DNA from: Escherichia coli
GTDB taxonomy: Bacteria > Pseudomonadota > Gammaproteobacteria > Enterobacterales > Enterobacteriaceae
DNA length: 64,000 nucleotides
Strand: one strand, 5' to 3'
Assembly: GCF_044324785.1 (NCBI RefSeq)
Contig: NZ_CP172127.1
Translations under genes and position numbers: made by a program
Notes under the pieces: generated by a model
Told to the model about the DNA's origin: nothing
The model's input: the letters and a program-made list of their open reading frames with translations, nothing else
The model's database searches: none
Shown: piece by piece, positions 1 through 64,000 of the stretch
How positions within the stretch are numbered: the stretch's first letter is position 1
How the letters are laid out: the number at the start of each line of letters is the position of its first letter

Positions 1-554
1 CCAGCGGGCGGACCGATGGCAATGCTGGGGTGATATTCGACACTGGCCTGGAGAACGATGGTCAGATCAGCGCCAAAATCAACGGGCGGATTTTCCCGCT
101 TAACGGCAAGCGTAACTATCTCCCGCTCTCTCCCTATGGAAGATATGAGGTGGAGTTACAGAACAGCAAAAACTCACTCGACAGTTACGATATCGTCAGC
201 GGTCGCAAAAGCCATCTGACTCTCTATCCAGGCAATGTCGCTGTCATTGAGCCAGAAGTGAAGCAGATGGTTACCGTCTCCGGTCGTATCCGTGCGGAAG
301 ACGGCACACTGCTGGCTAACGCACGGATTAACAACCATATCGGCCGAACCCGAACCGATGAAAACGGCGAGTTTGTCATGGACGTGGATAAGAAATACCC
401 CACTATCGATTTTCGCTACAGTGGCAATAAAACCTGCGAAGTGGCACTGGAACTCAACCAGGCGCGCGGTGCCGTCTGGGTCGGTGATGTGGTCTGCAGC
501 GGCCTCTCATCGTGGGCGGCGGTGACGCAGACAGGAGAAGAGAATGAGAGTTAA
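1..554 (+). CDS. ecpC: Fimbrial usher, C-terminal portion (partial; gene runs off the window start)
   Basis: Open frame from window edge to a stop at 554, overlapping the next gene start by 11 bp; sits directly upstream of a 547-aa and a 236-aa signal-peptide ORF, the gene order I recall for the E. coli common pilus cluster. Assignment is by position and neighbours only. Confidence 0.65.
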
Positions 555-2187
555 CCTACTGATAGCGATGATAATCGTTGCGCTAATCTGGCCTGCAACC
601 GCGCTCAGAGCGGCAGTGAGCAAAACAACCTGGGCGGATGCACCGGCACGCGAGTTTGTGTTTGTCGAAAACAACTCAGACGACAACTTTTTCGTCACTC
701 CTGGCGGGGCGCTGGATCCGCGCCTGACCGGTGCCAACCGCTGGACCGGTTTAAAATACAATGGTTCAGGAACCATCTATCAGCAAAGTCTCGGCTACAT
801 TGATAACGGTTACAACACCGGCCTTTATACCAACTGGAAGTTTGATATGTGGCTGGAAAATTCACCAGTTTCATCTCCTTTAACTGGCTTGCGCTGCATC
901 AACTGGTACGCAGGGTGTAATATGACCACCAGTCTTATCCTGCCGCAAACCACCGACGCCAGTGGATTTTATGGCGCGACGGTGACCAGCGGCGGCGCGA
1001 AGTGGATGCACGGCATGTTGTCAGACGCGTTTTACCAGTATCTGCAACAAATGCCCGTCGGCAGCAGCTTTACAATGACCATCAATGCCTGCCAGACCTC
1101 TGTGAACTATGACGCCAGCAGCGGCGCACGCTGTAAGGATCAGGCCTCCGGCAACTGGTATGTTCGCAACGTCACCCATACGAAAGCAGCAAATCTGCGG
1201 TTGATAAATACCCACTCGCTGGCGGAAGTATTTATCAACAGCGACGGAGTACCGACTCTGGGCGAAGGGAACGCCGACTGCCGGACGCAAACCATCGGCA
1301 GCCGTTCAGGATTAAGTTGTAAGATGGTTAACTATACCCTGCAAACAAACGGACTCAGCAACACCTCAATCCATATATTCCCGGCGATCGCCAACTCGTC
1401 GTTAGCCTCGGCCGTCGGGGCGTACGATATGCAGTTCAGTCTGAATGGCAGTTCATGGAAACCGGTGAGCAATACCGCCTATTACTACACCTTCAACGAG
1501 ATGAAGAGCGCAGACTCGATCTATGTTTTCTTCTCGAGCAACTTCTTTAAGCAGATGGTGAACCTCGGGATCAGCGATATCAACACCAAAGATCTATTCA
1601 ACTTTCGCTTTCAGAACACCACATCACCGGAGTCTGGCTGGTATGAATTTTCTACCTCCAACACGCTGATTATCAAACCCCGTGATTTCAGCATCAGTAT
1701 TATCTCCGATGAATATACTCAGACACCGTCGCGGGAGGGATATGTCGGCAGCGGCGAGTCGGCACTCGATTTCGGCTATATCGTAACCACCAGCGGTAAA
1801 ACAGCTGCCGACGAAGTGCTGATCAAGGTGACCGGACCAGCGCAGGTGATTGGCGGACGCTCCTATTGTGTCTTCAGCTCCGATGACGGTAAGGCGAAAG
1901 TACCGTTCCCGGCGACGCTTTCCTTTATTACCCGCAACGGAGCTACAAAAACCTACGATGCCGGGTGCGATGATAGCTGGCGGGATATGACCGATGCGCT
2001 GTGGCTGACCACACCGTGGACTGATATCTCTGGCGAAGTGGGGCAGATGGATAAGACCACAGTCAAATTTTCGATTCCAATGGATAACGCCATTTCGCTG
2101 CGTACGGTAGATGATAACGGCTGGTTTGGCGAAGTCAGCGCTTCAGGAGAAATTCATGTTCAGGCGACGTGGCGTAACATTAACTAA
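544..2187 (+). CDS. ecpD: E. coli common pilus tip/adhesin subunit EcpD (547 aa)
   Basis: ATG at 544 preceded by AGGAG; N-terminal signal peptide [23 protein letters not shown]; length and neighbourhood match EcpD as I remember it. Confidence 0.8.
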
Positions 2188-2866
2188 GGCCCTGCTGACA
2201 GCGGTCTGTATGCTGGCGGCACCTTTGACACAGGCGATTTCGGTCGGCAATCTGACATTTTCGCTGCCGTCCGAGACTGACTTTGTCAGCAAACGTGTAG
2301 TGAATAACAACAAAAGCGCACGGATATACCGTATTGCCATCAGTGCTATCGATAGCCCGGGCAGCAGTGAATTGCGCACCCGACCGGTGGATGGTGAACT
2401 GCTTTTCGCCCCCCGCCAGCTGGCGTTGCAGGCTGGTGAGAGCGAGTATTTTAAATTTTACTATCATGGTCCACAGGATAACCGCGAGCGCTACTACCGG
2501 GTCTCATTTCGCGAGGTCCCCACTCGCAACCAGACAAGACGCAGCCCAACCGGCGGCGAGGTCAGCACGGAGCCGGTGGTGGTGATGGATACCATTCTGG
2601 TAGTACGACCTCGTCAGGTTCAGTTTAAATGGTCCTTCGACCAGGTGACAGGAACGGTAAGTAACACCGGCAACACGTGGTTTAAGCTACTGATTAAACC
2701 AGGATGTGATTCGACCGAAGAGGAAGGCGACGCCTGGTATCTACGTCCGGGAGACGTAGTTCATCAGCCTGAGTTACGTCAGCCGGGGAATCATTATCTG
2801 GTCTATAACGACAAATTCATTAAGATTAGCGATTCCTGTCCTGCTAAGCCCCCTTCGGCGGACTAA
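2156..2866 (+). CDS. ecpE: Ecp periplasmic chaperone EcpE (236 aa)
   Basis: ATG at 2156 preceded by AGGAG (2144-2148), in frame with the longer ORF that starts at 2111; signal peptide; last gene of the ecp cluster by position. Confidence 0.75.
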
Positions 2867-3179
2867 GACTTATCCATCGGACGAGGGAAGAACTCCACCT
2901 CAGAGACTCAAATAATCGTTTAAATGATGTGGACGCGATCGTCAATGTCACCTGTAATGATGGGCTTTCTCATATGTACACCATAGTGTTCAGGAGACAC
3001 GGAAAGGTGCCAGGCAGCCTGCTAACGAGTGGTTTATTCACGAATTAGTACGTAAAATCGGTAACGGCTGGAAATCATTCAATACTTACACTATCGAAAG
3101 TTCCCCAGCCAACCGTGGTACGTTCTTACATACGATGTACCGCTGTTCTCTTTACGATTTATAGCTGTACTGGTGAATT

Positions 3180-3509
3180 ATGAGCAATCTGAATCCATGC
3201 ATGACGTGTGGTGCCTGTTGTGCATTTTTCCGCGTCTCTTTTTACTGGGCCGAAGCCGACGATGCTGGCGGTACCATTCCCGCCAGGCTCACTGAACAAA
3301 TATCCCCTTTTCACCGATGCATGAGCGGTACCAATCAGAAAAACCCCCGATGTATTGCCCTTGCAGGAACACCGGGCAAAAATGCCTGCTGCACGATATA
3401 TAAAAATCGATCGTCCACGTGCAGAGAATTCGCCATGTCTGGTGAGAACGGAGTCGTCAATGAGGCTTGCAATCGTGCAAGAGCTAAATACGGGCTGACA
3501 CCGTTATAA
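3180..3509 (+). CDS. ykgJ: YkgJ-family cysteine-cluster protein (109 aa)
   Basis: 109-aa ORF rich in Cys motifs ([10 protein letters not shown]...C); length and position beside yagU match ykgJ. Confidence 0.8.
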
Positions 3510-3757
3510 ATATGCAATAATTAATTGCACTGCCCCGCCAGCTATAATCGCGGGGCTTCGTTTTTCAGGGATCACAAAACCCGAAACTTCTTCCATCTGC
3601 CAGCAACAATGCCTCTTCCTTTATAGTGTTCTCCGGATCTACAGCATCCTGAAGTAGCGCGATGTACTCACTGGCTATCTGCATCAGAAAGTTAAAAACA
3701 ATGTTTTTAACCTATAAAAATGGCGCTGTATTTGCGCCATTTTTATCATTCAATGCA

Positions 3758-4372
3758 TTATCTGTTTGAGCCTAAAGGGATCTCAGGGTCTGGCTCATGA
3801 GTAATTCTGTTTCGTAAATCTCTGCGAATAATTTCAATGGACCAGAACCAGACTAAATGTCCAAAAATTTCAGAAACATTCTCATACCACGGGAGATCAA
3901 ACAGAGGTGGCGTCAGTCCCATGAGAGGGAATGAAATCATATGAACAAAAAGTTGGGCTAAAGCACCTGCCAGTAAGCCCTGCCAGAGTTTAATTTTTGG
4001 AAATACTTCAGCGACCACACAATAACCGACAGCAAACACTATCGAAAAGATAATGTGCGTAACACCAACCCAGTTAAAGACATGCCCGGCAAAGGTATAA
4101 ACAGCCGCATTGGGATCTGTCAGCCCCAGCCAGTCTCGAAGAAAAATATACGGAGGATTGAGAAAATTACGGGAGCAATCAATTTGCCCAGCAGCCCTGA
4201 TTAATGATTCCGGGCCACACGCTGCATTAAACATATCCACCGGGCTACGTGGCGGCAATGGAACTTCAGCCCCCCACTTCACAAATGCGGAAACAACGCC
4301 AGCAATCAGCCCAATGAATGCAGCAAGACCATAACGTCTGCGGTTCGGTGGAGTTTGTTCAAATATATTCAT
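3758..4372 (-). CDS. yagU: Inner-membrane protein YagU (DUF1440 family)
   Basis: 204-aa ORF with several hydrophobic segments; recognised as YagU by sequence recall and by position between ykgJ and paoA. Confidence 0.8.
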
Positions 4373-4777
4373 ATCTACCCTGCTTGTACCATTATGTTAT
4401 ACACCTCTTCAGGAGTATTCATAAAACAAGACAAATGTAAAGAACTGTATTGTTTTGTATAATGCAATGGTGACTAATCGCCAATTAATATAAGCATCAT
4501 CATTTCTCCATATTTTTATATTAAAAGTGACAACGATTTACAGGATGATGCTGAGCTGACAATCACAGGTTTCCTTATCGTTTTTTGCATCGCACAACTA
4601 AAGCAATAAACTAGCTCCCGTCATCGGCGAATATGAATTAATTAACCGGGCTCATAGCTGCATTCGCGTTTTAAGAATAATCCTCCTGCTCTCACCGACT
4701 ATGCTTAACGTTTAAAAAAGCATCAGCACTCTCGCAACGCACTCTTATTTTCCCCTTTAGAATACCGGAGGCCTGGT

Positions 4778-5467
4778 ATGAGCAACCAAGGCGAATACCC
4801 CGAAGATAATCGGGTTGGGAAGCACGAGCCGCACGATTTTAGTTTGACCCGGCGCGATCTGATTAAAGTGAGCGCCGCAACGGCGGCGACCGCCGTGGTT
4901 TATCCTCATTCTACACTTGCGGCAAGCGTTCCGGCAGCTACACCCGCGCCAGAGATAATGCCCCTGACACTGAAGGTGAACGGCAAAACCGAGCAGCTTG
5001 AGGTGGATACCCGAACCACGCTACTGGACGCTTTGCGTGAAAATCTGCATCTGATCGGTACCAAGAAAGGTTGCGATCACGGACAGTGCGGAGCCTGTAC
5101 CGTGCTGGTCAATGGTCGCAGGCTTAATGCCTGCCTGACGCTTGCAGTCATGCATCAGGGGGCCGAGATCACCACCATTGAAGGCCTGGGTTCACCAGAT
5201 AATCTTCACCCCATGCAGGCGGCCTTTATCAAGCATGATGGCTTCCAGTGCGGCTACTGCACCTCCGGGCAAATTTGCTCATCAGTAGCGGTGCTAAAAG
5301 AGATTCAGGACGGCATTCCCAGTCACGTCACGGTCGATTTGGTTTCCCCTCCAGAAAGAACGGCCGATGAGATCCGTGAACGTATGAGCGGCAACATCTG
5401 TCGCTGTGGTGCATACGCTAACATCCTTGCCGCCATTGAAGACGCTGCGGGGGAGATAAAATCATGA
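4778..5467 (+). CDS. paoA: Periplasmic aldehyde oxidoreductase, [2Fe-2S] subunit PaoA
   Basis: 229 aa; Tat-type signal ([17 protein letters not shown]); two ferredoxin-like cysteine clusters (C-x-HGQCGAC and QCGYCTSG...CRCGAY). Confidence 0.9.
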
Positions 5468-6420
5468 AGGCGTTTACCTATGAACGAGTGAACACCCCGG
5501 CCGAGGCGGCACTTAGCGCTCAGCGTGTACCCGGCGCAAAATTTATCGCTGGCGGGACCAATCTGCTGGACCTGATGAAGCTGGAAATTGAAACGCCAAC
5601 CCACCTTATCGATGTGAACGGGCTCGGGCTCGATAAGATTGAAGTGACCGACGCGGGTGGGCTGCGCATCGGCGCACTGGTACGGAACACCGACCTGGCG
5701 GCTCACGAGCGCGTGCGTCGTGATTATGCGGTACTCTCCCGCGCCTTGCTCGCGGGCGCGTCTGGTCAGTTACGTAATCAGGCAACCACCGCAGGTAATC
5801 TGCTCCAGCGCACGCGCTGCCCCTATTTTTACGACACCAATCAGCCCTGCAATAAGCGCCTGCCCGGGAGTGGCTGCGCGGCGCTTGAAGGCTTTAGCCG
5901 TCAGCACGCGGTGGTAGGCGTAAGCGAAGCCTGCATTGCCACCCATCCGAGCGATATGGCGGTCGCAATGCGGTTGCTGGATGCGGTGGTGGAAACCATC
6001 ACGCCGGAGGGAAAGACTCGCAGTATCACACTGGCTGATTTTTATCACCCACCGGGGAAAACGCCGCACATTGAAACCGCCCTGCTTCCCGGTGAGCTTA
6101 TCGTTGCGGTGACGTTACCTCCGCCGCTCGGCGGAAAACATATCTACCGTAAGGTGCGCGATCGCGCCTCCTACGCCTTTGCCCTGGTATCGGTCGCGGC
6201 GATTATTCAGCCTGACGGCAGCGGGCGCGTCGCGCTGGGCGGAGTAGCACATAAGCCCTGGCGCATTGAAGCTGCGGATGCTCAGCTATCCCTGGGGGCG
6301 CAGGCCGTATATGACGCGCTGTTCGCCAGCGCCCATCCCACCGCTGAAAACACCTTTAAACTCCTGTTGGCGAAGCGAACGCTTGCCTCCGTACTGGCTG
6401 AAGCGAGGGCACAGGCATGA
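5464..6420 (+). CDS. paoB: Aldehyde oxidoreductase FAD-binding subunit PaoB
   Basis: 318 aa; start overlaps the paoA stop by 4 bp (translational coupling); xanthine-dehydrogenase-family medium subunit by position and sequence recall. Confidence 0.9.
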
Positions 6421-8615
6421 AATTTGATAAACCCGCAGGGGAAAACCCGATCGATCAGCTGAAGGTTGTCGGTCGTCCCCATGACCGCATCGACGGACCG
6501 CTGAAAACTACCGGCACGGCACGCTACGCCTACGAATGGTTTGAAGAAGCTCCCAACGCCGCCTATGGCTATATCGTCGGTTCCGCCATTGCCAAAGGAC
6601 GCCTCACCGCCCTCGATACGGACGCCGCGCAAAAAGCGCCGGGCGTACTGGCTGTCATTACCGCCAGTAACGCCGGGGCACTCGGCAAAGGCGACAAAAA
6701 CACCGCCAGCCTGTTAGGCGGCCCCACTATTGAGCACTATCATCAGGCCATTGCGCTGGTAGTGGCCGAGACCTTCGAACAGGCGCGAGCGGCGGCCTCG
6801 CTGGTGCAGGCGCACTATCGCCGTAATAAAGGAGCTTACTCCCTGGCGGACGAGAAACAGGCCGTCAGTCAGCCGCCGGAAGACACGCCCGATAAAAATG
6901 TTGGTGACTTTGACGGGGCTTTCACCTCCGCTGCGGTGAAGATTGATGCTACCTACACGACCCCGGACCAGAGCCATATGGCGATGGAGCCGCATGCCTC
7001 GATGGCCGTCTGGGATGGAAATAAGCTTACCCTCTGGACCTCAAACCAGATGATTGACTGGTGCCGCACCGATCTGGCAAAAACGCTGAAAGTGCCTGTG
7101 GAGAATGTGCGTATTATCTCCCCGTATATCGGCGGAGGGTTTGGCGGCAAGCTGTTCCTGAGAAGCGATGCACTGCTGGCGGCCCTCGCCGCCCGAGCGG
7201 TGAAACGTCCGGTTAAAGTGATGCTCCCCCGTCCCACTATTCCCAATAACACCACGCACCGCCCCGCCACCCTTCAGCACTTGCGTATCGGTGCCGACCA
7301 GAGCGGGAAAATCACTGCTATCTCACATGAAAGCTGGTCCGGAAACCTGCCCGGTGGCACGCCGGAAACGGCGGTACAGCAAAGCGAATTTCTTTACGCA
7401 GGGGCGAATCGTCATACCGGCCTGCGGCTCGCCACGCTTGATTTGCCGGAAGGGAACGCCATGCGTGCGCCCGGCGAAGCCCCCGGTCTGATGGCGCTCG
7501 AAATCGCGATCGATGAACTGGCGGAAAAAGCGGGCATCGATCCCGTCGAGTTTCGCATCCTGAATGACACTCAGGTTGACCCCGCCGATCCGACGCGCCG
7601 CTTCTCTCGCCGTCAGCTTATCGAGTGCTTGCGCACCGGAGCGGATAAATTTGGCTGGAAGCAGCGCAACGCCACACCCGGACAGGTACGCGACGGGGAG
7701 TGGCTAGTCGGCCACGGTGTTGCGGCGGGCTTTCGCAATAATCTGCTGGAAAAATCGGGTGCGCGGGTTCACCTGGAGCAAAACGGCACCGTTACCGTGG
7801 AAACGGACATGACCGATATTGGCACTGGCAGCTACACCATTCTGGCCCAGACGGCAGCGGAAATGCTTGGCGTACCGCTGGAGCAGGTTGCGGTTCACCT
7901 CGGCGATTCCAGTTTCCCGGTTTCTGCGGGGTCTGGTGGACAATGGGGCGCGAATACCTCCACCTCCGGCGTTTACGCCGCCTGTGTGAAGCTTCGCGAA
8001 ATGATTGCCTCGGCAGTCGGGTTTGATCCTGAGCAGTCGCAGTTTGCCGACGGCAAGATTACCAACGGTACCCGAAGCGCCATGCTACATGAGGCCACCG
8101 CAGGCGGCAGACTGACAGCGGAAGAGAGCATTGAATTCGGAACACTGAGCAAGGAGTACCAGCAGTCGACCTTTGCCGGGCATTATGTGGAGGTCGGCGT
8201 GCATAGCGCGACGGGAGAAGTTCGGGTCCGGCGTATGCTCGCTGTGTGTGCTGCAGGACGCATCCTGAATCCGAAAACTGCACGCAGCCAGGTCATTGGC
8301 GCAATGACTATGGGCATGGGCGCGGCACTGATGGAGGAGCTGGCGGTAGATGACCGTTTGGGCTACTTCGTTAATCACGATATGGCGGGGTATGAGGTGC
8401 CGGTCCATGCGGATATCCCAAAACAGGAGGTGATTTTCCTGGATGATACCGACCCCATCTCCTCCCCGATGAAGGCCAAAGGTGTCGGTGAGCTGGGCCT
8501 GTGCGGCGTGAGCGCGGCTATCGCCAACGCGGTGTATAACGCCACCGGTATTCGGGTACGGGATTATCCCATCACTCTGGATAAGCTGCTCGATAAGCTG
8601 CCGGATGTGGTTTAA
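6417..8615 (+). CDS. paoC: Aldehyde oxidoreductase molybdenum-cofactor subunit PaoC
   Basis: 732 aa; overlaps the paoB stop by 4 bp; large-subunit xanthine dehydrogenase/aldehyde oxidase family by sequence recall and operon context. Confidence 0.9.
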
Positions 8616-8624
8616 GGAGGAACA

Positions 8625-9581
8625 ATGTCATACCCACTTTTTGACAAAGACGAGCACTGGCATAAGCCAGAGCAGGCGTTTCTCACCGATGACCACCGGG
8701 CCATTCTGCGCTTCGCCGTAGAGGCGCTAATGTCCGGTAAAGGAGCGGTGCTGGTGACGCTGGTGGAAATACGCGGCGGCGCGGCGCGCCCGCTCGGTGC
8801 GCAGATGGTGGTGCGCGAAGATGGTCGTTACTGCGGTTTTGTCTCTGGCGGCTGCGTGGAGGCCGCTGCCGCTTTTGAAGCGCTGGAGATGATGGGCTCA
8901 GGCCGCGATCGCGAAATTCGCTATGGCGAAGGTTCGCCGTGGTTTGACATCGTTCTGCCCTGCGGCGGTGGGATCACGCTGACGCTCCATAAACTACGCT
9001 CGGCACAGCCTCTGCTCGCCGTGCTGAACCGCCTGGAACAGAGAAAACCGTCGGGTCTGCGCTACGATCCGCAAGCTCAATCGCTGGTGTGCCTGCCCAC
9101 GCAAACCCGGACGGGCTGGAATCTCAATGGCTTTGAGGTGGGGTTCAGGCCATGCGTCAGGCTGATGATTTACGGACGTTCTCTTGAGGCGCAGGCAACC
9201 GCGAGTCTTGCAGCAGCCACAGGCTATGACAGCCATATCTTCGATCTTTTTCCGGCCTCAGCCAGCGCTCAGATCGATACCGATACGGCGGTCATTTTGC
9301 TGTGCCATGATCTCAACCGGGAGCTGCCAGTGTTGCAGGCCGCGCGAGAAGCAAAACCCTTTTATCTCGGCGCATTGGGCAGCTATCGAACCCACACTTT
9401 ACGTCTGCAAAAGCTCCACGAGCTGGGATGGTCCAGGGAGGAGACAGCGCAAATCCGGGCACCCGTCGGGATATTCCCCAAAGCCCGGGATGCGCATACT
9501 CTGGCACTCTCCGTGCTGGCAGAAGTCGCCTCTGTACGTCTCCATCAGGAGGAGGATTCATGCCTGCCCCCGTCGTCCTGA
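8625..9581 (+). CDS. paoD: Molybdenum cofactor insertion chaperone PaoD (XdhC-like)
   Basis: 318 aa, 9 bp downstream of paoC; length and context match PaoD. Confidence 0.85.
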   Translation: MSYPLFDKDEHWHKPEQAFLTDDHRAILRFAVEALMSGKGAVLVTLVEIRGGAARPLGAQMVVREDGRYCGFVSGGCVEAAAAFEALEMMGSGRDREIRYGEGSPWFDIVLPCGGGITLTLHKLRSAQPLLAVLNRLEQRKPSGLRYDPQAQSLVCLPTQTRTGWNLNGFEVGFRPCVRLMIYGRSLEAQATASLAAATGYDSHIFDLFPASASAQIDTDTAVILLCHDLNRELPVLQAAREAKPFYLGALGSYRTHTLRLQKLHELGWSREETAQIRAPVGIFPKARDAHTLALSVLAEVASVRLHQEEDSCLPPSS

Positions 9582-9760
9582 TCCTTGCGGCCGGGCGTGG
9601 GAAGCGCTTTCTCGCCTCCGGGGGAAATACCCATAAATTAAGAGAAAAATCTGCAGTAGCCGTTTTAGAAAATCACCTAAATCGTTTAAAAGAGCGCCCA
9701 ACCCATAGTGGGCGCTTATCGCCTTGTGTAACTTATTCAGCAACGCGCGCCCTCGCCGGA

Positions 9761-10954
9761 CTAAAGCGCACCGGCCTTCTGGCGTGCGGTAACAAAGGTC
9801 AGTACGCCAGCGCAAAGGAGCAGCACGCTACTCATAGCAAACGTGCTCTGCCAGCCAAGGCGGTCAAATACGATGCCTCCTGCTGTTGATCCAAGGGCGA
9901 TGGCGAGCTGAATCACCGCGACCATGAGCCCGCCTCCGGCTTCGGCGTTGTCAGGCAACGTACGCGCAATCCATGTCCACCATCCGGTTGGCGCGGCGGT
10001 GGCCAGCATGCCCCAGAGTCCTAACAGCAGCGAGACCGTCCAGACGTGATGCCCGGTAAGCATCAGACCGATAGCAATGACGGCCATCAGTCCGGGTATG
10101 GCCATCAGCGTGGGGTAGAATTTTCTGTTGAGAAATGCCGAAACAACCAGCGTGCCAATAAAACCGGCCACGCCGATAATCAGCAAAATCAACGACAAGC
10201 CTAAGGAATTAACCCGTGTCACCGACTCCAGAAACGGGCGCACATAGGTGAATAGCGCAAACTGCCCCATGAAAAACAGGCCACAAGCTATCATGCCGAC
10301 CACAACCATGCGGCGGCTAAATAAGCGGAATACCGCGCCAAGTGACGTGTGGCTTTTATTCGCATCCATACTGGGCAGGCTGATGCACTGCCAGATAAAG
10401 GCGACAACCGCGATGGGCACCAGGCACAAGAAAGCGCCTCGCCATCCGACCGTAGCCCCCAGATAGCTTCCCAGCGGTGCGGCCACGACCGTCGCCAGCG
10501 CATTACCGGCGTTGAAAATTGCCAGCGCACGCGTGACCTGATGCTGCGGCACCAGACGAATCGCCGTTGCCGCTGACATCGACCAGAATCCGCCAATAGC
10601 CACACCAATCATCGCACGACCGACCATATACATCAGATAACTGGAAGCCAGCGCAATAATAAGCCCCGATACGGCCATCAGAACCGTCATCCCCAGCAGC
10701 AGGAACTTACGATTCATCTTTCCAGCTAGCGTTGAAAGCGTCAGGCTGGTCAGAACCGCCAGCGCGCCGGAGATAGCAATCCCCTGCCCTGCCAGCCCCT
10801 CCGTCACGCCTAAATCGCGGGTAATCGGCGTGAGCAGGCTGACGGGCATAAATTCAGAAGCAATCAGCACAAACACGCACAGGGTCATGGCAAAAATACC
10901 GCCCCAGTATGCGTGCTGATGATGAGGTGATGGTGTTTGGCTTAGTGTCGACAT
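9761..10954 (-). CDS. MFS-family transporter (12 predicted TM segments)
   Basis: 397-aa highly hydrophobic ORF with the repeated helix pattern typical of major facilitator superfamily transporters. Confidence 0.75.
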   Translation of the reverse strand: MSTLSQTPSPHHQHAYWGGIFAMTLCVFVLIASEFMPVSLLTPITRDLGVTEGLAGQGIAISGALAVLTSLTLSTLAGKMNRKFLLLGMTVLMAVSGLIIALASSYLMYMVGRAMIGVAIGGFWSMSAATAIRLVPQHQVTRALAIFNAGNALATVVAAPLGSYLGATVGWRGAFLCLVPIAVVAFIWQCISLPSMDANKSHTSLGAVFRLFSRRMVVVGMIACGLFFMGQFALFTYVRPFLESVTRVNSLGLSLILLIIGVAGFIGTLVVSAFLNRKFYPTLMAIPGLMAVIAIGLMLTGHHVWTVSLLLGLWGMLATAAPTGWWTWIARTLPDNAEAGGGLMVAVIQLAIALGSTAGGIVFDRLGWQSTFAMSSVLLLCAGVLTFVTARQKAGAL

Positions 10955-11029
10955 AGTGAAATTTCACAAAGATCAGGATAAAAGCCACCTGCCATAGACC
11001 GGTGGCTTTGCATCAATTCAGGAGAGGTT

Positions 11030-12187
11030 TTATTTCAGTTTGGTCTGGAAAAATTGCTCGAACTTCGCGAAAGGTATTTTTCCGGCCACGTTATCGTACA
11101 GGTCCACGTGATTTGCCCCTGTTACCACCACCAACTCTTTGTCTTTACTGCCAACCGCCTTGTAAGCATCTTCAGCAAAATAGCGTGAATGTGCTTTCTC
11201 ACCGGTCACAATCAGCGTCGGAATGGTGATTTCACTGGCGTAGCTCAACAGCGGCATATTCATAAATGACAGCGGCATCGTTGCCGTCCACGCCCCGGTA
11301 GAGTTAACGGAACGTTCGTGGAAGCCGCGCGGCATGCGATAGTAGTCAAAGAACTCTTTCAGTACCGGATGAGGATTTGCCGGCAGCGTTTCTGGCAGAA
11401 TACGCTCGCCCGCACTGACCTTGCCGTTGCTGTCGACATTAATATCATGACCACCGTGAGCGAACGTTCCGCTCTGCGCATCCTTCCAGCGCTGTTCATT
11501 CAGATATTGCAGAACAGCACGACGGTCGGCGGTAGAATAACGGTCTTTGCCATCCCCCACACCATGGCCCATCGCCCGGCTCATGTCATACATCACGCTG
11601 GTAGCTACCGCTTTAACGCGGGTATCCATCGCCGCGTCGTTCAGCGCCATGCCGCCCCAGCCACAAATACCGAGCAGCCCGATACGGTTGCGATCTACCT
11701 CTTTTTGCAGCCCTAAGAAATCCACCGCCGCGCTGAAATCTTCAGTGTTGATATCCGGTGAGGCGACGTTTCGCGGATAGCCGCCACTTTCCCCGGTGTA
11801 AGAAGGATCGAACGCCAGGGTAACAAACCCTCGTTCCGCCAGCGTCTGCGCATACAAGCCGCTGGATTGCTCTTTCACCGCGCCAAATGGCCCACTGACC
11901 GCAATCGCCGCCAGCTTGCGATCGCCACGGTCTTTAGGCAGGTAAAGATCGCCCACTAAGGTGATGCCATATCGGTTCGGGAACGAGACTTTACGGTGAT
12001 CGACTTTCTGGCTCTCGGCGAACGTTTTATCCCATTTATCTGTCATGGACACAGGGGCATTAGGATTGGTTGAATCAGCATAACTCATTGTCGTGACTCC
12101 ACTTAATGATGCGAAAAGCAGCATGGTCGGCATCGCGGTTTTTAGCGTTCGGGTGAAGGCTTTCATAAAAATCCCCATAAAAAACAA
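11030..12187 (-). CDS. Secreted alpha/beta hydrolase (dienelactone-hydrolase-like)
   Basis: Nucleophile-elbow-like motif GICGWGG; signal peptide MKAFTRTLKTAMPTMLLFASLSGVTTMSYA if translation starts at the internal ATG at 12166; upstream in-frame ATGs at 12178 and 12187 are alternatives. Confidence 0.7.
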   Translation of the reverse strand: MFFMGIFMKAFTRTLKTAMPTMLLFASLSGVTTMSYADSTNPNAPVSMTDKWDKTFAESQKVDHRKVSFPNRYGITLVGDLYLPKDRGDRKLAAIAVSGPFGAVKEQSSGLYAQTLAERGFVTLAFDPSYTGESGGYPRNVASPDINTEDFSAAVDFLGLQKEVDRNRIGLLGICGWGGMALNDAAMDTRVKAVATSVMYDMSRAMGHGVGDGKDRYSTADRRAVLQYLNEQRWKDAQSGTFAHGGHDINVDSNGKVSAGERILPETLPANPHPVLKEFFDYYRMPRGFHERSVNSTGAWTATMPLSFMNMPLLSYASEITIPTLIVTGEKAHSRYFAEDAYKAVGSKDKELVVVTGANHVDLYDNVAGKIPFAKFEQFFQTKLK

Positions 12188-12352
12188 CAGAGAGATACAG
12201 GTTTCCGACGGACAACGCTGCGGTGCTTTACTTTGATGGGGTCATTATAGTGAGCAGAATTAGTGCTGATTAGGGGGCGATTAATGCTAAGATTAATACC
12301 ATATTGTTATAAATTAATGCGGAGATTGCCGGCATGAAGGAGGGATGTTTCA

Positions 12353-13237
12353 ATGGCGAAAAGGGAGAACTATAACGAGCTGTACCTGTTTATGCAGGTG
12401 GTGCGAGAAGGCAGCTTTACCGCAGCGGCTCAGCGGCTGGGTCTTGCTCAGTCAGGAGTCAGCCGTTCTGTTCGCGAGCTTGAAGAAAGGCTGGGCGTCC
12501 AGCTGCTAGTGCGCACCACGCGTAAACTGTCGCTGACACAAGCAGGCGAGCAGCTCTACCAGAAGACGGCATCTGGATTTGAAATGTTAGATCTTGGGCT
12601 TGCCACGCTGGCGCACTATCGAGAGACGCCCTCCGGCACTGTGCGTATCAATGCCAGCCAGCACGCGATTGATAAATGCCTGCTGCCAAAGCTGGCGGTA
12701 TTTAAACAGCGATATCCTGATATCCGGCTTGAACTGATAAATGAGAGCCGGTTCGTCGATATCATCGAGGAAAGATTCGATGCAGGTGTCCGCCTGGGGC
12801 CTGAAGTCGGCCAGGGTATGGTCGCGGTACGCATCACGCCCGATATGGAGATGGCAATTGTGGGGACTCCGGAACATTTTCGTCGCTATGGTTTTCCGCA
12901 AACCCCGGCGGATTTAAAGGCGCATCCCTGTATCGCCTATCAGTTTGCCGACGGCAGCGTATACCAGTGGGAACTCAATCAGGATGATAAAAAAATCACT
13001 CATCGCCCTGAAGGGCAATGGGCCTTATCCGACAGCTATATGGAAGCAGAAGCAGCCCGGCTGGGCCTCGGATTGGCCTATGTTCCTGTTGAACTGGTCG
13101 CGGATGATTTAGAACACGGTAAGCTTATCAGGGTGTTGCAGCGTTACAGCCTGCGAATGGAGGGATTGTTTCTCTATTACCCTCATCGCAACGTCTCCCC
13201 CGCCCTGCGGATGGTCATTGATACATTGAAAATCTGA
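12353..13237 (+). CDS. LysR-family transcriptional regulator
   Basis: 294 aa; N-terminal HTH with the LysR signature (FTAAAQRLGLAQSGVSRSVRELEERLGVQLLVRTTRKLSLTQAG) and a C-terminal substrate-binding domain. Confidence 0.85.
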   Translation: MAKRENYNELYLFMQVVREGSFTAAAQRLGLAQSGVSRSVRELEERLGVQLLVRTTRKLSLTQAGEQLYQKTASGFEMLDLGLATLAHYRETPSGTVRINASQHAIDKCLLPKLAVFKQRYPDIRLELINESRFVDIIEERFDAGVRLGPEVGQGMVAVRITPDMEMAIVGTPEHFRRYGFPQTPADLKAHPCIAYQFADGSVYQWELNQDDKKITHRPEGQWALSDSYMEAEAARLGLGLAYVPVELVADDLEHGKLIRVLQRYSLRMEGLFLYYPHRNVSPALRMVIDTLKI

Positions 13238-13679
13238 ACGTTAACAACGACCGACTCTTCACTGTGCAAAATTGTGTCAGGTAGTCCCTCTGCGTTCAAT
13301 TCCAGGGTCTGTACACCCTGCTTTGAGCGAGAAAGAGGGGACTATCCAGCAATGGAGATCACCCAAAAGAAAAAACCACCAGGCTCCCTCGACAACCTTC
13401 ATCCGGGCATTTAGCCTCAATCAACATTTTTATATCTGTCAGGTTACTTCATTATGAAAACTGATCATCATCGTTGTTTTTGTTGCAATAGTAGAATACG
13501 CGTATTTATTCCTCCATCTCTATTAATAACGGCAATAAACTGTTCACTTCACTGATATTTAAAATATACATCCTTTTCAAGCTGTTCAGCGGCGTAAGAA
13601 AAAGTATTAATTATGAATTCGACGATTTAACCATTTCTGGCTGATTGGTAATCATCTGTGATTAATGCTGGTCTATTGA

Positions 13680-14600
13680 TTACGCCAGCACCCTCTCTAG
13701 CTTATTCACCGCCGCCACATACTTCGCCGGATTTTTATCTTTCAGCACCGCCAGATTACGTTGCTTCCAGCGAATAGCCGGAAGATGCTGAATTTCAGGA
13801 TAGCGATACCGCGACCAGTCAGGGCTGTTTTGCTTAAAACTGAGCAAGAACTCGCGATCCAGATCCGTAAGATGTGACTTCAACGCCTGCGGCAGCAAAG
13901 TCGTTACTGACAGCAGCGATTCCAGCGACGTTTCCTGCTGAGTCATCCCCGAAAATTCCTGAGCATACAGCGTCGTGATCCGCTCTGTATCCCAGTTTGG
14001 GGCCAGCAACTCGGCAATGGGGCGGGGATGGCCTGCCAGATAACAAAGAAAACCGTCAAAGATCTCCCGCATCAGTCCCGGTTTCTCCAGCATATTCAGC
14101 ACATCAAACAGATCGCGCGGGTGCTGACGATCAAGCGCTGCGCAGATTTTACCGCCATAAAGATCCGCCAGCGAGACGACACTCATGGTGGTGAAGCCAT
14201 ACTCCATTTCCACACGTTCGCACACAGGCATTTCTGCCGGAGGCAACAACAGCCCGCGCCAGACCGGGCTAACCTCGATCTTAATCTTTGCATCAGCGGT
14301 ATTCACAATGATGCGCTTTTCATCCGCTTTATTTTCCTGCCGAATCGCGGTGATCCCCGGTCTGCCGTTCAGCGATGCAGTAATCCTCTTCAAAGCGTCG
14401 TTGATAGCCGCCAGATCAGTATCGCGATCCGCAAAGCTCTTATACGCCAGATCAATATCCACCGACAGACGGGGAAAATCCTGCACAAACAAATTGATTG
14501 CCGTGCCGCCTTTCAACGCGAAACAGGACTCCTTCGCCACATGCGGCAGAGCAGCCATCAACAGCTTAACCTGCCGGGCATAACTATCACGCAGATCCAT
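13680..14600 (-). CDS. AbiEii-family nucleotidyltransferase (type IV toxin-antitoxin / abortive-infection toxin)
   Basis: 306 aa; N-terminal nucleotidyltransferase motif LKGGTAINLF...LSVDIDLAY characteristic of AbiEii/DUF1814 proteins; overlaps the upstream gene by 14 bp. Confidence 0.75.
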   Translation of the reverse strand: MDLRDSYARQVKLLMAALPHVAKESCFALKGGTAINLFVQDFPRLSVDIDLAYKSFADRDTDLAAINDALKRITASLNGRPGITAIRQENKADEKRIIVNTADAKIKIEVSPVWRGLLLPPAEMPVCERVEMEYGFTTMSVVSLADLYGGKICAALDRQHPRDLFDVLNMLEKPGLMREIFDGFLCYLAGHPRPIAELLAPNWDTERITTLYAQEFSGMTQQETSLESLLSVTTLLPQALKSHLTDLDREFLLSFKQNSPDWSRYRYPEIQHLPAIRWKQRNLAVLKDKNPAKYVAAVNKLERVLA

Positions 14601-15390
14601 CTTCGACTCCTTCCGGTTTAAATGCGCGTGGAACAGTAATTTGATAATCCGGCTCCAGCCAGCCGCCGGGTATGATTTGCCGCTTTCCCGTACCTGTTTC
14701 TATACCGCTTTGATCAATATACTGAAAATAAGGGTGTCCATTACGCCGGGCAAGGTAAAGCATCACCCGGTTGGTTTTAACCGAATGACTGGCGCAGAGT
14801 AACGCCTGCAATTTACGCGGGCTGAGAAGATTCATCCCCTGAAACAGAGCATCGGCATGTTCGAACGATATCAACGAAGGAACGCCGCAGGCGATCTCAT
14901 ACGCGGCCAGTTCCGGGGCACTGCCTGCTAACTGCCGGTCGCCAATTTTCAGTTCCGTAGTCAATGACGTTACATCTACGGTAAGCCCCGATGTATACAG
15001 CGTGATAAATGTTGCAGATTGTTCGAAGGCAGCAAACCATCCCGGCAGCTTAACGTAAGCCGGAAGCGCGAGCCAGACCTGCGGCTTACCCGGTTCGGTA
15101 TAGTGCGCATGGCCCTGAAACGCAAGGCTGGTTAGCCCCGCCACCCGAACAGGCTTTTCCCACTGTGTTTGAAGGCAGTAAACCGCGTCTACCCAATCCG
15201 GCTCACGGCCCGTCCGGCAGTACACGCCGTGAGCGATGCGCCTGAGCCAGCCATTTTGAACATAGAGATAAGAAAGCTTACGATCTACGCCGTTGCGGGT
15301 AAGCCATGACTGGAGCAGCACCTGACCGGGTAGCGTATTTTGCATCAACCAGTTTAGATAGTTTGGCAAATGTCGCTCCTGAATAGACAT
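14587..15390 (-). CDS. AbiEi-family antitoxin/transcriptional regulator
   Basis: 267 aa, immediately upstream of and overlapping the AbiEii gene; N-terminal segment resembles the AbiEi winged-helix domain (GWLRRIAHGVYCR). Confidence 0.65.
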   Translation of the reverse strand: MSIQERHLPNYLNWLMQNTLPGQVLLQSWLTRNGVDRKLSYLYVQNGWLRRIAHGVYCRTGREPDWVDAVYCLQTQWEKPVRVAGLTSLAFQGHAHYTEPGKPQVWLALPAYVKLPGWFAAFEQSATFITLYTSGLTVDVTSLTTELKIGDRQLAGSAPELAAYEIACGVPSLISFEHADALFQGMNLLSPRKLQALLCASHSVKTNRVMLYLARRNGHPYFQYIDQSGIETGTGKRQIIPGGWLEPDYQITVPRAFKPEGVEDGSA

Positions 15391-15652
15391 TAGTAGAAAT
15401 ATTTAAACCAGTGTAGGTTCAGGGATACGCCACAGCAAGAAATAGTTTACTTATTCCTCATTTTGTCTACTTAAAATTGACATTGAGAAAAAAATACAAA
15501 CTTACCTACATTCAGGCAAAGTGCGACAAATAGACTCGGTCGGTTTAAAGAGAACGTGTAACATAGATGCAAATCGAATAGACATTGTTGCCAGCCGTTC
15601 CAAGGTTGTGGGGCGCTGCATGGCCTGAGACGTGATAAATACAGGGAACACA

Positions 15653-18600
15653 ATGAAATTCACTGAAGATACCCGAGTAAAAATCCCCGTCATCCTCCAC
15701 CTGATACGGCTGGGCTACCACTACCTGTCCCTTAAAGAACAACGCTGGGACAAAGAAACCAATATCTTCCCTGACCTCTTCACCGCTGCGATTGGCAGAA
15801 TAAATCCCGGACTTGTGCCAGACGACATCGGACGCCTGTTAAAAGACCTCACGCTGCTTCTCGACAACGATGATCTGGGCCGCGCCTTCTTCGAAAAACT
15901 CAGTGACCGTTCCGGTATCAAACTGATCGACTTTGATAACTTCAACAACAACAGTTTCCATGTCGTCACCGAACTGACCTGCGAAAACGGTGATGAAGAA
16001 TTCCGCCCGGACATCACGCTGCTGATCAACGGCATGCCGCTAATCTTTATCGAAGTGAAAAAACCCAACAATCGGGAAGGCATCGTCGCAGAACGCAACC
16101 GCATCAACGAACGCTTTAAAAACCCCAAATTCAAACGCTTCGCCAACATCACCCAGTTCATGATCTTCTCCAATAACATGGAGTATGACGACAGCGACCC
16201 GGAGCCGATTCAAGGGGCATTCTACGCCAGCAGCTCTTACAGCAACCCGGTATTCAACTACTTCCGCGAAGAAGAACTCTTCAACCTGACCAACTTACTG
16301 AAACCGCTGTCAGAAGAAACCGAAATCGCCGTCCTGAAAGACAACAACCTGGAAGTGATCCGCACCAACCCGGAATTTCAGACCAACAAAGATCACAACC
16401 GCCCGACAAACCGCCTCTGCACCGCGCTGTTGAGCCGGGATCGGCTGGCATTTATCCTGCGCTATGCGCTGGTGTATGTAGCCGAACCGGGCGGCATCCA
16501 AAAACACATCATGCGCTACCCGCAGCTCTTCGCCACCAAAGCGATTGAGCGCAAACTGAACGCTGGCGTGAAAAAAGGCATTATCTGGCACACCCAGGGC
16601 AGTGGGAAAACCGCATTGGCATACTACAACGTGCGCTTCCTGACAGATTACTTCCAGAATCAGCAGGTGATCCCGAAATTCTACTTTATTGTCGATCGTC
16701 TTGATCTGCTCCAGCAGGCGCAGCGTGAATTCACCGCCCGTGGCTTAATCGTTCACCTTATCGACTCCCGCGAAGCCTTCACCCGCGATATCAAAGCGAC
16801 GCAGGCGCTGCACAACCACCACGGCAAAGCGGAAATCACCGTCGTCAACATCCAGAAATTCCGCGATGACCCGGATGTCGTCACCACCAAAGACTACGAC
16901 ATCAACATCCAACGCGTGTACTTCCTCGATGAAGTCCACCGCAGCTACAACCCCAAAGGGAGCTTCCTGGCGAATTTAAGCCAGTCGGACACCAACGCCA
17001 TCAAAATTGGCCTGACCGGTACGCCTCTGCTGGGCACAGACTACAACTCCCGCGACCTCTTCGGCGACTACATCCACAAATACTACTACAACGCCTCCAT
17101 TGCCGACGGCTACACGCTGCGCCTGATCCGTGAAGAGATCGCCACCAACTACCGGATGATCCTGCAACAGGCGCTAAAAGACGTAGAAGTCAGAATGGGC
17201 GATGTGGATCGCAAAGACATCTACGCCCATCCCAGTTTCGTCAAACCGATGCTGAACTACATCGTCACCGACTTTGCCAAAAGCCGGGGCGCACTGAATG
17301 ATGACACCATCGGCGGCATGGTGATTTGCGACAGCTCAGAACAGGCCAAGCAGATGTTTGAGATATTCAACACTGACTACGCCGAATCGCCCACCGCTGC
17401 CGATGACGTCGCCGAAGAAATGCCGGTATTACAGGCCGCAGAGCCTGCCGCCGTTTACCAGATCCACGCCAAAGAAACGCGGAAAATCAAACGCGCCGCC
17501 CTGATCCTGCACGACGTCGGCAGCAAGCAGGAGCGCAAAGAATGGGTGGATCAATTCAAAGCGGGCGAGATTGACCTGCTGTTCGTCTACAACATGTTGC
17601 TCACGGGCTTTGACGCCAAACGGCTAAAAAAACTCTACCTCGGGCGGGTGATCAGAAAGCACAACCTGCTCCAGGCGCTGACCCGCGTCAACCGAACCTA
17701 CAACCACTTCCGCTACGGCTATGTGGTGGACTTCGCCGACATCCGCCAGGAATTTGACGCCACCAACAAAGCCTACTTCGAAGAGCTACAGGCTGAACTG
17801 GGCGATGAAATGGAGCATTACTCCCGCCTGTTCAAATCAGCGGATGAGATTCGCGAAGAAATCGAACATATCAAAGACGTTCTGTTTAGCTTCGATACCG
17901 AAAACGCGGAAATCTTCACTGACCAGATAAACCAGATCCATGACCGGGAAACCGCGCTGGTACTGAAAAACGCGCTGGCCGACGCCCGCAGCCTGTACAA
18001 CCTGATTCGCCTCCAGGGCAACACTGAGTTTCTCCAGGCGCTGGATTTCAACAAACTCAACATCCTTTACCGCGAAGCCAGCCGCCGCCTCGACTTACTC
18101 AACCTGAAGGCGGATCTGGAACAGGGTGTTGACCTCTCCGGCCTGCTGAACCGGGCGCTGGAAGAGGTGATCTTTGAATTCCACAAAGTGGGCGAAGAAG
18201 AGCTGGTACTGGCCGACGAGCTGAAAGAGACGCTGCGCCGCACCCGCGAAGCGCTGGCCGCCAACTTCGACCAGCAGGACCCGCAGTTCGTCAGCCTGAA
18301 AGACGAACTGGAGCGTCTGTTTAAGAAAAAGAAACTCAGCGAAGTCACCCAGCAAGAAATGGTTGCGAATATCGGCACACTCAATAAAATTCATGGCCGC
18401 ATCAAAGAGCTAAACCGCCAAAATAACCTGCTGCGCCAGAAATACCGTGGCGACGTGAAATACGCGCGTACCCACAAACGCCTGCGCGAGCGCGGCGGCC
18501 TGAGCGAGCCGGAGCGTAAAATCTTCGAAGCACTGCTTGGCGTTAAGCTGGATGCGGATGAAAAAGTGCTGAATAACAGCCAGATACTGAACAACGAAAG

Positions 18601-18751
18601 CTATTTTGAGCGGCAGATTGTGTCATGTGTACTCGATCACTTTGAACAACAGCAGCACATCACCCTGAGTGCGAAAGCGGCTGGCGACATCAACCGCCTG
18701 ATTGTGGCGGAATACCTGAACGAATTTAATACCGGAGCACGTACGTGGTAG
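15653..18751 (+). CDS. hsdR: Type I restriction enzyme, endonuclease/translocase subunit HsdR
   Basis: N-terminal PD-(D/E)xK nuclease motif (IFIEVKK), helicase motif I (HTQGSGKT) and motif II (FLDEVHRS); ATG at 15653 preceded by AGGGA, with an upstream in-frame GTG at 15632. Confidence 0.85.
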   Translation: MKFTEDTRVKIPVILHLIRLGYHYLSLKEQRWDKETNIFPDLFTAAIGRINPGLVPDDIGRLLKDLTLLLDNDDLGRAFFEKLSDRSGIKLIDFDNFNNNSFHVVTELTCENGDEEFRPDITLLINGMPLIFIEVKKPNNREGIVAERNRINERFKNPKFKRFANITQFMIFSNNMEYDDSDPEPIQGAFYASSSYSNPVFNYFREEELFNLTNLLKPLSEETEIAVLKDNNLEVIRTNPEFQTNKDHNRPTNRLCTALLSRDRLAFILRYALVYVAEPGGIQKHIMRYPQLFATKAIERKLNAGVKKGIIWHTQGSGKTALAYYNVRFLTDYFQNQQVIPKFYFIVDRLDLLQQAQREFTARGLIVHLIDSREAFTRDIKATQALHNHHGKAEITVVNIQKFRDDPDVVTTKDYDINIQRVYFLDEVHRSYNPKGSFLANLSQSDTNAIKIGLTGTPLLGTDYNSRDLFGDYIHKYYYNASIADGYTLRLIREEIATNYRMILQQALKDVEVRMGDVDRKDIYAHPSFVKPMLNYIVTDFAKSRGALNDDTIGGMVICDSSEQAKQMFEIFNTDYAESPTAADDVAEEMPVLQAAEPAAVYQIHAKETRKIKRAALILHDVGSKQERKEWVDQFKAGEIDLLFVYNMLLTGFDAKRLKKLYLGRVIRKHNLLQALTRVNRTYNHFRYGYVVDFADIRQEFDATNKAYFEELQAELGDEMEHYSRLFKSADEIREEIEHIKDVLFSFDTENAEIFTDQINQIHDRETALVLKNALADARSLYNLIRLQGNTEFLQALDFNKLNILYREASRRLDLLNLKADLEQGVDLSGLLNRALEEVIFEFHKVGEEELVLADELKETLRRTREALAANFDQQDPQFVSLKDELERLFKKKKLSEVTQQEMVANIGTLNKIHGRIKELNRQNNLLRQKYRGDVKYARTHKRLRERGGLSEPERKIFEALLGVKLDADEKVLNNSQILNNESYFERQIVSCVLDHFEQQQHITLSAKAAGDINRLIVAEYLNEFNTGARTW

Positions 18752-18909
18752 AACTGTAATTTAGAGATAAAACCAAAACCCTGATCGACAGCCTGAAAAG
18801 CATCTGTGCGAACTACGGCCTGGGCAACGACGGTAACGAATTCAAAATTATCACTCAGGCATTCCTGTACAAATTCCTGAACGACAAATTCGCCTTTGAA
18901 GCCAAAAAG

Positions 18910-20382
18910 GTGGATAAAAGCATCGCCAGCGCCGAAAAATGGGAAGTCGCGCTCAATCAGATGAGCGAAGAACAGCGGGATAAACTGCAACTGAAGATGA
19001 GCGCCGACACTGCGCGTCTGAAGCCGCATCACTTCATTCAGTATTTATACAACCGTCAAAATGAGGCCAATTTCGCCACCACCTTTGACGACACCCTGAT
19101 GGACATCGCCGCCACCAACAACGACGTCTTCGCGGTCAAAACTGACGGCGGCGCGAAAGTGGTGCTGTTTGAGCGCCTCAGCCAGTACATCGCCGACGAA
19201 TCAAGGCGCGACGACTTCTGCCGCGCCATTATCAACAAACTGGCCGATTTCAGCTTCGAGCGCATCTTCACGCAGAAATTCGACTTCTACGCCACTATCT
19301 TTGAATACCTGATCAAAGACTACAACAGCAACTCCGGCGGCAAATACGCGGAATACTATACGCCCCACGCCGTGGCGCGCATCATGGCGGAAATCCTGGT
19401 GCCGAAAGCACAACAGGGCGTAGTGCGCAACGTAAGCTGTTACGACCCGTCCGCCGGTTCCGGCACCTTACTGATGAACGTGGCGCACGCCATCGGGGAA
19501 GATCGTTGCAGCATCTTCGCGCAGGACATCTCGCAGAAATCCTCCAGCCTGCTGCGCCTGAACCTGATCCTCAACAATCTGGTGCATTCGATCCCCAACG
19601 TGATTCAGGGCAACACCATTCTGCACCCGTTCCACAAGGACGGCAGCGCGCTGAAACGCTTTGACTATATCGTCTCTAACCCGCCGTTTAAGATGGATTT
19701 CAGCGATTTCCGCGACGATTTGGATAGCAAGGAAAACCAGCAACGTTTCTTTGCCGGGATACCAAAAATCAAAGCCAAAGCCAGGGACAAAATGGAAATT
19801 TACCAGTTGTTCCTGCAACACATCATTTTCTCGCTGAAACCGGATGGTAAGGCGGCGGTCGTGGTGCCGACCGGGTTTATCACCGCGCAGTCGGGCATTG
19901 ATAAAGGGATTCGCGAACATCTGGTGAAAAACAAGATGCTGGCGGGTGTGGTTTCCATGCCGTCGAATATCTTCGCCACCACCGGCACTAACGTATCGAT
20001 CCTGTTTATTGACGCCAGCAACAAAGAGAAAGTGGTGCTGATCGACGCCTCGAATTTAGGTGAAAAGGTCAAAGACGGCAAAAACCAGAAAACGGTGCTG
20101 ACCGAAGAAGAAGAGCAGCGCATCTGCGAAGTGTTCAACAACAAGTGGAGCGAAGAGGATTTCTCGGTGGTGGTCAGCTATGACGAGATCGCCGGGAAAA
20201 ATTACTCGTTCAGCGCCGGGCAGTATTTCGATGTGAAAATTGAATACACCGATATGACGCCGGAACAGTTTGCCGCGAAGATGAACGGGTTTACGGAGAA
20301 TCTGGAGAGTTTGTTTAGCCAGTCGCGCGAGCTGGAGGTGGAGATTAAAAAGCAGATGGCGGGGCTGAATTTCCATGGTTAA
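18910..20382 (+). CDS. hsdM: Type I restriction-modification methyltransferase subunit HsdM (start uncertain)
   Basis: AdoMet motif DPSAGSGTLL, catalytic NPPF, and the conserved EYYTPHAVARIMAEIL segment. The annotated start is a GTG; about 150 bp of in-frame HsdM-like sequence lies upstream without a canonical start (see findings). Confidence 0.8.
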   Translation: MDKSIASAEKWEVALNQMSEEQRDKLQLKMSADTARLKPHHFIQYLYNRQNEANFATTFDDTLMDIAATNNDVFAVKTDGGAKVVLFERLSQYIADESRRDDFCRAIINKLADFSFERIFTQKFDFYATIFEYLIKDYNSNSGGKYAEYYTPHAVARIMAEILVPKAQQGVVRNVSCYDPSAGSGTLLMNVAHAIGEDRCSIFAQDISQKSSSLLRLNLILNNLVHSIPNVIQGNTILHPFHKDGSALKRFDYIVSNPPFKMDFSDFRDDLDSKENQQRFFAGIPKIKAKARDKMEIYQLFLQHIIFSLKPDGKAAVVVPTGFITAQSGIDKGIREHLVKNKMLAGVVSMPSNIFATTGTNVSILFIDASNKEKVVLIDASNLGEKVKDGKNQKTVLTEEEEQRICEVFNNKWSEEDFSVVVSYDEIAGKNYSFSAGQYFDVKIEYTDMTPEQFAAKMNGFTENLESLFSQSRELEVEIKKQMAGLNFHG

Positions 20383-21493
20383 AACTATTGGTGATGCTTG
20401 TAATATTAGTACAGGTAAACTTGATGCAAACCAGGCTGTAAAAGGTGGTGATTATCCGTTTTTTACGTGCGCAGAGTTCCCTGAACAAATCGATCATTAT
20501 GCATTTGACGGCGATGTGGTTCTTATTGCTGGCAATAATGCAAGAGGAAACTTTCACGTAAGCAGGTATCAAGGGAAATTTAATGCTTACCAGCGAACCT
20601 ATGTGCTTACAGCCAAACATGGTTATGATATTGATTATATTTACTATGCCTTAAGACTTGAATTAAAGCGATTGCGAGAAAAATCTCAAGGCTCGCAAAC
20701 AAAGTTTCTGACAATGCCGATTTTGACCAGTATATCGCTAGGAAACCTAGTCGAGACTGAACAATCGACAGTTTCAAGAGTATTAAAAATACTGGATAAA
20801 AAAATCGCTCTCAACAATCGTATCAACGCCGAGCTGGAAGCGATGGCGAAAACACTGTATGACTACTGGTTTGTACAGTTTGATTTCCCTGATGCCAACG
20901 GAAAACCGTATAAAACCTCCGGCGGGAAGATGGTGTACAACGCCACGCTGAAACGGGAAATTCCGGCGGGGTGGAATATTAAAAATCTTGGCGATATAGC
21001 GGAACTATATCAGCCTAAGACCATTTCAGGTAACGATTTTATTGATGATGGTGAATATCTTGTATATGGAGCCAACGGTATTGTAGGAAGATTCAATAAA
21101 TATAACCATGAAGAACCTGTCGTTACAATCACCTGCCGTGGAAATACGTGCGGCAATATAAACGTCACACGACCATATTCATGGATTACAGGGAATGCAA
21201 TGGTGGTTAAGCCAAAGTTTAACTATATTTCACCTTATTATATTTATAATTTATTGTCGATATCGGAAGTTGATAAAGTCATTACTGGCTCTGCTCAACC
21301 TCAAATTACGCGAGCAAACCTAGCTCCACTTAAGGTTGTTGAACCAGCAGAGGACATTACGCAAAAATACTCAAAGTCTGTTGATGCTTTTTTTAAAAAG
21401 CATATCTCAATATTAGATGAAAATGATAATTTATTAAAACTCCGCGACTGGCTCCTCCCCCTGCTTATGAACGGACAGGTCACGGTCAAATAA
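20375..21493 (+). CDS. hsdS: Type I restriction-modification specificity subunit HsdS (two target-recognition domains)
   Basis: 372 aa; overlaps the hsdM stop by 8 bp; two variable AT-rich domains separated by a central conserved spacer (LDKKIALNNRINAELEAMAKTLYDYWFVQFDFPD) and a C-terminal conserved helix (LLKLRDWLLPLLMNGQVTV). Confidence 0.8.
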   Translation: MVKTIGDACNISTGKLDANQAVKGGDYPFFTCAEFPEQIDHYAFDGDVVLIAGNNARGNFHVSRYQGKFNAYQRTYVLTAKHGYDIDYIYYALRLELKRLREKSQGSQTKFLTMPILTSISLGNLVETEQSTVSRVLKILDKKIALNNRINAELEAMAKTLYDYWFVQFDFPDANGKPYKTSGGKMVYNATLKREIPAGWNIKNLGDIAELYQPKTISGNDFIDDGEYLVYGANGIVGRFNKYNHEEPVVTITCRGNTCGNINVTRPYSWITGNAMVVKPKFNYISPYYIYNLLSISEVDKVITGSAQPQITRANLAPLKVVEPAEDITQKYSKSVDAFFKKHISILDENDNLLKLRDWLLPLLMNGQVTVK

Positions 21494-21653
21494 TCCCCGC
21501 CGTGTTTTGCGAGGCGCATTCCAGATCCACATTGCGCCGCGCTCACCGCTGTAAAACCGCTTGCCGTTCATAACCGATCGAAGTATCTTTCTCCCGCGCC
21601 TGCAAAATCAGGCGTCGGGATTAGCCTCCTGAAAACCGTTACAGGCGACACTT

Positions 21654-21673
21654 GACGCACCAGCGTCTTTTTT
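21654..21673 (+). terminator. Weak intrinsic-terminator-like hairpin downstream of hsdS
   Basis: GACGC-ACCA-GCGTC hairpin followed by TTTTTT; the 5-bp stem is marginal. Confidence 0.35.
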
Positions 21674-21835
21674 GTGTCGTGCGTTCGGCTACACCTCAAT
21701 GGCGGGCCGGGCGGGGGCGTCGCAAGACGCGCCGGTTTCCTGTAACGCCGGTAAGGCTAACCCCGTCCGGTTCCGCCACCCATGAGATTAGCCTCTCTAG
21801 TGGCGGACATAATAAACCGTTACAGGAGATGCCCT

Positions 21836-22306
21836 ATGGCTACAATCCTCACCCCTGACTGCGATTTACTCGATCTGTTATCCGTTCCCTTCAATGCCAC
21901 CACGGATTTTACTGTCCTTGCCGATTACTGCACCCGCTTCGCCGAAACCCTGATAGAAACCGACGATCCCGCGCTGCGGCTGGCGCTGAGCGGACGGCTT
22001 CACGCGGCTCTTGCGCTACTGCAACCCACACTGCATGACCCCATCCCGCCGCATCTTACCGAAAGCCTGACCGTTAATACCCTTCCCGCCACACCAGAGC
22101 ACTTTATTTCCGAACCCGATTCCTTGTGCGAATACTGCCTCGCACTGCTCCAGCTTCTGCTGGAACGCCCGGCGGAGCCAAAAATGGAGCAAACCCTGAC
22201 CGGGCTGCTGTGTGAGCTGGTCTGGAATTTCACGGAAGGACTCAAATCCCCGCGCTGGCTGCGTACCGCCGACGGCGTAAAATTTATCAGTGAGGTGGCC
22301 GCATGA
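21836..22306 (+). CDS. Hypothetical protein (157 aa from ATG 21836), unknown function
   Basis: ATG at 21836 preceded by CAGGAG; Leu/Ala-rich, no recognisable motif; its stop overlaps the start of the downstream Ner-like fragment (ATGATG). Confidence 0.5.
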
Positions 22307-22655
22307 TGCAACAGGACTGGCATTCCACCGACATTATCGCCACGCTGAAAAAGCGGGGAACGTCTCTGGCGGCGCAGAGAAAAACTCATTGCGGACGCGC
22401 TGTAAATATCGTCAGAAATCATCTGGCCTTCAAGGTACTTTGATAGCAAAGGCAAGCAGGCTGGTTCAGTCCCGTGTTTCTCTTCTTGCATTTTCAGAAA
22501 TGGGAGGCTGGGAGTCTATCGAAATGGTTCGTCGATATGCTCACCTCGCACCTAATCACCTTACCGAACACGCACGGCAAATAGACTCGATCCTGAACCC
22601 ATCGGTCCCAAATTTGTCCCAGTCAAAAAATAAGGAAGGTACTAATGATGTGTAA
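22303..22655 (+). pseudogene. Fusion remnant: frameshifted Ner/Nlp-like HTH gene fragment joined to the 3' end (~190 bp) of a tyrosine-integrase gene
   Basis: The first 24 codons ([24 protein letters not shown]) match the Ner/Nlp family N-terminus as I recall it, then the frame breaks. From about 22460 the DNA and translation ([36 protein letters not shown]) parallel the C-terminus of the intact int at 62240-62431, and the stop sits at the same offset from the tRNA-derived repeat. Confidence 0.55.
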
Positions 22656-22715
22656 CTTATTGATTTAAATGGTGCCGATAATAGGAGTCGAACCTACGAC
22701 CTTCGCATTACGAAT
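22652..22715. repeat. Prophage attachment-site repeat (attL): 64-bp direct repeat containing the 3'-terminal 46 nt of tRNA-Thr (thrW)
   Basis: Identical 64-mer to 62428-62491 (GTAACTTATTGATTTAAATGGTGCCGATAATAGGAGTCGAACCTACGACCTTCGCATTACGAAT); the sequences diverge on both sides. Confidence 0.85.
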
Positions 22716-23044
22716 CTGTAGAACCAATCATAACTATCTGTTTTAGCAAGCATTAACCGCATTCACCAAGCAATAGTTGATGGCACAAACAGAAAGTTGA
22801 TGCATGATGTTGTCATGTGTATGTCACAAATACGGCACAACGATCTTCAAACATGTAGCCACCCAGCATAGAAGAGCACAAATCCTTGCAATCCAGTGCA
22901 AAGCTTTGTGTACCTTAGTTTTGTCTCATAGGTAATTCTGCTTTAACTGCGATGCAGGAATCTGTCACCAGACGCACGTCTCGTTGTTTTATGGTTTTCC
23001 GTTCATGATTAATATGTTAGCTTGTCAAAGTTTGTGTTTAAGAT

Positions 23045-23716
23045 ATGGTGATTGATGCAATGTTAAGCGTTCAGATGACTCCACAAGCAAAAGTTAGCTT
23101 CGAGGAGCAATGTTTTTTTCATGCTTCATGTCTTGTTGTTGCCCCAATAAATGTTGGAGCATTCTCCTACTTTGGCGCTAATTGTATGCTCGGCGGCTTT
23201 ACGATGGGTAGATTTTGTTCAGTTGCTCCAGGAGTAAAAATTGGCCTTGGCGAGCATGAAACTGGGTATTTTTCTACGCATCCTTTTTTCTTTGGCTCAA
23301 AAAATGGTTTTAAAATCCCTGATGGTATAGGAATGCAACGCGACCTCTCTCAACAGAAGCATGGTATACCAAGAATTGGTCATGACGTATGGATAGGTGC
23401 AAATGCGGTTATCAGGCGAGGTATAACTATTGGTACTGGCGCTGTTATTGCTGCTGGCGCTATTGTCACCAAAAATGTCGATCCATATTCAATCGTAGGT
23501 GGCGTTTCTGCAAAACACCTAGGGTACAGATTTGAGGAATCAATCATCAAAGAGTTACTGGATAGCCAATGGTGGGAATATGATTTAAGCTCATTTATTG
23601 GGATTGATACAAGGACACCGACGACTTTTTTAGAGCAGTTTAATGCTGTAAAAGATAAAAAGAAGGCATCTTATAAGAGATTTACAATTCTTCCATCCGG
23701 TGAAATTGTTGAATAG
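23045..23716 (+). CDS. Hexapeptide-repeat xenobiotic acetyltransferase (XAT; Vat/CatB-like)
   Basis: Left-handed beta-helix repeats plus the C-terminal segment [53 protein letters not shown]...[10 protein letters not shown], which closely parallels streptogramin-A / chloramphenicol-B acetyltransferases as I recall them; AT-rich; lies between attL and the tailspike gene. Confidence 0.7.
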
Positions 23717-23735
23717 CGCATCCCTGCGCTATATT

Positions 23736-26105
23736 TTAAATAAACATAAGAATAAACATCAGAAGTTCTTCGTATCTGATACCATACTGATAGCCAGCAG
23801 GTTTAATAATAACCTGCCTTCCTGTGTAATATTCCTCGTCGTACCACTCTCCTGTTTCATTGTTTTTAACACTCCTAATCAATACCTCTGGAGCATAAAT
23901 ATCATCCCATTCATCATAACACCAGAACGCATAGTTATTAGGGTCAAGACCGTATTTTCTGAGAATATTACCTACAGTTTGTGCACCAACGCCGAAATGA
24001 ATCCGAGCGCCATCACTCTTGATCTTTACTGCATCTTTAAATTTAAACCTCCAGATATTTTCCTTTATTTCAAGCGCAGCAAGACGCTCTGATTCTGTTG
24101 TTTTCTCGTCAGCCTCAATACGCAATTTCAGCTCTTCATTCGACGTGTTGATACTGCCAGTACCAGCGTATACCTGTGACCATCGAAATGCTGATGTTCC
24201 GTTTGAGTTAACATTATCAACAGTTGGTTTTATAAGGCCAGAAAAATGAGTTTCAGGTGTATTAATATATGTATATGCACCTGCTGTACTACGAGTCCTT
24301 AACTCAAAGCTGTCTATATCAACACCAGTCCTACGAATTATAAGGAAGTTATTTCCTGCGGAACCAGTATCGGTTTGAGTGCTAACAGACAATCCGTTTC
24401 GTGTATCAATACGTATATTCTTCCCGTTCTCCAGCGAAGCAGAATTATGTAGATACAGCGAGTTGTCAGTGTAGAGATTGTGTTTACCTACATTGCTAAA
24501 TGTATAAGTATTGCTTGTGTTATCACTGTTCCTATGGAATTGCTGAAGAGTGTAGGCAGAAGATGCTCCGTATCCATCACAATGGAAATTTCTGCACAGC
24601 TGCAAATCGAATAACAATACGGTGTCAGCATTAATGCTCACATTATTAAAGCATGTTGCAAAGTTGGCACCATACTGTGAATTGGAATCGCCAATCTGTG
24701 CGCACACATCAAGCAAACCAAAAGTTACATTGGTAAAGTTATTTGCATCACCGGCGTCAAGAACAATCCCTTTCTTAGTCCCTGAATACCCTCTGGCAGT
24801 GCCGATCTCAACTCCCTGGAATGAACACACGCGAGCACGACTAAGCTTAAGACCAACCCATTCCAGACCATGATCGTAACCTTTTGCTGCGCGGTGAATA
24901 AACATACCATTCATGATGAGAAGGAATCTGTTATCAAGCCGTACTGGTTCAAGTTGGGCATTAATACCAACATTTGTGCATATACATTCACCATAAGCAT
25001 AACGATTCGTTTCAAATATACGATCATCAGCGTCGTAAATGCCTCGTAATGCCTTGGCGGCATCAATATTAAGCAATGTAAAATATGTCTTCTGCTTAAT
25101 TTCAAAAAAATTTGCAACATTATGCGTTGTGATATCACTCACACGCATTGATAAAATCCCCTCTTCTGGAGCGGTGCGAATGAATCCATCAAGGAACTGT
25201 TCATTATAACTTTTGGCTATCTGATAACATCCAACAGCATCAATGCGTTCGATTGTGAACTGCCAACTATCACCACAGTTAAAAGACCATCTCCAGCCGT
25301 ATTTCTGAGCGAATTCATCATATTCAACATTTGCAGGTTCAGAACAGAAAGATAAAAATCTAAATGTTGGTTTTGGCCTTAGATGGTTAATCCCGGAACC
25401 TCTTGGGGTATATATGGCATTATCTCCATTCCCACCTTTTGTTTTAACTGTAAGGTGACTTAAACCAAATTCAATATCATATTTAGTTGGTGCGGCGAAA
25501 ACAAAGCCGTCTTTTGGTGATGTGGTATTGTCAAACACAATAACCGTTTCACCCTGCCCATCACCGCACATATTTACTGGTGGTATATTAACGGGGCCAG
25601 TCAAACTATATGTTCCAGTTGGCACATATAGTTTTCCACCCTCTCCAATAGCATTTGCCGCTGCAATAAATGCCGCCGTATCATCGTTAACACCGTCACC
25701 TTTCGCCCCATAATGCTGTGGCGTAATTAACAGCATACGGTCAGAAAAAATCTCTGTCCTAAGTTGATCAGGATCGTATTTTAATACATTTGGAAAATAA
25801 AACTGCTGAGTGCCATATGCATCATATACAGCCATAGAATGGCCTTGCACGGTAACGAATTTGGCAATCTGTCCGTTATATACCGGATAACCAGCAGCGT
25901 TAATAATGATTGGTTGAGAAACAGGAACGTGAGAACCGTCTTCGTTCTCTACATAAACCGGAATCTGGTTTTCAGGATTTACCGGGTCAGTGTCAATTTT
26001 ACCGATATAAATTTTTCCATTAGCATTTGCTTTAAACGAGCGAGCTAAAGTGAATAACTGACTTGGTTGTGAAACAACAACATTGGCATTTATTGAATCT
26101 GTCAT
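23736..26105 (-). CDS. Phage tailspike protein (P22 gp9-like head-binding domain with a divergent receptor-binding body)
   Basis: N-terminal ~115 aa ([18 protein letters not shown]...[12 protein letters not shown]...[13 protein letters not shown]...VLKYDPDQ) match the P22 tailspike head-binding domain; the remainder is unrelated and AT-rich at the 3' end. Confidence 0.85.
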
Positions 26106-26204
26106 TTAATTTACTCCAGATACAAGGAATCGCCGCAGCATGGCTACGGTGAATTTTGGGCATAAAAAACCCAGCCGAAGCTGGGTCGTTGCGTTGGTTA
26201 TCTG

Positions 26205-27083
26205 TCAGTAGTTATGTACTGAAGGAGGTAATTCTTTATTCTTAAGTCTCATCCATGCGGAAATATTCGTTGGTCCGTCTGGCTCATTAATATCAACATC
26301 TCGTGTGTGATTGATTAAAACGTCTCTCGCCATTCCGATAACATACGAGAATTCATGACCGTAGTCGTAGCATCTGCCGGAATAGTTCGATTGAATTTGT
26401 TTCAGCGCCGGATACAGTTCGCGGAATAATGCCTGTGAGCGGTTGGCATAATCCCATAACCATACAAGGCTGTTTGCTTCTTTTGCAGAAAGCTCGTTGG
26501 TTTTCTTCTCTTGTTTGCCAATGAACTCACCTTCAAGCACTACCCTGTGGATGTACTCTACGGCCAGCGGGATTTGTTCAATTGAAAGTTCATCAATGCT
26601 GTCAATACCAAAACGCTGATGAACCATATTGTATGCATCGTCATAGCGAAGTCCTTTCTTTCCTACCAGCATGTTTACTGCATCGCGTAGCGGTGTTCTT
26701 TCCTCAACAGTGGTTTTCTTTCCTTTTACATACTCGCCATGTTTGCGAATTGAAGGCAGAACTTCTGCTGTTACCCACTTGCGGAATTTGTGCGGGACTG
26801 AACCTTTATTGACTGCATCGCGGCAGCGCAGAACCAATGTATACATACCTGATTCGCTCACAATGCTTAGATTCTGCTCACCACCAAGGGTGTAACTTAA
26901 AGTTACTCCCTTTTCATCGTCATCAAGTGCAGTAAGCGCCTTGCGTGAGTTAGTCAAATCTAAAGCATCACAAACATCTTTAGCTACAAACCACGGCTCA
27001 CCGCACTTGTTGATGACGCGGATTTCACTGTCGCCGAATTTGAAGATGGTGAAATCGTTTTGTGCCTTTGCTATACTTTTCAT
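26205..27083 (-). CDS. ant: Antirepressor Ant (Bro-N/KilAC type) of the immI region
   Basis: 292 aa; N-terminus [25 protein letters not shown] is typical of P22-like Ant; sits downstream of arc. Confidence 0.8.
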
Positions 27084-27151
27084 GTCAATATTTCCTAATC
27101 CGATTTGTTGATGCCGAAGCCCTGACTGTTACAGCAGTTGGGGCTTCAACT

Positions 27152-27313
27152 TTACGCACCAATGCGCCCTTCCTTCTTAAAGCTTTCCATTACTCGCTGA
27201 TAAATCTCAGAATTAACAGACCGACCATTTTCTTCCGCCACCTTGCGTACCAAATCCAATACTTCTTTAGGCCACCGCAAATTGAACTGTGGCATTTTGC
27301 TCATTCCTTTCAT
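27152..27313 (-). CDS. arc: Arc repressor (53 aa)
   Basis: From the internal ATG at 27313: MKGMSKMPQFNLRWPKEVLDLVRKVAEENGRSVNSEIYQRVMESFKKEGRIGA, essentially the P22 Arc sequence as I recall it. Confidence 0.9.
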   Translation of the reverse strand: MKGMSKMPQFNLRWPKEVLDLVRKVAEENGRSVNSEIYQRVMESFKKEGRIGA

Positions 27314-27403
27314 GTTCACCTCACAATATAGGTCCACGGTGGACCTATTGAGAATATAGTAGAGTGCTTCTATCATGTCAATACACTAACTTGGAGTGAT
27401 GGC
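27314..27403. promoter_or_regulatory. Divergent Pant/Pmnt control region with Arc and Mnt operators
   Basis: Perfect palindrome TAGGTCCACGGTGGACCTA (Mnt operator) and ATAGTAGAGTGCTTCTATCAT (Arc operator) between the divergent arc and mnt starts. Confidence 0.85.
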
Positions 27404-27658
27404 ATGGCTAGAGATGATCCGCACTTTAACTTCCGTATGCCTTTGGAAGTAAGAGAAAAATTGAAATTAAGAGCCGAGGCTAACGGAAGGTCAATGAACT
27501 CTGAGTTATTACAAATCGTTCAGGATGCACTATCAAAACCATCACCGATTACAGGATATCGCGACGAAGCTGAACGCTTGGCTGATCAGCAGGCTGAGCA
27601 GTTCAAGGCTATAGTGTTTGAGACACTTAAAAAGATTTATGAAAAGGATTTGAAATGA
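27404..27658 (+). CDS. mnt: Mnt repressor (maintenance of lysogeny)
   Basis: 84 aa, MARDDPHFNFRMPLEVREKLKLRAEANGRSMNSELLQIVQDALSKPSP...; ribbon-helix-helix N-terminus like P22 Mnt. Confidence 0.9.
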   Translation: MARDDPHFNFRMPLEVREKLKLRAEANGRSMNSELLQIVQDALSKPSPITGYRDEAERLADQQAEQFKAIVFETLKKIYEKDLK

Positions 27659-27709
27659 GATTTCTATCACTGTTCTTGTTAGCAGTTGTCTCTTCTTCCA
27701 GTGCTGAGC

Positions 27710-28766
27710 GGCTTTGTTGAATAAATCGAACTTTTGCTGAGTTGAAGGATCAGATCACGTATCTTCCCGACAACGCAGACCGTTCCGTGGCAAAGCAAAA
27801 GTTCAAAATCACCAACTGGCCCACCTACAATAAAGCCCTCATCAACCGTGGCTCCATAACTTTCTGGCTGGATGATGAAGCTATTCAGGCCTGGTATGAG
27901 TCAGCAACACCTTCTTCACGAGGCAGACCTCAGCGCTATTCTGACCTTGCCATCACTACTGTGCTGGTCATTAAACGCGTATTCAGGCTGACCCTGCGGG
28001 CTGCGCAGGGCTTTATTGATTCCATTTTTTCTCTGATGAACGTTCCGCTACGCTGCCCGGATTACAGCTGTGTCAGCAGGCGGGCAAAGTCGGTTAATGT
28101 CAGTTTCAAAACGCCCACCCGGGGTGAAATCGCACACCTGGTAATTGATTCCACCGGGCTGAAGGTCTTCGGTGAAGGCGAGTGGAAAGTCAAAAAGCAT
28201 GGCCAGGAACGCCGCCGTATCTGGCGTAAGCTGCATCTCGCCGTTGACAGTAAAACACATGAAATCATCTGCGCTGACCTGTCGCTGAACAACGTTACGG
28301 ACTCAGAGGCCTTCCCCGGGTTAATCCGGCAAACCCACCGGAAAATCAGGTCAGCCGCCGCCGATGGCGCTTACGATACCCGGCTATGTCACGATGAACT
28401 GCGGCGTAAGAAAATCAGCGCGCTTATCCCTCCCCGAAAAGGTGCGGGTTACTGGCCCGGTGAATATGCAGACCGTAACCGTGCAGTGGCTAATCAGCGA
28501 ATGACCGGGAGTAATGCGCGGTGGAAATGGACAACAGATTACAACCGTCGCTCGATAGCGGAAACGGCGATGTACCGGGTAAAACAGCTGTTCGGGGGTT
28601 CACTGACGCTGCGTGACTACGATGGTCAGGTTGCGGAGGCTATGGCCCTGGTACGAGCGCTGAACAAAATGACGAAAGCAGGTATGCCTGAAAGCGTGCG
28701 TATTGCCTGAAAACACAACCCGCTACGGGGGAGACTTACCCGAAATCTGATTTATTCAACAAAGCC
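27710..28766 (+). mobile_element. IS903-like insertion sequence (IS5 family), 1057 bp, flanked by a 9-bp target-site duplication
   Basis: Terminal inverted repeats GGCTTTGTTGAATAAATC (27710-27727) and GATTTATTCAACAAAGCC (28749-28766); direct 9-bp duplication GTGCTGAGC at 27701-27709 and 28767-28775; 1057 bp matches IS903. Confidence 0.9.
27787..28710 (+). CDS. IS903-type DDE transposase (307 aa from GTG 27787)
   Basis: The VAKQKFKITNWPTYNKALINRGSITFWLDDEAIQAWYE N-terminus matches IS903 transposase as I recall it; the ORF is also open from an upstream ATG at 27742. Confidence 0.85.
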   Translation: MAKQKFKITNWPTYNKALINRGSITFWLDDEAIQAWYESATPSSRGRPQRYSDLAITTVLVIKRVFRLTLRAAQGFIDSIFSLMNVPLRCPDYSCVSRRAKSVNVSFKTPTRGEIAHLVIDSTGLKVFGEGEWKVKKHGQERRRIWRKLHLAVDSKTHEIICADLSLNNVTDSEAFPGLIRQTHRKIRSAAADGAYDTRLCHDELRRKKISALIPPRKGAGYWPGEYADRNRAVANQRMTGSNARWKWTTDYNRRSIAETAMYRVKQLFGGSLTLRDYDGQVAEAMALVRALNKMTKAGMPESVRIA

Positions 28767-29071
28767 GTGCTGAGCTGCGCGAGCTTCAAACGGGTAATGA
28801 CCTTCTTTACAACATTCAACAAGGTAAAAAGGGTGATGATTTTTCATCGCTTTACATTACTGGATATTTGCGCGGAGTAACTGACTCATTGATACTAATT
28901 GGTTCTCTATGTCCTCCTGATGGCGTTGACATGTATCAATACACCGATATCGTTGAGAAATCTCTAAACAAAAACCCAGAATCAAGAAATGAGAGTGCAG
29001 TTATACTAACCGCCCTAGCAGTAGGAAAAACATTTCCGTGCAAAAAGAATCAATAACAATAAGGGCTTAAA

Positions 29072-29461
29072 ATGAAATTGATTATAGCAATGGCTTTCCT
29101 TGTCTTCTCGTTTTCTGTCTCAGCAGAGTGCTGGGTCGTTGGAGATATGCACGGAATAAGCTATTCAGAACGAAATAATTTTCAACCGGAAGAAGATGGT
29201 TTTAGTGGAACATTCATCATTAAGACAAACGGTGAAGATGCCAGTATCACATATTCTGGGACGGATGCGGGCGGCATGGCTTACAAAGCATTGTCTAAAA
29301 ACTCCATCCTAGGAATTGGCGCGAATGGAGAAACTCAACGCGTTATAGACTCATGGGTAATACATCCTACTGGAACAGTTTTAATGTCAAAAACCATTTC
29401 CGGTTATGGAAATATGGATTCAACCAAAGCTTTTGTTGGAAAAGTAAAAAGAAAATGTTAA
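29072..29461 (+). CDS. Hypothetical secreted/periplasmic protein (129 aa)
   Basis: Signal peptide MKLIIAMAFLVFSFSVSAEC; second gene of the mnt-downstream operon; no recognisable domain. Confidence 0.6.
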   Translation: MKLIIAMAFLVFSFSVSAECWVVGDMHGISYSERNNFQPEEDGFSGTFIIKTNGEDASITYSGTDAGGMAYKALSKNSILGIGANGETQRVIDSWVIHPTGTVLMSKTISGYGNMDSTKAFVGKVKRKC

Positions 29462-29482
29462 CGATAGGATTATGGCCCTACA

Positions 29483-29677
29483 TCAACAGCTTCCGCGTCC
29501 CTGAGTAATTCTGTTGCGGATTTGCTTCTTGCGGTGGTTTAAGCTGGAGAGCTTGGCTTCTGCTTCTGATATTTGCGCATCAAGATCTTTAAGCTCAAGA
29601 TCTGAAAGTCGCTGGTCAAGCAGGGTTTGGTTCAACTCAATATTGTTCAGACGTTCTTCTATGGTCATAACTTTCAT
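29483..29677 (-). CDS. Small coiled-coil protein (about 64 aa from ATG 29677)
   Basis: Heptad-rich MKVMTIEERLNNIELNQTLLDQRLSDLELKDLDAQISEAEAKLSSLNHRKKQIRNRI; start codon choice is uncertain. Confidence 0.4.
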   Translation of the reverse strand: MKVMTIEERLNNIELNQTLLDQRLSDLELKDLDAQISEAEAKLSSLNHRKKQIRNRITQGRGSC

Positions 29678-29699
29678 CCTATAACTATTTGGAATCAAA

Positions 29700-29882
29700 A
29701 TGAAAAATATATTAATTGGTTTCGTTTTTGGTGCAGCCTGCGCTGCCAGCATTAGCGTTATCGCCGCCCAGATTGTTGGTGGTAACTCATATCTAATGGG
29801 CTATGACGTCATGATAGATGGAGAGGTTGTTTGCTCAGACCCTTATGTATGGACGTCGACAAAAGAAATAGAATGTGACTAA
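29700..29882 (+). CDS. Small signal-peptide/membrane protein (60 aa)
   Basis: [28 protein letters not shown] hydrophobic N-terminus; AT-rich cargo region. Confidence 0.35.
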
Positions 29883-29977
29883 TACCAGCCTGATGGCTGG
29901 TTAATTTTTGCATTTACCTGGGCCATATTGACTACTTATAAAATGAGATCAATATTTAATCGCCCAATAACGGGTGT

Positions 29978-30172
29978 ATGTTGAGGTATATCATGGCGAA
30001 AAAACCAGGTGAAAATACAGGGAAAAACGGCGGAATATACCAGGAAGTTGGTCCACGCGGTGGTAAGAAGGACAATTTTGCCACCGTCAGGGACAACGAA
30101 AGACTTCCGCCAACAACAAAGCCAGGTCATGGCTGGGTATTGGATAAGCGAACTCCAGACAGCAAAAAGTAA
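29978..30172 (+). CDS. Small basic Gly/Lys-rich protein (64 aa; start may be ATG 29993)
   Basis: ORF only; MAKKPGENTGKNGGIYQEVGPRGGKKDN. Confidence 0.3.
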   Translation: MLRYIMAKKPGENTGKNGGIYQEVGPRGGKKDNFATVRDNERLPPTTKPGHGWVLDKRTPDSKK

Positions 30173-30185
30173 TAATCAAGCCGGG

Positions 30186-30551
30186 TCACTCCGGCTTTTT
30201 GATATGTCGCTCGCAGAACTCAACAAGCCTGCTCATTAAGTAGCAGTAAGTCTCGTTGGCTCTTCCTGGTTCAACATCAACACCTACCCTTGAGCAGATA
30301 TCGAATGCCATGTGAGCGCACTCATGGGCAATAGTAGATAGTTTGCCATTGAACACGCCTATCACATGCAAAACACCATTCTCGCTACTCATTGTATGAG
30401 ACGCTCCGTTGGCGTCCGAGTCATGCACGTCAACGCCAAGTTTTTGATGCAGGCGTTGCCATTCTGGAAAGTCTCTACAAAACACAATGGTACCGCTCTC
30501 AAAGAGCGGTACGAGCATCTTTGGTACGTTTCCAATGTTAACTTTTTTCAT
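30186..30551 (-). CDS. Small HExxH-motif protein (putative Zn-metallopeptidase-like), 121 aa
   Basis: Contains IAHECAHMAF (HExxH) plus downstream E/C residues; no further similarity recognised. Confidence 0.45.
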   Translation of the reverse strand: MKKVNIGNVPKMLVPLFESGTIVFCRDFPEWQRLHQKLGVDVHDSDANGASHTMSSENGVLHVIGVFNGKLSTIAHECAHMAFDICSRVGVDVEPGRANETYCYLMSRLVEFCERHIKKPE

Positions 30552-30582
30552 GGTATCCTGCGCAAAACTAAGGAGGTTGGTG

Positions 30583-30770
30583 TGAAGAAAAAATTTGTAA
30601 ACGTTGCAAAGTGCGCAATTTTTATATTTTTTATGACCTTTTACGGATTTAGTGCCGGAGAAGGTTTCGATCGTGATGCCAATGCATTCAGTTTCTTTTG
30701 TCTGTCTATAGTGGTCATAATTGTATGGGTGGAATTAAAGCAAACATTGTTTCATGTGCTAGGGAAATAA
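30583..30770 (+). CDS. Small two-TM membrane protein (62 aa from GTG 30583)
   Basis: Strong RBS AAGGAGG 6 bp upstream of GTG; VKKKFVNVAKCAIFIFFMTFYGFSAGEGFDRDANAFSFFCLSIVVIIVWVELKQTLFHVLGK. Confidence 0.45.
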
Positions 30771-30787
30771 CCATCCATGGCATTTAG

Positions 30788-42368: not shown

Positions 42369-43781
42369 TTACCAACCGGAGGATGAGGGAACGTATATTT
42401 CTGTTTCTTCGCGGACCAATGCCGGGCAATGCATACACATCATCAGCGCATCAGCCAGGTTAGGAGATGGAATACCGAGCTTCTGCTTCATTTCGACCTT
42501 AGTCATTAGCTCCAGCTTCCCGTTGTTATTGAATTTGCGCTGAATCTGCGTCAGTTCTGCAAACAGCTTCTCCAGCATCTTCTCGCCTATCGCTTCTTTG
42601 TCGAAACTCAGCATGTCGTCTGGGTCTGCATACTCACCGTGAACAACCGCCCGATATGTCAGATACAGCCTGTCAGCCAGCACGTAATAGAATTGCGCTC
42701 GCTTATTGCGGAATACATCGCCAATAGTGCGAACGTTGTCGCCCTGTACGACTTCATCAGCCCAAGCTCCGGACTGATACGGCGCATCTTCATCGAATGG
42801 CGATTCGCTACCCTTGAACATTGTGGCGGTGATTTTCTTGCCGGAGAACGCTTCCGTTGTCTGTCTGCGCAGCCCGGCACCAACACCATCACCATCCCAC
42901 AGGTAATGGTCAGCGCCGTCTTCAATCGCCAGCGAAGTAGCCCAGTCAGCACCCTCGTTGATGTCCATCAGCAGACCTTCGGCAATGCGCTTAACTACCG
43001 AACCGTGACGCGATGCATAACCTTTAGCATCTGGCCCTGTATCTGATGGGTCATGCGCAGAGACAACCGCGCCCTTCGCTTTCCATCCGAGTTTCTTGTG
43101 CGCATCGGTTGCAGCTTCAAGCCATTCACGTTTGATGATTGCCATATCACTTGCGCTTACCGGCTCACCCAGCCAGATGTGACGATACAGTGTCGGATTT
43201 CTGCGTTTGCACTCTTCCATCTCCAGACGGAGAACTTCAGGAAAGTGCGGGTTGTCGGTGTAGTTCACCGTCAGCAGACAAATATCATCAGGAGGATTTA
43301 CGACGAATCGCTGATAGGTATCGTCGAGGATGTTCTTCGGGTTAAAGCTCACCCATATTTCAGAGAACGGCTTACGGATGGTTGGAATCAGGATATCCCA
43401 TGATTCCTTCGTTACCGCTTCCGCTTCTTCCACCCAGCAGATATCAATGCCTTCGAGCGATTTAATCTTCGTCGGGTTGTTTTTGATGCCGTAGAACATG
43501 AATTCAGCATTCGTTCCGAGATGACGAATCATTGAACGCTGAATTTCAAACTCAGCCGAATACCCTTCACGCTCGATGGTATCTTCAAGCAACCGGATTA
43601 CCGAATCGCTGATACTGTTTTGCAGTTCACGAGCGCAGAGAATACGCACAGGCTGCCGACGCGCCGCTTCAACAAGCAGCCTCGCAATTGCCCATGACTT
43701 ACCGCTACCTCGACCGCCTTTGGCAACTTTGTAGCGATGCGCCTCAATGAACGGTTCAAAGATAGGATTAATCGAGGTCAT
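42369..43781 (-). CDS. Terminase large subunit, 470 aa
   Basis: Walker A motif KGGRGSGKS near the N-terminus; 4-bp overlap with the terminase small-subunit gene. Confidence 0.9.
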   Translation of the reverse strand: MTSINPIFEPFIEAHRYKVAKGGRGSGKSWAIARLLVEAARRQPVRILCARELQNSISDSVIRLLEDTIEREGYSAEFEIQRSMIRHLGTNAEFMFYGIKNNPTKIKSLEGIDICWVEEAEAVTKESWDILIPTIRKPFSEIWVSFNPKNILDDTYQRFVVNPPDDICLLTVNYTDNPHFPEVLRLEMEECKRRNPTLYRHIWLGEPVSASDMAIIKREWLEAATDAHKKLGWKAKGAVVSAHDPSDTGPDAKGYASRHGSVVKRIAEGLLMDINEGADWATSLAIEDGADHYLWDGDGVGAGLRRQTTEAFSGKKITATMFKGSESPFDEDAPYQSGAWADEVVQGDNVRTIGDVFRNKRAQFYYVLADRLYLTYRAVVHGEYADPDDMLSFDKEAIGEKMLEKLFAELTQIQRKFNNNGKLELMTKVEMKQKLGIPSPNLADALMMCMHCPALVREETEIYVPSSSGW

Positions 43782-44218
43782 TTTCCGAATAGAGTGCTCA
43801 TCGGTGATGTTTCAATCTGAATTGCGCCGCCGTCTTTGCCTGTTAGCTCGTGATCAACCTTGTCGCGCCATTTATCCTTCTGTCGGTTCTTAAGCCAGAA
43901 GATGGCGGCGGTTGTATCAGGCGGGTAATACTTCTCAAGCGGAGTTTCGACAATTCTGTTTTCAATAACACGAATATCGATGTCTGGAGCCACAAACCCC
44001 ATAGCGCGTTGATAAAGACGGTCACTAACTTCTGCATCAGCGACGGCCTTACCCTTTTTTATGGACTCCGAAAACTTAGGATAATCAAGCTTCCACTTGT
44101 TAATAGTTGACTCACTGACTTCAAAGAAATCAGCAAGTTCTGCATCGGTGTAGCCCAGCAAGCACAGTTTGCGTGCCTGTTCGGCATACGCCTCTTGATA
44201 CTTTGTTGGGCGCGCCAT
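43778..44218 (-). CDS. Terminase small subunit (Sf6-type), 146 aa
   Basis: N-terminal HTH and the C-terminal tail ELTGKDGGAIQIETSPMSTLFGK, as in the Sf6 small terminase as I recall it. Confidence 0.8.
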   Translation of the reverse strand: MARPTKYQEAYAEQARKLCLLGYTDAELADFFEVSESTINKWKLDYPKFSESIKKGKAVADAEVSDRLYQRAMGFVAPDIDIRVIENRIVETPLEKYYPPDTTAAIFWLKNRQKDKWRDKVDHELTGKDGGAIQIETSPMSTLFGK

Positions 44219-44220
44219 GT

Positions 44221-44463
44221 TTATGCTCCGGTAGTGAACAGGTCTAACGCTTCCTTCGATTTACGCACCGCTTCGATTGTGCGGGTCGTGATATCTGAAT
44301 TAGCGCCGCCTGACTGGAAGTGAATTTTGAATAGCTCAAGCTTCAGCTCGTCAGTGCCGATGAACTGAAATGCTTCCTCTGCGGCTGCGTTCTGGTTCAT
44401 TACCAGTTTGTAAATCTCTAACTGGAATTTCTGTTCTTCAGTCATGGGAATAATCTCTGCCAT
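44221..44463 (-). CDS. Hypothetical phage protein, 80 aa
   Basis: ORF directly upstream of the terminase small-subunit gene. Confidence 0.45.
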   Translation of the reverse strand: MAEIIPMTEEQKFQLEIYKLVMNQNAAAEEAFQFIGTDELKLELFKIHFQSGGANSDITTRTIEAVRKSKEALDLFTTGA

Positions 44464-44566
44464 TGTTGGCTCCGTTTATCCGTTAAAAGGGATATCAGTT
44501 AAGTTATCCCGTGTAGGGTATAAGCCATTATCAAAGCCACTCAGTAAGGAATGGCTTTTGTAATAA

Positions 44567-44938
44567 CTACTGTTCGCTTAGCTTCTGCTTCAGCAAGTAA
44601 CCTTCAAGCATCCAGATTTTGTTTACAGCATTCTGCCGGGCAATCTTCCGACCAATTTCTGCATCAAAATTTTCCGGACTTGCACAGGCACTCTCTCCGG
44701 TGACGGTGAAGCCGTTGCGCAGCACCAGGACGCAGAACGTCAGCAGAGAAAGTGATTCGTGCGGCTGGTAGTTTACCTCTCCGCCAGTATGTTTCGCTTT
44801 TATGGCTTTGCCAAAGGCACCATCCTCTGCTGTGAAATATGCCTCCTGAGCAATAATTCCTTCGATATGGTCTGGCGTAACGCGCGGTGCCGTTTTGCCT
44901 TTCTCAACGATTTCTTTTTCGATTTGCTGGTCGTTCAT
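44567..44938 (-). CDS. Hypothetical phage protein, 123 aa
   Basis: ORF with a plausible start; unknown function. Confidence 0.45.
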   Translation of the reverse strand: MNDQQIEKEIVEKGKTAPRVTPDHIEGIIAQEAYFTAEDGAFGKAIKAKHTGGEVNYQPHESLSLLTFCVLVLRNGFTVTGESACASPENFDAEIGRKIARQNAVNKIWMLEGYLLKQKLSEQ

Positions 44939-45117
44939 AATTATGACCCTGTAGAGTGGTTGCTTGATTAGGATGTATTTCCATCAGTCCGCCACCACAA
45001 AGAATCTTTTTTGCCATAAGGCAGGAGGTTCATCTTTCAGTGGCTGCCAGTGTTATTTTTCCCACTTACTGGCTTGGGTTGTTTCGCTGTACTGCCGTTA
45101 ATTGGTGAGTCCGGGGA

Positions 45118-45603
45118 TTATTTCAGTTCGTTACCAGGCATTTCTTTTAGCTCTTTCAAATGACAACGATTGAGACTAAACCACTCCCCGTGCGACCTAT
45201 AGTTGTAATATTTTTGGTGCAATTTGGTTTCAAGCTCTCTATCGGCCGGAATCTTTGCAATTAGACTTAGCTTCCCACCACTCATGCGAGATATCTCTGA
45301 AATTCGTTTATTAACCCTGCGACTAAACCCTATTTTTGTTAGCCCACTATCTTCAGCATGCAGAACGTACACATATGATTTTTGCGAAGCACTGGGTGCG
45401 ACTTTGTTGTAATTAATCATGTCAAACATGAAGCCTTGCTTTAGCAAAGTTTCAAAAAAGATAGAATTAACACACCCATTCCTTCTCAGCTCTGAACTTA
45501 GCTTGTCAATTTCCTCTATGATGTCGCCAGACCCCTTTCCACTTATAAGAAAATCTTGGTACATGCGACCAATTCTTGAGGTAATTTCAACAAAGTTATT
45601 CAT
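45118..45603 (-). CDS. T5orf172 (GIY-YIG-like) domain protein, 161 aa
   Basis: C-terminal half YVYVLHAEDSGLTKIGFS...RISEISRMSGGKLSLIAKIP...ELETKLHQKYYNYRSHGEWFSL fits the T5orf172 pattern; strongly AT-rich relative to its neighbours. Confidence 0.6.
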   Translation of the reverse strand: MNNFVEITSRIGRMYQDFLISGKGSGDIIEEIDKLSSELRRNGCVNSIFFETLLKQGFMFDMINYNKVAPSASQKSYVYVLHAEDSGLTKIGFSRRVNKRISEISRMSGGKLSLIAKIPADRELETKLHQKYYNYRSHGEWFSLNRCHLKELKEMPGNELK

Positions 45604-45943
45604 AGCGTTTACCTTTTAGAAAGTGAGCCTGTCTCACAGAAAAGCCGCCCGAGAGAGGTCGCCACCTATAACGGCATTTCTCAGGCTCGCTTACTGAAAG
45701 GCTCTCGTTAATATGCGCGTGAGATGCGCTGTGAGATTCAGATATAAAAAAGCCCCGCGAATGCGAGGCTAAATCCTGGTGTTTGTGATGACTGGCTCTT
45801 ATCTCAACGCAGCCCCTTACCGCGCGCCAGATGCTCAATATCAAGCATCAGCAATGAGATGTTTAATCTGGATTCACTCCAGAAGTGATCACCACCCTGT
45901 CTACAGAGCCAGATGTGAAGGATGATGAGTAAAATTATCGCTA

Positions 45944-46381
45944 TCATCGAAGGCATTGCATCCTGATGTACTCCTGCAGGTAGTTAACCTGCGCGGTTAT
46001 CTTGTCGATTCCACTTCGGAGACGGTAATAATTGAGTTCAGCATCTGCTGTAAGTCCTGGGCTTTCTCCATCGCCCATGCCGCCGGCTCCGGTCGTTGAC
46101 TTTGCACAGGTGGCGGCGACTTGCAGGCGCTTACGCCCAGCAGAAACATCAGCACGGAGACTTTCGATAGTCGCGTTAGCATCAGCAAGCTCCTTTGTGT
46201 ATCTGGCGTCAAGTTCTGCTACATCACGTTGACGCTTCTGCATGTCAGCGATGATGGATGCGGCCTTATCGCGCTGCTCTTTGTAGGCGATGGCGTTATC
46301 ACGGTAATGATTAACAGCCCATGACAGGCAGACGATGATGCAGATAACCAGAGCGGAGATAATCGCGGTTAACCGACTCAT
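45944..46381 (-). CDS. i-spanin Rz (from ATG 46381)
   Basis: [39 protein letters not shown]... is near-identical to the lambda Rz N-terminus as I recall it. Confidence 0.85.
45997..46212 (-). CDS. o-spanin Rz1 (lipoprotein embedded in the +1 frame of Rz)
   Basis: Lipobox LLGVSAC followed by a Pro-rich region; lies entirely within Rz in another frame; the true start is probably an internal Met. Confidence 0.7.
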
Positions 46382-46469
46382 GACATCAACACCCCAACGG
46401 CCAGAAACCACGGCCACGCATCGTTGCCATTAAATGCGAGCAACGCTGCCATGAAAAAGCAAATCATGC

Positions 46470-46973
46470 TCATTGCTGCCCCCACAAACAGACTTCACGC
46501 TCAATCTCACGACGAGTCATCAGCCCTTTCCATTGCTTACCTCCAGCGTATGTCCAGCGACGTAGCTGGTCACATGCACCTTTGATATCGCCCTGGTTTA
46601 TTTTGCGAAGAAGCGTCGATGTTCTGAAATTGCCTGCACCCACGTTGTAGACGAACGAGTAAAGAGCGCCGCGCGTTGTTTCCGGTATATCGACTTTGAT
46701 GTACGGGTTAATTTGTCTGGCGACAGTGGCAAGGTCTTTATTCAGGAGGGCTTTGCACTCTGCTTCGGTATACGCTTTACCGAGCATGATGTCTTTTCCG
46801 GTGTGTCCGTGACATACAGTCCATACACCAACAATATCTTTGTATGGTATGTAGCTGACACCTTCCAGGCCATCGTTACCACTTGGTCCAGTGATTAACA
46901 CAGATGCTATAGCAATAGCCCCGCCACTTATCGCCGCTATTACGCTATTTCGTAGTGCCGGTGACATTGCCAT
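46470..46973 (-). CDS. SAR endolysin (phage 21 R-type lysozyme)
   Basis: N-terminal Gly/Ala-rich signal-anchor-release domain ([19 protein letters not shown]) followed by a T4-lysozyme-like catalytic triad region ([23 protein letters not shown]). Confidence 0.85.
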
Positions 46974-47148
46974 TCAATCTGTCCTCGCGCTCTTTGCGCT
47001 TGTAGTACCAGTTGATGCCAAATGTGCCGACAGTACAAAGAATACCAATGATGACAGCCCAGTCATTCAGGGAGAGAATGCCACCCATCGCAGTCAGTCC
47101 TCCGAAACTGTAACTGAACCATTCTCTGATTTTGTCCATACGGTACAT
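46945..47148 (-). CDS. Class II holin (pinholin-like) with dual-start motif
   Basis: 67 aa with two TM helices; N-terminus M-Y-R-M gives two in-frame starts separated by a basic residue; overlaps the endolysin start. Confidence 0.7.
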
Positions 47149-47392
47149 GCTCTACCCCTTCATTGAGGGGATTTGCTCTATTTAATTAGGAATAAGGTCG
47201 ATTACTGATAGAACAAATCCAGGCTACTGTGTTTAGTAATCAGATTTGTTCGTGACCGATATGCACGGGCAAAACGGCATGAGGTTGTTAGCGCAGCCTC
47301 TTGCCACCCGCTTTCACGAAGGTCATGTGTAGAAGGCCGCAGCATAACTATCACTGATGAATTCAGGATAGCCAGTGGCTACGGCTCAGTTA

Positions 47393-47468
47393 TGGTGCTG
47401 GTTAACGGACTTGAACCGCTAGCCATTCGCTTACAAGGCGACCGCTCTACCATTGGAGCTAAACCAGC
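47393..47468 (-). tRNA. Prophage-encoded tRNA (76 nt; anticodon read as UGU, Thr)
   Basis: Hand fold of GCTGGTT...AACCAGCACCA: 7-bp acceptor stem, D-arm GCTC/GAGC, T-arm AGCGG-TTCAAGT-CCGTT, CCA encoded; the anticodon stem has one mismatch. Confidence 0.55.
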
Positions 47469-47473
47469 ATGTT

Positions 47474-47548
47474 TGGCGGGACAGCGTGGACTCGAACCAC
47501 GATAAGAAGGTTAACAGCCTTCCGTAATGACCTTTATACGACTGACCC
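47474..47548 (-). tRNA. Prophage-encoded tRNA-like gene (75 nt; anticodon read as GUU, Asn), possibly degenerate
   Basis: T-arm CGTGG-TTCGAGT-CCACG and anticodon arm GAAGG-CTGTTAA-CCTTC are clean; the acceptor and D stems each have one mismatch; CCA encoded. Confidence 0.45.
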
Positions 47549-47611
47549 GAATAAAAAAAGCCACCGTTGCAACTTAAGAGTCACTAACGGCAGCTTACCT
47601 TCTAATTATTG

Positions 47612-48130
47612 CTAAATGGATAATTGCATGTCAAGGCTTTTAACAGCAACATGCTTAACTTTCTCAACACGTTTACGCATTTTGAAAGCATTTTGCATTG
47701 GCTGGTACAAAACAAATAACGATGCTTTCAGGATGTCGTCAATTTCGTTTCTACAGGTTGCCAGTGAAGGTTTTCTCCATCCCTCGCCACCACGTCCACA
47801 CATCTTGCGTGGCTTTGCAGTCGCGTGATAGTAGGATGCAATTGCTCGCTTAGATGAACCATGAGCGTAGTAGCTGAGGAGGATGCCAAAGGCTTTCTTG
47901 TCAATGCACATGACGGAATCGACGACCTGAGAAATCAACATTCCATCATCATCATTGCACATTGGCCTTGTCATAACTCTTCCCGGCTCTACGCTCTCCA
48001 TGAACTTCGCTATTACGCTGCTCATGCGCTTTTCCAGACGACCTGAATAAACCCATGCGCCCCACAGTTCAAGCCAGCCATTCAGCCACTCATGCTGTTC
48101 TTTGGTGAGGTTTAGTTCTCTTATGCCCAC
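47612..48130 (-). CDS. Late-gene antiterminator Q (933W/phage-21 type)
   Basis: Shares the WGAW...RP-C-DDD...LL-YY pattern with 933W Q as I recall it; positioned between the nin region and the tRNA/lysis genes. Confidence 0.7.
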
Positions 48131-48792
48131 TCGCCTTCTCCCTGTACCTGAATCAATGTGAGGTTTCCGCAGAACACTGAGCCGGTATCGATATACATTT
48201 GGTTGGCAAATTTAAGTGGTTTCACTGCTGGCGTATGACCAAAGATAAACGTGTCCGCGCCTTTAATTTCTTTCACGATCCCGTCTTGTGAGTTGCTGAT
48301 TCGTTCGCGGTTCCAGATTACCTGCTGATGATCAACTGGCTTTCCAAATTCGTATTCGTCACAAGGATAATCGGCGTGGCAGATGACATATTTTTTACCT
48401 TTGCTCACCAGTTCGATGATTAACGGAAGTTCTTCTGCTTTATGGGCAAGAGCTTTAGCCAGAATTTCTTTGTCGTAATCGAGATTAAAGAACCAACTAC
48501 CGCCATTAAGCAGCCAGTGATTGACGTTTCCACGCTCTGATAAGCCATCAATCATCATTTGCTCATGGTTTCCACGTACAGCTCGGAACCAGGGGAATGT
48601 GATTAATTCCAGACATTCGACGTTCTCTGTACCGCGATCGACCAAATCGCCAACCGAGATAAGCAGGTCTTTTTTGGTGTCGAATCCTATCGTCTCCAGT
48701 TTTTTCATCAGGTTCGTGTAGCATCCGTGCAGATCGCCAACTACCCAAATATTTCGGTATTTGCTGCCATCAATTCTTTCGTAATAGCGCAT
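48121..48792 (-). CDS. Ser/Thr protein phosphatase NinI (lambda PPase-like), from ATG 48792
   Basis: [29 protein letters not shown]...GDLVDRG...GNHE metallophosphatase motifs; near-identical to lambda NinI as I recall it. Confidence 0.85.
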
Positions 48793-48976
48793 CTCTTTCA
48801 CTCCATCCGCGATGAACCATGAGAACGTCGTTGACGATGGCGTGCATTTTCCCGTCTTTATCATCAACGTATTTTCTGACCGTACCGCGACTACATTTCA
48901 GTCTGCGTGCTACTTCTGTCTGGTTTCCGTATGCTTCAACGAGCATGTCTGGAATGGTTTTTACTGAGAACGTCAT
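48770..48976 (-). CDS. NinH (68 aa)
   Basis: [37 protein letters not shown] matches lambda NinH. Confidence 0.8.
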
Positions 48977-49584
48977 GCGGCCTCACTTCTGCTATTTCGC
49001 AGGTCTTTGAGTTTCTGTTGGTACTCTGCCTTGATCGCCTTGCACTCTTCGACAGTCCAGCGATGGCGGTTATGGTTTGATTCGATTTCGTCTACTGCTT
49101 CCTGCCCGATCCGGTTAATCAGTTCGACGCGATACGGAACGAGATTTCCGCTTTTATGCTGGTTGCACACCACGCATTGCTTGTGAATATTGCGTTCATC
49201 AAATCGGAGTTGAGGTGCCGCAGCAGTTGTCCGGTAATGCCCGGCATCCCACTGAGCAGACGTGAGCGTTCCGCATGAGATACATGGTAAGTCGCGGTCT
49301 CTTTCTCTGATGAAGGCGTTTACGGCTTGTTGGGCTTGTTTAATCCAGTAACTGCGGGGCTTTAAGGCGAGTTTTCGAATCTTAAGTTTATCTTTCTGTT
49401 TCTGCTCCTCTCGTCGTCGTTTCTTCTCTGCTGCTTTTTCCGCTTTTTCGCGTTCTTTGCTTCGTCATTCGAGTGCTATCTTGGTTCCACACTCTGGAGA
49501 GCACCACCACTGATTAGCGAATGCAGGGTGAAACCATTCCCGGCATTCATCGTTTTTACATCGTCTTCGCGCTGGTTTAGCCAT
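48973..49584 (-). pseudogene. ninG (rap) with an in-frame TGA at codon 40
   Basis: [39 protein letters not shown]-[TGA][21 protein letters not shown]... continues in the same frame to 48973 (203 codons in total); the stop is at 49465-49467 on the minus strand. Confidence 0.75.
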
Positions 49585-49853
49585 TATGGTTCGCTCCAGT
49601 AATTCTCAATTGCAGCAGCCATTCTCTGCATCCACTCTGCCAGCTTTAACGCGGCTTCTCTTTCAGAACCACATTTAGGGAAATCCTTCATTTCCATGCT
49701 GGCCTTATATGTTCTGAATGCCAGGTCTCCGGTAATAACCAGCTCCTGATCAAGCACAGAGCGTTTATTCCGGTGTTGAACGTAATAGACAGATTCAGTC
49801 CGCATTTCTTCTCTGTCTTTTTTGAAGGAAATAAGCTCAGAGAAATCACTCAT
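49584..49853 (-). CDS. Hypothetical nin-region protein, 89 aa
   Basis: ORF whose ATG overlaps the stop of the upstream NinF-like gene. Confidence 0.45.
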
Positions 49854-50022
49854 CGTCTTCTTCCTCGTACATTGAGCTATTCGGATCGCTCATCAGTTCT
49901 GCGCAGCAATCGGCGCACACGTGAACTTCCAGCACATGCAGCTTCTGACCGCAGTTAGCGCACGTTAAAGCCCGCTCGACGCTTTCTTTCTGGTATTGAA
50001 GGGATTGGGATGGGCTAAGCAT
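49846..50022 (-). CDS. NinF-like small zinc-ribbon protein (58 aa)
   Basis: Hand translation [58 protein letters not shown]; below the 60-aa cutoff of the ORF track. Confidence 0.6.
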   Translation of the reverse strand: MLSPSQSLQYQKESVERALTCANCGQKLHVLEVHVCADCCAELMSDPNSSMYEEEDDE

Positions 50023-50438
50023 TATTGGATTCTCTGCATCCTGAGAAAGACAATCATGGCTGCGCGGAGAGGGTTGTCATCAAGAGTAATATGCTCACCA
50101 AAGCTATCAGCCTCCCACCATGACACTGCTTTCATGCCAGGGTTTGCTCGCTTGTATGCACATACGCTGATCATGTTTTCCATGATAATCGGCCATGCGT
50201 CTGCTGGGTTTGCGCATGGGTTAAAGGAACCGCGCTCAACTTCTACTTCAACTGCGTCTCCGTTTACAATGTCTCCCTCAAATGAGACAAACACCATATC
50301 GCCATTCTCACCTTCTTTGTAATCCGGTGATCCGTTATGAATGGCTTCGAATACCTCCACGTTAATTTCAAAATCACTTAACTGTGAATAATCCATTGTC
50401 ATTTCCTCGCACGATGTCTTAGCCACCGGATATCCCAC
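50022..50438 (-). CDS. Hypothetical nin-region protein, 138 aa
   Basis: ORF only; acidic. Confidence 0.45.
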
Positions 50439-50541
50439 AGGTGAGCCGTGTAGTTGAAGGTTTTTACGTCAGATTCTTTTGGGATTGGCTTGCGTTTATT
50501 TCTGGAGCGTTTCGTTGGAAGGTATTTGCAGTTTTCGCAGA

Positions 50542-50733
50542 TTATGTCGGTGATACTTCGTCGCTGTCTCGCCATACGTCCTCCTTTTCCTGCGGTAGTG
50601 GTAAAACTCCTGTTGGTGTTCTTTCACACCGGAGACACCATCGATTCCAGTAAGGTTGCCCGGGTCGAAAGCGATCGCCTTCCTTTCGCTCTCCACATCG
50701 ATAACAGTGCTTCATGCGATCACCATTTTGCAT
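50542..50733 (-). CDS. Small zinc-ribbon protein (about 57-63 aa)
   Basis: [32 protein letters not shown]; frame choice between two overlapping ORFs is uncertain. Confidence 0.35.
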
Positions 50734-51302
50734 GGTTTAATCGCCATGCCGGTAGCCAGTTCAAAATCGGAGTCGCACTGATTGCCCCACATATCCCACC
50801 CGGTCACTTTGTCGCGGCTAAATAACTCACAGCGCGGCACGTCGCCAAGCAACTTAGCTAACATGTCTCTTACGATCGGTGGTTTTGCACTGTGCTCCAT
50901 TCTCGGTGCGGTAAAGTGCTGGCATATGGAAGCGTCCATTCTCTCAGGCAACCGCCCTCGAACAGCAAACAAGCAATCCTCGCTATTTGCCCTGGTCATA
51001 TGCCCCATTCCGATCGCACTGTTGCCTTTGTGCTTATTGGTTTTGTGCCAGGTAAAGCCTTTCATAGTCATCAACCTGAATCCCCACGCCTCAACTACCT
51101 TTAGCGCTTCGGCTGGCTGTGTCGGCACCCACCACATCGCTAACAAGCAAGATTCTGGATCCGCTAAATCCCATACTGGCAGTCGGCAAATGTCCTGAAC
51201 ATTCATAACATCGTATTTATGTCCAGCACCGCGATTGCCATCGTTGGCTTTGTCGCGATATTGCCAAGGCGGATCTGCGTAAATAAGTCGGTATTTGTTC
51301 AT
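50712..51302 (-). CDS. Phage DNA N6-adenine methyltransferase (MT-A70-like, DPPW motif)
   Basis: [15 protein letters not shown]... catalytic DPPW near the N-terminus; 196 aa. Confidence 0.8.
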
Positions 51303-51739
51303 GCAGCTTTATCTCCCCATCTCGCTTTCCACTCCAGAGCCAGTCGCGCTTCGTCTGACCACTTAACGCCACGTTCTGTACCGAATGCCTGTATAAGCTC
51401 TAATAGCTCCGCAAATTCGCCTACACGCATCCTGCTGGTTGACTGGCCTATTACCACAAAGCCATTCCCGGCAAGGTTAGGAACAACATCCTGCTGCTTT
51501 AATGCTGCGGTAAACACACACTTCCAGCTTTCTGCATCCAGCCAGCGACCATGCCATTCAACCTGACGAGAGACGTCACCAAGGCAAGCCCAAAGCTTTC
51601 GATTCTGGTCTAAGCTGCGGTTGCGTTCCTGGATGGTCACTACGATTGGTTTGGTTGGGTCTGGAAGAATTTGCTGTATCGCGTGAATAGCGTTTTGCTG
51701 ATGAATGGGGCTTCTTAGTTCAAACGTTAGTTTCCTCAT
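51299..51739 (-). CDS. NinB recombination protein
   Basis: 146 aa matching lambda NinB as I recall it (IVVTIQERNRSLDQNRKLWACLGDVS...). Confidence 0.8.
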   Translation of the reverse strand: MRKLTFELRSPIHQQNAIHAIQQILPDPTKPIVVTIQERNRSLDQNRKLWACLGDVSRQVEWHGRWLDAESWKCVFTAALKQQDVVPNLAGNGFVVIGQSTSRMRVGEFAELLELIQAFGTERGVKWSDEARLALEWKARWGDKAA

Positions 51740-51974
51740 TGCTCACCTTCTGCACGCATGGATTAATTAACGCCAAAATAGCTTCTGGTTTCTCAATAAC
51801 ATCGAACCGCTCACCACTTGCCATTCTTACAATCGTAATCCCGGCCTCAAATATGGTTTCGATGTTGTCAGAGTTAACGTACAAGGGCTCATATGCACTT
51901 CTGGTGCTTTCTATCACGCCTGTGCTTGGTGGCTGATAGATGCTGCATTGCATGGTTAATTTTATAAATGGCAT
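51720..51974 (-). CDS. Hypothetical phage protein, 84 aa
   Basis: ORF only. Confidence 0.4.
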   Translation of the reverse strand: MPFIKLTMQCSIYQPPSTGVIESTRSAYEPLYVNSDNIETIFEAGITIVRMASGERFDVIEKPEAILALINPCVQKVSNEETNV

Positions 51975-51978
51975 ATAC

Positions 51979-52218
51979 TCACTCCTTCACTTTGACTCCA
52001 GCAGCGCGGATGGCGCTCTGCACCTCGCTTACATACAGATATGGGGTTCGCCCACTATGCATGGTAAAGCTTTCAGGAAGCTCAATCTCGATAGCTGCTC
52101 GCGATGCCTGCCATAAAGCCCACCACTCATTTAAGGAGTGACGAATATCCATGCTTGAAAATGCGAAGTACCTATCACCATTTCTTGCCTCGGTTATCAT
52201 CTCGAATGGTAATCTCAA
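51979..52218 (-). CDS. Hypothetical phage protein, 79 aa
   Basis: ORF only. Confidence 0.4.
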   Translation of the reverse strand: MRLPFEMITEARNGDRYFAFSSMDIRHSLNEWWALWQASRAAIEIELPESFTMHSGRTPYLYVSEVQSAIRAAGVKVKE

Positions 52219-52274
52219 TTTTTTGGCAACGTATTCCTAAAACTGCTTTCTTGATTCGCCCATATCAATCCCCG

Positions 52275-52475
52275 TTATGACAGGTTAATTTTCACCCAAC
52301 CCTTCCCACGCACATTTGCAACAAGCCCTTTCTTTCTCAGGTATTGCATACGGCGATCGATGGTTTCGATATACATTCCATTGCTCCGCCATTTAAGCCA
52401 GATATCAAAAACAGGTGTTGGTCTTTCACTCAGCATTGAAAGAATGTTTTGATCTAATTTTTCGTACTTGCTCAC
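52275..52475 (-). CDS. Hypothetical small DNA-binding-like protein, 66 aa
   Basis: Basic C-terminus (RRMQYLRKKGLVANVRGKGW) suggests a winged helix. Confidence 0.4.
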   Translation of the reverse strand: MSKYEKLDQNILSMLSERPTPVFDIWLKWRSNGMYIETIDRRMQYLRKKGLVANVRGKGWVKINLS

Positions 52476-52798
52476 AAATACCCTCTCTCACTTAATCGCG
52501 CCCACGCTTCGTTAAACTCTTCTCGAGTTGCGCCGGATTTTCTTTCTTCGAACATCATGCATTCGCTGATGTCTCCCCATGACTTTGGTCGCTTTTCAGC
52601 GAACAGATCATCCCATTCGAATACCCAGCGGCCTGATTTTCGGTAGTGGTAAATGGTCAGCCATGTTGTGCTGTTCGCTGGATACCCATAGAGAACTTCG
52701 ACTTTTTGATCACGGTCTTTATGCTTTTTCAGCAGGATAAAGCCAGCAACTAGCGAAGCTCCGGCAAGAATGATGATTGGAATTTGCCAGTCAGCCAC
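52472..52798 (-). CDS. Hypothetical membrane-anchored protein, 108 aa
   Basis: N-terminal TM helix IPIIILAGASLVAGFILL. Confidence 0.4.
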   Translation of the reverse strand: MADWQIPIIILAGASLVAGFILLKKHKDRDQKVEVLYGYPANSTTWLTIYHYRKSGRWVFEWDDLFAEKRPKSWGDISECMMFEERKSGATREEFNEAWARLSERGYL

Positions 52799-52870
52799 AC
52801 TTCCCTCTCCCCCAAATAAAAAGGCCTGCGATTACCAGCAGGCCTGTTATTAGGTCAGTTATGTAGATGG

Positions 52871-54247
52871 TCATACGTCAGCCCCTTGTGCATATCGTCT
52901 GCCACGCGCAGCAGGTGCATTTGATGCTGTGCAAATCTGTCTGGCTTCATCCTGGTCACATGCAACAAAGTGTCCGTTACAGAACCGCTGGTAAACCGTA
53001 CCAAGCGAGCCAAAACGGTTTTTCGTCACAATGATTTCAGCAAATGGCGCGGCGCTACTGTTCTCGTCATATACCGCTTCCCGATAGAGCATGATGATTG
53101 AGTCTGCGTCCTGCTCAATGCTTCCTGAATCACGCAAATCTGCGTTTGTCGGGCGTTTGTTTGGTCGCTTCTCAACATCGCGCGAAAGCTGACTCAGGGA
53201 GATAACAGGCGTTTTCAGGTCTTTCGCCATCGCCTTCAGGCTTCCGGAGATGTGAGCAATTGCGAGGTCGTTGCGGTCTGCTTTCGGCTTCTCAATCAGG
53301 CCAAGATAATCCGCCATGATGAGTGACAGGTTTGGATTTTCCTGTTTGTGCCGCTCTGCGATTGAGCGAATTTCTTCTACCGATAACCGCGAGGCATCGA
53401 CTACCCATACATCCAAATCTGCAAGCTGACTCATGCCGTTAGCAACACGTGCCCAGCCTTCGTCATCCATCGATGCAGGATTTCGTAGCACGCTAACCGA
53501 CATCCTCCCGGCGTTGGCAATGCTTCGCTCTGCAATCTGCAATGCGCTCATTTCCATCGAGAAAATCAACACTCCGCGCCGGACGTCAGAACCAGGAATA
53601 ACACGACTTGCAACGCCTTCGGCAATCTTCAGCGCCAGTTCGGTTTTCCCCATACCAGGACGAGCAGCGATTATCACCAGGTCTTCCGCGTTCATCCCTC
53701 CGGTGATGGCATCAAGTTCTTCGATTCCGGTCTTCAGGGTATCTGACTCTTCTCCGTTCCTCAGACGCCTGTCAAGCGTGTCAGTGTAGTCAGTGATGAT
53801 TTCACCTAACCGTACAGGTTTAACCTCGTCACGGGGCTTTCTGATGGCTGAGAGACGCTTTACAAGCTCATCCATCGCTTGACTCGATGCGTCGATGGTT
53901 CCGCTCTGAATTGGTTCACGCATTTCATCCATGATTTCCAGCACCAGACGGCGGTGATAGTTATCCGCGACCATTCCGGCATATCCCTTCAGGTTTGCGG
54001 CACTCGGGCAGTTTTTGCTGGTCATCAGGATTGACGTGAAATGCTCCTCTCCGCACGCCTCGGCAACCATCAGCGCATCGATTAGGTTTCTGTTTCTCGC
54101 CTGCTTGCGGATAACCTCGAAGGCTTTCCGGTAGAGCGGAATTGAAAACGCTTCCGGCTCCAGCGTTGCCAGAACGTCGCTGGCGGTTGGTGTTAATCCA
54201 CCAATCAGCAGGCCACCGATAACGCTCGCTTCGATATCCTGTCTCAT
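52871..54247 (-). CDS. Replicative DNA helicase (DnaB-like; P22 gene 12 analogue)
   Basis: Walker A ARPGMGKT plus DnaB-type N- and C-terminal domains; 458 aa. Confidence 0.9.
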
Positions 54248-55065
54248 GCAATCCCCCTGTCTGCAAACTTCCCTTCCCGTACTCCAGTTAACGAATCTTC
54301 CCTCAGCAGGTAATCAAAATCAGCTGTCCAGCCCGTGTCGTTGTCTCCGAAGTAAAACGGCTTGGCCTGATGCACAAACGCCCTGACATACGCTCTGAAA
54401 CCGTCCACGTTTGGCGTTTTCAGTTGCGGGATGATTTTCTTCAGGCGGCGTTTGCGTTTCTCGTTGACCGCAACAGCGTGTGGCAGTCTGTCACCGACTT
54501 CGGTGTTGTAGGCGTTCAGGAAGGATTCGTAGTCGATTCGTTCTGCCTTGCGACGTTCAGGTTTAACCTGCCCATCGCCACCCCCGTTAGGGGGTAAGGG
54601 GGTATTTGTATTTATTGTCTTTTGTATATTGTCTTTTGTGTTTAGCTGACTTGGCTTATACCCATTAGCCGACTTGGCTAATGTTTTATTAGCTGTTTTA
54701 GCTAATGTTAAGCTGTCCTGGCTAATCCACTGAGAAACAACCTTGTTCACTCCGATTTTCACGCCATCAGCAATGAGGAATTTACGCTCGATAAGCTGGC
54801 GCTTGGCAGCGCAAACATGAGTGTGATGAATACCTGTCATGGCTGCTATCTGCGTGTTTGTGAGTCGATCCATCGGCTTATTGAATCCGTATGTCTTGCG
54901 CATGATAGCGAGCATCACCTTCAACTGCCGGACGGTTAAATCAGCCATCAGCAGACTGTCGGTAATCTCGTTAGCAACGCGCATGAAACCATCTTCGGTA
55001 TCTGCCACGCGATGCTCCACGACCTCAAGTTGAGGCCTGTAATCAGCTAACTTAACGACGCCCAT
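54244..55065 (-). CDS. Replication initiation protein (lambda O / P22 gp18-like)
   Basis: 273 aa; N-terminal HTH; the gene contains an iteron-rich AT segment (see repeat feature). Confidence 0.75.
54580..54730. repeat. Putative phage origin of replication (iterons inside the O-like gene)
   Basis: CCCCCGTTAGGGGG palindrome followed by direct repeats TTGTCTTTTGT (x2), GACTTGGCT (x2) and TAGCTAATGTT (x2) in an AT-rich stretch. Confidence 0.5.
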
Positions 55066-55247
55066 GTTTCACTCCTGCTTTGGCTAGTCTGTAAACACCA
55101 ACAAGGCGCTCTGCGAACGCCCTGTTATTTGCTGCGGCTACCACTAATCCCTCAGGTGAATCAGGGTGTCGAATCTCTTCTTTTTCCTGGTATTTCTTAC
55201 GACGTTTTGTCATAATGACTCCTGTGGATTGATCCAGTCTTTCTACA

Positions 55248-55529
55248 TCAGGCCTCGAAGAATTCGCCGTTCTTCGGGGCTTTTTCTTTTGTCAGGTAAT
55301 TGGCAAGCCGCTTAGTCAGCTCAGCCATTTCATCGTCTTCGATTCCGTATTCCAGAACAGCCAGCATCATGCTTACCTGCGAGAAGAAACCATTCTTCCA
55401 TCGGCTTACCTGATATTCAGGAACCCCCATTGCTCGAGCGAATGTCTTCTGCCCCATCAGTGCCAGTTTGTTCAGCAAGGCTGACTCGATGCGAGCCGCT
55501 TTCTTGCTTTTAGTTGCAATAGTACCCAT
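55248..55529 (-). CDS. CII-like transcriptional activator
   Basis: ARIESALLNKLALMGQKTFARAMGVPEYQVSRWK...MLAVLEYGIEDDEMAEL parallels lambda CII. Confidence 0.8.
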   Translation of the reverse strand: MGTIATKSKKAARIESALLNKLALMGQKTFARAMGVPEYQVSRWKNGFFSQVSMMLAVLEYGIEDDEMAELTKRLANYLTKEKAPKNGEFFEA

Positions 55530-55605
55530 AGATAATTTCCTTAATGATTAGATAGAGTTGGCTTCGCAAAGAAACGCAAAACCATAGAGATTTGTTTCTG
55601 GTAAT

Positions 55606-55637
55606 GCCCTTTTTCAGGGCGGGGATGTGTAAGAGCG
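55606..55637 (-). promoter_or_regulatory. nutR (boxA + boxB)
   Basis: Minus-strand boxA CGCTCTTAC and boxB GCCCTGAAAAAGGGC, between cro and cII. Confidence 0.8.
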
Positions 55638-55645
55638 TTAATAAC

Positions 55646-55876
55646 TTAAGCGGCCATTAATTCAGGCCAGATGCTTTCCCAATCAACCGGATGAAGGTCT
55701 TTGCGAGTCACTTCACCATTGCTGAACTTCTCAATCAGAACACAAAGTGCTGCGCCCAATTCATGATTACGGCTAAGTGCTTTCCTCAAATAGCCGATAG
55801 AAGTTCCGCACTTGGTGGCAAATTCTCTCTGCTCTTCCAGTGAAAGGGAGTTCAGATACAAGCGGAGTTCTTCCAT
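55646..55876 (-). CDS. Cro-like repressor (HTH)
   Basis: 76 aa, divergent from cI across the operator region; HTH segment REFATKCGTSIGYLRKALS. Confidence 0.7.
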   Translation of the reverse strand: MEELRLYLNSLSLEEQREFATKCGTSIGYLRKALSRNHELGAALCVLIEKFSNGEVTRKDLHPVDWESIWPELMAA

Positions 55877-55910
55877 TTGCTATCTCCTTCCCGTTGTTGA
55901 ATAAGATGAG

Positions 55911-55965
55911 TTTACCTGTAGGTAAAAAGCAAATCAATACCCATAGGTTATTTACCGGCAGGTAA
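55911..55965. promoter_or_regulatory. Right operator region (OR) with PR/PRM
   Basis: Palindromic sites TTTACCTGTAGGTAAA (55911-55926) and TTTACCGGCAGGTAA (55951-55965), consensus TTACC-N4-GGTAA. Confidence 0.7.
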
Positions 55966-55984
55966 TCAAAGATAGAATTAAATC

Positions 55985-56671
55985 ATGGATAAATACGAAC
56001 AAAGACGACTAAGGCTGATAGAGATAAGAGACCGATTCTGTAATGGAAAGGCCTCAGAGTTGGCTCGTCGAATAGAAAGGGAACCATCATACGTTTCCAG
56101 AATGCTGTATCCGGAAGGAAAAAGCGGAAAAAAACGCATTGCTGACGATATGATGGAACTAATTGAAAAATCTTTTAATCTCCCACGCGGATGGATGGAC
56201 ATGCTTGCAGATGGTAAAGCTGGAGCTACAGACCATCTTGAGTTTGCGGGTAACGTTCGTGCGGGTTTTGTTCCGGTAATTGGTGAAGCCGTTTTGGGAG
56301 TTGATGGCTCAGTGGATATGATTGAATTCAGATCCGGTTGGTTAAGCATCTACAGCGGCGATAAAGATGCTTACGGTCTGAAGGTTAAGGGTGACAGCAT
56401 GTGGCCAAGGATTCAGTCAGGAGAATATGTTGTTATTGAACCAAATACGCCAGTACATCCAGGTGATGAAGTCTTTGTAAGGACCAAAGACGGTCACAAC
56501 ATGATAAAGATCATGAACAAAACAAGAGACGGTGATTATCAGTTTAGTAGCATAAACAGTGATCACCGCCCAATCACTCTTCCTGTTGAAGAAGTTGATA
56601 AAATGCATTTTGTTTCAGCTATTGTGAAACACACCAGGTACGTAGACCAGGACGATCTGCCAAAAGTTTGA
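55985..56671 (+). CDS. CI-type prophage repressor (HTH + LexA-like S24 peptidase domain)
   Basis: N-terminal HTH and C-terminal autocleavage domain with GDSMWP (Ser nucleophile); 228 aa. Confidence 0.85.
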   Translation: MDKYEQRRLRLIEIRDRFCNGKASELARRIEREPSYVSRMLYPEGKSGKKRIADDMMELIEKSFNLPRGWMDMLADGKAGATDHLEFAGNVRAGFVPVIGEAVLGVDGSVDMIEFRSGWLSIYSGDKDAYGLKVKGDSMWPRIQSGEYVVIEPNTPVHPGDEVFVRTKDGHNMIKIMNKTRDGDYQFSSINSDHRPITLPVEEVDKMHFVSAIVKHTRYVDQDDLPKV

Positions 56672-56685
56672 GGATAAAGCAGCAA

Positions 56686-56982
56686 GTGTTTATACCCGGC
56701 ATAGTAGTCGCTGTTGTAATCATCTGCTTCATATGGGCAAAGTTATCTCCTGTAAGCTCTAAGCATACAGCTGAACTCATGAAGAAGAAGCATCTTATAC
56801 ATGAGGCAGAATCGATAATTAAAAAGTTCAAAGGCATGTCATACGACGACATGTCATCAGAGCAGATTGCTATGTATAAATGCGCCATTGAGCGTCTTGA
56901 CTACTTAAACGGACTCAAACCCAAACACACCCCAGTAGAATCAAAATTGCCGCAATGGCCAAGCAATCCAAATAGCTTCTGA
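56686..56982 (+). CDS. Small single-pass membrane protein downstream of cI (rex-locus position), about 98 aa
   Basis: GTG at 56686 with GAGG upstream (or TTG 56668); TM helix VFIPGIVVAVVIICFIWA then a soluble domain; followed by an intrinsic terminator. Confidence 0.5.
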   Translation: MFIPGIVVAVVIICFIWAKLSPVSSKHTAELMKKKHLIHEAESIIKKFKGMSYDDMSSEQIAMYKCAIERLDYLNGLKPKHTPVESKLPQWPSNPNSF

Positions 56983-56993
56983 CATCTCCTTTC

Positions 56994-57016
56994 AGCCCGC
57001 AAAGCGGGCTTTTTTA
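56994..57016 (+). terminator. Intrinsic terminator ending the cI operon
   Basis: AGCCCGC-AAA-GCGGGCT hairpin followed by TTTTTT. Confidence 0.8.
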
Positions 57017-57035
57017 TATCAATCCAAAAAATTAA

Positions 57036-57116
57036 TTACCTGAAAATTCAAGCAGGTAAACTCTTACATCAATTTTATTTACCTGCAGGTATAGACAACT
57101 GTTTTACCTGTAGGTA
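57036..57116. promoter_or_regulatory. Left operator region (OL) with PL
   Basis: Sites TTACCTG-N10-CAGGTAA (57036-57059), TTACCTGCAGGTA (57079-57091) and TTACCTGTAGGTA (57104-57116), the same consensus as OR. Confidence 0.7.
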
Positions 57117-57160
57117 TATTTTAGGCCATCAGCAGGACGCACTGACCACCATGAAGGTGA

Positions 57161-57191
57161 TGCTCTTAAAAATTAAGCCCTGAAGAAGGGC
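57161..57191 (+). promoter_or_regulatory. nutL (boxA + boxB)
   Basis: TGCTCTTAAAAATTAAGCCCTGAAGAAGGGC; boxB hairpin GCCCTGAAGAAGGGC as in lambda nutL. Confidence 0.85.
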
Positions 57192-57348
57192 AGCATTCAA
57201 AGCAGAAGGCTTTGGTGTGTGTGATACGAAACGAAGCATTGGCCGGAAGTGCGAATCCGGATTAGCTGCCAATGTGCCATTGCGTGGTGTTTTCGTTCAG
57301 GACTACGACTCCCACACACAACCAAAGCTAACTGACAGGAGAATCCAG

Positions 57349-58246
<898 letters not shown>

Positions 58247-58369
58247 TTAAAAGACAGGCATACTAATAAACACTGCACTGTGTATTCATTCCAACGAGTG
58301 AATACACGGAGCAATGTCGCTCGTAACTAAACAGGAGCCGACTTGTTCTGATTATTGGAAATCTTCTTT

Positions 58370-58396
58370 GCCCTCCAATGTGAGGGCAGTTTTTTT
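58370..58396 (+). terminator. Intrinsic terminator (tL-like) within the early-left operon
   Basis: GCCCTC-CAATGT-GAGGGC hairpin followed by AGTTTTTTT. Confidence 0.7.
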
Positions 58397-58409
58397 GACG
58401 GAGTAAACG

Positions 58410-58658
58410 ATGATAAAAACTGATTACCCTGCAGAGCTTAAACAAAAAGTAATAACAGCAATTAAATGCTCTTTTATCTCATGTCGTACAGATGAAGAAC
58501 GATATGTCGTTGAGTGTACAATTGTCGAGTTTCTCACAGCGATGGAATTTACCGCTGCAGAATCAATAGATGTATTAAAGCAATCAGACGGAAATGATAT
58601 TGAAACGGATGATGTTATTGACCGACTAATAAAATCATTCGAAGAAGAAATAGAGTAG
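58410..58658 (+). CDS. Hypothetical acidic early protein, 82 aa
   Basis: RBS GGAG upstream of ATG; unknown function. Confidence 0.45.
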   Translation: MIKTDYPAELKQKVITAIKCSFISCRTDEERYVVECTIVEFLTAMEFTAAESIDVLKQSDGNDIETDDVIDRLIKSFEEEIE

Positions 58659-58741
58659 CCGCCTGAGCGCGGCTTTACCGCATACCAATAACGCTTCACT
58701 TGAGGCGTTTTCGTTATGCAATCAAACAGAAGGAGCATCCT

Positions 58742-58912
58742 ATGCAACAGTTCGCTATTGCAGGGGCGGCATCGGTTCGCCCTTTCAACCCGATTTTATC
58801 GGTGCAGCATTCACGAAAAAATATTTTAACCGGAGCAGACTTTAAACAACCAAGAATGAAAAGTTTGCTCGAAAAGCTTTGGGATATTTTGAAACAACAA
58901 GGCCGTCCATGA
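58742..58912 (+). CDS. CIII-like protein (56 aa from ATG 58742)
   Basis: RBS AGGAG; MQQFAIAGA... resembles the lambda CIII N-terminus (MQYAIAGW...). Confidence 0.55.
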   Translation: MQQFAIAGAASVRPFNPILSVQHSRKNILTGADFKQPRMKSLLEKLWDILKQQGRP

Positions 58913-59166
58913 GTTTTACAGATAACTGGTCAGACGAAGAATTCATTCGTCAGATGAAAGAATTAATCGGTAACGAAGGAGATATTCATGTCACTTGCAA
59001 CCACAGTGAAGGAGAGCAAGTTACAGAGACGCATGCACACGCAGAAAGCTCTCTGGTATCGCCATAATGGCGACCGCGAAGGAATGCGGGTATGCCTTAA
59101 TTTGTCCCGAGTCGAAGTATTAAATCAGCGTTATTTCCTTGGGCCTTGTCCATTCTGAGGTGAATT

Positions 59167-59874
59167 ATGGATTTGAACAAATTCGATGAGCCATTCAGCC
59201 CTGAAGATATCGAATGGCGAATACAGCAAAGCGGTAAAACACGCGATGGCAAGGTGTGGGCTATGGTGCTGGCTTATGTCACGAACCGGGCAATCATGAA
59301 ACGCCTGGACGATGTTTGCGGCAAAGCAGGATGGCGCAATGAATACCGCGATATTCCCAACAACGGCGGCGTTGAATGCGGCATATCAATAAAGATTGAT
59401 TCCGAATGGGTAACCAAATGGGATGCTGCTGAAAACACGCAGGTAGAAGCCGTCAAAGGTGGTCGTTCCGGTGCAATGAAGCGCGCTGCCGTTCAGTGGG
59501 GAATCGGTCGGTATCTGTATAACCTTGAGGAAGGTTTCGCACAAACATCTCTCGATAAAAAGCAGGGGTGGCACAGGGCAAAACTGAAGGATGGAACAGG
59601 ATTTTACTGGATCCCTCCATCGCTTCCGGGATGGGCAATCCCAGCATCAGATAACAAACCATCACCAGAAAATACCAACCAGAAATCTCCATCGGTTGAC
59701 TGCGAACAAATCCTGAAAGACTTCAGCGATTATGCATCGAAAGAAACTGATAAGAAAAAACTCATCGAGCGTTATCAGCGTGACTGGCAATTAATGGCTG
59801 GAAACGAGGAGGCGCAGGCTAAATGCGTTCAGGTAATGAACATCAGAGTTAACGAGCTAAAACAGGCGGCATAA
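59167..59874 (+). CDS. ssDNA-annealing recombinase with Erf-type C-terminal domain
   Basis: C-terminal ...DYASKETDKKKLIERYQRDWQLMAGNEEAQAKCVQVMNIRVNELKQAA parallels the P22 Erf C-terminus; the N-terminal domain differs. Confidence 0.7.
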   Translation: MDLNKFDEPFSPEDIEWRIQQSGKTRDGKVWAMVLAYVTNRAIMKRLDDVCGKAGWRNEYRDIPNNGGVECGISIKIDSEWVTKWDAAENTQVEAVKGGRSGAMKRAAVQWGIGRYLYNLEEGFAQTSLDKKQGWHRAKLKDGTGFYWIPPSLPGWAIPASDNKPSPENTNQKSPSVDCEQILKDFSDYASKETDKKKLIERYQRDWQLMAGNEEAQAKCVQVMNIRVNELKQAA

Positions 59875-60390
59875 ATGGCAAGCAGAGGCGTAAATAAGGT
59901 GATCATTATTGGTCGCCTTGGGCATGATCCAGAAATCAGATATTCACCATCAGGAACGGCATTTGCAAACCTTACAGTTGCTACGTCAGAACAATGGCGT
60001 GATAAGCAAACTGGAGAGCAAAAGGAGCAGACGGAGTGGCACCGCGTGGTAATGAGCGGAAAACTGGCAGAAATTGCCAGCGAATATCTGCGAAAAGGCT
60101 CTGAGGTTTATCTTGAAGGAAAATTGCGGACAAGAAAATGGCAGGATCAAAGCGGACAGGATCGGTTCACTACCGAAGTCATCGTGGGCGTTGGTGGAAC
60201 CATGCAAATGCTTGGTGGCAAGCAAGGAGGCAATGAACAGTCTTCACCTCAGCGAAATGACGGTCAGCAACAAAGACAGCAACCTCAGCAGCAAGGGAAT
60301 CACAGCGAACCACCTATGGATTTTGACGACGATATACCCTTTGCACCAGTAACTCTCCCCTTCCCTCGTCACGCTATTCACGCAATTTAA
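59875..60390 (+). CDS. ssb: Single-stranded DNA-binding protein (SSB)
   Basis: OB-fold N-terminus ([34 protein letters not shown]...), Gly/Gln-rich linker and acidic tail DFDDDIPF. Confidence 0.9.
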
Positions 60391-60403
60391 TCAGGAGAAA
60401 ATC

Positions 60404-60700
60404 ATGCCAGCGCCTCAGTATGGTGCGGATGACCCGCGCCGCTGTTCCAGCAATTCCGTATCGGAGGTGCTGGATAAATTCAGAAAAAACTACGATCGGA
60501 TAATGTCGCTACCGCAGGAAACGAAAGAGGAAAAGGAATTTCGCCACTGTATATGGCTTGCAGAGAAAGAAGAACGCGATCGAATTTACCAGACATCAAT
60601 CCGACCATTCCGCAAAGCCACATATACCCACTTCCCTGAATATATCGACCCGCGCCTGCGTAATTACCGCTCACGCTATGGCGCTATCAGTAATGACTGA
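60404..60700 (+). CDS. Hypothetical early protein, 98 aa
   Basis: ORF only. Confidence 0.4.
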
Positions 60701-61046
60701 GGAATTTACCATGAGAGGACTTGCATACAATCCCGGCATTCTTCCGGCAGAAATGATTATTCGCCAACGCGTAAAGCCAATGCCATCGAGAGAGGAATTA
60801 CTTAAGAGAAATAGTTTCGGTTCTGTTAATGACAACAAATATCTGAATGCGATGTGGCGCAAAGGAGGCAAGCAGTGAACAAGATTGACTATCAGGCACT
60901 GCGTGAGATAGCAAAGCACCAGAGACTTACAGAATAATCAGCGAGCTACGCAATGACTAACGCCTCACACTCGATGAGGCTTGTTCATTGCTCAATGATA
61001 TCCAGACCTACCGCAATAATACCAATCCAATAAATGGAGATTCCAG

Positions 61047-61394
61047 GTGGAAGAAGAAATCTTCACTCGTGAAGAGGCAGCGTCGTATCTGAAGGTAGAC
61101 AAAGGCACTATCACGCAGTGGATACGAAGTGGACGACTTCAGGCCGCAAAGATAAATCCAGATAAACCTAAAAGCCCATATCGCATTTGCAAGTCAGACT
61201 GCATTGCGGCGCTTAAGTCTGTGAGACACAATAGCGCGGTGAATGCGGTTGATGTGCAGGAGGTTAAAGCATGTCAATCAAACTACGCGGTGGCACGTGG
61301 CACTGTGATTTCGTCGCGCCAGATGGATCAAGAGTTAGACGCTCTCTTGAAACATCGGACAAAAGGCAAGCGCAAGAACTTCACGATCGTCTAA
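61047..61394 (+). CDS. xis: Excisionase (Xis-like HTH)
   Basis: 115 aa; N-terminal REEAASYLKVDKGTITQWIRSGRL HTH; immediately upstream of and overlapping int. Confidence 0.65.
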   Translation: MEEEIFTREEAASYLKVDKGTITQWIRSGRLQAAKINPDKPKSPYRICKSDCIAALKSVRHNSAVNAVDVQEVKACQSNYAVARGTVISSRQMDQELDALLKHRTKGKRKNFTIV

Positions 61395-62431
61395 AAGCAG
61401 AAGCGTGGAGAGTAAAAAATCTCGGGGAATCACCGAAAAAGCTATTCAAGGAAGCCTGCATACGGTGGCTGCGTGAGAAATCGGATAAGAAGTCCATTGA
61501 TGATGACAAGAGCATTATATCGTTCTGGATGTTGCACTTCAGAGAAACCATTCTCTCAGACATAACAACAGAAAAAATAATGGAGGCGGTAGACGGGATG
61601 GAAAACCGCCGCCATCGCCTGAACTGGGAAATGAGCCGGGACAGGTGTTTGCGGCTTGGCAAGCCAGTGCCGGAGTATAAACCAAAGCTGGCAAGCAAAG
61701 GAACGAAGACGCGGCATCTGGCAATACTTCGCGCTATTCTCAATATGGCTGTTGAATGGGGATGGCTTGACAGGGCGCCCAAAATATCAACACCACGCGT
61801 TAAGAATGGACGAATCAGATGGCTTACAGAGGAGGAATCGAAGCGCCTGTTTGCAGAAATTGCTCCTCATTTCTTCCCTGTGGTCATGTTTGCAATCACG
61901 ACAGGCCTTCGCCGTTCCAACGTTACAGACCTTGAGTGGTCACAGGTCGATCTGGATAAGAAAATGGCATGGATGCACCCTGATGAAACAAAAGCTGGCA
62001 ATGCGATCGGAGTTCCTCTTAACGAAACCGCATGCCAGATATTAAGAAAACAGCAGGGTCTCCATAAGAGATGGGTGTTTGTCCACACCAAACCTGCCTA
62101 CCGAAGCGACGGAACAAAAACAGCAGCGGTAAGGAAGATGAGAACCGACAGCAACAAGGCATGGAAGGGAGCGTTAAAGCGGGCAGGCATTAGCAACTTC
62201 CGCTTCCATGACCTGAGGCATACCTGGGCAAGCTGGCTGGTTCAGTCCGGTGTCTCTCTTCTTGCACTTAAAGAGATGGGAGGATGGGAAACTCTCGAAA
62301 TGGTTCAAAGATACGCCCACCTTTCAGCCGGGCATCTCACCGAGCACGCGAGCAAAATCGATGCGATTATAAGTCGCAATGGCACAAATACGGCACAAGA
62401 GGAGAACGTGGTTTACTTAAATGCGAGGTAA
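61271..62431 (+). CDS. int: Tyrosine integrase (P22-like)
   Basis: 386 aa; catalytic-domain residues (...RFHDLRHTWASWLVQSGVSLLALKEMGGWETLEMVQRYAHL) and N-terminus like P22 Int; its stop lies inside the att repeat next to thrW. Confidence 0.9.
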   Translation: MSIKLRGGTWHCDFVAPDGSRVRRSLETSDKRQAQELHDRLKAEAWRVKNLGESPKKLFKEACIRWLREKSDKKSIDDDKSIISFWMLHFRETILSDITTEKIMEAVDGMENRRHRLNWEMSRDRCLRLGKPVPEYKPKLASKGTKTRHLAILRAILNMAVEWGWLDRAPKISTPRVKNGRIRWLTEEESKRLFAEIAPHFFPVVMFAITTGLRRSNVTDLEWSQVDLDKKMAWMHPDETKAGNAIGVPLNETACQILRKQQGLHKRWVFVHTKPAYRSDGTKTAAVRKMRTDSNKAWKGALKRAGISNFRFHDLRHTWASWLVQSGVSLLALKEMGGWETLEMVQRYAHLSAGHLTEHASKIDAIISRNGTNTAQEENVVYLNAR

Positions 62432-62491
62432 CTTATTGATTTAAATGGTGCCGATAATAGGAGTCGAACCTACGACCTTCGCATTACGAAT
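62428..62491. repeat. Prophage attachment-site repeat (attR): 64 bp overlapping the thrW 3' end
   Basis: Identical to 22652-22715. Confidence 0.85.
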
Positions 62492-62521
62492 GCGCTGCTC
62501 TACCAACTGAGCTATATCGGC
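62446..62521 (-). tRNA. thrW: tRNA-Thr (anticodon CGU)
   Basis: Reverse complement reads GCCGATATAGCTCAGTTGGTAGAGCAGCGCATTCGTAATGCGAAGGTCGTAGGTTCGACTCCTATTATCGGCACCA; canonical cloverleaf; sits beside proA. Confidence 0.9.
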
Positions 62522-62635
62522 CCTGAAAGGACATGTTCACGAACGTGAATCACGGTGGACAAGGTTAAAACTAACCGGGCGATGCGTCAATGGCCTTGTG
62601 AATCAAATGGCTACTTTTGCATCACCCGGTTTTAT

Positions 62636-63889
62636 TTACGCACGAATGGTGTAATCACCGATGCCGATCCACTTGTAAGTGGTCAGCGCTTCCAGCCCCA
62701 TTGGGCCACGCGCGTGGAGTTTTTGTGTGCTTACCGCCACTTCCGCACCCAGACCAAACTGGCCGCCGTCGGTAAAACGCGTAGAGGCGTTAACGTAAAC
62801 AGCGGAAGAATCCACTTCGTTAACAAAACGCTGGGCGTTGCGCATATCGCGGGTCAGGATCGCATCGGAGTGTTGTGTGCCGTGTTCACGAATATGGGCG
62901 ATGGCATCGTCAAGATCGCTGACGATTTTGACGTTCAAATCTAAGGACAGAAACTCATCGTCATACTCTTCAGCTTTAACAGCAACCACCTTCGCGGGAC
63001 CTGCCTGCAATTGCGTCAGTGCGGTAGCATCGGCGTGTAACGTCACACCGCTTTCAGCCATCTGTTTGCTTAACACAGGCAGGAAGCTATCTGCGATGTT
63101 TTTATTCACCAGCAACGTTTCTACCGTATTACACGTGCTCGGGCGCTGAGTTTTCGCGTTGACGATTACTTTCAAGGCTTCAGCGATCTCTGCACTTTCA
63201 TCAACGTAAATATGGCATACGCCTATACCACCTGTGATCACCGGGATCGTTGACTGCTCACGGCACAGCTTATGCAGGCCAGCGCCTCCACGCGGGATCA
63301 GCATGTCGATGTGTTTATCCATACGCAGCATTTCACTTACCAGTGCGCGATCCGGATTATCAATCGCCTGCACGGCACCTGCCGGTAAACCGCAGGATTT
63401 CAGGGCGTCCTGAATCACCGCCACCGTTGCCGCGTTAGTGCGACAGGTTTCTTTGCCACCACGCAGGATCACTGCGTTACCGGTTTTCAGGCACAGCGAA
63501 GCGACATCAACCGTCACGTTCGGGCGAGCTTCATAAATCACGCCAATCACCCCCAGCGGTACGCGACGACGCTCCAGACGCAGGCCACTGTCCAGCACGC
63601 CACCATCGATTACCTGCCCCACCGGATCGGCGAGGTTACACACCTGGCGCACATCATCGGCAATGCCTTTCAGCCGTGCGGGCGTCAGTGCCAGACGGTC
63701 AAGCATCGCTTCGCTAAGGCCATTGGCACGCGCGTCAGCAACATCCTGGGCGTTAGCGTTGAGGATGATTTCGCTTTGTGCTTCCAGTTCATCGGCGATT
63801 TTTTCCAGCACACGATTTTTTTCGCGGCTGGAGAGTTGCGCTAATTTATACGAGGCTTGCTTTGCGGCAATGCCCATTTGTTCCAGCAT
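62636..63889 (-). CDS. proA: Gamma-glutamyl phosphate reductase
   Basis: 417 aa, [38 protein letters not shown]...; matches E. coli ProA as I recall it. Confidence 0.95.
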
Positions 63890-63900
63890 CGGCCAGCTCC

Positions 63901-64000
63901 TTAACGGGTAATCATGTCATCACGGTGAACGGCAACCGGGCCATATTCATATCCCAGTATTGCATCAATTTCTTGCGAGTGGTGTCCGGCAATGCGGCGT
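63901..64000 (-). CDS. proB: Glutamate 5-kinase, C-terminal end (partial; runs off the window end)
   Basis: Minus-strand translation ends ...HRDDMITR-stop, with the stop 12 bp upstream of the proA start, as in proBA. Confidence 0.8.

Follow-up and report, generated by a model that had tools for sequence, protein, structure and literature searches.

A tailspike gene in an HK620/Sf6-like prophage of Escherichia coli: a P22-type head-binding domain joined to a putative depolymerase beta-helix and a predicted self-cleaving chaperone

The strains open to infection by a phage are set by its tailspikes, proteins that also serve as depolymerases in typing, in the removal of biofilm or capsule and in phage engineering. 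The gene considered here lies in a stretch of 64,000 nucleotides of Escherichia coli DNA (contig NZ_CP172127.1 of assembly GCF_044324785.1; this whole stretch is referred to as the window), and it raises the question of what kind of protein follows a start that resembles the P22 tailspike and which receptor that protein addresses. A first-pass annotation, made from the letters of the window, had proposed that similarity to the P22 tailspike ends after some 115 residues, that the remainder is a swapped receptor-binding module with an unrelated body, that a chaperone-like domain may follow at the C-terminus and that the AT-rich 3' end stands apart in composition. We contend that the gene very probably encodes the receptor-binding tailspike of a complete HK620/Sf6-like prophage at tRNA-Thr(CGU), built as a three-module chimera of a head-binding domain, a putative depolymerase beta-helix and a predicted self-cleaving chaperone (Table 1). 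This reading draws directly on domain homologies, breakpoints, the conservation of catalytic residues and a predicted fold, and the tailspike is in these respects an ordinary, textbook case of modularity and module swapping. The exact protein is already public under a generic annotation, as WP_395765666.1, 'phage tailspike protein [Escherichia coli]'.

Table 1. Features of the tailspike gene and its surroundings (positions in the window)
Feature	Position	Strand	Basis or remark
Tailspike gene	23736..26105	-	Intact ATG-to-stop ORF, 789 codons and stop
Head-binding (tail-attachment) domain, aa 1-114	25764..26105	-	Pfam PF09008
Junction/linker, aa 115-130	25716..25763	-	Between the DNA breakpoints at gene nt 341 and 392; low pLDDT
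Right-handed parallel beta-helix body, aa 131-610; putative glycan-binding/depolymerase module	24276..25715	-	
Neck/stalk, aa 611-654, including D630, R641 and T654	24144..24275	-	Before the predicted cleavage site
Intramolecular chaperone/Peptidase S74 domain, aa 655-789	23739..24143	-	phmmer, family profile, Foldseek
Ser655 codon	24141-24143	-	
Lys660 codon	24126-24128	-	
Terminator-like hairpin between ant and the tailspike start	26168..26187	-	8-bp stem with 5 GC pairs, then a T-run
Palindromic, terminator-like hairpin in the tailspike/acetyltransferase gap	23713..23732	.	ATAGCGCA-TCCC-TGCGCTAT
Tail hub, gp10 and gp4 homologues	35947-37365 (gp10), 37374-37856 (gp4)	-	Pfam Phage_stabilise, E 1e-298; P22_Tail-4, E 3e-74

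The prophage is complete and of the P22/HK620/Sf6-like type (Lederbergvirus), with a length of 39.8 kb that includes an IS5-family element. Its ends are marked by two identical 64-nt direct repeats, 22652-22715 and 62428-62491; the right att repeat overlaps tRNA-Thr(CGU) (62446-62521) next to an integrase gene. The chromosome around it is that of E. coli, the pao operon being 98.7-99.4% identical to E. coli genomes. The structural genes share 95-97% nucleotide identity with HK620, Sf6 and 611R6, and the genes for gp4, gp10, gp7, gp20, portal, coat, terminase and ejection proteins are intact. The tailspike gene belongs by position to a P22-like virion module with its gp4/gp10 hub and follows directly on the immI region (mnt, arc, ant and the sar RNA), the IS5-family element being located beside mnt.

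On the sequence of its N-terminal domain the protein can be classed with the P22-like (Lederbergvirus) tailspikes, above the family threshold. Pfam Head_binding (PF09008) covers residues 4-114 with an E-value of 1.4e-64 and 215.8 bits (cut-off 24), and residues 1-121 are 91.7% identical to the HK620 tailspike. When PDB sequences were searched with phmmer, the alignment was restricted to residues 2-119 for the P22 tailspike and to residues 1-121 for Sf6 gp14, and nothing past residue 121 aligned to either of these two tailspikes. A full-length alignment of uniform identity is thereby excluded, and the earlier view that the P22 match is confined to about the first 115 residues stands. Residues 1-121 match the solved head-binding domain structures of Sf6 gp14N and P22, and given that hub:tailspike N-terminus complexes have been solved for both phages and match the same residues, docking of this domain onto the gp4/gp10 tail hub is probable by analogy; residues 1-114 would then plug the spike trimer into the hub.

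The borders of the modules can be read from DNA comparisons. BLASTN similarity to HK620 and CUS-3 (90-91%) sets in ahead of the start codon and reaches gene nt 341 (codon 114), and for both phages it breaks at the same base, position 25765 of the window, just after the conserved KYDPDQ. From the other side, similarity to a different prophage type in strain TUM9803 begins at gene nt 392 (codon 131) and runs past the stop codon (BLASTN). The TUM9803 copy adjoins holin and endolysin genes and encodes an 860-aa 'glycosyl hydrolase family 28-related protein' that is 96% identical over residues 131-789 and in which some 190 unrelated residues make up the N-terminus. In more distant homologues, which share 33-70% identity over body and C-terminus, the N-terminus is of the T7 tail-fibre, TSP1/Gp66 or tail-collar type (Pfam PF03906, PF18668 and PF12571). 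All told, five or more distinct N-terminal adaptors precede the cassette, that of the second E. coli prophage type among them. Because the breakpoints are shared and the adaptors interchangeable, body and C-terminal domain are regarded as a single mobile cassette, which recombination would have placed behind several unrelated virion adaptors. The proposed swap of the receptor-binding module is thus supported by the two DNA breakpoints and by the unrelated N-termini of the homologues. Modularity of this kind is known for tailspikes in Lederbergvirus and in other phages (PMC11990801; bioRxiv 10.64898/2026.05.19.726188), and clean breakpoints at codons 114 and 131 could be reused for grafting receptor modules.

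For residues 131-610 the structure model predicts, with high confidence, a right-handed beta-helix of the pectate-lyase/GH28 class; it is a model of the monomer and represents neck and head-binding domain poorly. Pfam places a pectate-lyase/rhamnogalacturonase-type N-terminal cap at residues 131-200, above threshold. The body has no sequence similarity to the tailspikes of P22 (gp9), Sf6 (gp14) and HK620 (gp9), none being seen past residue ~121. The description of the body as unrelated is therefore right for the sequence and wrong for the predicted fold, which belongs to the same beta-helix class as these three spikes.

In the fold search, the top structural neighbours of the body include an epimerase, lyases and hydrolases. 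Among them, AlgE4 mannuronan epimerase, the coliphage K5A lyase and GH87 glucanase are just 13-17% identical to the body, their profile similarity is limited to the N-terminal cap, and since their chemistries differ from one another no functional assignment is drawn from them. Residue by residue, the body could not be matched to any enzyme, the profile matches covering the cap alone, and the RefSeq name 'GH28-related' is accordingly a fold label only. A beta-propeller of the endosialidase (GH58) type was not found: the PF12219 match is sub-threshold and limited to the last 40 profile positions, which represent the stalk, and the body itself is predicted as a beta-helix. None of the homologues of the body has a demonstrated activity. 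Residues D279, D289, D306, D348, E373, R310 and R393 are invariant in homologues down to 33% identity. The beta-helix body most likely binds and cleaves an E. coli surface polysaccharide, by which the virion would reach the outer membrane; for the putative chemistry, a hydrolase is slightly favoured over a lyase. With this spike the P22-like toolbox gains an uncharacterised beta-helix family, which comprises about 33 protein clusters, with several hundred E. coli prophage copies within clusters of 300 and 188 members.

The C-terminal part leads to a different set of relatives. Residues 606-789 match by phmmer the Kp7 fibre (7y5s, 3e-20), T5 pb1 (4uw8, 2e-14), K1F (3gw6, 2e-10) and the GA-1 appendage (2e-8), and E-values from 1.6e-18 to 1e-9 were obtained for residues 612-784 against the Kp7 tail fibre, T5 pb1 and the chaperone of the K1F endosialidase. 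A family profile compared with solved chaperone domains recovers 3gud (4e-31), 3gw6 (5e-29) and 4uw8 (5e-27), and Foldseek also returns 3gw6 and 4uw8. Pfam Peptidase_S74, found at residues 655-719, stays below the gathering score for the single sequence (19.5 vs 22), and the homologues PSK1 and P0019 pass it with 42.8 and 58.3 bits. What the T5 pb1, K1F, GA-1 neck appendage and Kp7 fibre proteins have in common is a C-terminal domain of some 135 aa, homologous to the one here, with a conserved Ser/Lys dyad and Asp, Arg and Thr helpers; in these proteins the domain sits on different receptor-binding parts, namely a bullet domain, a beta-propeller and a fibre. The chaperone domain was also compared with the tailspike sequences of P22, Sf6 and HK620 and gave no match. 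The C-terminal domains of those three tailspikes stay in the mature trimer.

The neck aligns with the T5 pb1 region that holds Asp1239, Arg1250 and Thr1263, so that by alignment D630 corresponds to Asp1239, R641 to Arg1250, T654 to Thr1263, S655 to Ser1264 and K660 to Lys1269. The motif region of the chaperone aligns with GTINTADARLK of T5 (from the S1264A crystal mutant) and IVTANGERK of K1F, and TS(D/N)xxxK is kept in nearly all homologues. The neck is further matched, at residues 615-654, by the C-terminal stalk part of Pfam End_tail_spike (model positions 120-160), with an E-value of 6e-4 and a sub-threshold score (20.3 vs 25). Its low pLDDT in the monomer model is expected of an intertwined trimer segment that is modelled as a monomer. 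The Arg of the S74 catalytic set is provided by the neighbouring chain, and the spike probably trimerises.

In T5 pb1, the five equivalent residues perform and gate the cleavage between Thr1263 and Ser1264 after trimer folding (Garcia-Doval et al., PMC4690869). By homology, and by its catalytic Ser-x4-Lys dyad with Asp, Arg and Thr, the C-terminal domain can be assigned to the S74/intramolecular chaperones; the chaperone-like domain that had been suspected there agrees with the matches to solved domains and with the conserved dyad and helper residues. Such a domain would nucleate trimer folding and then remove itself through cleavage of the Thr654-Ser655 bond catalysed by Ser655 and Lys660, and autocleavage between T654 and S655 is what the sequence predicts. 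This would release a chaperone of 135 aa (in T5, residues 1263-1396) and leave a mature spike of 654 aa. In length, a mature spike of this kind would equal that of P22, and the surplus of the full protein is thereby explained, the first-pass annotation having been correct that the protein is longer (789 aa vs 666-667 aa for the P22 chains in the PDB).

Within the genus, the layout of head-binding domain, catalytic body and self-cleaving chaperone is also found in SiaK1 of CUS-3 (CP000711). The CUS-3 head-binding domain has 91% DNA identity up to gene nt 341, the chaperone domain is 31% identical, with VVTSDGTLK aligned to INTSNEELK here, and the spike gene is likewise set between ant, upstream, and an acetyltransferase gene, downstream. 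The bodies differ, that of CUS-3 being a sialidase for the K1 capsule in a 981-aa protein, whereas an unrelated beta-helix takes its place in the present protein of 789 aa; the CUS-3 layout is not limited to endosialidases. Phage 720R6 has a same-sized copy and is cited with CUS-3 as a within-genus precedent. Outside the genus, the T7-like Escherichia phage PSK1 (PP541512) is 57-60% identical in body, neck and chaperone over aa 132-784 and is the only isolated phage with the body among 50,697 records. PSK1 is lytic, and its spike of 900 aa has an N-terminus composed of a T7 tail-fibre adaptor and TSP1/Gp66 instead of the P22 head-binding domain; a search of the literature on PSK1 found nothing relevant.

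A P22-like spike is usually assumed to target the O-antigen of its host, and this assumption is not backed by the survey of carriers. Among 5426 complete E. coli genomes searched for carriers, 11 have a match of 96-98% identity that covers at least 80% of the gene; the copies are in part P22-type spikes and in part of the 860-aa form. The O-antigen clusters were read from the annotation in six strains, which span five different clusters. LSC52 and A10, both with full-length P22-type copies, have the wzy and wzx of the O17/O44/O73/O77/O106 group; 2018-10-1CC has O154, NRZ14408 O7, AR_0085 O6 and EC17CM13 a cluster of the rml/glf type. In NRZ14408 the body is present on both phage chassis, in two copies. 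A control with the HK620-type body, comparing lysogen O-type with tailspike type, yielded 7 divergent carriers only (85-91%). The spread of the lysogens over five O-antigen clusters is unexpected and is the one finding with the potential to open a new direction, and the lack of a shared O-antigen, together with the co-travelling acetyltransferase gene, is a loose end worth following.

One explanation would keep a single O-antigen as the receptor, the body being specific for the mannan-type backbone of the O17/O44/O73/O77/O106 group and the other carriers having swapped their O-clusters after lysogeny. LSC52 and A10 represent an enrichment, sharing wzy and wzx of a group whose wzy occurs in only 94 of the 5426 genomes, and in LSC52 and 2018-10-1CC a distance of 40-60 kb separates the prophage from the O-antigen locus, which is known as a hot spot of recombination; the O154 cluster of 2018-10-1CC is flanked by IS elements. 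No other carrier has that wzy, however; a chimeric BLAST of body and wzy with count arithmetic finds only these two records with both, which led us to reject O17-group specificity as a general answer, and with O154, O7, O6 and rml/glf-type clusters in the other carriers the explanation is unlikely. Mannose-containing O-antigens were also considered as the common factor. The O6 O-antigen contains mannose and GDP-mannose synthesis genes are present in the O17-group and O7 clusters, but the O154 and EC17CM13 clusters are without them, and the candidate was dropped. Still less probable is a group 2/3 (kps) K-antigen capsule as the receptor, on the model of CUS-3. The layout is that of the K1-specific CUS-3 spike, the acetyltransferase gene lies downstream as neuO does in CUS-3, and the carrier serogroups O6, O7 and O17 are typical capsulated extraintestinal serogroups. 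In 2018-10-1CC, however, kps genes are absent from the canonical pheV site, where yghD, tRNA-Phe (pheV) and yqgA are directly adjacent, and this capsule was rejected on that ground; the acetyltransferase has no similarity to the CUS-3 neuO region detectable by tblastn and is ruled out as a neuO homologue.

The failure of a single O-antigen, of mannose O-antigens and of the group 2/3 capsule leaves a widely shared glycan or frequent O-antigen replacement after lysogeny. It is possible, if doubtful, that the receptor is a glycan found across serogroups (colanic acid, enterobacterial common antigen or another exopolysaccharide), and that the acetyltransferase modifies the same glycan and so protects the lysogen. 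Being present in nearly all E. coli, the wca cluster is uninformative here. Against this reading, the phi92 colanidase is not among the listed fold neighbours, and the acetyltransferase is cleanly missing from one carrier and best resembles the CatB/Vat xenobiotic acetyltransferases, under every family cut-off. It can be speculated further, as an unlikely extension, that the body represents a depolymerase family for a non-serogroup-specific glycan common to many E. coli lineages, with the acetyltransferase, a cytoplasmic hexapeptide-repeat enzyme, as a NeuO-like receptor-masking partner acting on a non-K1 polysaccharide. If true, this would account for lysogens over at least five O-clusters and for one strain with the body on two chassis. 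Least probable, to a degree that makes it a very long shot, is that the beta-helix binds without enzymatic activity, or that the C-terminal domain stays as the distal tip of the mature spike. No catalytic residues are assignable, and the fold neighbours include beta-helix adhesins without enzymatic activity, PfbA for instance; against mere binding stands the invariance of the acidic residues listed above (D279, D289, D306, D348 and E373), and against a retained tip the full autoproteolysis residue set, which is kept, and the release after folding of every characterised S74 domain cited (PMC4690869; bioRxiv 10.64898/2026.05.19.726188).

The 3' end had been described as AT-rich and compositionally distinct, a claim not borne out as stated: the head-binding domain (GC 0.38), the body (0.41) and the last 402 nt (0.383) are alike, and only the final 30-60 nt are markedly AT-rich (0.20-0.30). 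About 6% of all 90-nt segments of the gene equal the last 90 nt in AT-richness. No conclusion can be drawn from the AT-rich 3' end, which was dropped as a mark of a separately acquired domain, given that the parts are alike in GC and that body and chaperone move together. What does stand out in composition is the low GC of the whole tailspike gene (0.40) and of the acetyltransferase gene next to it (0.41), against 0.466 for the prophage on average and 0.485 for the structural genes. The final AT-rich stretch codes for a hydrophobic protein end, LMFILMFI, and registers as the 12-nt tandem repeat seen at 23739-23764; the interpretation of this repeat as an insertion was abandoned because the alignment of homologues shows no extra length, just LMFILMFI vs LMFILAAI. 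The tailspike gene and the acetyltransferase gene (23045-23716) are convergent, with a gap of 19 nt between them, and at the other end of the tailspike gene the hairpin in the interval after ant matches in position the tANT terminator annotated in HK620.

Adjacent to and convergent with the tailspike gene lies a 223-aa hexapeptide-repeat acetyltransferase gene, whose product best resembles CatB/Vat while scoring under every NCBIfam cut-off. Receptor-modifying genes of P22-like phages are kept at the corresponding position, and the acetyltransferase may be a receptor-masking moron. In the prophage of E. coli LSC52 the acetyltransferase region is present with 98.7% identity, in that of strain 2018-10-1CC it is missing as a clean block of ~770 bp, and in an unrelated prophage of strain TUM9803 about 250 nt of the acetyltransferase 3' end follow the same tailspike body. 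Compared with the neuO region of coliphage CUS-3, no similarity was found, and the acetyltransferase gene carries no 5' tandem repeats. The same receptor-binding body occurs twice in strain NRZ14408 (O7; NZ_LT599825 / NZ_LT599830), once in a chromosomal prophage, as an 860-aa form with an unrelated N-terminus, and once on a P22-like record of its own (41 kb). An IS4 element interrupts the 860-aa gene in strain Br_112 (NZ_CP182371).

Positions in the window of the prophage and neighboring features
Feature	Position	Remarks
Two unassigned ORFs	13680-15390	upstream of type I restriction-modification operon
Type I restriction-modification operon	15632-21493	
isrK match	21596-21673	
C4 antisense RNA match	21695-21783	
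ORF	21782-22306	174 aa
Integrase fragment	22290-22655	C-terminal
Direct repeats	22652-22715 and 62428-62491	64 nt, exact; 39,776 bp apart
Acetyltransferase ORF (+)	23045-23716	within region 22955-23723
Tandem repeat	23739-23764	12 nt, AATAAACATAAG x2.2; final tailspike codons
IS5-family transposase gene	27742-28710	DDE_Tnp_1_5 / DDE_Tnp_1
tRNA genes Thr(UGU) + Asn(GUU)	47393-47548	upstream of prophage lysis/late region
Integrase	61271-62431	
tRNA-Thr(CGU)	62446-62521	

The prophage ends are exact direct repeats at the thrW tRNA gene, the classical P22 attachment site. Immediately beyond one end lies a GC-rich patch (21596-22655; 0.56-0.59), in which matches to isrK and C4 antisense RNA are followed by an ORF for which no family match was found and by an integrase fragment that matches the prophage integrase at the latter's 3' end (77% identity over 141 nt). 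The patch appears to be left over from an older element that had used the same tRNA site for integration.

Within the prophage, a transposase gene, presumably IS903/IS102-like, marks an IS5-family insertion in the immI region, right after mnt, that might affect immunity or superinfection-exclusion genes. The internal tRNA gene pair is also annotated in the related prophage of 2018-10-1CC.

The restriction-modification operon has the chromosomal pao region on one side and the tRNA-Thr island on the other. Its first ORF (15632-18751) matches hsdR, the following ORFs of 490 and 372 aa look like putative hsdM and hsdS, judging from their position and from the translations as read, and its 3' end is low in GC (0.35-0.37).

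The tandem repeat at the tailspike 3' end encodes the C-terminus LMFILMFI; homologues of the same length end in LMFILAAI or LCFIIAAM.

Follow-up and report, generated by a model that had tools for sequence, protein, structure and literature searches.

The closest described relatives of the two small prophage genes considered here come from two lines of work. Characterized Rap1a/Tai4 proteins form dimers and occlude the active site of the Tae4/Ssp1-type peptidoglycan amidases that type VI secretion systems (T6SS) deliver. The traits of the family are a periplasmic leader (an export leader is carried by Tai4), a purely helical fold, dimer formation, and a conserved disulfide that tethers the N- and C-terminal helices (PMC3695027). 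Immunity in this family is narrowly specific, Rap1a-Ssp1 and Rap2a-Ssp2 being mutually exclusive pairs (PMC3695027). Hex of phage 434 is a genetically defined function of heterologous exclusion, by which a lysogen with 434 immunity excludes P22 in Salmonella, and the sole biochemical study of Hex assigned it a cytoplasmic role in which it blocks RecA-stimulated repressor cleavage (PMC3564112). We analyzed a stretch of 64,000 nucleotides of Escherichia coli DNA (the window) that contains one gene related to each of these families, gene 1 and gene 2; both families are already known, and the two genes add members to them.

The mnt operon and its IS903B insertion

The locus belongs to a prophage of the P22-like (Lederbergvirus) type whose integration site is tRNA-Thr(cgt)/proA, and genes 1 and 2 form the accessory end of its mnt operon in the immI region. 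Promoter scanning located a Mnt operator palindrome with a Pmnt-like promoter on the plus strand at 27331-27376 (promoter TTGAGA-17-TATCAT, 27348-27376), within a segment (27300-27410) that was identical at 108 of 111 bases to the annotated Pmnt/Omnt/Oarc region of P22. Because of this match, expression from a lysogen-active promoter is well founded by homology, in agreement with the first-pass annotation, which had placed both genes on the mnt transcript of the lysogen. Pant is divergent, on the minus strand. The mnt ORF (27404-27658, plus strand) encodes an 84-aa repressor of the Arc/Mnt family and showed 86.7% DNA identity with P22 mnt/arc. On the minus strand, the genomic context identified arc (27152-27313, 53 aa), with which the divergent arc-ant operon of immI begins, and the antirepressor gene ant (292 aa) at 26205-27083. 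The TGA stop of mnt overlaps the ATG of gene 1 (ATGA, 27655), in agreement with the overlap first reported for this signal-peptide gene, and an AAGGA sequence sits 9-13 nt 5' of this ATG.

Gene 1 is interrupted after codon 18 by a copy of IS903B (IS5 family; 27710-28766, plus strand, 1057 bp), as was expected from the earlier identification of an IS903 element in this gene. The element showed all the hallmarks of IS903B, namely, a length of approximately 1057 bp, perfect 18-bp terminal inverted repeats (GGCTTTGTTGAATAAATC), a single transposase ORF (listed at 27742-28710), and a 9-bp target-site duplication, GTGCTGAGC, with its left copy at 27701-27709 and its right copy at 28767-28775. The GGCTTTGTTGAATAAATC motif occurred twice in the window, against a chance expectation of 0.01. 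The element was 99.3-99.7% identical to copies annotated as "IS5-like element IS903B family transposase", and its transposase matched PHROG 2262 (E 4e-153). The insertion looks recent, as had been proposed: the duplication is perfect, and the rejoined gene differed at 1 nucleotide in 336 from the intact allele of E. coli strain C (locus L003). The exact left junction had no match in 100,044 species-representative genomes, and no complete E. coli genome carried IS903B at the gene 1 site; the insertion appears to be private.

The 5' fragment of gene 1 (27655-27709, plus strand) does not differ from the corresponding part of the intact 111-aa allele and encodes the signal peptide and one further residue; when it is read into IS903B, translation stops after 21 aa. 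The 3' fragment (28776-29056, plus strand) holds the whole mature Rap1a/Tai4-like domain, as judged from Pfam PF18602 for the rejoined protein, from a family HMM match at 28751-29053, and from the AF2 and Foldseek results given below, and has no in-frame start codon of its own at its 5' end. Being cut after codon 18, this copy yields no functional gene 1 protein. Removal of IS903B and one 9-bp copy restored a continuous ORF with its stop at 29056. The clean reconstruction claimed earlier was therefore reproduced in its uninterrupted frame but not in its length, which is 111 aa (336 bp with the stop); the figure of 114 aa results when both 9-bp copies are kept. The polar silencing of gene 2 that had been held probable may or may not follow from the insertion: a terminator-like hairpin within IS903B (27992-28010) and a promoter-like TTGACA-16-TATCGT 5' of gene 2 (28926-28953) were found, both being consensus matches only.

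Gene 1 and the Rap1a/Tai4 family

The first-pass annotation had found neither protein recognizable, and this did not hold for either gene: gene 1 matches Pfam Rap1a, and gene 2 aligns as a full-length homologue of Hex/Sf6 gp38. The rejoined gene 1 product matched PF18602 over model positions 1-90 of 90 (E 1.4e-13), and a profile of 51 gene 1 relatives matched Tai4 (6ije) and Rap1a (3zfi/4bi8) with E values of 2e-7 and about 2e-5 (1.8e-5 for 3zfi), respectively. RefSeq already lists the intact allele as "Rap1a/Tai family immunity protein" and its neighbor as "Arc family DNA-binding protein". The N-terminus, MRFLSLFLLAVVSSSSA/E (the slash marking the predicted cleavage), was by inspection a typical Sec signal peptide such as the family leader. 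Two cysteine residues, C64 and C107, were nearly invariant among the 51 relatives and aligned with cysteines of Tai4 and Rap1a; by this alignment they are the probable counterparts of the conserved disulfide cysteines of the family. The AF2 model of gene 1 (pLDDT 90.3) was four-helical, and its top seven Foldseek matches were all Rap1a, alone or in the Ssp1-Rap1a complex, or Agrobacterium tumefaciens Tai4, with target-normalized TM scores of 0.72-0.75; the next match had an E value of 0.15, and none other was significant. The predicted fold therefore matches the crystal structures of Rap1a and Tai4. Of the published family traits, gene 1 shares three: a leader, a helical fold, and a cysteine pair that aligns. 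It belongs to the Rap1a/Tai4 family, whose members confer immunity to type VI secretion amidases.

Both ORFs are under purifying selection and are real genes. The comparisons that were computable gave dN/dS values of 0.07-0.37 for the two genes; for gene 1, dS was saturated in most comparisons, with dN at 0.16-0.26. A spurious ORF was ruled out for either gene by its conservation, dN/dS, and confident structure models.

The uninterrupted allele that the first-pass annotation had proposed to seek in other prophages was found in many of them, as a 111-aa gene directly after mnt. The order of mnt followed by a Rap1a-like gene, usually with the stop/start overlap, was present in P22-like prophages of E. 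coli, Serratia fonticola, Serratia sp., and Tatumella, and as remnants in Buttiauxella and Silvania; a peptide-pattern scan of 100,044 species-representative genomes found one locus only, in Silvania. The alleles after mnt in E. coli were of two types, 98% and 65% identical to gene 1, and S. fonticola had two tandem Rap1a-family genes after mnt. The clade that includes gene 1 is tight and phage-borne, with a conserved RELQTGNDLL motif. In the literature searched for prophage-borne Rap1a/Tai4 proteins or T6SS immunity in temperate phages, there was no paper on this arrangement.

Neither by annotation nor by listed Pfam domain was a Tae4-type effector found beside a Rap1a-like gene at any locus examined; in the window and the related loci, the neighbors of gene 1 were mnt and a Hex-like gene. 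Because no Tae4/Ssp effector gene adjoins it by these searches, gene 1 is regarded as an orphan immunity gene. Its product is predicted to be a periplasmic, all-helical protein that most likely would shield the cell wall of the lysogen from Tae4/Ssp1-type amidases delivered by competitors. Given the narrow specificity within the family, membership does not tell which amidase, if any, gene 1 neutralizes. Rap1a-family genes also occurred among the early genes of non-temperate-looking phages, namely, one of 61 kb that encodes DNA polymerase I and a contig of 82 kb that encodes thymidylate synthase, and these occurrences fit a phage-centered role at least as well as protection of a lysogen.

Gene 2 and the Hex family

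Gene 2 (29072-29461, plus strand) starts 15 bp past the gene 1 stop and encodes 129 aa, so that a second signal-peptide gene is present where it had been reported. From its ORF, PHROG and BLASTP matches, and AF2 model, it is a predicted secreted beta-barrel of the Hex/Sf6 gp38 family (PHROG 2651). BLASTP aligned it with phage 434 Hex over its full length at 29% identity (E 4e-14), both proteins matched PHROG 2651 with E values of about 1e-59, and tblastn matches were obtained in phages 434, Sf6, HK633, HK446, and Sf101; these results identify gene 2 as a homologue of 434 Hex. Pfam returned nothing for gene 2 or for any of the 75 family members aligned, and sequence and profile searches of the PDB with gene 2 gave chance-level matches only. 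The AF2 model (pLDDT 94.7) was a closed small beta-barrel. In the E. coli RefSeq records listed, gene 2 is a "hypothetical protein", and the records examined annotate it without a signal peptide; its N-terminus, MKLIIAMAFLVFSFSVSA/EC, is by inspection a predicted signal peptide. A lipoprotein was considered and ruled out, because the cysteine lies at +2 after the VSA/E cleavage motif and there is hence no lipobox.

Among 94 family representatives found, 73 small ones were aligned with gene 2 and Hex, and all 75 members had a hydrophobic N-terminal leader; C20 was invariant and C129 nearly invariant. The genes of the family lie in slots that phages typically use for accessory genes. Relatives in 434, Sf6, and a metagenomic phage follow cI (434 hex with an overlapping start), others lie between lysis and terminase genes, and gene 2 itself, on the plus strand after mnt and gene 1, is distal in a lysogen-expressed repressor operon, a location of the Hex type. 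The product of gene 2 would be a secreted beta-barrel of about 110 residues. Its most likely site of action is the periplasm or envelope, where it would stop a heterologous phage from superinfecting.

This periplasmic mechanism conflicts with the cytoplasmic role published for Hex. Gene 2 may instead encode a cytoplasmic "repressor protection protein" that blocks RecA-stimulated autocleavage of the repressor and so stabilizes lysogeny, a reading that agrees with the 30-fold increase in spontaneous induction after hex deletion in recA+ but not recA- cells, and with the in vitro block of 434 and P22 repressor cleavage by a purified Hex fragment (PMC3564112); the prophage that carries gene 2 is, moreover, P22-like. 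However, the leader is present in 75 of 75 members, with an invariant first cysteine where the mature protein is predicted to begin and a nearly invariant cysteine at the C-terminus, which together are a periplasmic signature. By experiment, the stable Hex fragment begins at Glu43 of the 158-aa ORF, exactly the residue after the predicted ANS/EC site. The fragment that showed activity had been refolded and, at 6 kDa, amounts to about half of a predicted single closed barrel. Some relatives, moreover, are encoded at a distance from any repressor gene. Conservation of the leader and of both cysteines argues for export of the Hex family, which would be hard to reconcile with a block of repressor cleavage, and we consider the cytoplasmic reading unlikely. 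The Hex literature examined makes no mention of this export signal.

The position of gene 2 directly after a toxin-immunity gene, and the presence of a second Rap1a-family gene at the gene 2 position in S. fonticola, would suit a different reading, in which gene 2, too, confers orphan immunity, here to some toxin that acts in the periplasm (such as a colicin, a T6SS effector, or an enzyme of the lysozyme type), and the cassette is a small phage-carried "immunity islet". We give this reading little credence: the gene 2 relatives examined on long contigs were all in prophages or phage-like contigs, no relative examined adjoined a toxin gene (two being on short contigs with no informative neighbors), and the one characterized member, Hex, has a phage-exclusion phenotype. 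A periplasmic Hex-type exclusion factor is the reading of gene 2 that we retain.

Two probably independent genes and their comparison with known systems

Among 5426 complete E. coli genomes, 24 had the intact pair of gene 1 and gene 2, as did 16 IMG/VR contigs, in all 16 of which the order was mnt, Rap1a-like gene, and Hex-like gene. Gene 2 was present in 147 of the 5426 genomes and lacked gene 1 in 123 of these 147, as well as in phage Emek, and gene 1 relatives were found without gene 2 in Serratia and Tatumella. The genes are not obligate partners, and the earlier description of the proteins as paired was not sustained. The exclusion or immunity function proposed with it fared better, in that gene 1 groups with toxin-immunity proteins and gene 2 with Hex, but the immunity would be directed against interbacterial amidases and not against phage.

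A joint system of superinfection exclusion, which is close to the original proposal, would have the Rap1a-like protein inhibit the peptidoglycan hydrolase of an incoming virion and the Hex-like barrel block the ejection-protein channel. In P22, sieA lies in the interval from mnt to gene 16, the pair has persisted in two cassettes whose divergence leaves 65% and 47% identity as well as in the Silvania prophage remnant, and some P22-like ejection proteins adjoining the cassettes carry SLT lytic-transglycosylase domains; the genetic definition of Hex as an exclusion gene and the Rap1a-family genes of non-temperate-looking phages point the same way. On the other hand, each gene is common without its partner, all characterized Rap1a/Tai4 proteins inhibit papain-like Tae4 amidases rather than lysozyme or SLT folds (PMC3695027), and no NlpC/P60-type virion hydrolase was seen among the neighboring virion genes. 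A joint system is accordingly improbable in our estimation.

For both genes we infer the function, the periplasmic export, and the toxin or phage that is countered. The reading that we favor, and think rather probable, is that of two independent lysogen-expressed genes, one an orphan gene for immunity to amidases of the Tae4/Ssp1 type (inactive in this copy) and the other a periplasmic Hex-type exclusion factor. More tentatively, and with somewhat less than even probability, P22-like phages of Escherichia, Serratia, and Tatumella may express the Rap1a/Tai4 clade from Pmnt and so confer resistance to T6SS amidases on their lysogens, while the Hex family may be an exported, entry-blocking barrel whose cytoplasmic RecA mechanism is secondary or an artefact. 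If the phage-borne Rap1a clade neutralizes T6SS amidases, lysogeny by common P22-like phages would alter the result of contact-dependent competition between enterobacteria of the gut, the mnt operon would be a conserved "defense slot", and phage would be a vector of interbacterial defense. The link to Hex gives gene 2, a RefSeq "hypothetical protein", a name and a testable phenotype, and the conserved export signal puts the published Hex mechanism to a direct test. The copy in the window has only been inactivated by its IS, and its main use is as a natural knock-out of gene 1.

Compared with Rap1a (Serratia marcescens, against Ssp1) and Tai4 (A. tumefaciens, against Tae4), gene 1 shares a length of about 110 aa, a signal peptide, a predicted four-helix fold, the aligned cysteine pair, and PF18602, at an identity of only 22-26%. 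Unlike them, it lies outside a T6SS cluster with no adjoining effector, is translationally coupled to a P22-like mnt, and is here disrupted by IS903B. Gene 2 resembles 434 Hex, which is annotated as "repressor protection protein" and has homologues in Sf6 (gp38), HK633, HK446, and Sf101 within PHROG 2651, in its leader followed by an ECW start, its C-terminal cysteine, and its place as the last gene of a repressor operon that the lysogen expresses; it differs in following mnt (immI) where Hex follows cI (immC), and its sequence has diverged. P22 SieA/orf59a, also lysogen-expressed, occupies the same interval between mnt and gene 16 (the ejection-protein gene). The positional analogy drawn earlier holds in that sieA is in this slot, but it is loose, since sieA is served by a separate promoter and lies past the terminator of mnt. 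SieA is an inner-membrane protein and not a soluble periplasmic one. Genes 1 and 2 are set apart from SieA/orf59a by PHROGs and Pfam family assignment; PHROGs, Pfam, NCBIfam, and PADLOC gave no SieA/SieB-type assignment for either gene, and NCBIfam and PADLOC gave no match at all for them. Orphan immunity genes and acquired interbacterial defense (AID) clusters (bioRxiv 10.1101/471110) are like gene 1 in comprising immunity genes that lack their effectors, reside on mobile elements, and have spread across genera. Gene 1 differs from the AID clusters in being a single gene and not an array, carried by a temperate phage as its vector and placed under a phage repressor promoter.

The immI region and the IS903B insertion

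The P22-like prophage extended from approximately 21.7 kb to approximately 62.5 kb of the window, with its integrase gene at 61271–62431 and an integration site adjoining tRNA-Thr(cgt) (62446–62521) and proA. Gene 1 and gene 2 sit in its immI region, in which the minus-strand tailspike (23736–26105), ant (26205–27083), and arc (27152–27313) genes are followed by mnt (27404–27658, plus strand), gene 1, gene 2 (29072–29461, plus strand), a few small ORFs, and the minus-strand ejection-protein genes, the first of which was at 30788–32698. In the 111-bp stretch with the divergent promoters and operators (27300–27410), 108 of 111 positions were identical to the annotated Pmnt/Omnt/Oarc region of P22.

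The mnt stop codon overlapped the ATG of gene 1 (ATGA at 27655), with AAGGA upstream, and the N-terminus of gene 1 was a putative signal peptide, MRFLSLFLLAVVSSSSA/E. Gene 1 was broken after codon 18 by a 1057-bp element (27710–28766) with perfect 18-bp inverted repeats, flanked by a direct 9-bp duplication, GTGCTGAGC, and showing 99.3–99.7% identity with annotated IS903B copies. From its reading frame, the interrupted gene yields just a 21-residue peptide. When the IS and one 9-bp copy were removed, the rejoined gene 1 was a 111-aa ORF, and gene 2, with the N-terminus MKLIIAMAFLVFSFSVSA/EC, started 15 bp beyond its stop codon. The mnt overlap, the IS split, and gene 2 were as described in the first-pass annotation, but the 114 aa given there for the rejoined gene arises only if both 9-bp copies stay. 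A terminator-like hairpin within the IS (27992–28010) and a promoter-like site in the 3' remnant of gene 1 (28926–28953) were consensus matches only.

The rejoined gene differed from the allele of E. coli strain C by one nucleotide, a nonsynonymous change of Tyr to Ser81 (codon 28961–28963). Tyr at position 81, in a K-Y-L motif, was kept in the seven closest relatives and was the majority residue in the 51-sequence family alignment; Ser81 may have arisen by chance or may mark the onset of decay once the gene was inactivated. None of the complete E. coli genomes or species-representative genomes searched had the IS at this site, which together with the single nucleotide difference from the strain C allele bears out the earlier claim that the insertion is recent, and it is apparently private to this strain. 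The window's copy of gene 1 has been inactivated only recently.

Between gene 2 and the ejection genes, three more small conserved phage ORFs were present at 29483–30172, all in PHROGs with no assigned function: an 89-aa XhlA-family protein (minus strand; PHROG 7586), a 60-aa protein with a hydrophobic N-terminus (29700–29882; PHROG 37095), and a glycine/lysine-rich 64-aa protein (29978–30172; PHROG 3202). A 121-aa ORF at 30186–30551 (minus strand; PHROG 1365, unknown function) with an HECAH (HExxH-like) motif had no match in a Pfam search and is a candidate metalloprotease-like small accessory gene of the same variable interval. Elsewhere in the prophage, tRNA-Thr(tgt) and tRNA-Asn(gtt) genes adjoined each other (47393–47548, minus strand). 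Just beyond the tailspike end and outside the prophage, 15000–21500 contained a type I restriction-modification system (hsdR/M/S) and an AbiEi-family antitoxin gene, and was approximately 97% identical to islands of some E. coli genomes. The best identity of the host tRNA-Thr/proA/proB region (62440–64000) among 5426 complete E. coli genomes was 97.5%; the host may belong to a divergent Escherichia lineage.

Gene 1 and its relatives

Gene 1 and gene 2 both belong to described families. The uninterrupted allele of gene 1, which the first-pass annotation had proposed to seek in other prophages, was found in E. coli genomes and viral contigs: the intact two-gene block was present at approximately 98% identity in 24 of the 5426 complete E. 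coli genomes, and also on 16 IMG/VR viral contigs. In every annotated example, the first gene was 336 bp long, overlapped the stop codon of a Mnt-like gene, and was already named "Rap1a/Tai family immunity protein" by RefSeq. In some E. coli strains (L002, 1–2100; L003, strain C, 8873–10192), the intact mnt/Rap1a/Hex block was in a degraded P22-like remnant neighbored by tRNA-Arg/intS/yfdC or torI/dsdC. These neighbors presumably mark the CPS-53/KpLE1 site of K-12; if they do, the cassette persists longer than the phage that delivered it.

Gene 1 matched Pfam PF18602 over the full model length (E = 1.4e-13). A profile of 51 relatives, compared with solved structures, matched Tai4 of A. tumefaciens (E = 2e-7) and Rap1a of S. 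marcescens (E = approximately 2e-5), with both conserved cysteines of the gene 1 family aligned with theirs. The AlphaFold model of gene 1 had four helices (pLDDT 90.3), and its only meaningful Foldseek matches were Rap1a and Tai4, each by itself and in complex (Ssp1-Rap1a and Tae4-Tai4; target-normalised TM 0.72–0.75), with a clear gap to all other matches. Because no effector gene was found among the annotations of the neighboring genes, gene 1 is classed from its sequence as a putative orphan immunity gene.

Relatives with 50–78% identity directly followed a Mnt-family gene, the stop and start codons overlapping in most cases, in P22-like prophages of Serratia fonticola, Serratia sp. JSRIV002, Tatumella terrea, and a second E. 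coli prophage type, in which the relative (65% identical) preceded a Hex-like gene 47% identical to gene 2; remnants with an mnt fragment were found in Buttiauxella and Silvania. In the S. fonticola prophage (L010, 8356–8715), a second, more divergent Rap1a-family gene, 31% identical to the first, followed in tandem and occupied the place of the E. coli Hex-like gene. Synonymous sites were saturated in most gene 1 comparisons while dN was 0.16–0.26, which indicates purifying selection on gene 1. Such conserved coupling of an orphan Rap1a-clade gene to mnt in P22-like prophages of several genera was absent from the searchable literature.

More distant Rap1a/Tai4-family members (28–40% identical) were among the early genes of non-temperate-looking phages (L018/L019, 7001–7339; L020, 2932–3258), which calls for caution in assuming lysogen protection as the sole role. 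One carrier was an 82-kb contig that also encodes thymidylate synthase and S-AdoMet lyase. The other was the 61-kb phage DSL-LC04, which encodes DNA polymerase I and whose family member is labelled "type VI amidase," yet its annotation note says Tai4.

Gene 2 and the Hex family

By tblastn against phage genomes, gene 2 matched, over the full length, gene 38 of Sf6 and the gene immediately following cI in phages 434, lambda imm434, HK633, HK446, and Sf101. In the 434 record this gene overlaps the cI stop codon and is annotated "repressor protection protein," that is, Hex. Gene 2 and Hex showed 29% identity over the whole length (pairwise BLASTP, E = 4e-14), and both matched PHROG 2651 at approximately 1e-59. 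An exhaustive search gave a family of 94 representatives, nearly all of 120–140 aa. In a 75-sequence alignment, every member had a hydrophobic N-terminal leader, and the cysteine starting the mature protein (ECW motif) and a C-terminal cysteine were invariant or nearly so. The very confident AlphaFold model of gene 2 (pLDDT 94.7) was a closed beta-barrel of approximately nine strands, for which fold searches returned only generic small barrels with no function to transfer. Recognition of this "hypothetical" partner as a Hex homologue, in a family with an export signal, was absent from the searchable literature; this and the Rap1a-mnt coupling lend the locus moderate interest.

On informative contigs, the family members occupied positions where phages typically carry accessory genes: one followed cI in a metagenomic phage, one stood by itself between mnt and gene 16 (phage Emek and E. 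coli FORC_031), and one was between lysis and terminase genes in another prophage. The mature part of gene 2 was present in 147 of the 5426 complete E. coli genomes, only 24 of which also had gene 1. We compared start annotations of homologues including those in L002, L003, and L022 (3973–4341). RefSeq starts the homologue at an internal Met (104 aa) in L002 and L003 (5782–6096 in each), which cuts off the conserved signal peptide together with the first, invariant cysteine; the 129-aa start that phage Emek uses, and that recurs across the family, looks correct.

Comparison with known exclusion and immunity systems

P22 is excluded by Salmonella lysogenic for lambda imm434, but not when the hex gene is mutated, as PMC3564112 recounts from Susskind and Botstein 1980. 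That paper also reports that RecA-stimulated cleavage of both the 434 and the P22 repressor is blocked by a 6-kDa piece of Hex, and that the stable fragment, sHex, has its N-terminus at Glu43 of a 158-aa ORF. Glu43 coincides exactly with the first residue left by cleavage at the predicted signal-peptidase site ANS/EC (TTSANS/ECW) of the 134-aa Hex (phage 434 hex locus; L004, 2429–2905). This coincidence suggests that Hex is exported, which would fit poorly with the proposed cytoplasmic RecA-related mechanism, and on this basis we judged periplasmic export the more likely biology for the Hex family; neither a signal peptide nor the periplasm is mentioned in PMC3564112. We infer that an envelope-level block of superinfection is the more likely mechanism of the family.

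In intact prophages, Pmnt would drive mnt, the translationally coupled gene 1, and gene 2. The protein encoded by gene 1 would be exported, acquire its disulfide and, by analogy, dimerise, and it would neutralise a Tae4/Ssp1-type amidase arriving in the periplasm, most likely from the T6SS of a competitor. Gene 2 would be a Hex-type exclusion factor working independently of gene 1. The Rap1a/Tai4 family is described as helical, with a periplasmic leader and a conserved disulfide, and as forming dimers that enter the amidase active site (PMC3695027). A genomic setting without an annotated effector gene nearby is the one feature in which gene 1 departs from this family, whereas its predicted leader, the helical fold of its model, and its aligned pair of cysteines are like those of Rap1a and Tai4.

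Follow-up and report, generated by a model that had tools for sequence, protein, structure and literature searches.

We analysed 64,000 nucleotides of Escherichia coli DNA (the whole stretch is called the window below), which carries a P22-like prophage of ~39.8 kb at tRNA-Thr(cgt), recognized by its att repeats and P22 gene order. The prophage is apparently complete. Compared with complete E. coli genomes, the backbone reaches 98.7% identity at best. Table 1 lists the features of the prophage and of the insertion described here. The mnt, arc and ant homologs lie in the P22 arrangement, with the identities to P22 given in the table. A sequence-only reading had placed the insertion in an "immI/sie region". 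The immI part of this description was confirmed, whereas the sie part was not: tblastn of P22 SieA gave a best E value of 2.0 at an unrelated position, and no homolog of sieA or sieB was found in the window. The presence of either gene in the immI region was thus ruled out by the homology searches.

Table 1. Coordinates of the insertion and of the surrounding prophage features in the window.
Feature	Position	Strand	Description or basis
Prophage left att	22652..22715		perfect 64-nt direct repeat
ant (antirepressor) homolog	26205..27083	-	Pfam Bro-N and P22_AR_C; 85% identity to P22 Ant over the latter's C-terminal part
arc homolog, 53 aa	27152..27313	-	Pfam Arc; 98% aa identity to P22 Arc
Divergent promoter-like sites, P22 Pmnt/Pant position	27348-27376; 27381-27353	+; -	consensus scan only
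mnt homolog, 84 aa, intact	27404..27658	+	Pfam Arc and Repressor_Mnt; 81% aa identity to P22 Mnt
Disrupted Rap1a/Tai4-family gene, 5' fragment	27655..27709	+	18 native codons, covering little beyond the hydrophobic N-terminal leader
9-bp target-site duplication, left copy GTGCTGAGC	27701..27709		raw sequence and script; 9-mer single in every empty-site locus
IS903B, complete	27710..28766	+	1057 bp; 1057/1057 identity to annotated copies
IRL, 18-bp terminal inverted repeat GGCTTTGTTGAATAAATC	27710..27727	+	sequence inspection, script
Transposase ORF, 322 aa from TTG 27742	27742..28710	+	RefSeq CDS of identical copy (WP_000654812.1)
IRR, 18-bp terminal inverted repeat	28749..28766	-	sequence inspection, script
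9-bp target-site duplication, right copy GTGCTGAGC	28767..28775		raw sequence and script
Disrupted Rap1a/Tai4-family gene, 3' fragment	28776..29056	+	codons 19-111 and stop
orf129	29072..29461	+	phrog_2651, unknown function
orf60	29700..29882	+	phrog_37095, unknown function
P22 orf59a homolog	29993..30172	+	96.6% aa identity
Bidirectional terminator-like hairpin, P22 mnt terminator position	30178..30197		consensus scan and P22 annotation
Integrase	61271-62431		
Prophage right att	62428..62491		overlaps 3' part of tRNA-Thr(cgt) 62446-62521

The reverse complement of IRR equals IRL at 18/18 positions (script on the raw sequence), and the likeness stops directly inside position 18. When up to three mismatches were allowed, the inverted-repeat pattern matched the window at IRL and IRR only; 0.09 matches were expected by chance, and two or more matches occurred in 0/100 shuffles. 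The 9-mer GTGCTGAGC was found at the two tabulated sites and nowhere else on either strand of the 64 kb, and the duplication ends at 9 bp, the adjoining bases being GGC vs. TGC. The length of 1057 bp, the perfect 18-bp inverted repeats, the 9-bp duplication and the coordinates given in the sequence-only reading were all correct on re-inspection of the raw sequence. The intact IS903-type element that it described is IS903B (IS5 family, IS903 group), with 100% nucleotide identity over the full length to many RefSeq E. coli copies, an intact DDE transposase and the 9-bp duplication. The CDS of the identical RefSeq copies is named "IS5-like element IS903B family transposase". As an element IS903B is already known, very common and well characterized: related copies were present in 1,993 of 5,426 complete E. 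coli genomes, and matches at ≥99% identity came from 1,054 records. Blastn of the element against the 64-kb window detected no second copy, full or partial, and a composite transposon or second IS was ruled out by the single copy and zero fragments. The target preference of IS903 has been published as WTTYA-N9-TRAAW (PMC2577343), which is a statistical preference only. The flanks at this site, TTCCA (4/5) and TGCGC (2/5), match it weakly with 6/10 positions in total.

The transposase matched Pfam DDE_Tnp_1_5 (PF13737) with E=2.9e-40 and DDE_Tnp_1 (PF01609) with E=5.9e-33, and scored 357.6 bits against NCBIfam NF033579 (IS5 family transposase; cutoff 140). The classical 307-aa IS903 product begins at GTG 27787. 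In the numbering of this shorter product, that of the established IS903 literature, the protein carries the catalytic triad D121, D193 and E259 together with Y252, R255 and K266. This IS903B copy is complete and apparently functional, with an intact transposase.

The insertion point is codon 19 of a 111-codon gene of the Rap1a/Tai4 family. The ATG of this gene overlaps the mnt stop codon (ATGA), and the same 4-nt overlap was found in 10/10 related loci; 51 bp lie between the mnt stop codon and IS903B. The 5' fragment now encodes MRFLSLFLLAVVSSSSAE-RLC-stop, and translation coming from the split gene is ended by an in-frame TGA at 27718-27720 inside IRL, so that the output would be the leader and three foreign codons. 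The split gene and the transposase ORF share a frame. A rap1a'-tnp fusion protein was nevertheless rejected, since the TGA in IRL halts translation. The 3' fragment has neither a start codon nor a leader. The Rap1a-like gene in the window is therefore a null allele, a pseudogene, and mnt, arc and ant are left intact by the insertion. According to the sequence-only reading the element had separated mnt from its downstream genes. IS903B does lie downstream of mnt, but this wording understated the damage: the insertion is not intergenic, and the first downstream gene is itself destroyed.

Removal of IS903B and one repeat copy from the window restored an ORF of 111 aa. The restored protein matched Pfam PF18602 (Rap1a) with E=1e-13 and 52 bits (cutoff 27.7), covering profile positions 1-90 of 90. 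Its AlphaFold model (pLDDT 80.7) is predicted to be all-helical, and the top seven Foldseek matches of the model in the PDB were Rap1a (4bi8, 3zfi) and Tai4 (6ije, 6ijf), all with a probability of 1.00 and target-normalised TM scores of 0.73-0.78; the next matches had TM scores of about 0.3 or less. Sequence identity to the solved members was 22-26% in the fold search, and a sequence-only PDB search gave a marginal Tai4 match (E=1.7). Two Cys are invariant among the homologs of the protein and both align with Cys of Tai4 6ijf, and the N-terminus (MRFLSLFLLAVVSSSSA, then E) resembles a Sec leader as judged by eye. The orthologous intact gene is annotated as "Rap1a/Tai family immunity protein", and the gene belongs with a PHROGs family of unknown function, phrog_3870. 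Based on the profile match and the predicted fold, we assign the disrupted gene to the Rap1a/Tai4 family. Among 50,697 phage records no close homolog was found in sequenced phage isolates, and tblastn gave four weak matches only. The restored ORF is 1 nt in 336 off the commonest allele, and the split gene is without secondary decay.

We then compared the locus with empty and filled sites elsewhere. The uninterrupted 1.2-kb flank construct was found in 24 complete E. coli genomes at 98-99% identity, and the exact unbroken target was present in 24/24 of these full-length copies and in 10/10 related contigs. E. coli C carries one GTGCTGAGC with identical flanks, and the exact 60-mer empty site was found in 11/11 comparator loci. 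The 5,426 complete E. coli genomes contained no filled site; the exact 41-nt left junction gave 0 matches in 100,044 species-representative genomes and 0 in metagenome contigs. In public data the filled left junction was detected in the Logan contig SRR31073010_212, which is 100% identical to window positions 22686-27738 and breaks off 29 nt into the IRL side of the element. SRR31073010 may come from the same isolate as the window, and hence perhaps is not an independent occurrence. The right junction was not recovered from public assemblies, where no record matched the exact 62-aa truncated product. The exact gp16 of the prophage was common to 891 blocks; those displayed lay in unrelated prophages. 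As neither the complete E. coli genomes nor the species representatives that were searched contain the filled site, it could serve as a clean strain or lineage marker.

We conclude, with a probability of about 0.93, that the locus is a real and precise insertion of the known IS903B into the Rap1a-like gene of a P22-like prophage at tRNA-Thr(cgt). IS903B would have transposed into the integrated prophage, the DDE transposase recognizing the 18-bp terminal repeats and joining the element ends to the target DNA. A 9-bp stagger in the target cut, followed by gap repair, would have produced the duplication of GTGCTGAGC.

The IS-bearing immI segment, or a whole IS-bearing phage, might instead have come by infection or homologous recombination, with no transposition in the present host. 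P22-like prophages are very mosaic near the insertion, where both the tailspikes and the gene sets between mnt and gp16 differ, and the prophage looks complete. Its length of 39.8 kb is below that of P22 (41.7 kb), and the IS-bearing genome should therefore still be packageable. The absence of other filled sites from the complete E. coli, species-representative and metagenome collections argues against such an import, and the one other filled site, which agrees with the window at 100% identity along 5 kb, may belong to the same strain. We consider import unlikely. An imported segment would alter only the place of transposition and not the nature of the feature.

It is more doubtful still that the insertion was selected, either because it silenced a costly immunity gene or because signals borne by the IS altered expression of the mnt operon or of downstream genes, rather than being a neutral hit. 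IS903B is oriented the same way as the mnt unit, and the scan gave a promoter-like site at 28926-28953 and, within tnp, a terminator-like hairpin (27992-28010). However, these signals are consensus matches only (seven promoter-like sites were found vs. 6.2 expected in shuffles), and the insertions are not recurrent, no other insertion at the Rap1a-like locus having been found in 24 + 10 related loci.

The timing of the insertion can be judged from the same comparisons. The sequence-only reading had called it recent, and it probably is: the exact empty sites, the undecayed split gene and the rarity of the filled allele are all consistent with this. It is not datable, however, since thousands of genomes carry near-identical copies of IS903B. 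For the same reason, near-identity across thousands of records (1,054 at ≥99%), the 100% identity of the element is a poor clock, which leaves some room for an old, fixed and immobile insertion. The intact restored ORF, the duplication at 9/9, the inverted repeats at 18/18, the intact tnp and the very rare filled allele against the empty sites make such an origin quite improbable. An assembly artefact, with a repeated IS misplaced into the prophage, is hardly credible: IS copies are a classic cause of misassembly and the right junction has no independent recovery, but an exact 9-bp duplication with perfectly collinear flanks is not expected from misjoining, and the short-read contig of SRR31073010 has the same left junction and breaks within the IS, which is what a real repeat copy should produce.

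The consequences of the insertion may extend beyond the split gene. The Rap1a-like gene directly follows mnt and is presumably co-transcribed with it in the mnt transcription unit, which is expressed in lysogens. The insertion has moved the plus-strand genes orf129, orf60 and orf59a 1,066 bp farther from Pmnt, and polarity is possible; orf129, which begins 15 bp past the Rap1a-like stop, would be the first gene open to such effects. The presence of IS903B in a complete-looking and packageable P22-like genome also suggests a possible phage route for IS spread.

The element itself matters little; the insertion draws notice to a little-noticed prophage accessory gene that may provide immunity to type VI secretion (T6SS). 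No adjacent Tae4/Ssp1 effector or T6SS genes were found in the loci examined. In these loci the gene is flanked by mnt and by phage ORFs with no known function, so that this would be an "orphan" immunity gene, whose product plausibly protects against amidase effectors of the T6SS. Translational coupling to mnt would make the gene constitutively expressed in lysogens. It is possible, though we put this forward as tentative, that P22-like prophages of one subset, present in about 0.5% of the complete E. coli genomes, carry this orphan Rap1a/Tai4-type gene as a constitutive, mnt-coupled lysogenic-conversion factor guarding the host from Tae4/Ssp1-type T6SS amidases. In the library of papers searched, none was found that describes an mnt-coupled orphan Rap1a/Tai4-type prophage gene. 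If the proposal is true, the IS903B allele is a ready-made natural knock-out for testing T6SS protection by the prophage.

The classical descriptions of IS903, as found in Tn903, and of the related IS102 are those of Grindley and Joyce (1980) and Hu and Derbyshire (1998). The element in the window resembles both in its length class, 18-bp ends, 9-bp duplication, 307-codon transposase frame and D121/D193/E259. Going by how identical copies are annotated, it is the IS903B isoform, in which it differs from IS903 of Tn903; it is also a single IS rather than part of a composite transposon. The P22-like Shigella phage Sf6 carries IS911. There, too, an otherwise complete P22-like genome harbours an IS in a region that is not essential, but the IS family and the location differ. 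IS903B has been described as a 1057-bp element with 9-bp direct repeats that transposes actively in clinical isolates and disrupts mgrB in Klebsiella (PMC10513040). The RefSeq E. coli copies and those in Klebsiella mgrB share with the present copy the length, ends, duplication, single DDE transposase and gene inactivation. The insertion site alone differs, and in the collections searched it was filled only here and in one read assembly.

As in P22 immI (BK000583), homologs of mnt, arc and ant form a divergent group between the tailspike gene and gp16, and the mnt unit ends in a homolog of orf59a and a terminator-like hairpin. Unlike P22, the window is without sieA, and the receptor-binding part of the tailspike and several head genes of the prophage are of a different type. 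In P22 orf59a directly follows mnt, whereas in the window the plus-strand Rap1a-like gene, orf129 and orf60 lie between them. Rap1a of Serratia marcescens and Tai4 of Agrobacterium, Salmonella and Enterobacter are periplasmic immunity proteins to the T6SS amidase effectors Ssp1 and Tae4. Although the gene described here differs from theirs in its position in a prophage regulatory operon, away from effector or T6SS genes, its product resembles Rap1a and Tai4 in the full-length PF18602 match, the predicted helical fold, the hydrophobic N-terminal leader and the two invariant Cys.

The element is 1057 bp long, as read from the raw sequence and by script. The 18 bases at its left end, GGCTTTGTTGAATAAATC, and the 18 at its right end are exact reverse complements of each other, and the similarity of the two termini is gone directly inside position 18. 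The 9-mer GTGCTGAGC adjoins both ends, and no further occurrence was found on either strand of the window. When three mismatches or fewer were allowed, the inverted-repeat pattern gave two matches in the window, both at the IS ends (chance expectation 0.09), and none of 100 shuffles gave two or more; a blastn search of the complete window with the element as query detected neither another full copy nor a fragment. The feature is real and exceeds chance expectation by far, and every figure in the sequence-only reading for size, 18-bp terminal repeats, 9-bp duplication and coordinates was confirmed.

The element is IS903B, already known and not new. Over its whole length it shares 100% identity with many copies in complete E. 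coli genomes; RefSeq names the coding sequences of these copies "IS5-like element IS903B family transposase". Related copies occur in 1,993 of 5,426 E. coli genomes (median 2 per carrier genome). The lone long ORF matches Pfam DDE_Tnp_1_5 and DDE_Tnp_1 and reaches 357.6 bits against the NCBIfam IS5-family equivalog NF033579 (cutoff 140). D121, D193, E259 and the Y252/R255/K266 signature were all found (307-aa numbering, GTG at 27787), and these residue numbers follow the established IS903 literature. The RefSeq transposase of an identical copy begins at a TTG equivalent to 27742 (322 aa), 45 nt upstream of this classical IS903 GTG start. Each feature that defines the IS903 group and is open to in silico testing was found in the element. 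The call of an intact IS903-type element was borne out by 100% identity to IS903B copies, an intact DDE transposase and the 9-bp duplication. In clinical Klebsiella, IS903B has been described as a 1057-bp element with 9-bp direct repeats on either side that is actively transposing into mgrB (PMC10513040). Just inside the left inverted repeat (IRL), upstream of the transposase start, are two closely spaced GATC (Dam) sites, and a G+C-rich terminator-like hairpin (consensus match only) lies within the transposase coding sequence.

The insertion had been taken as separating mnt from its downstream genes; it is actually inside the first of these genes and not intergenic. The ATG of this gene (27655) overlaps the mnt stop codon (ATGA), and when the IS is deleted together with one of the two 9-mers, a 111-codon ORF is restored. 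The IS entered at codon 19, changing CTG to CGG. Translation of the 5' fragment can give no more than MRFLSLFLLAVVSSSSAE followed by RLC, where it meets a TGA within the IRL, and the 3' fragment has neither start codon nor leader; judged from its sequence, the window copy is a null allele. A Rap1a'-transposase fusion protein was rejected: the frame is the same, but the TGA in the IRL blocks it.

The restored protein matches the whole Pfam profile PF18602 "Rap1a immunity proteins" (E = 1e-13, 52 bits, cutoff 27.7), and its E. coli orthologs are annotated "Rap1a/Tai family immunity protein". Since similarity to the solved Tai4 was marginal at the sequence level (E = 1.7), the structure was predicted from a 7-sequence alignment, giving four helices after the leader (pLDDT 80.7). 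Structures of only two proteins made up the best seven PDB fold matches, namely Rap1a of S. marcescens, among them its complex with Ssp1, and Tai4 of A. tumefaciens, at probability 1.00 and TM 0.73-0.78 (normalised by target); the next fell to TM ∼0.3 or less. The N-terminal leader is hydrophobic, and two Cys residues are invariant among homologs and aligned with Cys in Tai4. Serratia homologs are 74-78% identical. No effector gene adjoins the Rap1a-like gene, so it would be an "orphan"; from family and fold alone, it may be counted as a candidate orphan gene for T6SS immunity carried by a phage. A minority of P22-like prophages have the gene, translationally coupled to mnt through the ATGA overlap. 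No description of a phage-borne gene of this kind was found in the literature searched, and no close homolog in 50,697 sequenced phage records; the family is present in PHROGs, entered there as unknown function. The only mildly new point is a predicted Rap1a/Tai4-fold protein in the lysogen-expressed mnt unit (presumably co-transcribed) of this minority of prophages.

With the IS left out, a 1.2-kb construct of the two flanks aligned without a break to 24 complete E. coli genomes, the identity being 98-99%. The empty site of E. coli C reads ...CTTCTTCCAGTGCTGAGCTGCGCGAGC..., with one GTGCTGAGC, and the restored ORF differs from the E. coli C allele by one nucleotide, hence one residue. The Rap1a-like gene is present in 25 of the 5,426 complete genomes, each time beside an mnt-type gene and never interrupted by an IS; one copy, in strain BA92 (NZ_CP176406), is cut by a deletion. 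The first 229 nt of the BA92 copy are 100% identical to the window, after which the sequence runs into a truncated Q antiterminator gene; the prophage remnant, located at a tRNA-Arg site, not tRNA-Thr, has undergone a large deletion here. Ten of ten long contigs shown with exactly the window's orf129 have an intact 111-aa Rap1a gene with a 4-nt mnt overlap, and the exact 60-mer empty site was found in 11 of 11 comparator loci. Possibly the phage arrived already bearing the IS, or recombination brought in an IS-bearing segment, as the mosaic region would allow, but this alters only where transposition occurred.

The mnt gene is intact, with 51 bp between the end of its stop codon and the IS. 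Transcription of mnt in P22 continues through orf59a to a terminator. In the window, mnt is followed on the plus strand by the Rap1a-like gene, orf129, orf60 and an orf59a homolog (96.6% identity), with a terminator-like hairpin after it. Based on the P22 transcript layout and this gene order, the IS probably puts 1,066 bp between the mnt promoter and orf129-orf59a, on which it may be polar. Selection of the insertion for a regulatory effect could draw on consensus motifs, such as a promoter-like site, and on nothing beyond them.

Insertion of IS903B is documented by intact ends, an intact DDE transposase, the 9-bp duplication and a precise empty site. Following IS903 biology, the transposase would bind the 18-bp ends, the 3'-OH ends of the element would attack the target with a 9-bp stagger, and gap repair would create the duplication. 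IS903 makes mainly simple insertions and occasionally cointegrates. Compared with the published target preference WTTYA-N9-TRAAW (PMC2577343 Table 1), the flanks TTCCA (4/5) and TGCGC (2/5) make one good half-site and one poor; such a target is unremarkable, the preference being statistical. The insertion had been called recent, and the perfect ends, the lack of decay in the split gene and the rarity of the allele agree with this, but, given the near-identity of IS903B copies everywhere (1,054 records at at least 99%), no date can be attached to it. An old relic is disfavoured, as no decay at all was seen.

No filled junction was found in complete E. coli genomes, in 100,044 species-representative genomes or in the metagenome contigs searched. 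One public read assembly contains it: contig SRR31073010_212 matches window 22686-27738 with 100% identity, ending 29 nt inside the IRL and, at the other end, inside the att repeat, breakpoints that are expected of a short-read assembler at real repeats. The right junction was not recovered independently from public assemblies. An assembly artefact is essentially excluded by the exact 9-bp duplication and by the filled junction of this independent contig; the contig, whose sample may be the same strain, rules out an artefact of long-read assembly. We concluded that a common IS has inserted here in an ordinary way; the event is real, and the sequence-only reading described it well. It is chiefly useful as a strain marker and because it provides a natural knock-out of a gene that is a candidate for lysogenic conversion.

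Coordinates of the IS903B insertion, its target gene and surrounding features (window positions unless a comparator locus is named)
Feature	Coordinates	Strand	Remark
AbiEii/AbiEi type IV toxin-antitoxin pair	13680-15390		defence island
hsdR	15632-18751		type I restriction-modification, defence island
hsdM	18910-20382		type I restriction-modification, defence island
hsdS	20375-21493		type I restriction-modification, defence island
Truncated integrase remnant	22290-22655		abuts left att copy
att direct repeat, left	22652-22715		perfect, 64 nt
Acyltransferase gene, hexapeptide-repeat	23045-23716	+	between left att and tailspike, where P22 has gtrABC
Tailspike	23736-26105		P22-type head-binding N-terminus
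Rap1a-like gene	27655-27709 + 28776-29056		split by IS
Rap1a-like gene, locus L001	6546-6881
Rap1a-like gene, loci L006-L015	2650-2985
Rap1a-like gene, BA92 (locus L002)	6546-6774		first 229 nt
9-bp duplication, left	27701-27709
IS903B	27710-28766		1057 bp
GATC sites	27748-27757		IS positions 39 and 44
Hairpin within transposase gene	27992-28010
Last 18 bases of IS	28749-28766
9-bp duplication, right	28767-28775
Promoter-like site	28926-28953		consensus match only
Terminator-like hairpin	30178-30197		after orf59a homolog
tRNA genes Thr(tgt) and Asn(gtt)	47393-47548	-	prophage genes, near late/lysis region
Integrase gene	61271-62431		adjoins att repeat
att direct repeat, right	62428-62491		overlaps 3' part of tRNA-Thr(cgt)
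tRNA-Thr(cgt)	62446-62521		overlapped by att repeat

The backbone is E. coli-like, with ecp fimbrial and pao aldehyde oxidoreductase genes (window 1-9000). Its identity to any of the 5,426 complete E. coli genomes is unusually low (at most 98.7%), which suggests that the host is of a lineage, or a near-relative, not represented in this collection. A defence island (13680-22715) is located left of the prophage. Within the integrase remnant that the island also contains, positions 22451-22591 share 77% identity with the 3' end of the prophage int; this similarity and the abutment of the remnant on the left att copy suggest that an earlier island occupied this tRNA-Thr site and that the phage then integrated in tandem.

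The 64-nt repeat at tRNA-Thr(cgt), beside the integrase gene, delimits a ∼39.8-kb prophage. Mapping of P22 proteins gave the P22 gene order portal, scaffold, gp4, gp10, gp26, gp14, gp7, gp20 and gp16, followed by the immI genes, tailspike, int/xis, replication and lysis genes. With this order and uninterrupted ORFs at the coat and terminase positions, the prophage looks complete. The acyltransferase gene is possibly an O-antigen acetylation (serotype-conversion) gene, and the pectate-lyase-type receptor domain of the tailspike is unrelated to P22 gp9. Between mnt and gene 16 lies an accessory slot that is hypervariable (window 28800-30800; 5400-7700 in comparator loci L017-L026), in which prophages with the identical 636-aa gp16 differ, carrying a P63C-domain protein, a SocA_Panacea-domain protein or small ORFs. 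The window slot holds orf129, orf60, orf59a and, where P22 has sieA, a 121-aa minus-strand ORF (phrog_1365).

Placement of the insertion in an immI/sie region held for its immI part only. Homologs of sieA (best E = 2.0), sieB and gtrABC are absent from the window. Mnt is 81% identical to P22 Mnt (Pfam Arc and Repressor_Mnt), Arc is 98% identical to P22 Arc, and the C-terminal part of Ant is 85% identical to P22 Ant. The three genes are arranged as in P22; the region is of P22 type, with extra accessory genes and no sieA.

Follow-up and report, generated by a model that had tools for sequence, protein, structure and literature searches.

A mosaic variant of the ant moron in a P22-like Escherichia coli prophage and the HExxH-motif protein HkcC encoded in it

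The five small genes at positions 29483-30770 of the window, i.e., the whole 64,000-nucleotide stretch of Escherichia coli DNA analysed here (GCF_044324785.1, contig NZ_CP172127.1), belong to an already described variable accessory island. We consider it quite probable that they make up the half of a P22-like prophage's ant moron that lies nearer to gene 16 and that cassettes have been swapped there, and we propose below how their products might act. The cluster as a whole is ordinary, one more variant of a hypervariable region, and what is new is the HkcC protein family, a confident structural model of HkcC, the late-gene orientation of its gene and its recurring pairing with a YjzC-like gene. 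P22 and HK620 themselves carry a strongly conserved and constrained gene for a minimal zinc-protease-like protein for which there is neither a Pfam family nor a solved structure.

Position and composition of the cluster

Within the late operon, the cluster is found on the stretch from the homologue of P22 gene 16 to that of the tailspike gene 9, in synteny with P22 (Table 1). In P22-like phages, this region goes by the name "ant moron" and is hypervariable (Villafane et al. 2008, PMC2629481). PLate transcription crosses it into gene 9, and it has been proposed to affect tailspike expression (PMC2629481). The island of the window resembles it in its position, its neighbours (gene 16, mnt, arc, sar, ant, tailspike), the presence of hkcC and 59a and its mosaic variation. 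It differs in a 62-aa membrane ORF at the place where P22 has sieA, an extra pair of genes for a coiled-coil and an exported protein, a further gene for an exported protein of 129 aa and a Rap1a/Tai-family gene disrupted by an IS. The last two intervene between the cluster and mnt, which are not direct neighbours.

Table 1. Features of the cluster and of its surroundings (positions in the window)
Feature	Position	Strand	Remarks
Tailspike-sized ORF	23736-26105	-	
ant	26205-27083		Left of cluster
sar RNA	27085-27151		Left of cluster
mnt	27404-27658		Left of cluster
Rap1a/Tai-family gene (PGAP label)	27710-28766		Interrupted by IS903-like element
Signal-peptide gene	29072-29461		129-aa exported protein
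Coiled-coil ORF	29483-29668/29677	-	61-64 aa; late-operon orientation
Signal-peptide ORF	29700-29882	+	60 aa; divergent from coiled-coil gene
Left-edge hairpin and T-run (tMNT homologue)	29884-29901	+	Terminator scan, HK620 annotation
Sigma-70-like promoter site upstream of orf59a	29928-29956	+	Consensus scan
orf59a homologue, Gly/Lys-rich basic	29993-30172	+	59 aa; YjzC-like
Two-way terminator between orf59a and hkcC	30178-30197	both	Terminator scan; P22/HK620 annotations
hkcC homologue (HExxH ORF)	30186-30551	-	121 aa; late-operon orientation
Putative sieA promoter homologue	30521-30551	+	P22 annotation; toward 62-aa ORF
Two-helix membrane ORF	30582 (GTG)-30770	+	62 aa; sieA/hkcB slot
gene 16 homologue	30788-32698	-	

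All five predicted ORFs are present, on mixed strands, and each has a match among the PHROG families of unknown function (E 1e-30 to 1e-45). Four of the five are under clear purifying selection as measured by pN/pS on alleles from related loci. The cluster had also been described as AT-rich, which holds only mildly with a GC content of 0.38-0.49 compared with about 0.45-0.55 in the adjacent late genes. Searches of six small proteins against NCBIfam and the PADLOC defence models yielded nothing meaningful and no PADLOC match beyond chance, the coiled-coil ORF giving chance-level coiled-coil matches to PbeC and JetC (E 7e-4 and 5e-3) and the other five proteins none. For the 129-aa protein, there was no significant Pfam match and no hit in a profile search of PDB sequences.

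The original prediction correctly equated the region with the sieA position of P22, and its view that the content is different and unrecognised stands for the replaced sieA but fails for the central ~700 bp. Over this block (29884-30584), which holds orf59a, the two-way terminator and hkcC together with the putative sieA promoter, the identity with P22 and HK620 is 96.4%. The supposedly unrecognised basic and HExxH proteins encoded there are P22 orf59a and HK620 hkcC; both have been listed as P22 genes of unknown function in the ant moron, which also contains sieA (PMC2629481). The orf59a-hkcC core is common at 96-100% identity among the related phages compared, while both of its flanks vary (P22, HK620, ET479, ETEC1747, strain 165, CH4794, JEP4, UPF_BP1, Kapi1). 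In the sieA slot alone we found sieA, hkcB, a 122-aa gene, the 129-aa gene or the 62-aa ORF, and sieA itself has been reported in only 22 of 66 P22-like phages (PMC10883804). At least 80% of the 1.9-kb arrangement is covered in only one of 5426 complete E. coli genomes.

The ant moron is most likely a patchwork of accessory cassettes, each with one or two genes, which are exchanged by recombination at fixed joints. Three pieces would have been assembled in the window: the segment proper to P22, from the promoter and orf59a through the two-way terminator to hkcC and the putative sieA promoter, a 62-aa membrane-protein cassette joined at the GTG where P22 has sieA, and the divergent coiled-coil and small exported-protein pair inserted on the mnt side. 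Every cassette is missing from some close relatives. The original prediction would have counted such losses against the ORFs, but for morons they indicate that the genes are dispensable, not that they are unreal.

HkcC as a candidate minimal metallopeptidase

The HkcC protein of the window is 99% identical to the ORF of P22 and HK620 and, going by its motif and its modelled fold, can most probably be classed with the gluzincins as a soluble zinc metallopeptidase. Its HExxH motif (HECAH, residues 76-80) is followed by Glu100, which lies 20 residues past H80 in the sequence N-E-x-x-C-Y-L at the start of a predicted helix (residues 100-116). A spacing of 20 residues between HExxH and the glutamate is that of thermolysin. 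No substitution of H76, E77, H80 or E100 occurs in 88 diverse members (23-74% identity) of a family of ~120-aa proteins that comprises 278 clusters. Both histidines of the motif and Glu100 would be the metal ligands and Glu77 the catalytic base of an enzyme that may cut some protein inside the infected cell.

The AlphaFold2 model of HkcC is confident (pLDDT 94.1, pTM 0.87) and has the order strand-strand-helix-strand-strand-helix (with HExxH)-helix (with the glutamate). Gluzincins of the thermolysin type likewise combine HExxH with a downstream Glu, which in HkcC is preceded by Asn, and share the predicted layout of a beta sheet followed by two helices. HkcC differs from them in being only 121 residues long, in matching no Pfam family and in having no significant structural neighbour among solved structures. 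A profile search of PDB sequences gave weak, non-significant alignments, nearly all of them to zincins (myroilysin, BMP1/astacin, thermolysin), and the remote neighbours of HkcC in AFDB are labelled ImmA/IrrE, SprT-like, DUF4157 or phage metallopeptidase.

The gene is unannotated in the curated P22 genome record, and a literature search returned only unrelated acronyms for the name "hkcC" and nothing for the protein accessions. We nevertheless reject the reading that it is a chance ORF in P22 because it is under purifying selection (pN/pS 0.00-0.03 against alleles in related loci, e.g., 11 synonymous to 1 non-synonymous change) and belongs to a broad family.

The ImmA/IrrE and SprT-like families, for which profile searches had been suggested, resemble HkcC as small zincin-like proteins of phages and mobile elements. 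Pfam placed the window protein in neither: the ImmA/IrrE model (PF06114) gave no hit at E <=0.1, either for it or across the 88 members of its family, and the SprT-like model (PF10263) did not match it and matched 11 of the 88 members weakly at E <=0.1 and one of the 88 at E <=1e-3. HkcC is further set apart from these two families by having no adjacent Xre-type repressor and a Glu as its third conserved residue. The idea that HkcC is an ImmA/IrrE-type anti-repressor protease that cleaves Mnt, Arc or C2 and thereby serves immunity control could draw on the proximity of hkcC to the immI region and on the ImmA/IrrE label of some of its remote structural neighbours. We regard it as very improbable given the missing match to the ImmA/IrrE Pfam family, the retention of hkcC in HK620, where mnt and ant persist only as remnants, and the fact that in most other contexts hkcC has lysis, terminase or tail genes around it and no repressor gene next to it.

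Wherever late genes are recognisable, hkcC is oriented in their direction. In Xenorhabdus it follows the holin-lysozyme-spanin genes. Among other loci, L172-L175 have it between lysis and terminase genes, L101 behind the tape-measure gene, L170 behind the tail chaperones and L108 directly past a Q-like antiterminator. The family of the candidate gluzincin HkcC has hundreds of clusters at late-gene module junctions of many phages and is directly testable by P22 genetics.

Orf59a and its pairing with hkcC

The basic protein convergent with HkcC is 96.6% identical to P22 Orf59a, matches phrog_3202 and is likewise constrained (pN/pS 0.03-0.06 against alleles in related loci). It resembles the YjzC family (PF14168) in size and in the motif GG(I/Q)YQEVGPRGG...LPPT, though the window protein matches the Pfam model weakly, with E 0.0031 and 18.2 bits in an alignment that spans almost all of it. 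Among 103 homologues, PF14168 is carried by the 11 most distant ones (P0270-P0280) and one closer protein, and of the five that are named in UniRef, four are a "YjzC family protein" and one a "hypothetical protein". The YjzC family has no solved structure and gave no match in a profile search of PDB sequences, and the literature on YjzC yielded nothing functional. Orf59a would be best described as a small, probably beta-rich protein of the YjzC type (three beta strands modelled with pLDDT 85-92) that is a frequent companion of HkcC without being needed for its retention.

That the HExxH gene and its convergent basic neighbour form the most system-like pair of the cluster, as the original prediction had it, was borne out: the tail-to-tail arrangement is seen in at least five phage contexts that are unrelated to one another, and each gene also occurs alone. 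The two genes lie 5-30 bp apart in P22-like phages of Salmonella, E. coli and Morganella, in the tail module of a Rosenbergiella siphovirus, past the lysis genes of a Xenorhabdus prophage, past a Q-like gene on high-GC viral contigs and on a contig beside an Acb2/Tad1-type gene. The divergence of hkcC and of orf59a is ranked alike in five lineages, and in Xenorhabdus a YjzC gene with 78% identity has an HkcC-type partner of only 19.5% identity, which points to a conserved type of partner.

These observations would also fit a single two-component system, i.e., a protease with a small substrate, inhibitor or regulator that acts in defence or counter-defence, the other genes of the cluster being cargo unrelated to it. 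We think this unlikely. HkcC occurs without YjzC in at least seven other lineages (L009, L101, L170-L175), a different small membrane ORF takes the place of orf59a in 11 of 80 near-identical IMG/VR loci (L011-L090), HK620 combines an intact hkcC with an orf59a that has a premature stop, and YjzC occurs without HkcC (L097-L100). Furthermore, the genes are convergent and not co-transcribed, no PADLOC model matched them, and an AlphaFold2 prediction of HkcC fused to Orf59a through a linker (from a block alignment) folded both parts without any sign of a complex, a result that, with a pTM of 0.54 and without PAE, is at best weakly negative. A toxin-antitoxin reading was rejected because each gene can go missing without the other.

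In a further reading, HkcC and the YjzC-like Orf59a, as a minimal zinc protease and a small beta-protein, might constitute a conserved two-gene module built around a shared terminator, which would be spread among temperate phages of Proteobacteria and act in phage-host or phage-phage conflict. We put this forward as a doubtful reading, though the recurring pairing gives a concrete form to the hypothesis of a new accessory module and, if true, a two-gene protease module would have sat unnoticed in the model phage P22.

Exchangeable flanks and transcription signals

Several transcription signals of the P22-like block are shared with its relatives. The hairpin at its left edge is homologous to tMNT of HK620, with stem changes that keep the pairing (CCAGCC/GGCTGG in the window, CCACC/GGTGG in HK620). 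The promoter-like site upstream of orf59a (TTGACT, 17 nt, AATATT; 9 of 12 consensus matches) is invariant in the window, P22, HK620 and CH4794. The two-way terminator, a GC-rich hairpin with T-runs on both strands that is known as t mnt in P22 and tORF59A in HK620, is invariant in the alignment. The putative sieA promoter annotated in P22 (L001, 3137-3167) has its homologue inside the first hkcC codons, and this stretch is identical in the same four phages. A scan for consensus promoters did not detect this annotated promoter and found none for the 60-aa gene.

The plus-strand genes (60-aa exported protein, Orf59a and 62-aa membrane protein) run counter to the late operon, and with start signals of their own and hairpin terminators they could therefore be expressed from the prophage. 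The minus-strand genes, hkcC and the coiled-coil gene, have no conserved promoter of their own and would most likely be expressed late by PLate read-through toward the tailspike. We infer both modes from gene orientation and the P22 annotation.

Homology to P22 and HK620 ends at the shared GTG start codon, where the 62-aa ORF replaces sieA exactly, using the same start and ribosome-binding site as P22 sieA and HK620 hkcB. The exchange of sieA, hkcB and the 62-aa ORF at one start codon behind one promoter amounts to a natural series of candidate exclusion genes. P22 SieA (Leavitt et al. 2024, PMC10883804) and the 62-aa ORF have in common the promoter region, the ribosome-binding site, the GTG start, the convergent orientation to gene 16 and, for the 62-aa product, a predicted location in the inner membrane. 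They differ in length (164 and 62 residues) and show no sequence similarity, and the conserved FxRYPxEAxxFNK motif of SieA (PMC10883804) is absent from the 62-aa sequence. BLASTP showed no kinship to P22 SieA or HkcB, returning E 0.28 against P22 SieA (type A only) and no alignment with HkcB. With two hydrophobic segments and a match to phrog_21338, the 62-aa protein would be an inner-membrane protein expressed from the sieA promoter that most likely acts at the envelope, plausibly by hindering the DNA entry of related phages. The neighbouring plus-strand cassettes also encode envelope proteins, including the Rap1a/Tai-family gene.

Some of the small ORFs, chiefly this one, might instead not be genes at all, so that the DNA would only provide the promoter and terminator spacing by which read-through into the tailspike gene is adjusted. 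The proposed influence of the ant moron on tailspike expression (PMC2629481) fits this idea, as do alleles of the 62-aa ORF with too little variation for an informative pN/pS and its missing annotation in some genomes and in phage records (JEP4 and UPF_BP1, where it adjoins gene 16, and phiv205-1). We nevertheless judge it improbable in view of the strong purifying selection in four of the five ORFs. As for the 62-aa ORF itself, its frame is intact and encodes two hydrophobic helices, its strong Shine-Dalgarno sequence AAGGAGG always travels along 5 nt before the GTG in three different contexts, and PGAP annotates a protein there in other genomes, with the ORF present in 88 of 5426 E. coli genomes.

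The coiled-coil ORF likely starts at ATG 29668 (61 aa, MTIEERL...), with an alternative ATG at 29677, and its match to phrog_7586 (E 3.9e-44) begins at residue 4. Its eight alleles give a pN/pS of 0-0.36. PGAP labels the protein as "XhlA family", which is unsupported here because the long form has no significant Pfam match (XhlA only at E 0.63, DUF3847 at E 0.019). Its divergent neighbour encodes a 60-aa protein (phrog_37095, E 1.3e-45; pN/pS 0.05-0.14) with a hydrophobic N-terminus, a signal peptide of about residues 1-22 and two cysteines in the mature part, in line with the Kapi1 record of its homologue (signal 1-22, outside 23-61). In all eight fetched loci that carry the 60-aa gene, the coiled-coil gene accompanies it.

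A new combination of genes within the ant moron

Within the window lies a P22-like (Lederbergvirus-type) prophage with late genes on the minus strand, and its accessory stretch between mnt and gene 16 holds the small genes studied here (see table). All five ORFs of the original prediction are found inside 29483-30770, and each matches a PHROG family with unknown function (E 1e-30 to 1e-45). The cluster is confirmed as an observation, while the interpretation attached to it is partly supported. It had also been described as AT-rich; its GC content is indeed slightly low (0.38-0.49), but only mildly so, given that the flanking late genes lie at about 0.45-0.55.

Features of the prophage region in the window
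Feature	Position	Strand	Remarks
Tailspike-sized ORF	23736-26105		leftmost feature listed
ant	26205-27083
sar RNA	27085-27151		Rfam, 65.6 bits
mnt	27404-27658	+
Accessory stretch	between mnt and gene 16
Rap1a/Tai-labelled gene	27655-29056		start overlaps mnt stop
IS903-like element	27710-28766		1057 bp, inside Rap1a/Tai-labelled gene
129-aa protein gene	29072-29461		phrog_2651
Coiled-coil ORF	29483-29668 (or to 29677)	-
60-aa ORF	29700-29882	+	signal peptide
Hairpin terminator	29884-29901
59-aa ORF (orf59a)	29993-30172	+	Gly/Lys-rich
Hairpin terminator	30178-30197
121-aa ORF (hkcC)	30186-30551	-	HExxH
Hairpin within hkcC	30490-30512	-	10-bp stem
62-aa ORF	30582 (GTG)-30770	+	two hydrophobic helices
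Gene 16	30788-32698		ejection
Gene 20	32698-34083		ejection

The DNA lying between gene 16 and gene 9 in P22-like phages has been named the "ant moron" and comes in ten types among sixteen genomes, with PLate-initiated transcription traversing it into the tailspike gene (Villafane et al. 2008, PMC2629481). The P22 superinfection-exclusion gene sieA is present in only 22 of 66 P22-like phages (Leavitt et al. 2024, PMC10883804), and phage BTP1 encodes at the same position an antisense RNA conferring immunity (PMC7067206). The loci that we fetched for comparison show flux like that of the published ant moron. Many prophages of E. coli and Salmonella keep a core of orf59a and hkcC between flanks that vary on both sides; in JEP4 and UPF_BP1 the 62-aa ORF adjoins gene 16 without either core gene, and Kapi1 has the pair of coiled-coil and exported proteins, again without this core. 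Among 5426 complete E. coli genomes, hkcC is carried by 130, orf59a by 114 and the 62-aa ORF by 88, and the present 1.9-kb arrangement is covered to at least 80% in a single one. What is new about the cluster is its combination of genes; the hypervariable accessory region that contains it was already known and named, and the core of the cluster is DNA of P22 itself.

None of the cluster genes matched known defense systems. Just outside the cluster, the 129-aa signal-peptide/exported protein has no match in Pfam or the PDB; many other prophages have its gene in the sieA slot, divergent from hkcC, which makes it another movable cassette. In relatives, the neighboring plus-strand cassettes contain a gene annotated by PGAP as Rap1a/Tai family immunity protein, uninterrupted in E. 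coli ETEC1747 (L005 2822-3157). Its counterpart in the window is interrupted by an IS903-like element (GC about 55%); the element has an ORF for a 322-aa transposase and inverted repeats GGCTTTGTTGAATAAATC at its termini, and its target duplication is 9 bp long (GTGCTGAGC).

Gene exchange at a common start codon

The cluster's content had been regarded as different from that of P22, which is only partly right: window positions 29884-30584 are 96.4% identical to P22, HK620 and many relatives, and the P22 counterpart is situated between mnt and sieA. This shared block comprises a hairpin annotated as tMNT in HK620, a promoter-like site, orf59a, a two-way terminator, a 366-bp stretch and the putative sieA promoter. 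The 366-bp stretch is geneless in the curated P22 record and annotated as hkcC in HK620, which identifies the HExxH protein as HkcC and the Gly/Lys-rich protein as Orf59a. Positions 2862-3224 of L004, the locus fetched from the curated record (BK000583), bear no annotated gene, yet the ORF there matches HK620 hkcC at 99% identity and shows strong purifying selection.

In a four-way alignment, homology extends through a common GTG, that codon included (30582 in the window, 3198 in the fetched loci of both P22 and HK620), preceded by identical promoter and ribosome-binding DNA. Beyond it follow sieA in P22, hkcB in HK620 and the 62-aa ORF in the window and CH4794, all mutually unrelated in sequence. 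Since homology ends at this codon and the three genes are unrelated, the slot is swapped exactly at the start codon, with a single promoter and ribosome-binding site; the recombination joint is precisely the start codon.

The 62-aa ORF, left unannotated by phage records and some genomes, takes over the putative sieA promoter with its frame intact and a consensus ribosome-binding site (AAGGAGG, 5 nt upstream of its GTG) that travels with it into different neighborhoods. By position alone, its product would be a candidate for an exclusion role. The plus-strand genes oppose the late operon and are flanked by hairpin terminators, the promoter-like site of orf59a is invariant across four phages, and the 60-aa protein carries a signal peptide; these genes fit with prophage-expressed envelope functions.

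Comparison of each ORF with its alleles from about 90 related loci gave pN/pS values of 0.00-0.03 for the HExxH gene (e.g., 11 synonymous versus one non-synonymous change), 0.03-0.06 for the 59-aa gene, 0.05-0.14 for the 60-aa gene and 0-0.36 for the coiled-coil gene. The 62-aa ORF is nearly invariant, with one amino-acid change in JEP4 and another in UPF_BP1, which is too little variation for a pN/pS value.

No credible family match was obtained for the coiled-coil protein. In the inspected loci, a small exported or membrane ORF diverges about 30 bp from its gene, both where the 60-aa gene is present (e.g., window 29668-29700) and at L013 (about 4440-4812), L015, L052 and L064; the ORF encodes the 60-aa protein at some loci and, at others, an unrelated product of about 70 aa that has a single hydrophobic stretch. 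hkcC and the sieA slot show the same arrangement.

Family and genomic position of HkcC

In a complete search of 1.84 billion representative proteins (E 1e-3 or better), the HkcC family comprised 278 clusters; of the 150 listed, most are free-standing proteins some 105-140 aa long. Across 88 aligned members (23-74% identical to the window protein), the only invariant columns are H76, E77, H80 and E100, i.e., an HExxH motif followed by a Glu 20 residues past the second His, with an Asn before that Glu. We take this spacing to be that of thermolysin-type gluzincins (H142, E143, H146 and E166 in thermolysin). The AlphaFold2 model is confident (pLDDT 94.1, pTM 0.87) and runs strand, strand, helix, two strands, HExxH helix (71-88) and a helix beginning at E100. 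Pfam has no family match for the window protein and gives weak SprT-like matches for 11 of the 88 members (best E 1.2e-4), and a profile search of PDB sequences returned non-significant matches only, mostly to zincins (myroilysin, BMP1, thermolysin). Foldseek against AFDB50 found family members first and then remote neighbors labeled as IrrE N-terminal-like, ImmA/IrrE, SprT-like, DUF4157, phage metallopeptidase or polyvalent-protein domain. These results suggest that HkcC is probably a minimal zinc metallopeptidase, presumably catalytic, of a family undescribed by Pfam.

A terminator scan also picked up a perfect hairpin within the hkcC coding sequence (GTACCGCTCT...AGAGCGGTAC), whose counterpart in P22 and HK620 has one stem mismatch.

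In every examined context with recognizable late genes, HkcC is co-oriented with them at a module junction: after gene 16 in P22-like phages; after holin, lysozyme, spanin and a 109-aa gene in a Xenorhabdus prophage; between lysis and terminase genes (L172-L175); after the tape-measure gene (L101) or tail chaperones (L170); within a siphovirus tail module (L008); or directly after a Q-like antiterminator (L108). In P22-like phages, hkcC and the divergent gene lie only about 30 bp apart and the upstream DNA changes with each cassette, so that a conserved promoter of its own is unlikely, and a promoter scan found none for hkcC. Late read-through would be the simplest route to its expression. In one lineage with HkcC only, the gene that follows HkcC and precedes that of the small terminase subunit (L174 3355-3993) codes for a 212-aa HELYH-motif protein that PHROGs labels "transposase" (phrog_513, E 1.4e-100).

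Facultative pairing of HkcC with a YjzC-like gene

The placement of HkcC in a large minimal zincin-like family and its repeated but optional association with a YjzC-like gene are the most useful new points of this analysis, and both are directly testable in P22. Orf59a has 103 homologues (41-97% identity) with an invariant GPRGG core in the motif GG(I/Q)YQEVGPRGG...LPPT, and no solved structure was found for any relative. Four homologues are named "YjzC family protein" in UniRef, and the 11 most distant ones found match PF14168 (YjzC), against which Orf59a itself scores E 0.0031.

The tail-to-tail pair occurs in P22-like phages of Salmonella, E. coli and Morganella as well as in Rosenbergiella, Xenorhabdus, high-GC viral contigs and a contig beside an Acb2/Tad1-type gene. 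Divergence ranks alike for both genes across five lineages; in Xenorhabdus, YjzC is 78% identical, whereas the HkcC-type partner is only 19.5% identical. This recurrence across several phage contexts counts in favor of a two-component system. However, HkcC occurs without YjzC in at least seven lineages and YjzC without HkcC in L097-L100, another small membrane ORF replaces orf59a in 11 of 80 near-identical IMG/VR loci (L011-L090), and HK620 has an intact hkcC beside an orf59a with a premature stop at codon 18 (CAA TAA versus CAG GAA in P22 and the window; L002 about 2657-2662, alignment columns 159-164). An AlphaFold2 model of an HkcC/Orf59a fusion folded both parts but did not support a complex (pTM 0.54). 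As the pairing is not obligatory and a complex is unsupported, we keep the two-component reading as an unlikely, minority hypothesis.

A phrog_1349 protein of about 210-220 aa is encoded directly downstream of HkcC in one contig (L170 3563-4195) and, in two others, directly downstream of a YjzC gene that stands alone (L097 3492-4157; L100 3506-4171). The two forms share 27% identity (E 3e-23), and the pair may have a third associate in this protein. Genes of two counter-defense families are also found close by, with an Acb2/Tad1 hairpin-domain gene just upstream of one pair (L010 972-1259) and a Tad2-like gene near the Xenorhabdus pair (L096 5670-6183).

Follow-up and report, generated by a model that had tools for sequence, protein, structure and literature searches.

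The AT-rich gene under study occupies a fixed site of lambdoid phages that carries alternative cargos, namely Rha, KilA-N together with HkbL, a phrog_872 ORF, or nothing. The best reading, which we hold at slightly less than an even chance, is that of a cassette carried as cargo in the late operon, whose small product belongs to the T5orf172/MUG113 branch of the GIY-YIG superfamily and is probably an active DNA endonuclease. Below we describe the slot, the two domains of the predicted protein and the leader that precedes it, and then weigh the roles that such a protein could have.

A cargo slot between the lysis and packaging genes

The window, by which we mean the whole 64-kb stretch of E. 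coli DNA that was analyzed, holds a P22-like prophage integrated at tRNA-Thr(CGT) (62446-62521). On the minus strand, the late genes run in the order Q, tRNA-Asn and tRNA-Thr, holin and endolysin, Rz/Rz1, a 50-aa ORF, a terminator, a 141-nt leader, the T5orf172 gene, a Gp49-family gene, DUF2560, terS, terL and portal (Table 1). An initial annotation, made from the sequence alone, had put the gene between lysis and packaging genes, which is correct, and had taken Rz and terminase as its direct neighbors, which they are not, since other elements intervene; the small terminase gene lies approximately 900 bp downstream. The 50-aa ORF resembles Sf6 gp65 and epsilon34 gp67 and is annotated in both phages; in the epsilon34 and HK106 records, the terminator that follows it is marked as rho-independent.

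Table 1. Coordinates of the cargo gene, its domains and the surrounding features of the prophage.
Feature	Coordinates	Strand	Description and basis
Integrase	61271-62431		prophage in window
Q	47612-48130		minus-strand gene order
Rz i-spanin (upstream lysis neighbor)	45944..46417	(-)	phrog_13, Rz-like spanin, 8.2e-71
Rz1, inside Rz	45997-46212		ORF list
50-aa hydrophobic ORF, last lysis-side gene	45804..45956	(-)	phrog_11822, 3.9e-38
Intrinsic terminator, lysis module/cargo boundary	45745..45770	(-)	8-bp stem with 6 GC pairs, then T-run; terminator scan
5′ leader	45604..45744	(-)	common to different cargos; blastn junctions, leader alignments
T5orf172 cargo gene	45118..45603	(-)	CDS, 161 aa, ATG start; ORF list, Pfam, PHROG
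N-terminal domain, residues 1-70	45394..45603	(-)	three-helix bundle, acidic (pI 5.2), HK620 HkbL homolog
C-terminal nuclease-like domain, residues 77-154	45142..45375	(-)	beta-beta-alpha-beta-alpha-beta-alpha, basic (pI 9.7)
Downstream junction J_left, 136 bp	44972..45107		blastn; begins 10 bp past the cargo stop codon
Gp49-family gene (Sf6 gp66-like)	44567..44938	(-)	phrog_322, 8.7e-63
DUF2560 gene	44221-44463	(-)	phrog_571, 2.3e-41
Small terminase gene terS	43778-44218	(-)	phrog_309, terminase small subunit, 9.7e-68

The composition of the gene sets it apart from its surroundings. Its GC content is 38.9% (GC3 39.5%), compared with 53.2% for Rz, 46.4% for the 50-aa ORF, 49.2% for the Gp49-family gene, 46.5% for DUF2560, 47.2% for terS and 50.9% for terL, which bears out the lower GC reported at first and marks the composition as foreign. 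Only 1.4% of 486-bp windows across the 64 kb are equally AT-rich (1.0% inside the prophage), and the low-GC tract (45108-45646) coincides with the extent of the cargo ORF.

We mapped the junctions of the gene by blastn against eight related loci, from epsilon34, Sf6, HK620, Huey, 611R6, BTP1, HK106 and E. coli W. J_left is 94-96% identical across these eight loci, which have different cargos or none. The exact cassette junctions fall at 45107/45108 and 45598/45599, and the upstream segment 45599-45789, which spans the ATG, the leader and the terminator, is common to epsilon34, E. coli W, HK620 (80%) and HK106 (90%). Between these flanks, the window, epsilon34 and E. coli W have the T5orf172 gene, HK620 has the KilA-N gene hkbK with hkbL, BTP1 has rha, and Huey has a phrog_872 ORF. 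The slot is nearly empty in Sf6 (106 bp) and 611R6 (50 bp), compared with 674 bp (45108-45781) in the window. The expectation that this position is a hotspot for accessory genes is thus confirmed, and at this one locus, next to an essential gene, close relatives are polymorphic for the presence of the gene.

The occupant of HK106, gp64, has 32% protein identity to the window protein and no detectable DNA similarity, while the DNA of its flanks is 90-96% identical. As judged from these identities, HK106 gp64 is an allele that diverged long ago and sits in a scaffold shared recently. HK106 is an HK97-like siphovirus, and its 162-aa protein has the same two-domain architecture and the same position after Rz and a terminator; the gene that follows it encodes an HNH endonuclease annotated as similar to HK97 gp74. 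Epsilon34 (gp68) also keeps the order Rz, small ORF, terminator, gene, DUF2560, but differs in having other lysis and packaging modules and no Gp49-family gene.

Across 5,426 complete E. coli genomes, J_left was detected in 1,118, the leader (at least 80% coverage) in 731, the terminator part in 1,913, and the T5orf172 gene in 57, where it is chromosomal and single-copy in each. Carriers therefore make up about 5% of the genomes with J_left (57/1,118). In other E. coli genomes the same leader reaches the ATG of a Rha-family gene, or that of a KilA-N gene with an 85-aa gene behind it. Together, these counts and the differences in occupant show that the slot is mosaic and well populated, and that the T5orf172 gene is a minority allele in it. 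The same frame of junctions surrounds it in 55 of the 57 carriers; in two genomes only 74% of the junction-to-junction query was covered. Every E. coli copy among the matches listed is annotated as an intact CDS. Epsilon34 gp68 and g341c gp64 are 98.8% identical to the window protein over 161 residues, as is a protein of phage NM-3, and RefSeq names the phage and E. coli copies "GIY-YIG nuclease family protein". The gene is therefore an already catalogued accessory gene in reference phage genomes; gene 68 is not discussed in the epsilon34 genome paper (PMC2629481).

These data show that the gene is exchangeable through the conserved sequence on either side of it. We rejected a transposon-like or otherwise self-contained insertion, since repeats or ends belonging to the gene itself are absent and its flanks are common to other cargos. 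In five independent phage backgrounds (P0009, P0019, P0025, HK106 and E. coli W), more distant relatives (32-62% identity) have a lysis cassette on one side and a terminase on the other. Others (P0016, P0018 and P0021) are found in tail-region accessory islands, with Arc, Bro-N, Rha, KilA-N/P63C and Imm_superinfect genes nearby in the case of P0018 and P0021.

A second presence/absence slot, independent of the first by blastn, houses the Gp49-family gene. This segment (44568-44971) is missing in epsilon34, HK620, HK106, E. coli W and BTP1 and is found in Sf6, Huey and 611R6. Some existing names in the region were set aside. The "HNH homing endonuclease" annotated near the slot in vB_EcoP-611R6 is a mis-named small terminase gene and gives no evidence of homing endonucleases at this place, and two "anti-CRISPR" annotations at the slot in Huey match PHROGs of unknown function (phrog_872 and phrog_322) and were not used.

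A two-domain protein and its conserved leader

The AlphaFold2 model of the 161-aa protein (pLDDT 90.8) is one of two domains, a HkbL-like three-helix N-domain and a C-domain with a GIY-YIG fold. An HMM search of Pfam-A confirmed the T5orf172/GIY-YIG-like domain proposed for the C-terminus, with matches to MUG113 (PF13455, i-E 7.8e-13, residues 90-154) and T5orf172 (PF10544, i-E 1.1e-9, residues 77-154), and the motifs quoted for it are all in place (Y77-V-Y79-V-L81, K90-I-G-F-S94, R100 and E140-W-F142). No other domain was found by Pfam, including KilA-N, Bro-N, Rha or HTH, and the PHROG search likewise returned no KilA-N, Bro-N or Rha match; its end-to-end hit is PHROG 4284 ("unknown function", 7.7e-75). 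With a significant domain match, a deviant GC and no conservation as part of the phage backbone, the gene has neither of the properties that would have argued against the original assignment.

The predicted fold of the C-domain (beta-beta-alpha-beta-alpha core) resembles solved GIY-YIG nucleases, and the AFDB50 neighbors of the protein are all T5orf172/GIY-YIG proteins. Among 148 relatives with 24-99% identity, Y79, K90, G92, R100, E125, H129, E140 and W141 are invariant, an invariance that is partly circular because the relatives were gathered by similarity to the C-domain. By hhalign, Y79, K90, G92 and R100 align with Y6, Y17, G19 and R27 of I-TevI, in a weak match (E 1.2e-3) that covers only the first half of the domain; the I-TevI query sequence agreed with 1LN0 and 1MK0. 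A profile search against PDB sequences gave no significant match, with only BH0048 and T4 EndoII at E 0.13-0.5, and the residue register against these two matches that against I-TevI. The tyrosine of the second motif (Y17 of the I-TevI "YIG") is absent, and an invariant lysine stands in its place (K90-I-G), which is the consensus of the collected relatives. This lysine is typical of T5orf172 and departs from canonical GIY-YIG. The invariant His129 and the E140-W-F motif also set the protein apart from nucleases of the canonical type (the I-TevI catalytic domain, Slx1, the UvrC N-domain, T4 EndoII and PD-T4-3), in which no counterpart of either is assigned. E125 lies in the second helix, a half of the domain that the I-TevI profile alignment did not reach; placed by its helix-2 position and the order of secondary structure alone, it would be the equivalent of the metal-binding Glu E75 of I-TevI. 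The other invariant Glu of the domain is E140. The one precedent for the T5orf172 branch is the protein Odn of phage ICP1, which cleaves DNA and needs the conserved Glu for this (PMC8263062). Judging from these sequence features, we think it somewhat probable that the window protein is an active nuclease.

The N-terminal half, described at first as "unrelated", does have relatives. In the model, its helices span residues 3-21, 25-41 and 47-68. Residues 2-60 match phrog_875 (1.2e-6), the family that HkbL of HK620 itself matches at 3.2e-54 in addition to phrog_4284, and BLASTP of the N-domain against HkbL gave 33% identity over 55 aa (E 4e-12). The hkbL gene encodes an 85-aa product and directly follows the KilA-N gene in the HK620 slot, with a 4-nt overlap between the genes. 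The homology therefore means that one small helical module accompanies KilA-N in trans, as a separate polypeptide encoded after it, and T5orf172 in cis, fused before it. The N-domain otherwise matches only generic helical bundles, and a profile search with it recovered truncated copies of the gene and HkbL-like proteins that stand alone, but no further protein to which the module is fused. There are just two cysteines, C44 and C147, in the protein and no Cys pairs; since the N-domain is also acidic, a DNA-binding domain of the Zn-finger type is unlikely. We regard the link to HkbL as a new lead, and as a handle on the Rha, KilA-N and T5orf172 cargos found at this slot.

The segment upstream of the gene contains a further conserved feature. 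A leader hairpin (about 45611-45702) pairs the Shine-Dalgarno sequence AAAGG (45612-45616), located 8 nt 5′ of the ATG, with CCUUU (45697-45701), and the single-sequence fold has z = -3.08. We aligned sets of 8 and 11 leaders that precede T5orf172, Rha or KilA-N genes. RNAalifold kept all 31 hairpin pairs in each of the 11 leaders, with one compensatory pair (UA/AU) and with the substitutions located in unpaired stretches; because the sequences are so similar, the support from covariation is thin. No Rfam family matches the leader. The T5orf172 gene shares this leader, up to the ATG, with hkbK and many E. coli Rha genes, and shares the slot and the downstream junction with hkbK-hkbL and with rha of P22/BTP1. 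Their DNA-contacting modules differ, being KilA-N or Phage_pRha in hkbK/rha and a GIY-YIG fold in the window protein. This structured and conserved leader seems to act as a translational gate for the Rha, KilA-N and T5orf172 cargos alike.

No consensus sigma-70 promoter was found on the minus strand in 45604-45750, in a crude scan that may miss weak promoters, and the sequence just 3′ of the terminator differs from one leader haplotype to another, which makes a conserved promoter at that place less likely. A minus-strand scan downstream of the cargo (44939-45117) found no terminator, so that the only terminator is the upstream one. Polymerase modified by a lambda-type Q protein passes terminators. 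Such readthrough should result in a cargo that is made only late in lytic growth and sparingly translated. Such a pattern would suit toxic cargos; KilA and Rha are toxic proteins, and a nuclease would be as well. Taken at the level of sequence, the lack of a promoter together with the hairpin that sequesters the ribosome-binding site suggests tightly gated, late-only expression. For the same reason the name "moron" fits only in part. The deviant GC and the absence of the gene from some close relatives agree with it; the layout, with no promoter of its own upstream, no terminator of its own downstream and a leader common to other cargos, does not, and we rejected the label in its strict sense.

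Possible roles of the cargo

We propose that homologous recombination within the common flanks exchanges the cargos, and that the T5orf172 gene would be transcribed only during lytic growth, when Q-modified RNA polymerase passes the upstream terminator. The leader hairpin would occlude the ribosome-binding site and damp translation, which is compatible with a toxic product. By analogy with ICP1 Odn, the C-domain would cut DNA with a metal ion held by the conserved Glu, and the acidic N-domain may be a module for partner binding, oligomerization or targeting as opposed to a classical DNA-binding domain. The role that we find likeliest is that the protein would cut non-self DNA during lytic growth, for example that of a cassette-free lambdoid phage, prophage or satellite resident in the same cell. 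Cutting such DNA would favor inheritance of the cassette and the module boundary in a manner resembling a homing endonuclease. We consider a homing-like or competitor-directed role of this kind possible, on balance doubtful.

The comparison with ICP1 bears on both parts of this proposal. Odn (Gp88) and the putative T5orf172 homing endonucleases of ICP1 likewise have a C-terminal T5orf172 domain that retains the Arg and Glu, with a different N-terminal targeting domain, and their genes likewise are found at boundaries of genetic exchange, with an essential or terminase gene as neighbor (PMC8263062, PMC10448857). Indeed, T5orf172 genes in general tend to adjoin terminase genes and to sit at such boundaries (PMC10448857), and the position of the cargo between lysis and terminase agrees with this tendency. 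The ICP1 proteins, however, use RepA_N or CapR-like, DUF723 and DUF4397 Zn-finger domains, whereas the window protein has an acidic three-helix HkbL-like domain. ICP1 is a lytic vibriophage with many T5orf172 paralogs per genome, in contrast to the single copy in this temperate lambdoid prophage. Zn-finger DNA-binding domains (CapR-like, DUF723 or DUF4397) are present in 87% of T5orf172 homing endonuclease genes (PMC10448857), and Pfam finds no recognizable sequence-specific DNA-binding domain in the 161-aa protein. In addition, the polymorphism of the slot needs no nuclease, because cargos that are not nucleases use the same slot and leader. A homing-endonuclease reading is possible; we rejected the strict label for a single-copy gene that lacks the defining DNA-binding domain and whose polymorphism is explained by common flanks.

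The T5orf172 domain could instead only bind DNA, making the protein a non-catalytic regulator or an antirepressor-like protein analogous to Rha and KilA-N, a reading we consider fairly unlikely. It would account for the exact slot and leader held in common with Rha and KilA-N genes, for the homology of the N-domain to HkbL, the partner of KilA-N in HK620, and for the company that P0018 and P0021 keep in their islands with Arc, Bro-N, Rha and KilA-N/P63C genes. A DNA-binding role was reportedly proposed in the first description of the T5orf172 domain, alongside Bro-N and KilA-N, and many relatives have the UniProt name "T5 Orf172 DNA-binding domain-containing protein". There is also a precedent in CapR of PLE, a homing-endonuclease relative turned repressor (PMC8096241), but the repression by CapR resides in its Zn-finger domain and not in a T5orf172 domain (PMC8096241, PMC10448857). 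The GIY-YIG-core residues of catalytic type are, moreover, all invariant in distant relatives, an invariance that DNA binding alone does not need, and the KilA-N, Bro-N, Rha and HTH domains that a regulator of this class might have were not detected in the protein. A catalytic protein could also serve the phage's own lytic cycle, as an Slx1-like, structure-specific or weakly specific nuclease that trims branched concatemers before packaging or degrades host DNA late in infection. At 161 aa the protein is too small for a domain that recognizes a long site, its expression is predicted to be late, and in several phage lineages the gene is directly upstream of packaging genes, all as this proposal would have it. 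We nevertheless find it improbable, given that the gene is present in so few of the E. coli genomes with J_left, that Rha, KilA-N or nothing at all can freely take its place, so that packaging does not need it, and that the nin regions of related phages encode RusA or NinG junction nucleases.

The initial annotation also raised the possibility of a defense factor, which in its classical moron form would be a nuclease for superinfection exclusion, made in the lysogen, where it would cut the DNA of incoming phages. The foreign GC content is in keeping with this idea, as are an Imm_superinfect gene adjoining the relative P0021 and a weak match to PDC-S57, an unvalidated candidate in PADLOC-DB 2.0 (E 3.8e-4, 18.1 bits). 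The context of expression disfavors it, since the interval from the upstream terminator to the ATG contains no promoter-like site, the ribosome-binding site is held in a hairpin, and the gene is co-oriented within a Q-dependent late operon; no validated PADLOC system and no NCBIfam model was matched. We judge this role very improbable. A decaying, non-functional remnant or chance ORF could be imagined from the truncated or fused copies in metagenome assemblies (P0005, P0013 and P0014) and from the two E. coli genomes with incomplete coverage, but the full-length ORF is kept at a minimum of 95% identity in 57 E. coli genomes and 3 phages, full-length relatives down to 32% identity keep the invariant motifs, and the fold is predicted with high confidence. 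This conservation effectively refutes a remnant.

A broader speculation, which we offer as a long shot, is that the slot itself is a dedicated socket for late effectors, in which the terminator and the leader that sequesters the Shine-Dalgarno sequence serve a series of DNA-targeting heads (KilA-N, Rha and T5orf172) with the HkbL-like module as a common adaptor, in conflicts of phage against phage or satellite. If so, KilA-N would receive the adaptor in trans and T5orf172 would have it fused in cis, the effectors would play the part that Odn of ICP1 plays against PLE, and the 32% protein identity of the HK106 allele, set against 90-96% DNA identity in its flanks, would reflect an arms race.

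A T5orf172 cargo gene, as a catalogued accessory gene, will be no surprise to the specialist, and the link to HkbL and the structured leader may outweigh the gene itself in usefulness. Lambdoid phages of E. coli and Salmonella offer easy genetics. If the cassette does encode an active late nuclease, the picture of T5orf172 proteins as nucleases at module boundaries would extend from lytic vibriophages to temperate lambdoid phages.

Variation at and around the cargo slot

The T5orf172 gene lies in a region where related phages differ in what they carry (Table). When HK106 was compared with window 44972-45789, the flanking DNA was found to be 90-96% identical, whereas the enclosed T5orf172 alleles share 32% identity in protein. 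The two alleles are very old and sit inside a recently homogenised scaffold. A second slot, independent of the first, is occupied in the window by a Gp49-family gene that has no counterpart there in epsilon34, HK620, HK106, E. coli W or BTP1. BTP1 has an opposite-strand pid gene between rha and DUF2560, roughly where the window has this slot.

On the lysis side, the 50-aa ORF is conserved, with counterparts in Sf6 (gp65) and epsilon34 (gp67), and its product may be lysis-related. Sf6 and BTP1 resemble the window in the placement of the two tRNA genes. Other long tracts with a GC content of 40% or less occur inside the prophage or at its edge (23200-26300, 28700-30050 and 56400-58900).

Features at and near the slot (window coordinates unless a compared locus is named)
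Feature	Location	Strand	Remarks
hkbK-hkbL region of HK620	L003 2095-2846		KilA-N gene hkbK and HkbL gene
N-terminal domain of T5orf172 protein	45394-45603		homologous to HK620 HkbL
Terminator and 141-nt leader	45604-45770	-	conserved; also in HK620 (L003), HK106 (L007) and further compared loci L001, L008, L019-L024
50-aa ORF	45804-45956	-	hydrophobic N-terminus; overlaps Rz end; phrog_11822
tRNA-Thr(TGT) and tRNA-Asn(GTT) genes	47393-47548	-	between Q and holin
Second presence/absence slot	44568-44971		Gp49-family gene, Sf6 gp66-like, phrog_322
CDS named 'HNH homing endonuclease'	vB_EcoP-611R6 (L005) 1079-1519		small terminase gene
Two CDS named 'anti-CRISPR protein'	phage Huey (L004) 382-762, 997-1497		at slot

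Database names and variant products

The 'HNH homing endonuclease' label in vB_EcoP-611R6 is a database mis-annotation, as the CDS has ~89% DNA identity to the window terS, itself a match to phrog_309. The naming of the Huey pair also looks unsupported, with matches confined to phrog_322 and phrog_872, both PHROGs of unknown function. Three metagenome proteins (P0014, P0005 and P0013) are chimeric or truncated, with T5orf172 or N-domain segments joined to Rz (PF03245) or DUF2560 sequences; they could have arisen by deletion or through faulty assembly.

A shared helical module and a conserved leader

In HK620, the gene for HkbL (85 aa, phrog_875) shares 4 nt with the end of hkbK. HkbL and the N-terminal part of the T5orf172 protein are homologous, so one helical module accompanies KilA-N in trans and T5orf172 in cis.

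Downstream of the conserved terminator and leader the cargo differs, being T5orf172, Rha or KilA-N. In the predicted fold (z = -3.08), a long leader hairpin sequesters the Shine-Dalgarno sequence, and all 31 of its pairs are kept in 11/11 sequences (compensatory pairs, n = 1). The leader matched no family in Rfam. It may gate the translation of late cargos that are toxic.

Follow-up and report, generated by a model that had tools for sequence, protein, structure and literature searches.

A five-gene lysis cassette in an Escherichia coli P22-like prophage joins an R21-like endolysin to an HP1-family holin and includes an optional 31-residue membrane-protein gene

The minus strand at positions 45944-47148 of the window, a 64,000-nucleotide stretch of the Escherichia coli contig NZ_CP172127.1, carries five genes rather than four: the holin gene S, the endolysin gene R, a mini-gene called orf31 here, Rz and Rz1. 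The interval is very probably the late lysis module of a P22/HK620-like prophage of the PS34/Emek/BTP1 type, in which S, R, orf31 and Rz with its embedded Rz1 are translationally linked. A preliminary description of this DNA, made from the letters alone, had reported a four-gene phage-21-type cassette; its four genes were all found in the interval that it gave, and its inventory missed the fifth, orf31, which occupies 46378-46473 (minus strand) between R and Rz and encodes a small membrane protein of 31 aa. All four classical genes received family assignments from both Pfam and PHROG, and their Pfam scores lie so far above the cut-offs that chance resemblance can be set aside (PF16080, 75 bits, for S; PF00959, 154 bits, for R; PF03245, 118 bits, for Rz; PF06085, 72.5 bits, for Rz1).

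Upstream of the cassette, all within the P22-like prophage, are the Q antiterminator gene (47612-48130; PF06530), a pR'-like promoter and two tRNA genes, tRNA-Thr(TGT) and tRNA-Asn(GTT), which occupy the leader between Q and the holin gene (47393..47548, minus strand) and besides which an Rfam scan returned no RNA families. The promoter-like site, TTGACA-18-AATAAT (47605..47634, minus strand), lies at the 3' end of Q and matches the late-promoter consensus at 11 of 12 positions; this consensus match, read together with lambdoid gene order, suggests that it is the probable pR' equivalent driving the lysis operon. Q-dependent late transcription starting at this promoter would then express the operon. 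About 175 nt downstream of Rz, a GC-rich hairpin with an 8-bp stem containing 6 GC pairs, followed by the T-run TTTTTATATC (45751..45770, minus strand), resembles a terminator by consensus match only.

Taken as a whole, the cassette is ordinary and offers nothing new by itself, being a near-copy of modules that recur in numerous prophages of Salmonella and E. coli. Over about 1250 nt it is 97.3% identical to the lysis genes of Emek (vB_SemP_Emek), 94.9% to those of PS34 and 93.6% to those of BTP1, and is thus already known; by sequence, it stands closest to the PS34/PS119/Emek/BTP1 lysis modules (genes 13-19-15) carried by P22-like phages of Salmonella, of which those of PS34 and PS119 were sequenced in the 1990s. 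The annotated gene order and overlaps of PS34, Emek and BTP1 are the same as in the window, orf31 is present in all three, and the BTP1 leader repeats the order Q, tRNA-Asn, tRNA-Thr, s. In contrast, copies of the ST104, MG40 and SPN9CC type are without orf31, and in these R overlaps Rz directly. Downstream of the cassette, the window encodes a T5orf172/MUG113 protein, whereas the phages carry Rha or KilA-N genes.

The endolysin gene R (46470-46973, minus strand) encodes a GH24 muramidase of 167 aa with a Gly/Ala-rich N-terminus, in which a signal-anchor-release (SAR) domain is predicted at about residues 9-29 (nt 46887-46949, minus strand). Over 165 residues R shares about 96% identity with R21 (PDB 3HDE/3HDF) and RrrD (4ZPU), and its E-8-D-5-T catalytic triad can be read from the sequence as E37/D46/T52. 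The Gly/Ala-rich SAR N-terminus claimed in the preliminary description withstood the hydropathy analysis that had been named as its possible refutation, because the segment matches R21 and contrasts with the anchor of Rz: it is 57% Gly/Ala/Ser/Thr, and on the Hessa scale its 19-mer sums to +0.8 kcal/mol, against +0.78 for R21 and -2.7 for the stable Rz anchor. Judged by its sequence, R is truly phage-21-type, an R21 orthologue with an N-terminal SAR domain. Sec would export it, the SAR helix would keep it inactive on the periplasmic side of the membrane, and depolarisation would release and activate it, as shown for R21. R starts within the 3' end of S, the two genes sharing 29 nt, and GAGGA lies 8 nt upstream of R Met1. 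The first ten or so residues of R track the type of holin, S21-type holins being accompanied by MPPSLRKA or MSPSLRKA, and a mosaic joint between holin modules is located inside the R gene, directly after the S/R overlap.

Downstream of R, orf31 is a real but optional gene, and the small membrane protein that it encodes is co-translated with R and Rz. The orf31 start codon and the R stop codon overlap in an ATGA, as do the orf31 stop codon and the ATG of Rz, and both the reading frame and the two junctions are kept in members of its family that are just 45% identical. This family, defined here by a profile search against cluster representatives, comprises 231 clusters at E <= 1e-3 and corresponds to phrog_14810, with the core motif G-x-D-G-W-G-W-F-L-F. 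Members have about 30-60 aa arranged as a hydrophobic helix, a polar turn, W-G-W and a second short hydrophobic helix, a layout that the window copy fits; this copy matches phrog_14810 at E = 0.0034 (1.5e-5 for a 35-aa member) and departs from the family consensus in having A-W-P-W in place of G-W-G-W. Neither Pfam nor NCBIfam has a model for the family, its members are always named "hypothetical", and a literature search on the motif and the PHROG identifier returned no match. Weak TrbC/VirB2 Pfam matches in 12 of 109 members were taken as hydrophobic noise.

Most plausibly, the orf31 protein would modulate the SAR-endolysin/holin step. We put forward, tentatively, the proposal that the family is an unrecognised dedicated accessory of SAR-endolysin lysis, a tiny membrane hairpin that would tune SAR release or holin triggering and so the timing of lysis. 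An alternative, which we regard as a serious possibility, is that orf31 has no part in lysis and is a membrane 'moron', such as a peptide that excludes superinfection or modulates the host, lodged at a permissive R-Rz junction. In favour of a moron, orf31 is optional: of 78 cassettes that have the same holin and are otherwise identical, 25 contain it and 53 do not. Identical SAR N-termini, moreover, occur both with and without it. It follows that orf31 cannot be essential; the idea that orf31 and the SAR N-terminus are co-adapted was ruled out, and the missing co-variation likewise favours a moron. Among IMG/VR viral loci, a family member lies directly after a SAR-type GH24 endolysin in 70 of 79 (58 distinct endolysins), and these endolysins belong to both the R21-like and the P1-Lyz-like class and are accompanied by different holins, which argues against a moron, as do the ATGA overlaps that tie orf31 tightly to R and Rz, since this coupling means that orf31 is made only with lysis proteins. 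The same synteny was seen in three of the seven remote metagenomic members examined, and the other four, in agreement with a moron, are surrounded by small, unknown phage genes and lie outside any recognisable lysis cassette; placement directly after, and coupled to, a SAR endolysin thus holds for the window orf31 and is not universal in the wider family.

The proposed accessory of SAR-endolysin lysis would have counterparts in role, not in sequence, in P2 LysA and Mu releasin, two non-holin membrane proteins that modulate lysis and whose genes adjoin that of the endolysin. The lysA gene is flanked by those for the endolysin and the spanins, a position like that of orf31. Mu gp25, the 'releasin' (DUF2730), promotes release of a SAR endolysin (PMC9239132); it has 99 aa with one transmembrane domain (TMD) and a 73-aa cytoplasmic domain, whereas orf31 has 31 aa, made up of a pair of short helices with no soluble domain. 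orf31 showed no sequence relationship to gp25 or LysA, and with just 31 aa and no Pfam match beyond hydrophobic noise it falls outside DUF2730. Two narrower ideas about orf31 were also weighed. Mimicry of the SAR domain, suggested by the Gly/Ala-rich helix followed by GNDG in both, was dropped because relatives beside P1-Lyz-like endolysins, which have no GNDG, keep the orf31 motif. By holin type, orf31 occurs at none of 20 loci with an S21-type holin and at 30 of 64 with an HP1-like one (84 loci; Fisher p = 3e-5), and the idea of an exclusive link to HP1-family holins is weakened by shared ancestry among the loci and by locus P0013, where the neighbouring holin matches PF04971.

The holin gene S (46945-47148, minus strand) encodes, from Met1, a class II holin of 67 aa that belongs to the HP1 family: it scored 75.1 bits against PF16080 (Phage_holin_2_3; cut-off 28.8), residues 5-53 aligning with positions 1-49 of the 56-position model, and it also falls in phrog_20 (holin). 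The gp13 proteins of PS119, ST104 and SPN9CC have exactly its sequence (100% identity). As the preliminary description had noted, S begins M-Y-R-M, with Met1 and Met4 (nt 47139, minus strand) parted by Tyr-Arg, and so has the form of a dual-start motif, two Met codons separated by one or two codons that include Lys or Arg; diverged relatives beside SAR endolysins repeat it as MYRM, MRM, MKM, MQRM, MTRM or MTKM. Were both starts used, the 67-aa product from Met1 would be the likely antiholin, because of its extra Arg3, and the 64-aa product from Met4 the likely holin. A Shine-Dalgarno-like AAGGGG upstream of S sits in a 5-bp hairpin whose stability does not exceed that of shuffled sequence (z = -0.35), and a regulatory RNA hairpin at this start was dropped as a candidate on that ground.

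Hydropathy predicts a weak TMD1 at residues 10-28 (nt 47065-47121, minus strand) and a TMD2 at residues 30-48 (nt 47005-47061, minus strand). Their Hessa sums of +6.2 (47-52% Gly/Ala/Ser/Thr) and +2.7 compare with +6.5 and +1.0 in the S21-like EssD, a weak-TMD1/strong-TMD2 pattern that resembles S21/EssD and, as far as hydropathy goes, is consistent with a two-TMD pinholin. Both products would insert in the inner membrane; TMD1, being weakly hydrophobic, may withdraw from it as it does in S21, after which TMD2 would oligomerise into small depolarising holes. Since S is not a relative of S21 at family level, the term 'pinholin' is one that we infer for it, from its topology, its exclusive pairing with SAR endolysins and experiments on a distant relative, HP1 Hol (PMC7312051). 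The Hol/Lys pair of that Haemophilus phage resembles S and R in its PF16080 holin, its SAR endolysin partner and its overlapping hol/lys genes, and differs in that Hol has 78 aa, the endolysin is P1-Lyz-like rather than R21-like and the phage is a P2-like myovirus (PMC7312051). In all 78 readable loci with the S holin, the partner is the same SAR endolysin and never a soluble one, although the 29-nt overlap between their genes accounts for part of this. SAR endolysins also function with canonical large-hole holins (P1 Lyz with LydA; R21 with S105), and such pairing is accordingly no proof of pinholes. To our knowledge HP1 Hol, distant from S and without a dual start, is the only relative to have been tested experimentally. 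This founder of PF16080 behaves as a pinholin, killing cells without leakage of beta-galactosidase (PMC7312051).

An S protein forming large non-specific holes, in the manner of lambda S or P1 LydA, with depolarisation simply freeing the SAR endolysin, would agree with the versatility of these endolysins and with a TMD2 that is less favourable than that of EssD. We consider this unlikely for a protein of just 67 aa whose two predicted TMDs include a weak TMD1 like that of S21, the more so given the killing without leakage by HP1 Hol and, to the extent that the gene overlap allows, the SAR endolysin found beside S at every locus.

For S, as for the rest of the cassette, the phage 21 comparators were the DLP12 prophage of K-12 (EssD, RrrD, RzpD and RzoD) and the PDB entries for R21. 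The comparison upheld the 'phage-21-type' label for the endolysin and the architecture and removed it from the holin, which is of PF16080 and not of PF04971 (P21 holin S). Phage 21/DLP12 and the window share a class II holin with a dual-start motif and similar hydropathy, a SAR muramidase and embedded spanins, Rz being 57% identical to RzpD in an alignment that starts at residue 1 and Rz1 39% identical to RzoD. They differ in the holin family, in the R-S overlap (29 nt in the window, 1 nt in DLP12), in the first ten or so residues of R, in orf31, found neither in DLP12 nor in any S21-type locus examined, and in a second Cys after the lipid-modified one, which RzoD has and the window Rz1 lacks. 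A strict phage 21 reading, with S as an S21 orthologue and the whole module homologous to S21-R21-Rz21-Rz1-21, could draw on the identities of R, Rz and Rz1, on the likeness of the first heptapeptide of S, MYRMDKI, to MKSMDKI and MYQMEKI of S21-type holins, and on a weak PF04971 match over TMD2. It is nevertheless very improbable and already refuted at family level: the PF04971 match reaches 19.5 bits, below the gathering cut-off of 26 and far from the score for PF16080; a single BLASTP comparison with EssD aligned only 27 residues (30% identity, E = 0.024); no DNA homology extends upstream of the start codon, so a 5' region shared with S21-type holins, an idea raised by the heptapeptides, was rejected; and S21-type holins come with the other R N-terminus and never with orf31 across the 84 loci.

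The spanin genes complete the cassette. Rz (45944-46381, minus strand; phrog_13) encodes an inner-membrane subunit of 145 aa, whose N-terminal TMD (residues 4-22) is stable by hydropathy. A mechanically called Rz reading frame extends back to a GTG at 46417; the start is placed at the ATG because this aligns with residue 1 of RzpD. Rz1 (45997-46182, minus strand) encodes an outer-membrane lipoprotein subunit of 61 aa preceded, 7 nt upstream, by the Shine-Dalgarno sequence AAGGAG. The lipobox LLGVSAC20 and the embedding of Rz1 in another frame of Rz, both reported earlier, are confirmed: Rz1 is contained entirely within Rz, in its +1 frame, with its start offset by 199 nt, and spans 0.45-0.88 of the length of Rz, a position typical of embedded spanins (PMC6139136). 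The Rz-Rz1 complex would disrupt the outer membrane as the last step of lysis.

Immediately upstream of the Rz start, orf31 goes without PGAP annotation in 59 of 59 E. coli genomes and is likewise unannotated in BTP1 and PS34; phage Emek annotates it as 'orf30'. That it is a chance reading frame in a 92-nt spacer or insertion scar is highly improbable: such a reading fits its very short length, the missing annotations and a mostly non-synonymous set of substitutions in the window subfamily (four against one synonymous, too few to demonstrate selection), but among 35-aa family members pN is 0.075 against saturated synonymous sites, giving a dN/dS of 0.05-0.11, the clusters share a common length and a near-invariant W-G-W core, the frame and both junctions persist in distant members, and AF2 models the protein as a hairpin of helix 2-15, a turn and helix 20-30 (pLDDT 88.6).

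Two consequences follow for phage lysis. The HP1-family holin that is common in enterobacteria should not be labelled S21-type. The orf31 mini-gene is a modest lead: it is a strongly conserved gene that annotation routinely overlooks, or hides under Rz calls extended too far, at a site whose gene inventory phage biologists take to be complete, and if its protein does affect SAR-endolysin release or lysis timing, it would be a new player in a paradigm system.

The lysis genes on the minus strand at 45944-47148 form a real, textbook cassette, a module already known. The four genes named in the preliminary description were all recovered there, assigned by Pfam with scores far over the cut-offs and consistently by PHROGs, and chance is excluded: holin S (46945-47148, 67 aa; PF16080, 75 bits), endolysin R, a lysozyme (46470-46973, 167 aa; PF00959, 154 bits), Rz (45944-46381, 145 aa from its ATG; PF03245, 118 bits) and Rz1 (45997-46182, 61 aa; PF06085, 72.5 bits). 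Over its whole length the cassette shares 97.3% identity with that of Salmonella phage Emek, 94.9% with that of PS34 and 93.6% with that of BTP1, and the best match among E. coli genomes is 97.8%. The flanking 25 kb is a P22/HK620-like prophage, of which a tRNA-Thr(CGT) gene near the far end of the region (62446-62521, minus strand) may be the thrW-type attachment site. Upstream of the cassette lies a Q antiterminator gene (PF06530) whose 3′ end carries a promoter-like site matching the consensus at 11 of 12 positions, and the late-operon leader between Q and S carries tRNA-Thr(TGT) and tRNA-Asn(GTT) (47393-47548, minus strand), exactly as tRNA-Asn and tRNA-Thr follow Q in BTP1; these tRNAs may supply codons or act as a processing signal. 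A terminator-like hairpin follows Rz. Just upstream of Q, and overlapping its start, is a 248-aa ORF (48121-48867, minus strand) in which inspection of the sequence alone shows GDLHG, GDLVDRG and GNHE, motifs characteristic of Ser/Thr phosphatases of the lambda type. Downstream are genes for a 161-aa T5orf172/MUG113-domain protein (45118-45603, minus strand) and a Gp49/Sf6-gp66-family protein (44567-44938, minus strand), where related phages instead have Rha or KilA-N genes.

The cassette had been called phage-21-type, a label that suits its endolysin and not its holin, and thus needs correcting. Searched against solved structures, R showed ~96% identity across 165 residues with R21 of phage 21 (3HDE, full length, and 3HDF) and likewise with E. 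coli RrrD (4ZPU), the endolysin of prophage DLP12, and its catalytic triad E-8-D-5-T corresponds to E37/D46/T52. The signal-anchor-release (SAR) character proposed for R was borne out by hydropathy: on a Hessa-type scale the sum for its best N-terminal 19-mer is +0.8 kcal/mol, close to R21 (+0.78) and far from the stable Rz anchor (−2.7), and Gly, Ala, Ser and Thr make up 57% of the N-terminal segment. R starts within S, overlapping its 3′ end by 29 nt, with GAGGA 8 nt 5′ of Met1; Met3 is the counterpart of R21 Met1. Comparison of loci L011-L090 shows that the N-terminal ~10 residues of R co-vary with holin type (one N-terminus with HP1-type holins, MPPSLRKA or MSPSLRKA with S21-type holins), which therefore places a mosaic joint, where holin modules recombine, inside R just past the S/R overlap (46945-46973).

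S itself scored 75 bits against the HP1 holin family model but only 19.5 bits against the P21 holin S model (gathering cut-off 26); BLASTP aligned just 27 residues with EssD, the S21-like holin of DLP12, and no DNA homology to S21-type genes was found 5′ of the start codon. PS119, ST104 and SPN9CC encode the identical protein (100%) as gp13. Among 84 compared loci with R21-like endolysins, 58 had this holin, 20 an S21-type and 6 another HP1-like holin, and the same SAR endolysin was the next gene after this holin in 78/78 readable IMG/VR loci. On the same Hessa-type scale, S has a weak TMD1 rich in Gly and Ser (+6.2), followed by a stronger TMD2 (+2.7), a pattern resembling that of EssD (+6.5 and +1.0). 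HP1 Hol, the family founder, was found in experiments to kill cells without beta-galactosidase passage and is partnered with a SAR endolysin, but lacks a dual start (PMC7312051). S begins M-Y-R-M, as originally noted, which matches the dual-start definition. Equivalents (MRM, MKM, MQRM, MTRM and MTKM) recur beside SAR endolysins in diverged relatives, which speaks for a functional motif. A small hairpin over the S Shine-Dalgarno was no more stable than shuffled sequence. We infer, with good motivation, that S is a pinholin.

Rz1 lies wholly within Rz, as had been described, in the +1 frame with lipobox V-S-A-C20, and covers 0.45-0.88 of the Rz length, the usual place for embedded spanins (PMC6139136); a Shine-Dalgarno AAGGAG precedes it by 7 nt. 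Read mechanically, the Rz frame reaches a GTG at 46417, but in the alignment residue 1 of RzpD, the DLP12 Rz, falls on its ATG. In mature Rz1 the lipid-modified Cys20 is the only cysteine, unlike DLP12 RzoD, which has a second, so any disulfide-linked spanin dimer would need Rz, which keeps C92 and C143. The best-supported reading of the cassette is a Q-dependent late operon with lysis in three stages: the dual-start HP1-family holin would depolarise the inner membrane, probably via pinholes; depolarisation would free and activate the Sec-exported, membrane-tethered R21-type muramidase; and an Rz-Rz1 complex would disrupt the outer membrane. For the endolysin and spanin steps the support is near-identity or clear homology to experimentally studied proteins; for the holin step it is topology, gene pairing and a distant relative that has been tested.

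Between R and Rz the preliminary description had missed a 31-aa ORF, orf31 (46378-46473, minus strand), whose ATG overlaps the R stop and whose stop overlaps the Rz ATG, each as ATGA. It is annotated in Emek (as orf30) and vB_ST415_1NRH, left unannotated in PS34, where Rz (gene 15) starts from ATG, and masked in BTP1 and RCIP0114 by Rz extended to an upstream GTG; 59/5426 complete E. coli genomes carry it, with PGAP annotation in 0/59. The gene is optional, being found in 25/78 cassettes that have the identical holin, and identical SAR N-termini are seen whether or not it is there. It is missing from cassettes of the ST104 type and from that of DLP12, where R and Rz overlap directly. Relatives at 43-48% identity keep the position and both ATGA junctions beside differing holins in UPF_BP1, Klebsiella phage RCIP0114 and other loci. 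In Salmonella phage SPN3UB, by contrast, the relative starts 11 nt before the stop of the directly preceding lysozyme gene, with no ATGA junction, and ends in TAG with Rz ~300 nt further downstream. SPN3UB-type cassettes (locus L007, 1752-1889) also hold, downstream of the mini-ORF, a second small unannotated ORF of 45 aa with one hydrophobic segment, MIDISKLIRELRLMIEQLPNWKFILIWLVLFVAAIGYLIGQIRWW, ending directly before Rz.

orf31 is a member of a large, unnamed phage family of 30-60-aa membrane proteins marked by G-x-D-G-W-G-W-F-L-F. A four-sequence profile retrieved 231 cluster representatives among 1.84 billion proteins (E <= 1e-3), nearly all of 31-80 aa, with the core ...C-x3-A-x3-A-x2-G-x-D-G-W-G-W-F-L-F-V-G-V-L-L, in which W-G-W is nearly invariant. 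The ORF usually goes unannotated or is masked by Rz starts moved to an upstream GTG, and database names are all "hypothetical" or "uncharacterised"; the family matched no Pfam or NCBIfam model, its PHROG (phrog_14810) is listed as of unknown function, and no mention of its motif turned up in the searchable literature. Members of 35 aa show saturation at synonymous sites (pS 0.45-0.86) against a pN of 0.075, giving dN/dS of 0.05-0.11; the window's subfamily, with an off-consensus A-W-P-W, varies too little to show selection. AlphaFold2 (109-sequence alignment, mean pLDDT 88.6) predicted helices at 2-15 and 20-30 around a turn at N-G-N-D.

orf31 encodes a genuine small membrane protein, co-translated with R and Rz. 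In an IMG/VR scan biased to relatives of the window copy, a GH24 endolysin ended directly before the family member in 70/79 loci and Rz followed immediately in 38, and the 58 distinct endolysins, of both R21-like and P1-Lyz-like classes, all had hydrophobic SAR-like N-termini. This gene position makes it plausible that orf31 modulates SAR-endolysin release or lysis timing, and Mu releasin, although unrelated in sequence, is a precedent for accessory lysis proteins (PMC9239132). About as likely, orf31 is a moron unrelated to lysis. Among seven remote metagenomic members examined, three kept the holin-lysozyme-miniORF order and four lay among unknown small phage genes. The overlooked mini-gene is the sole element of the cassette with discovery potential, and it would be inexpensive to test in phage systems already at hand.
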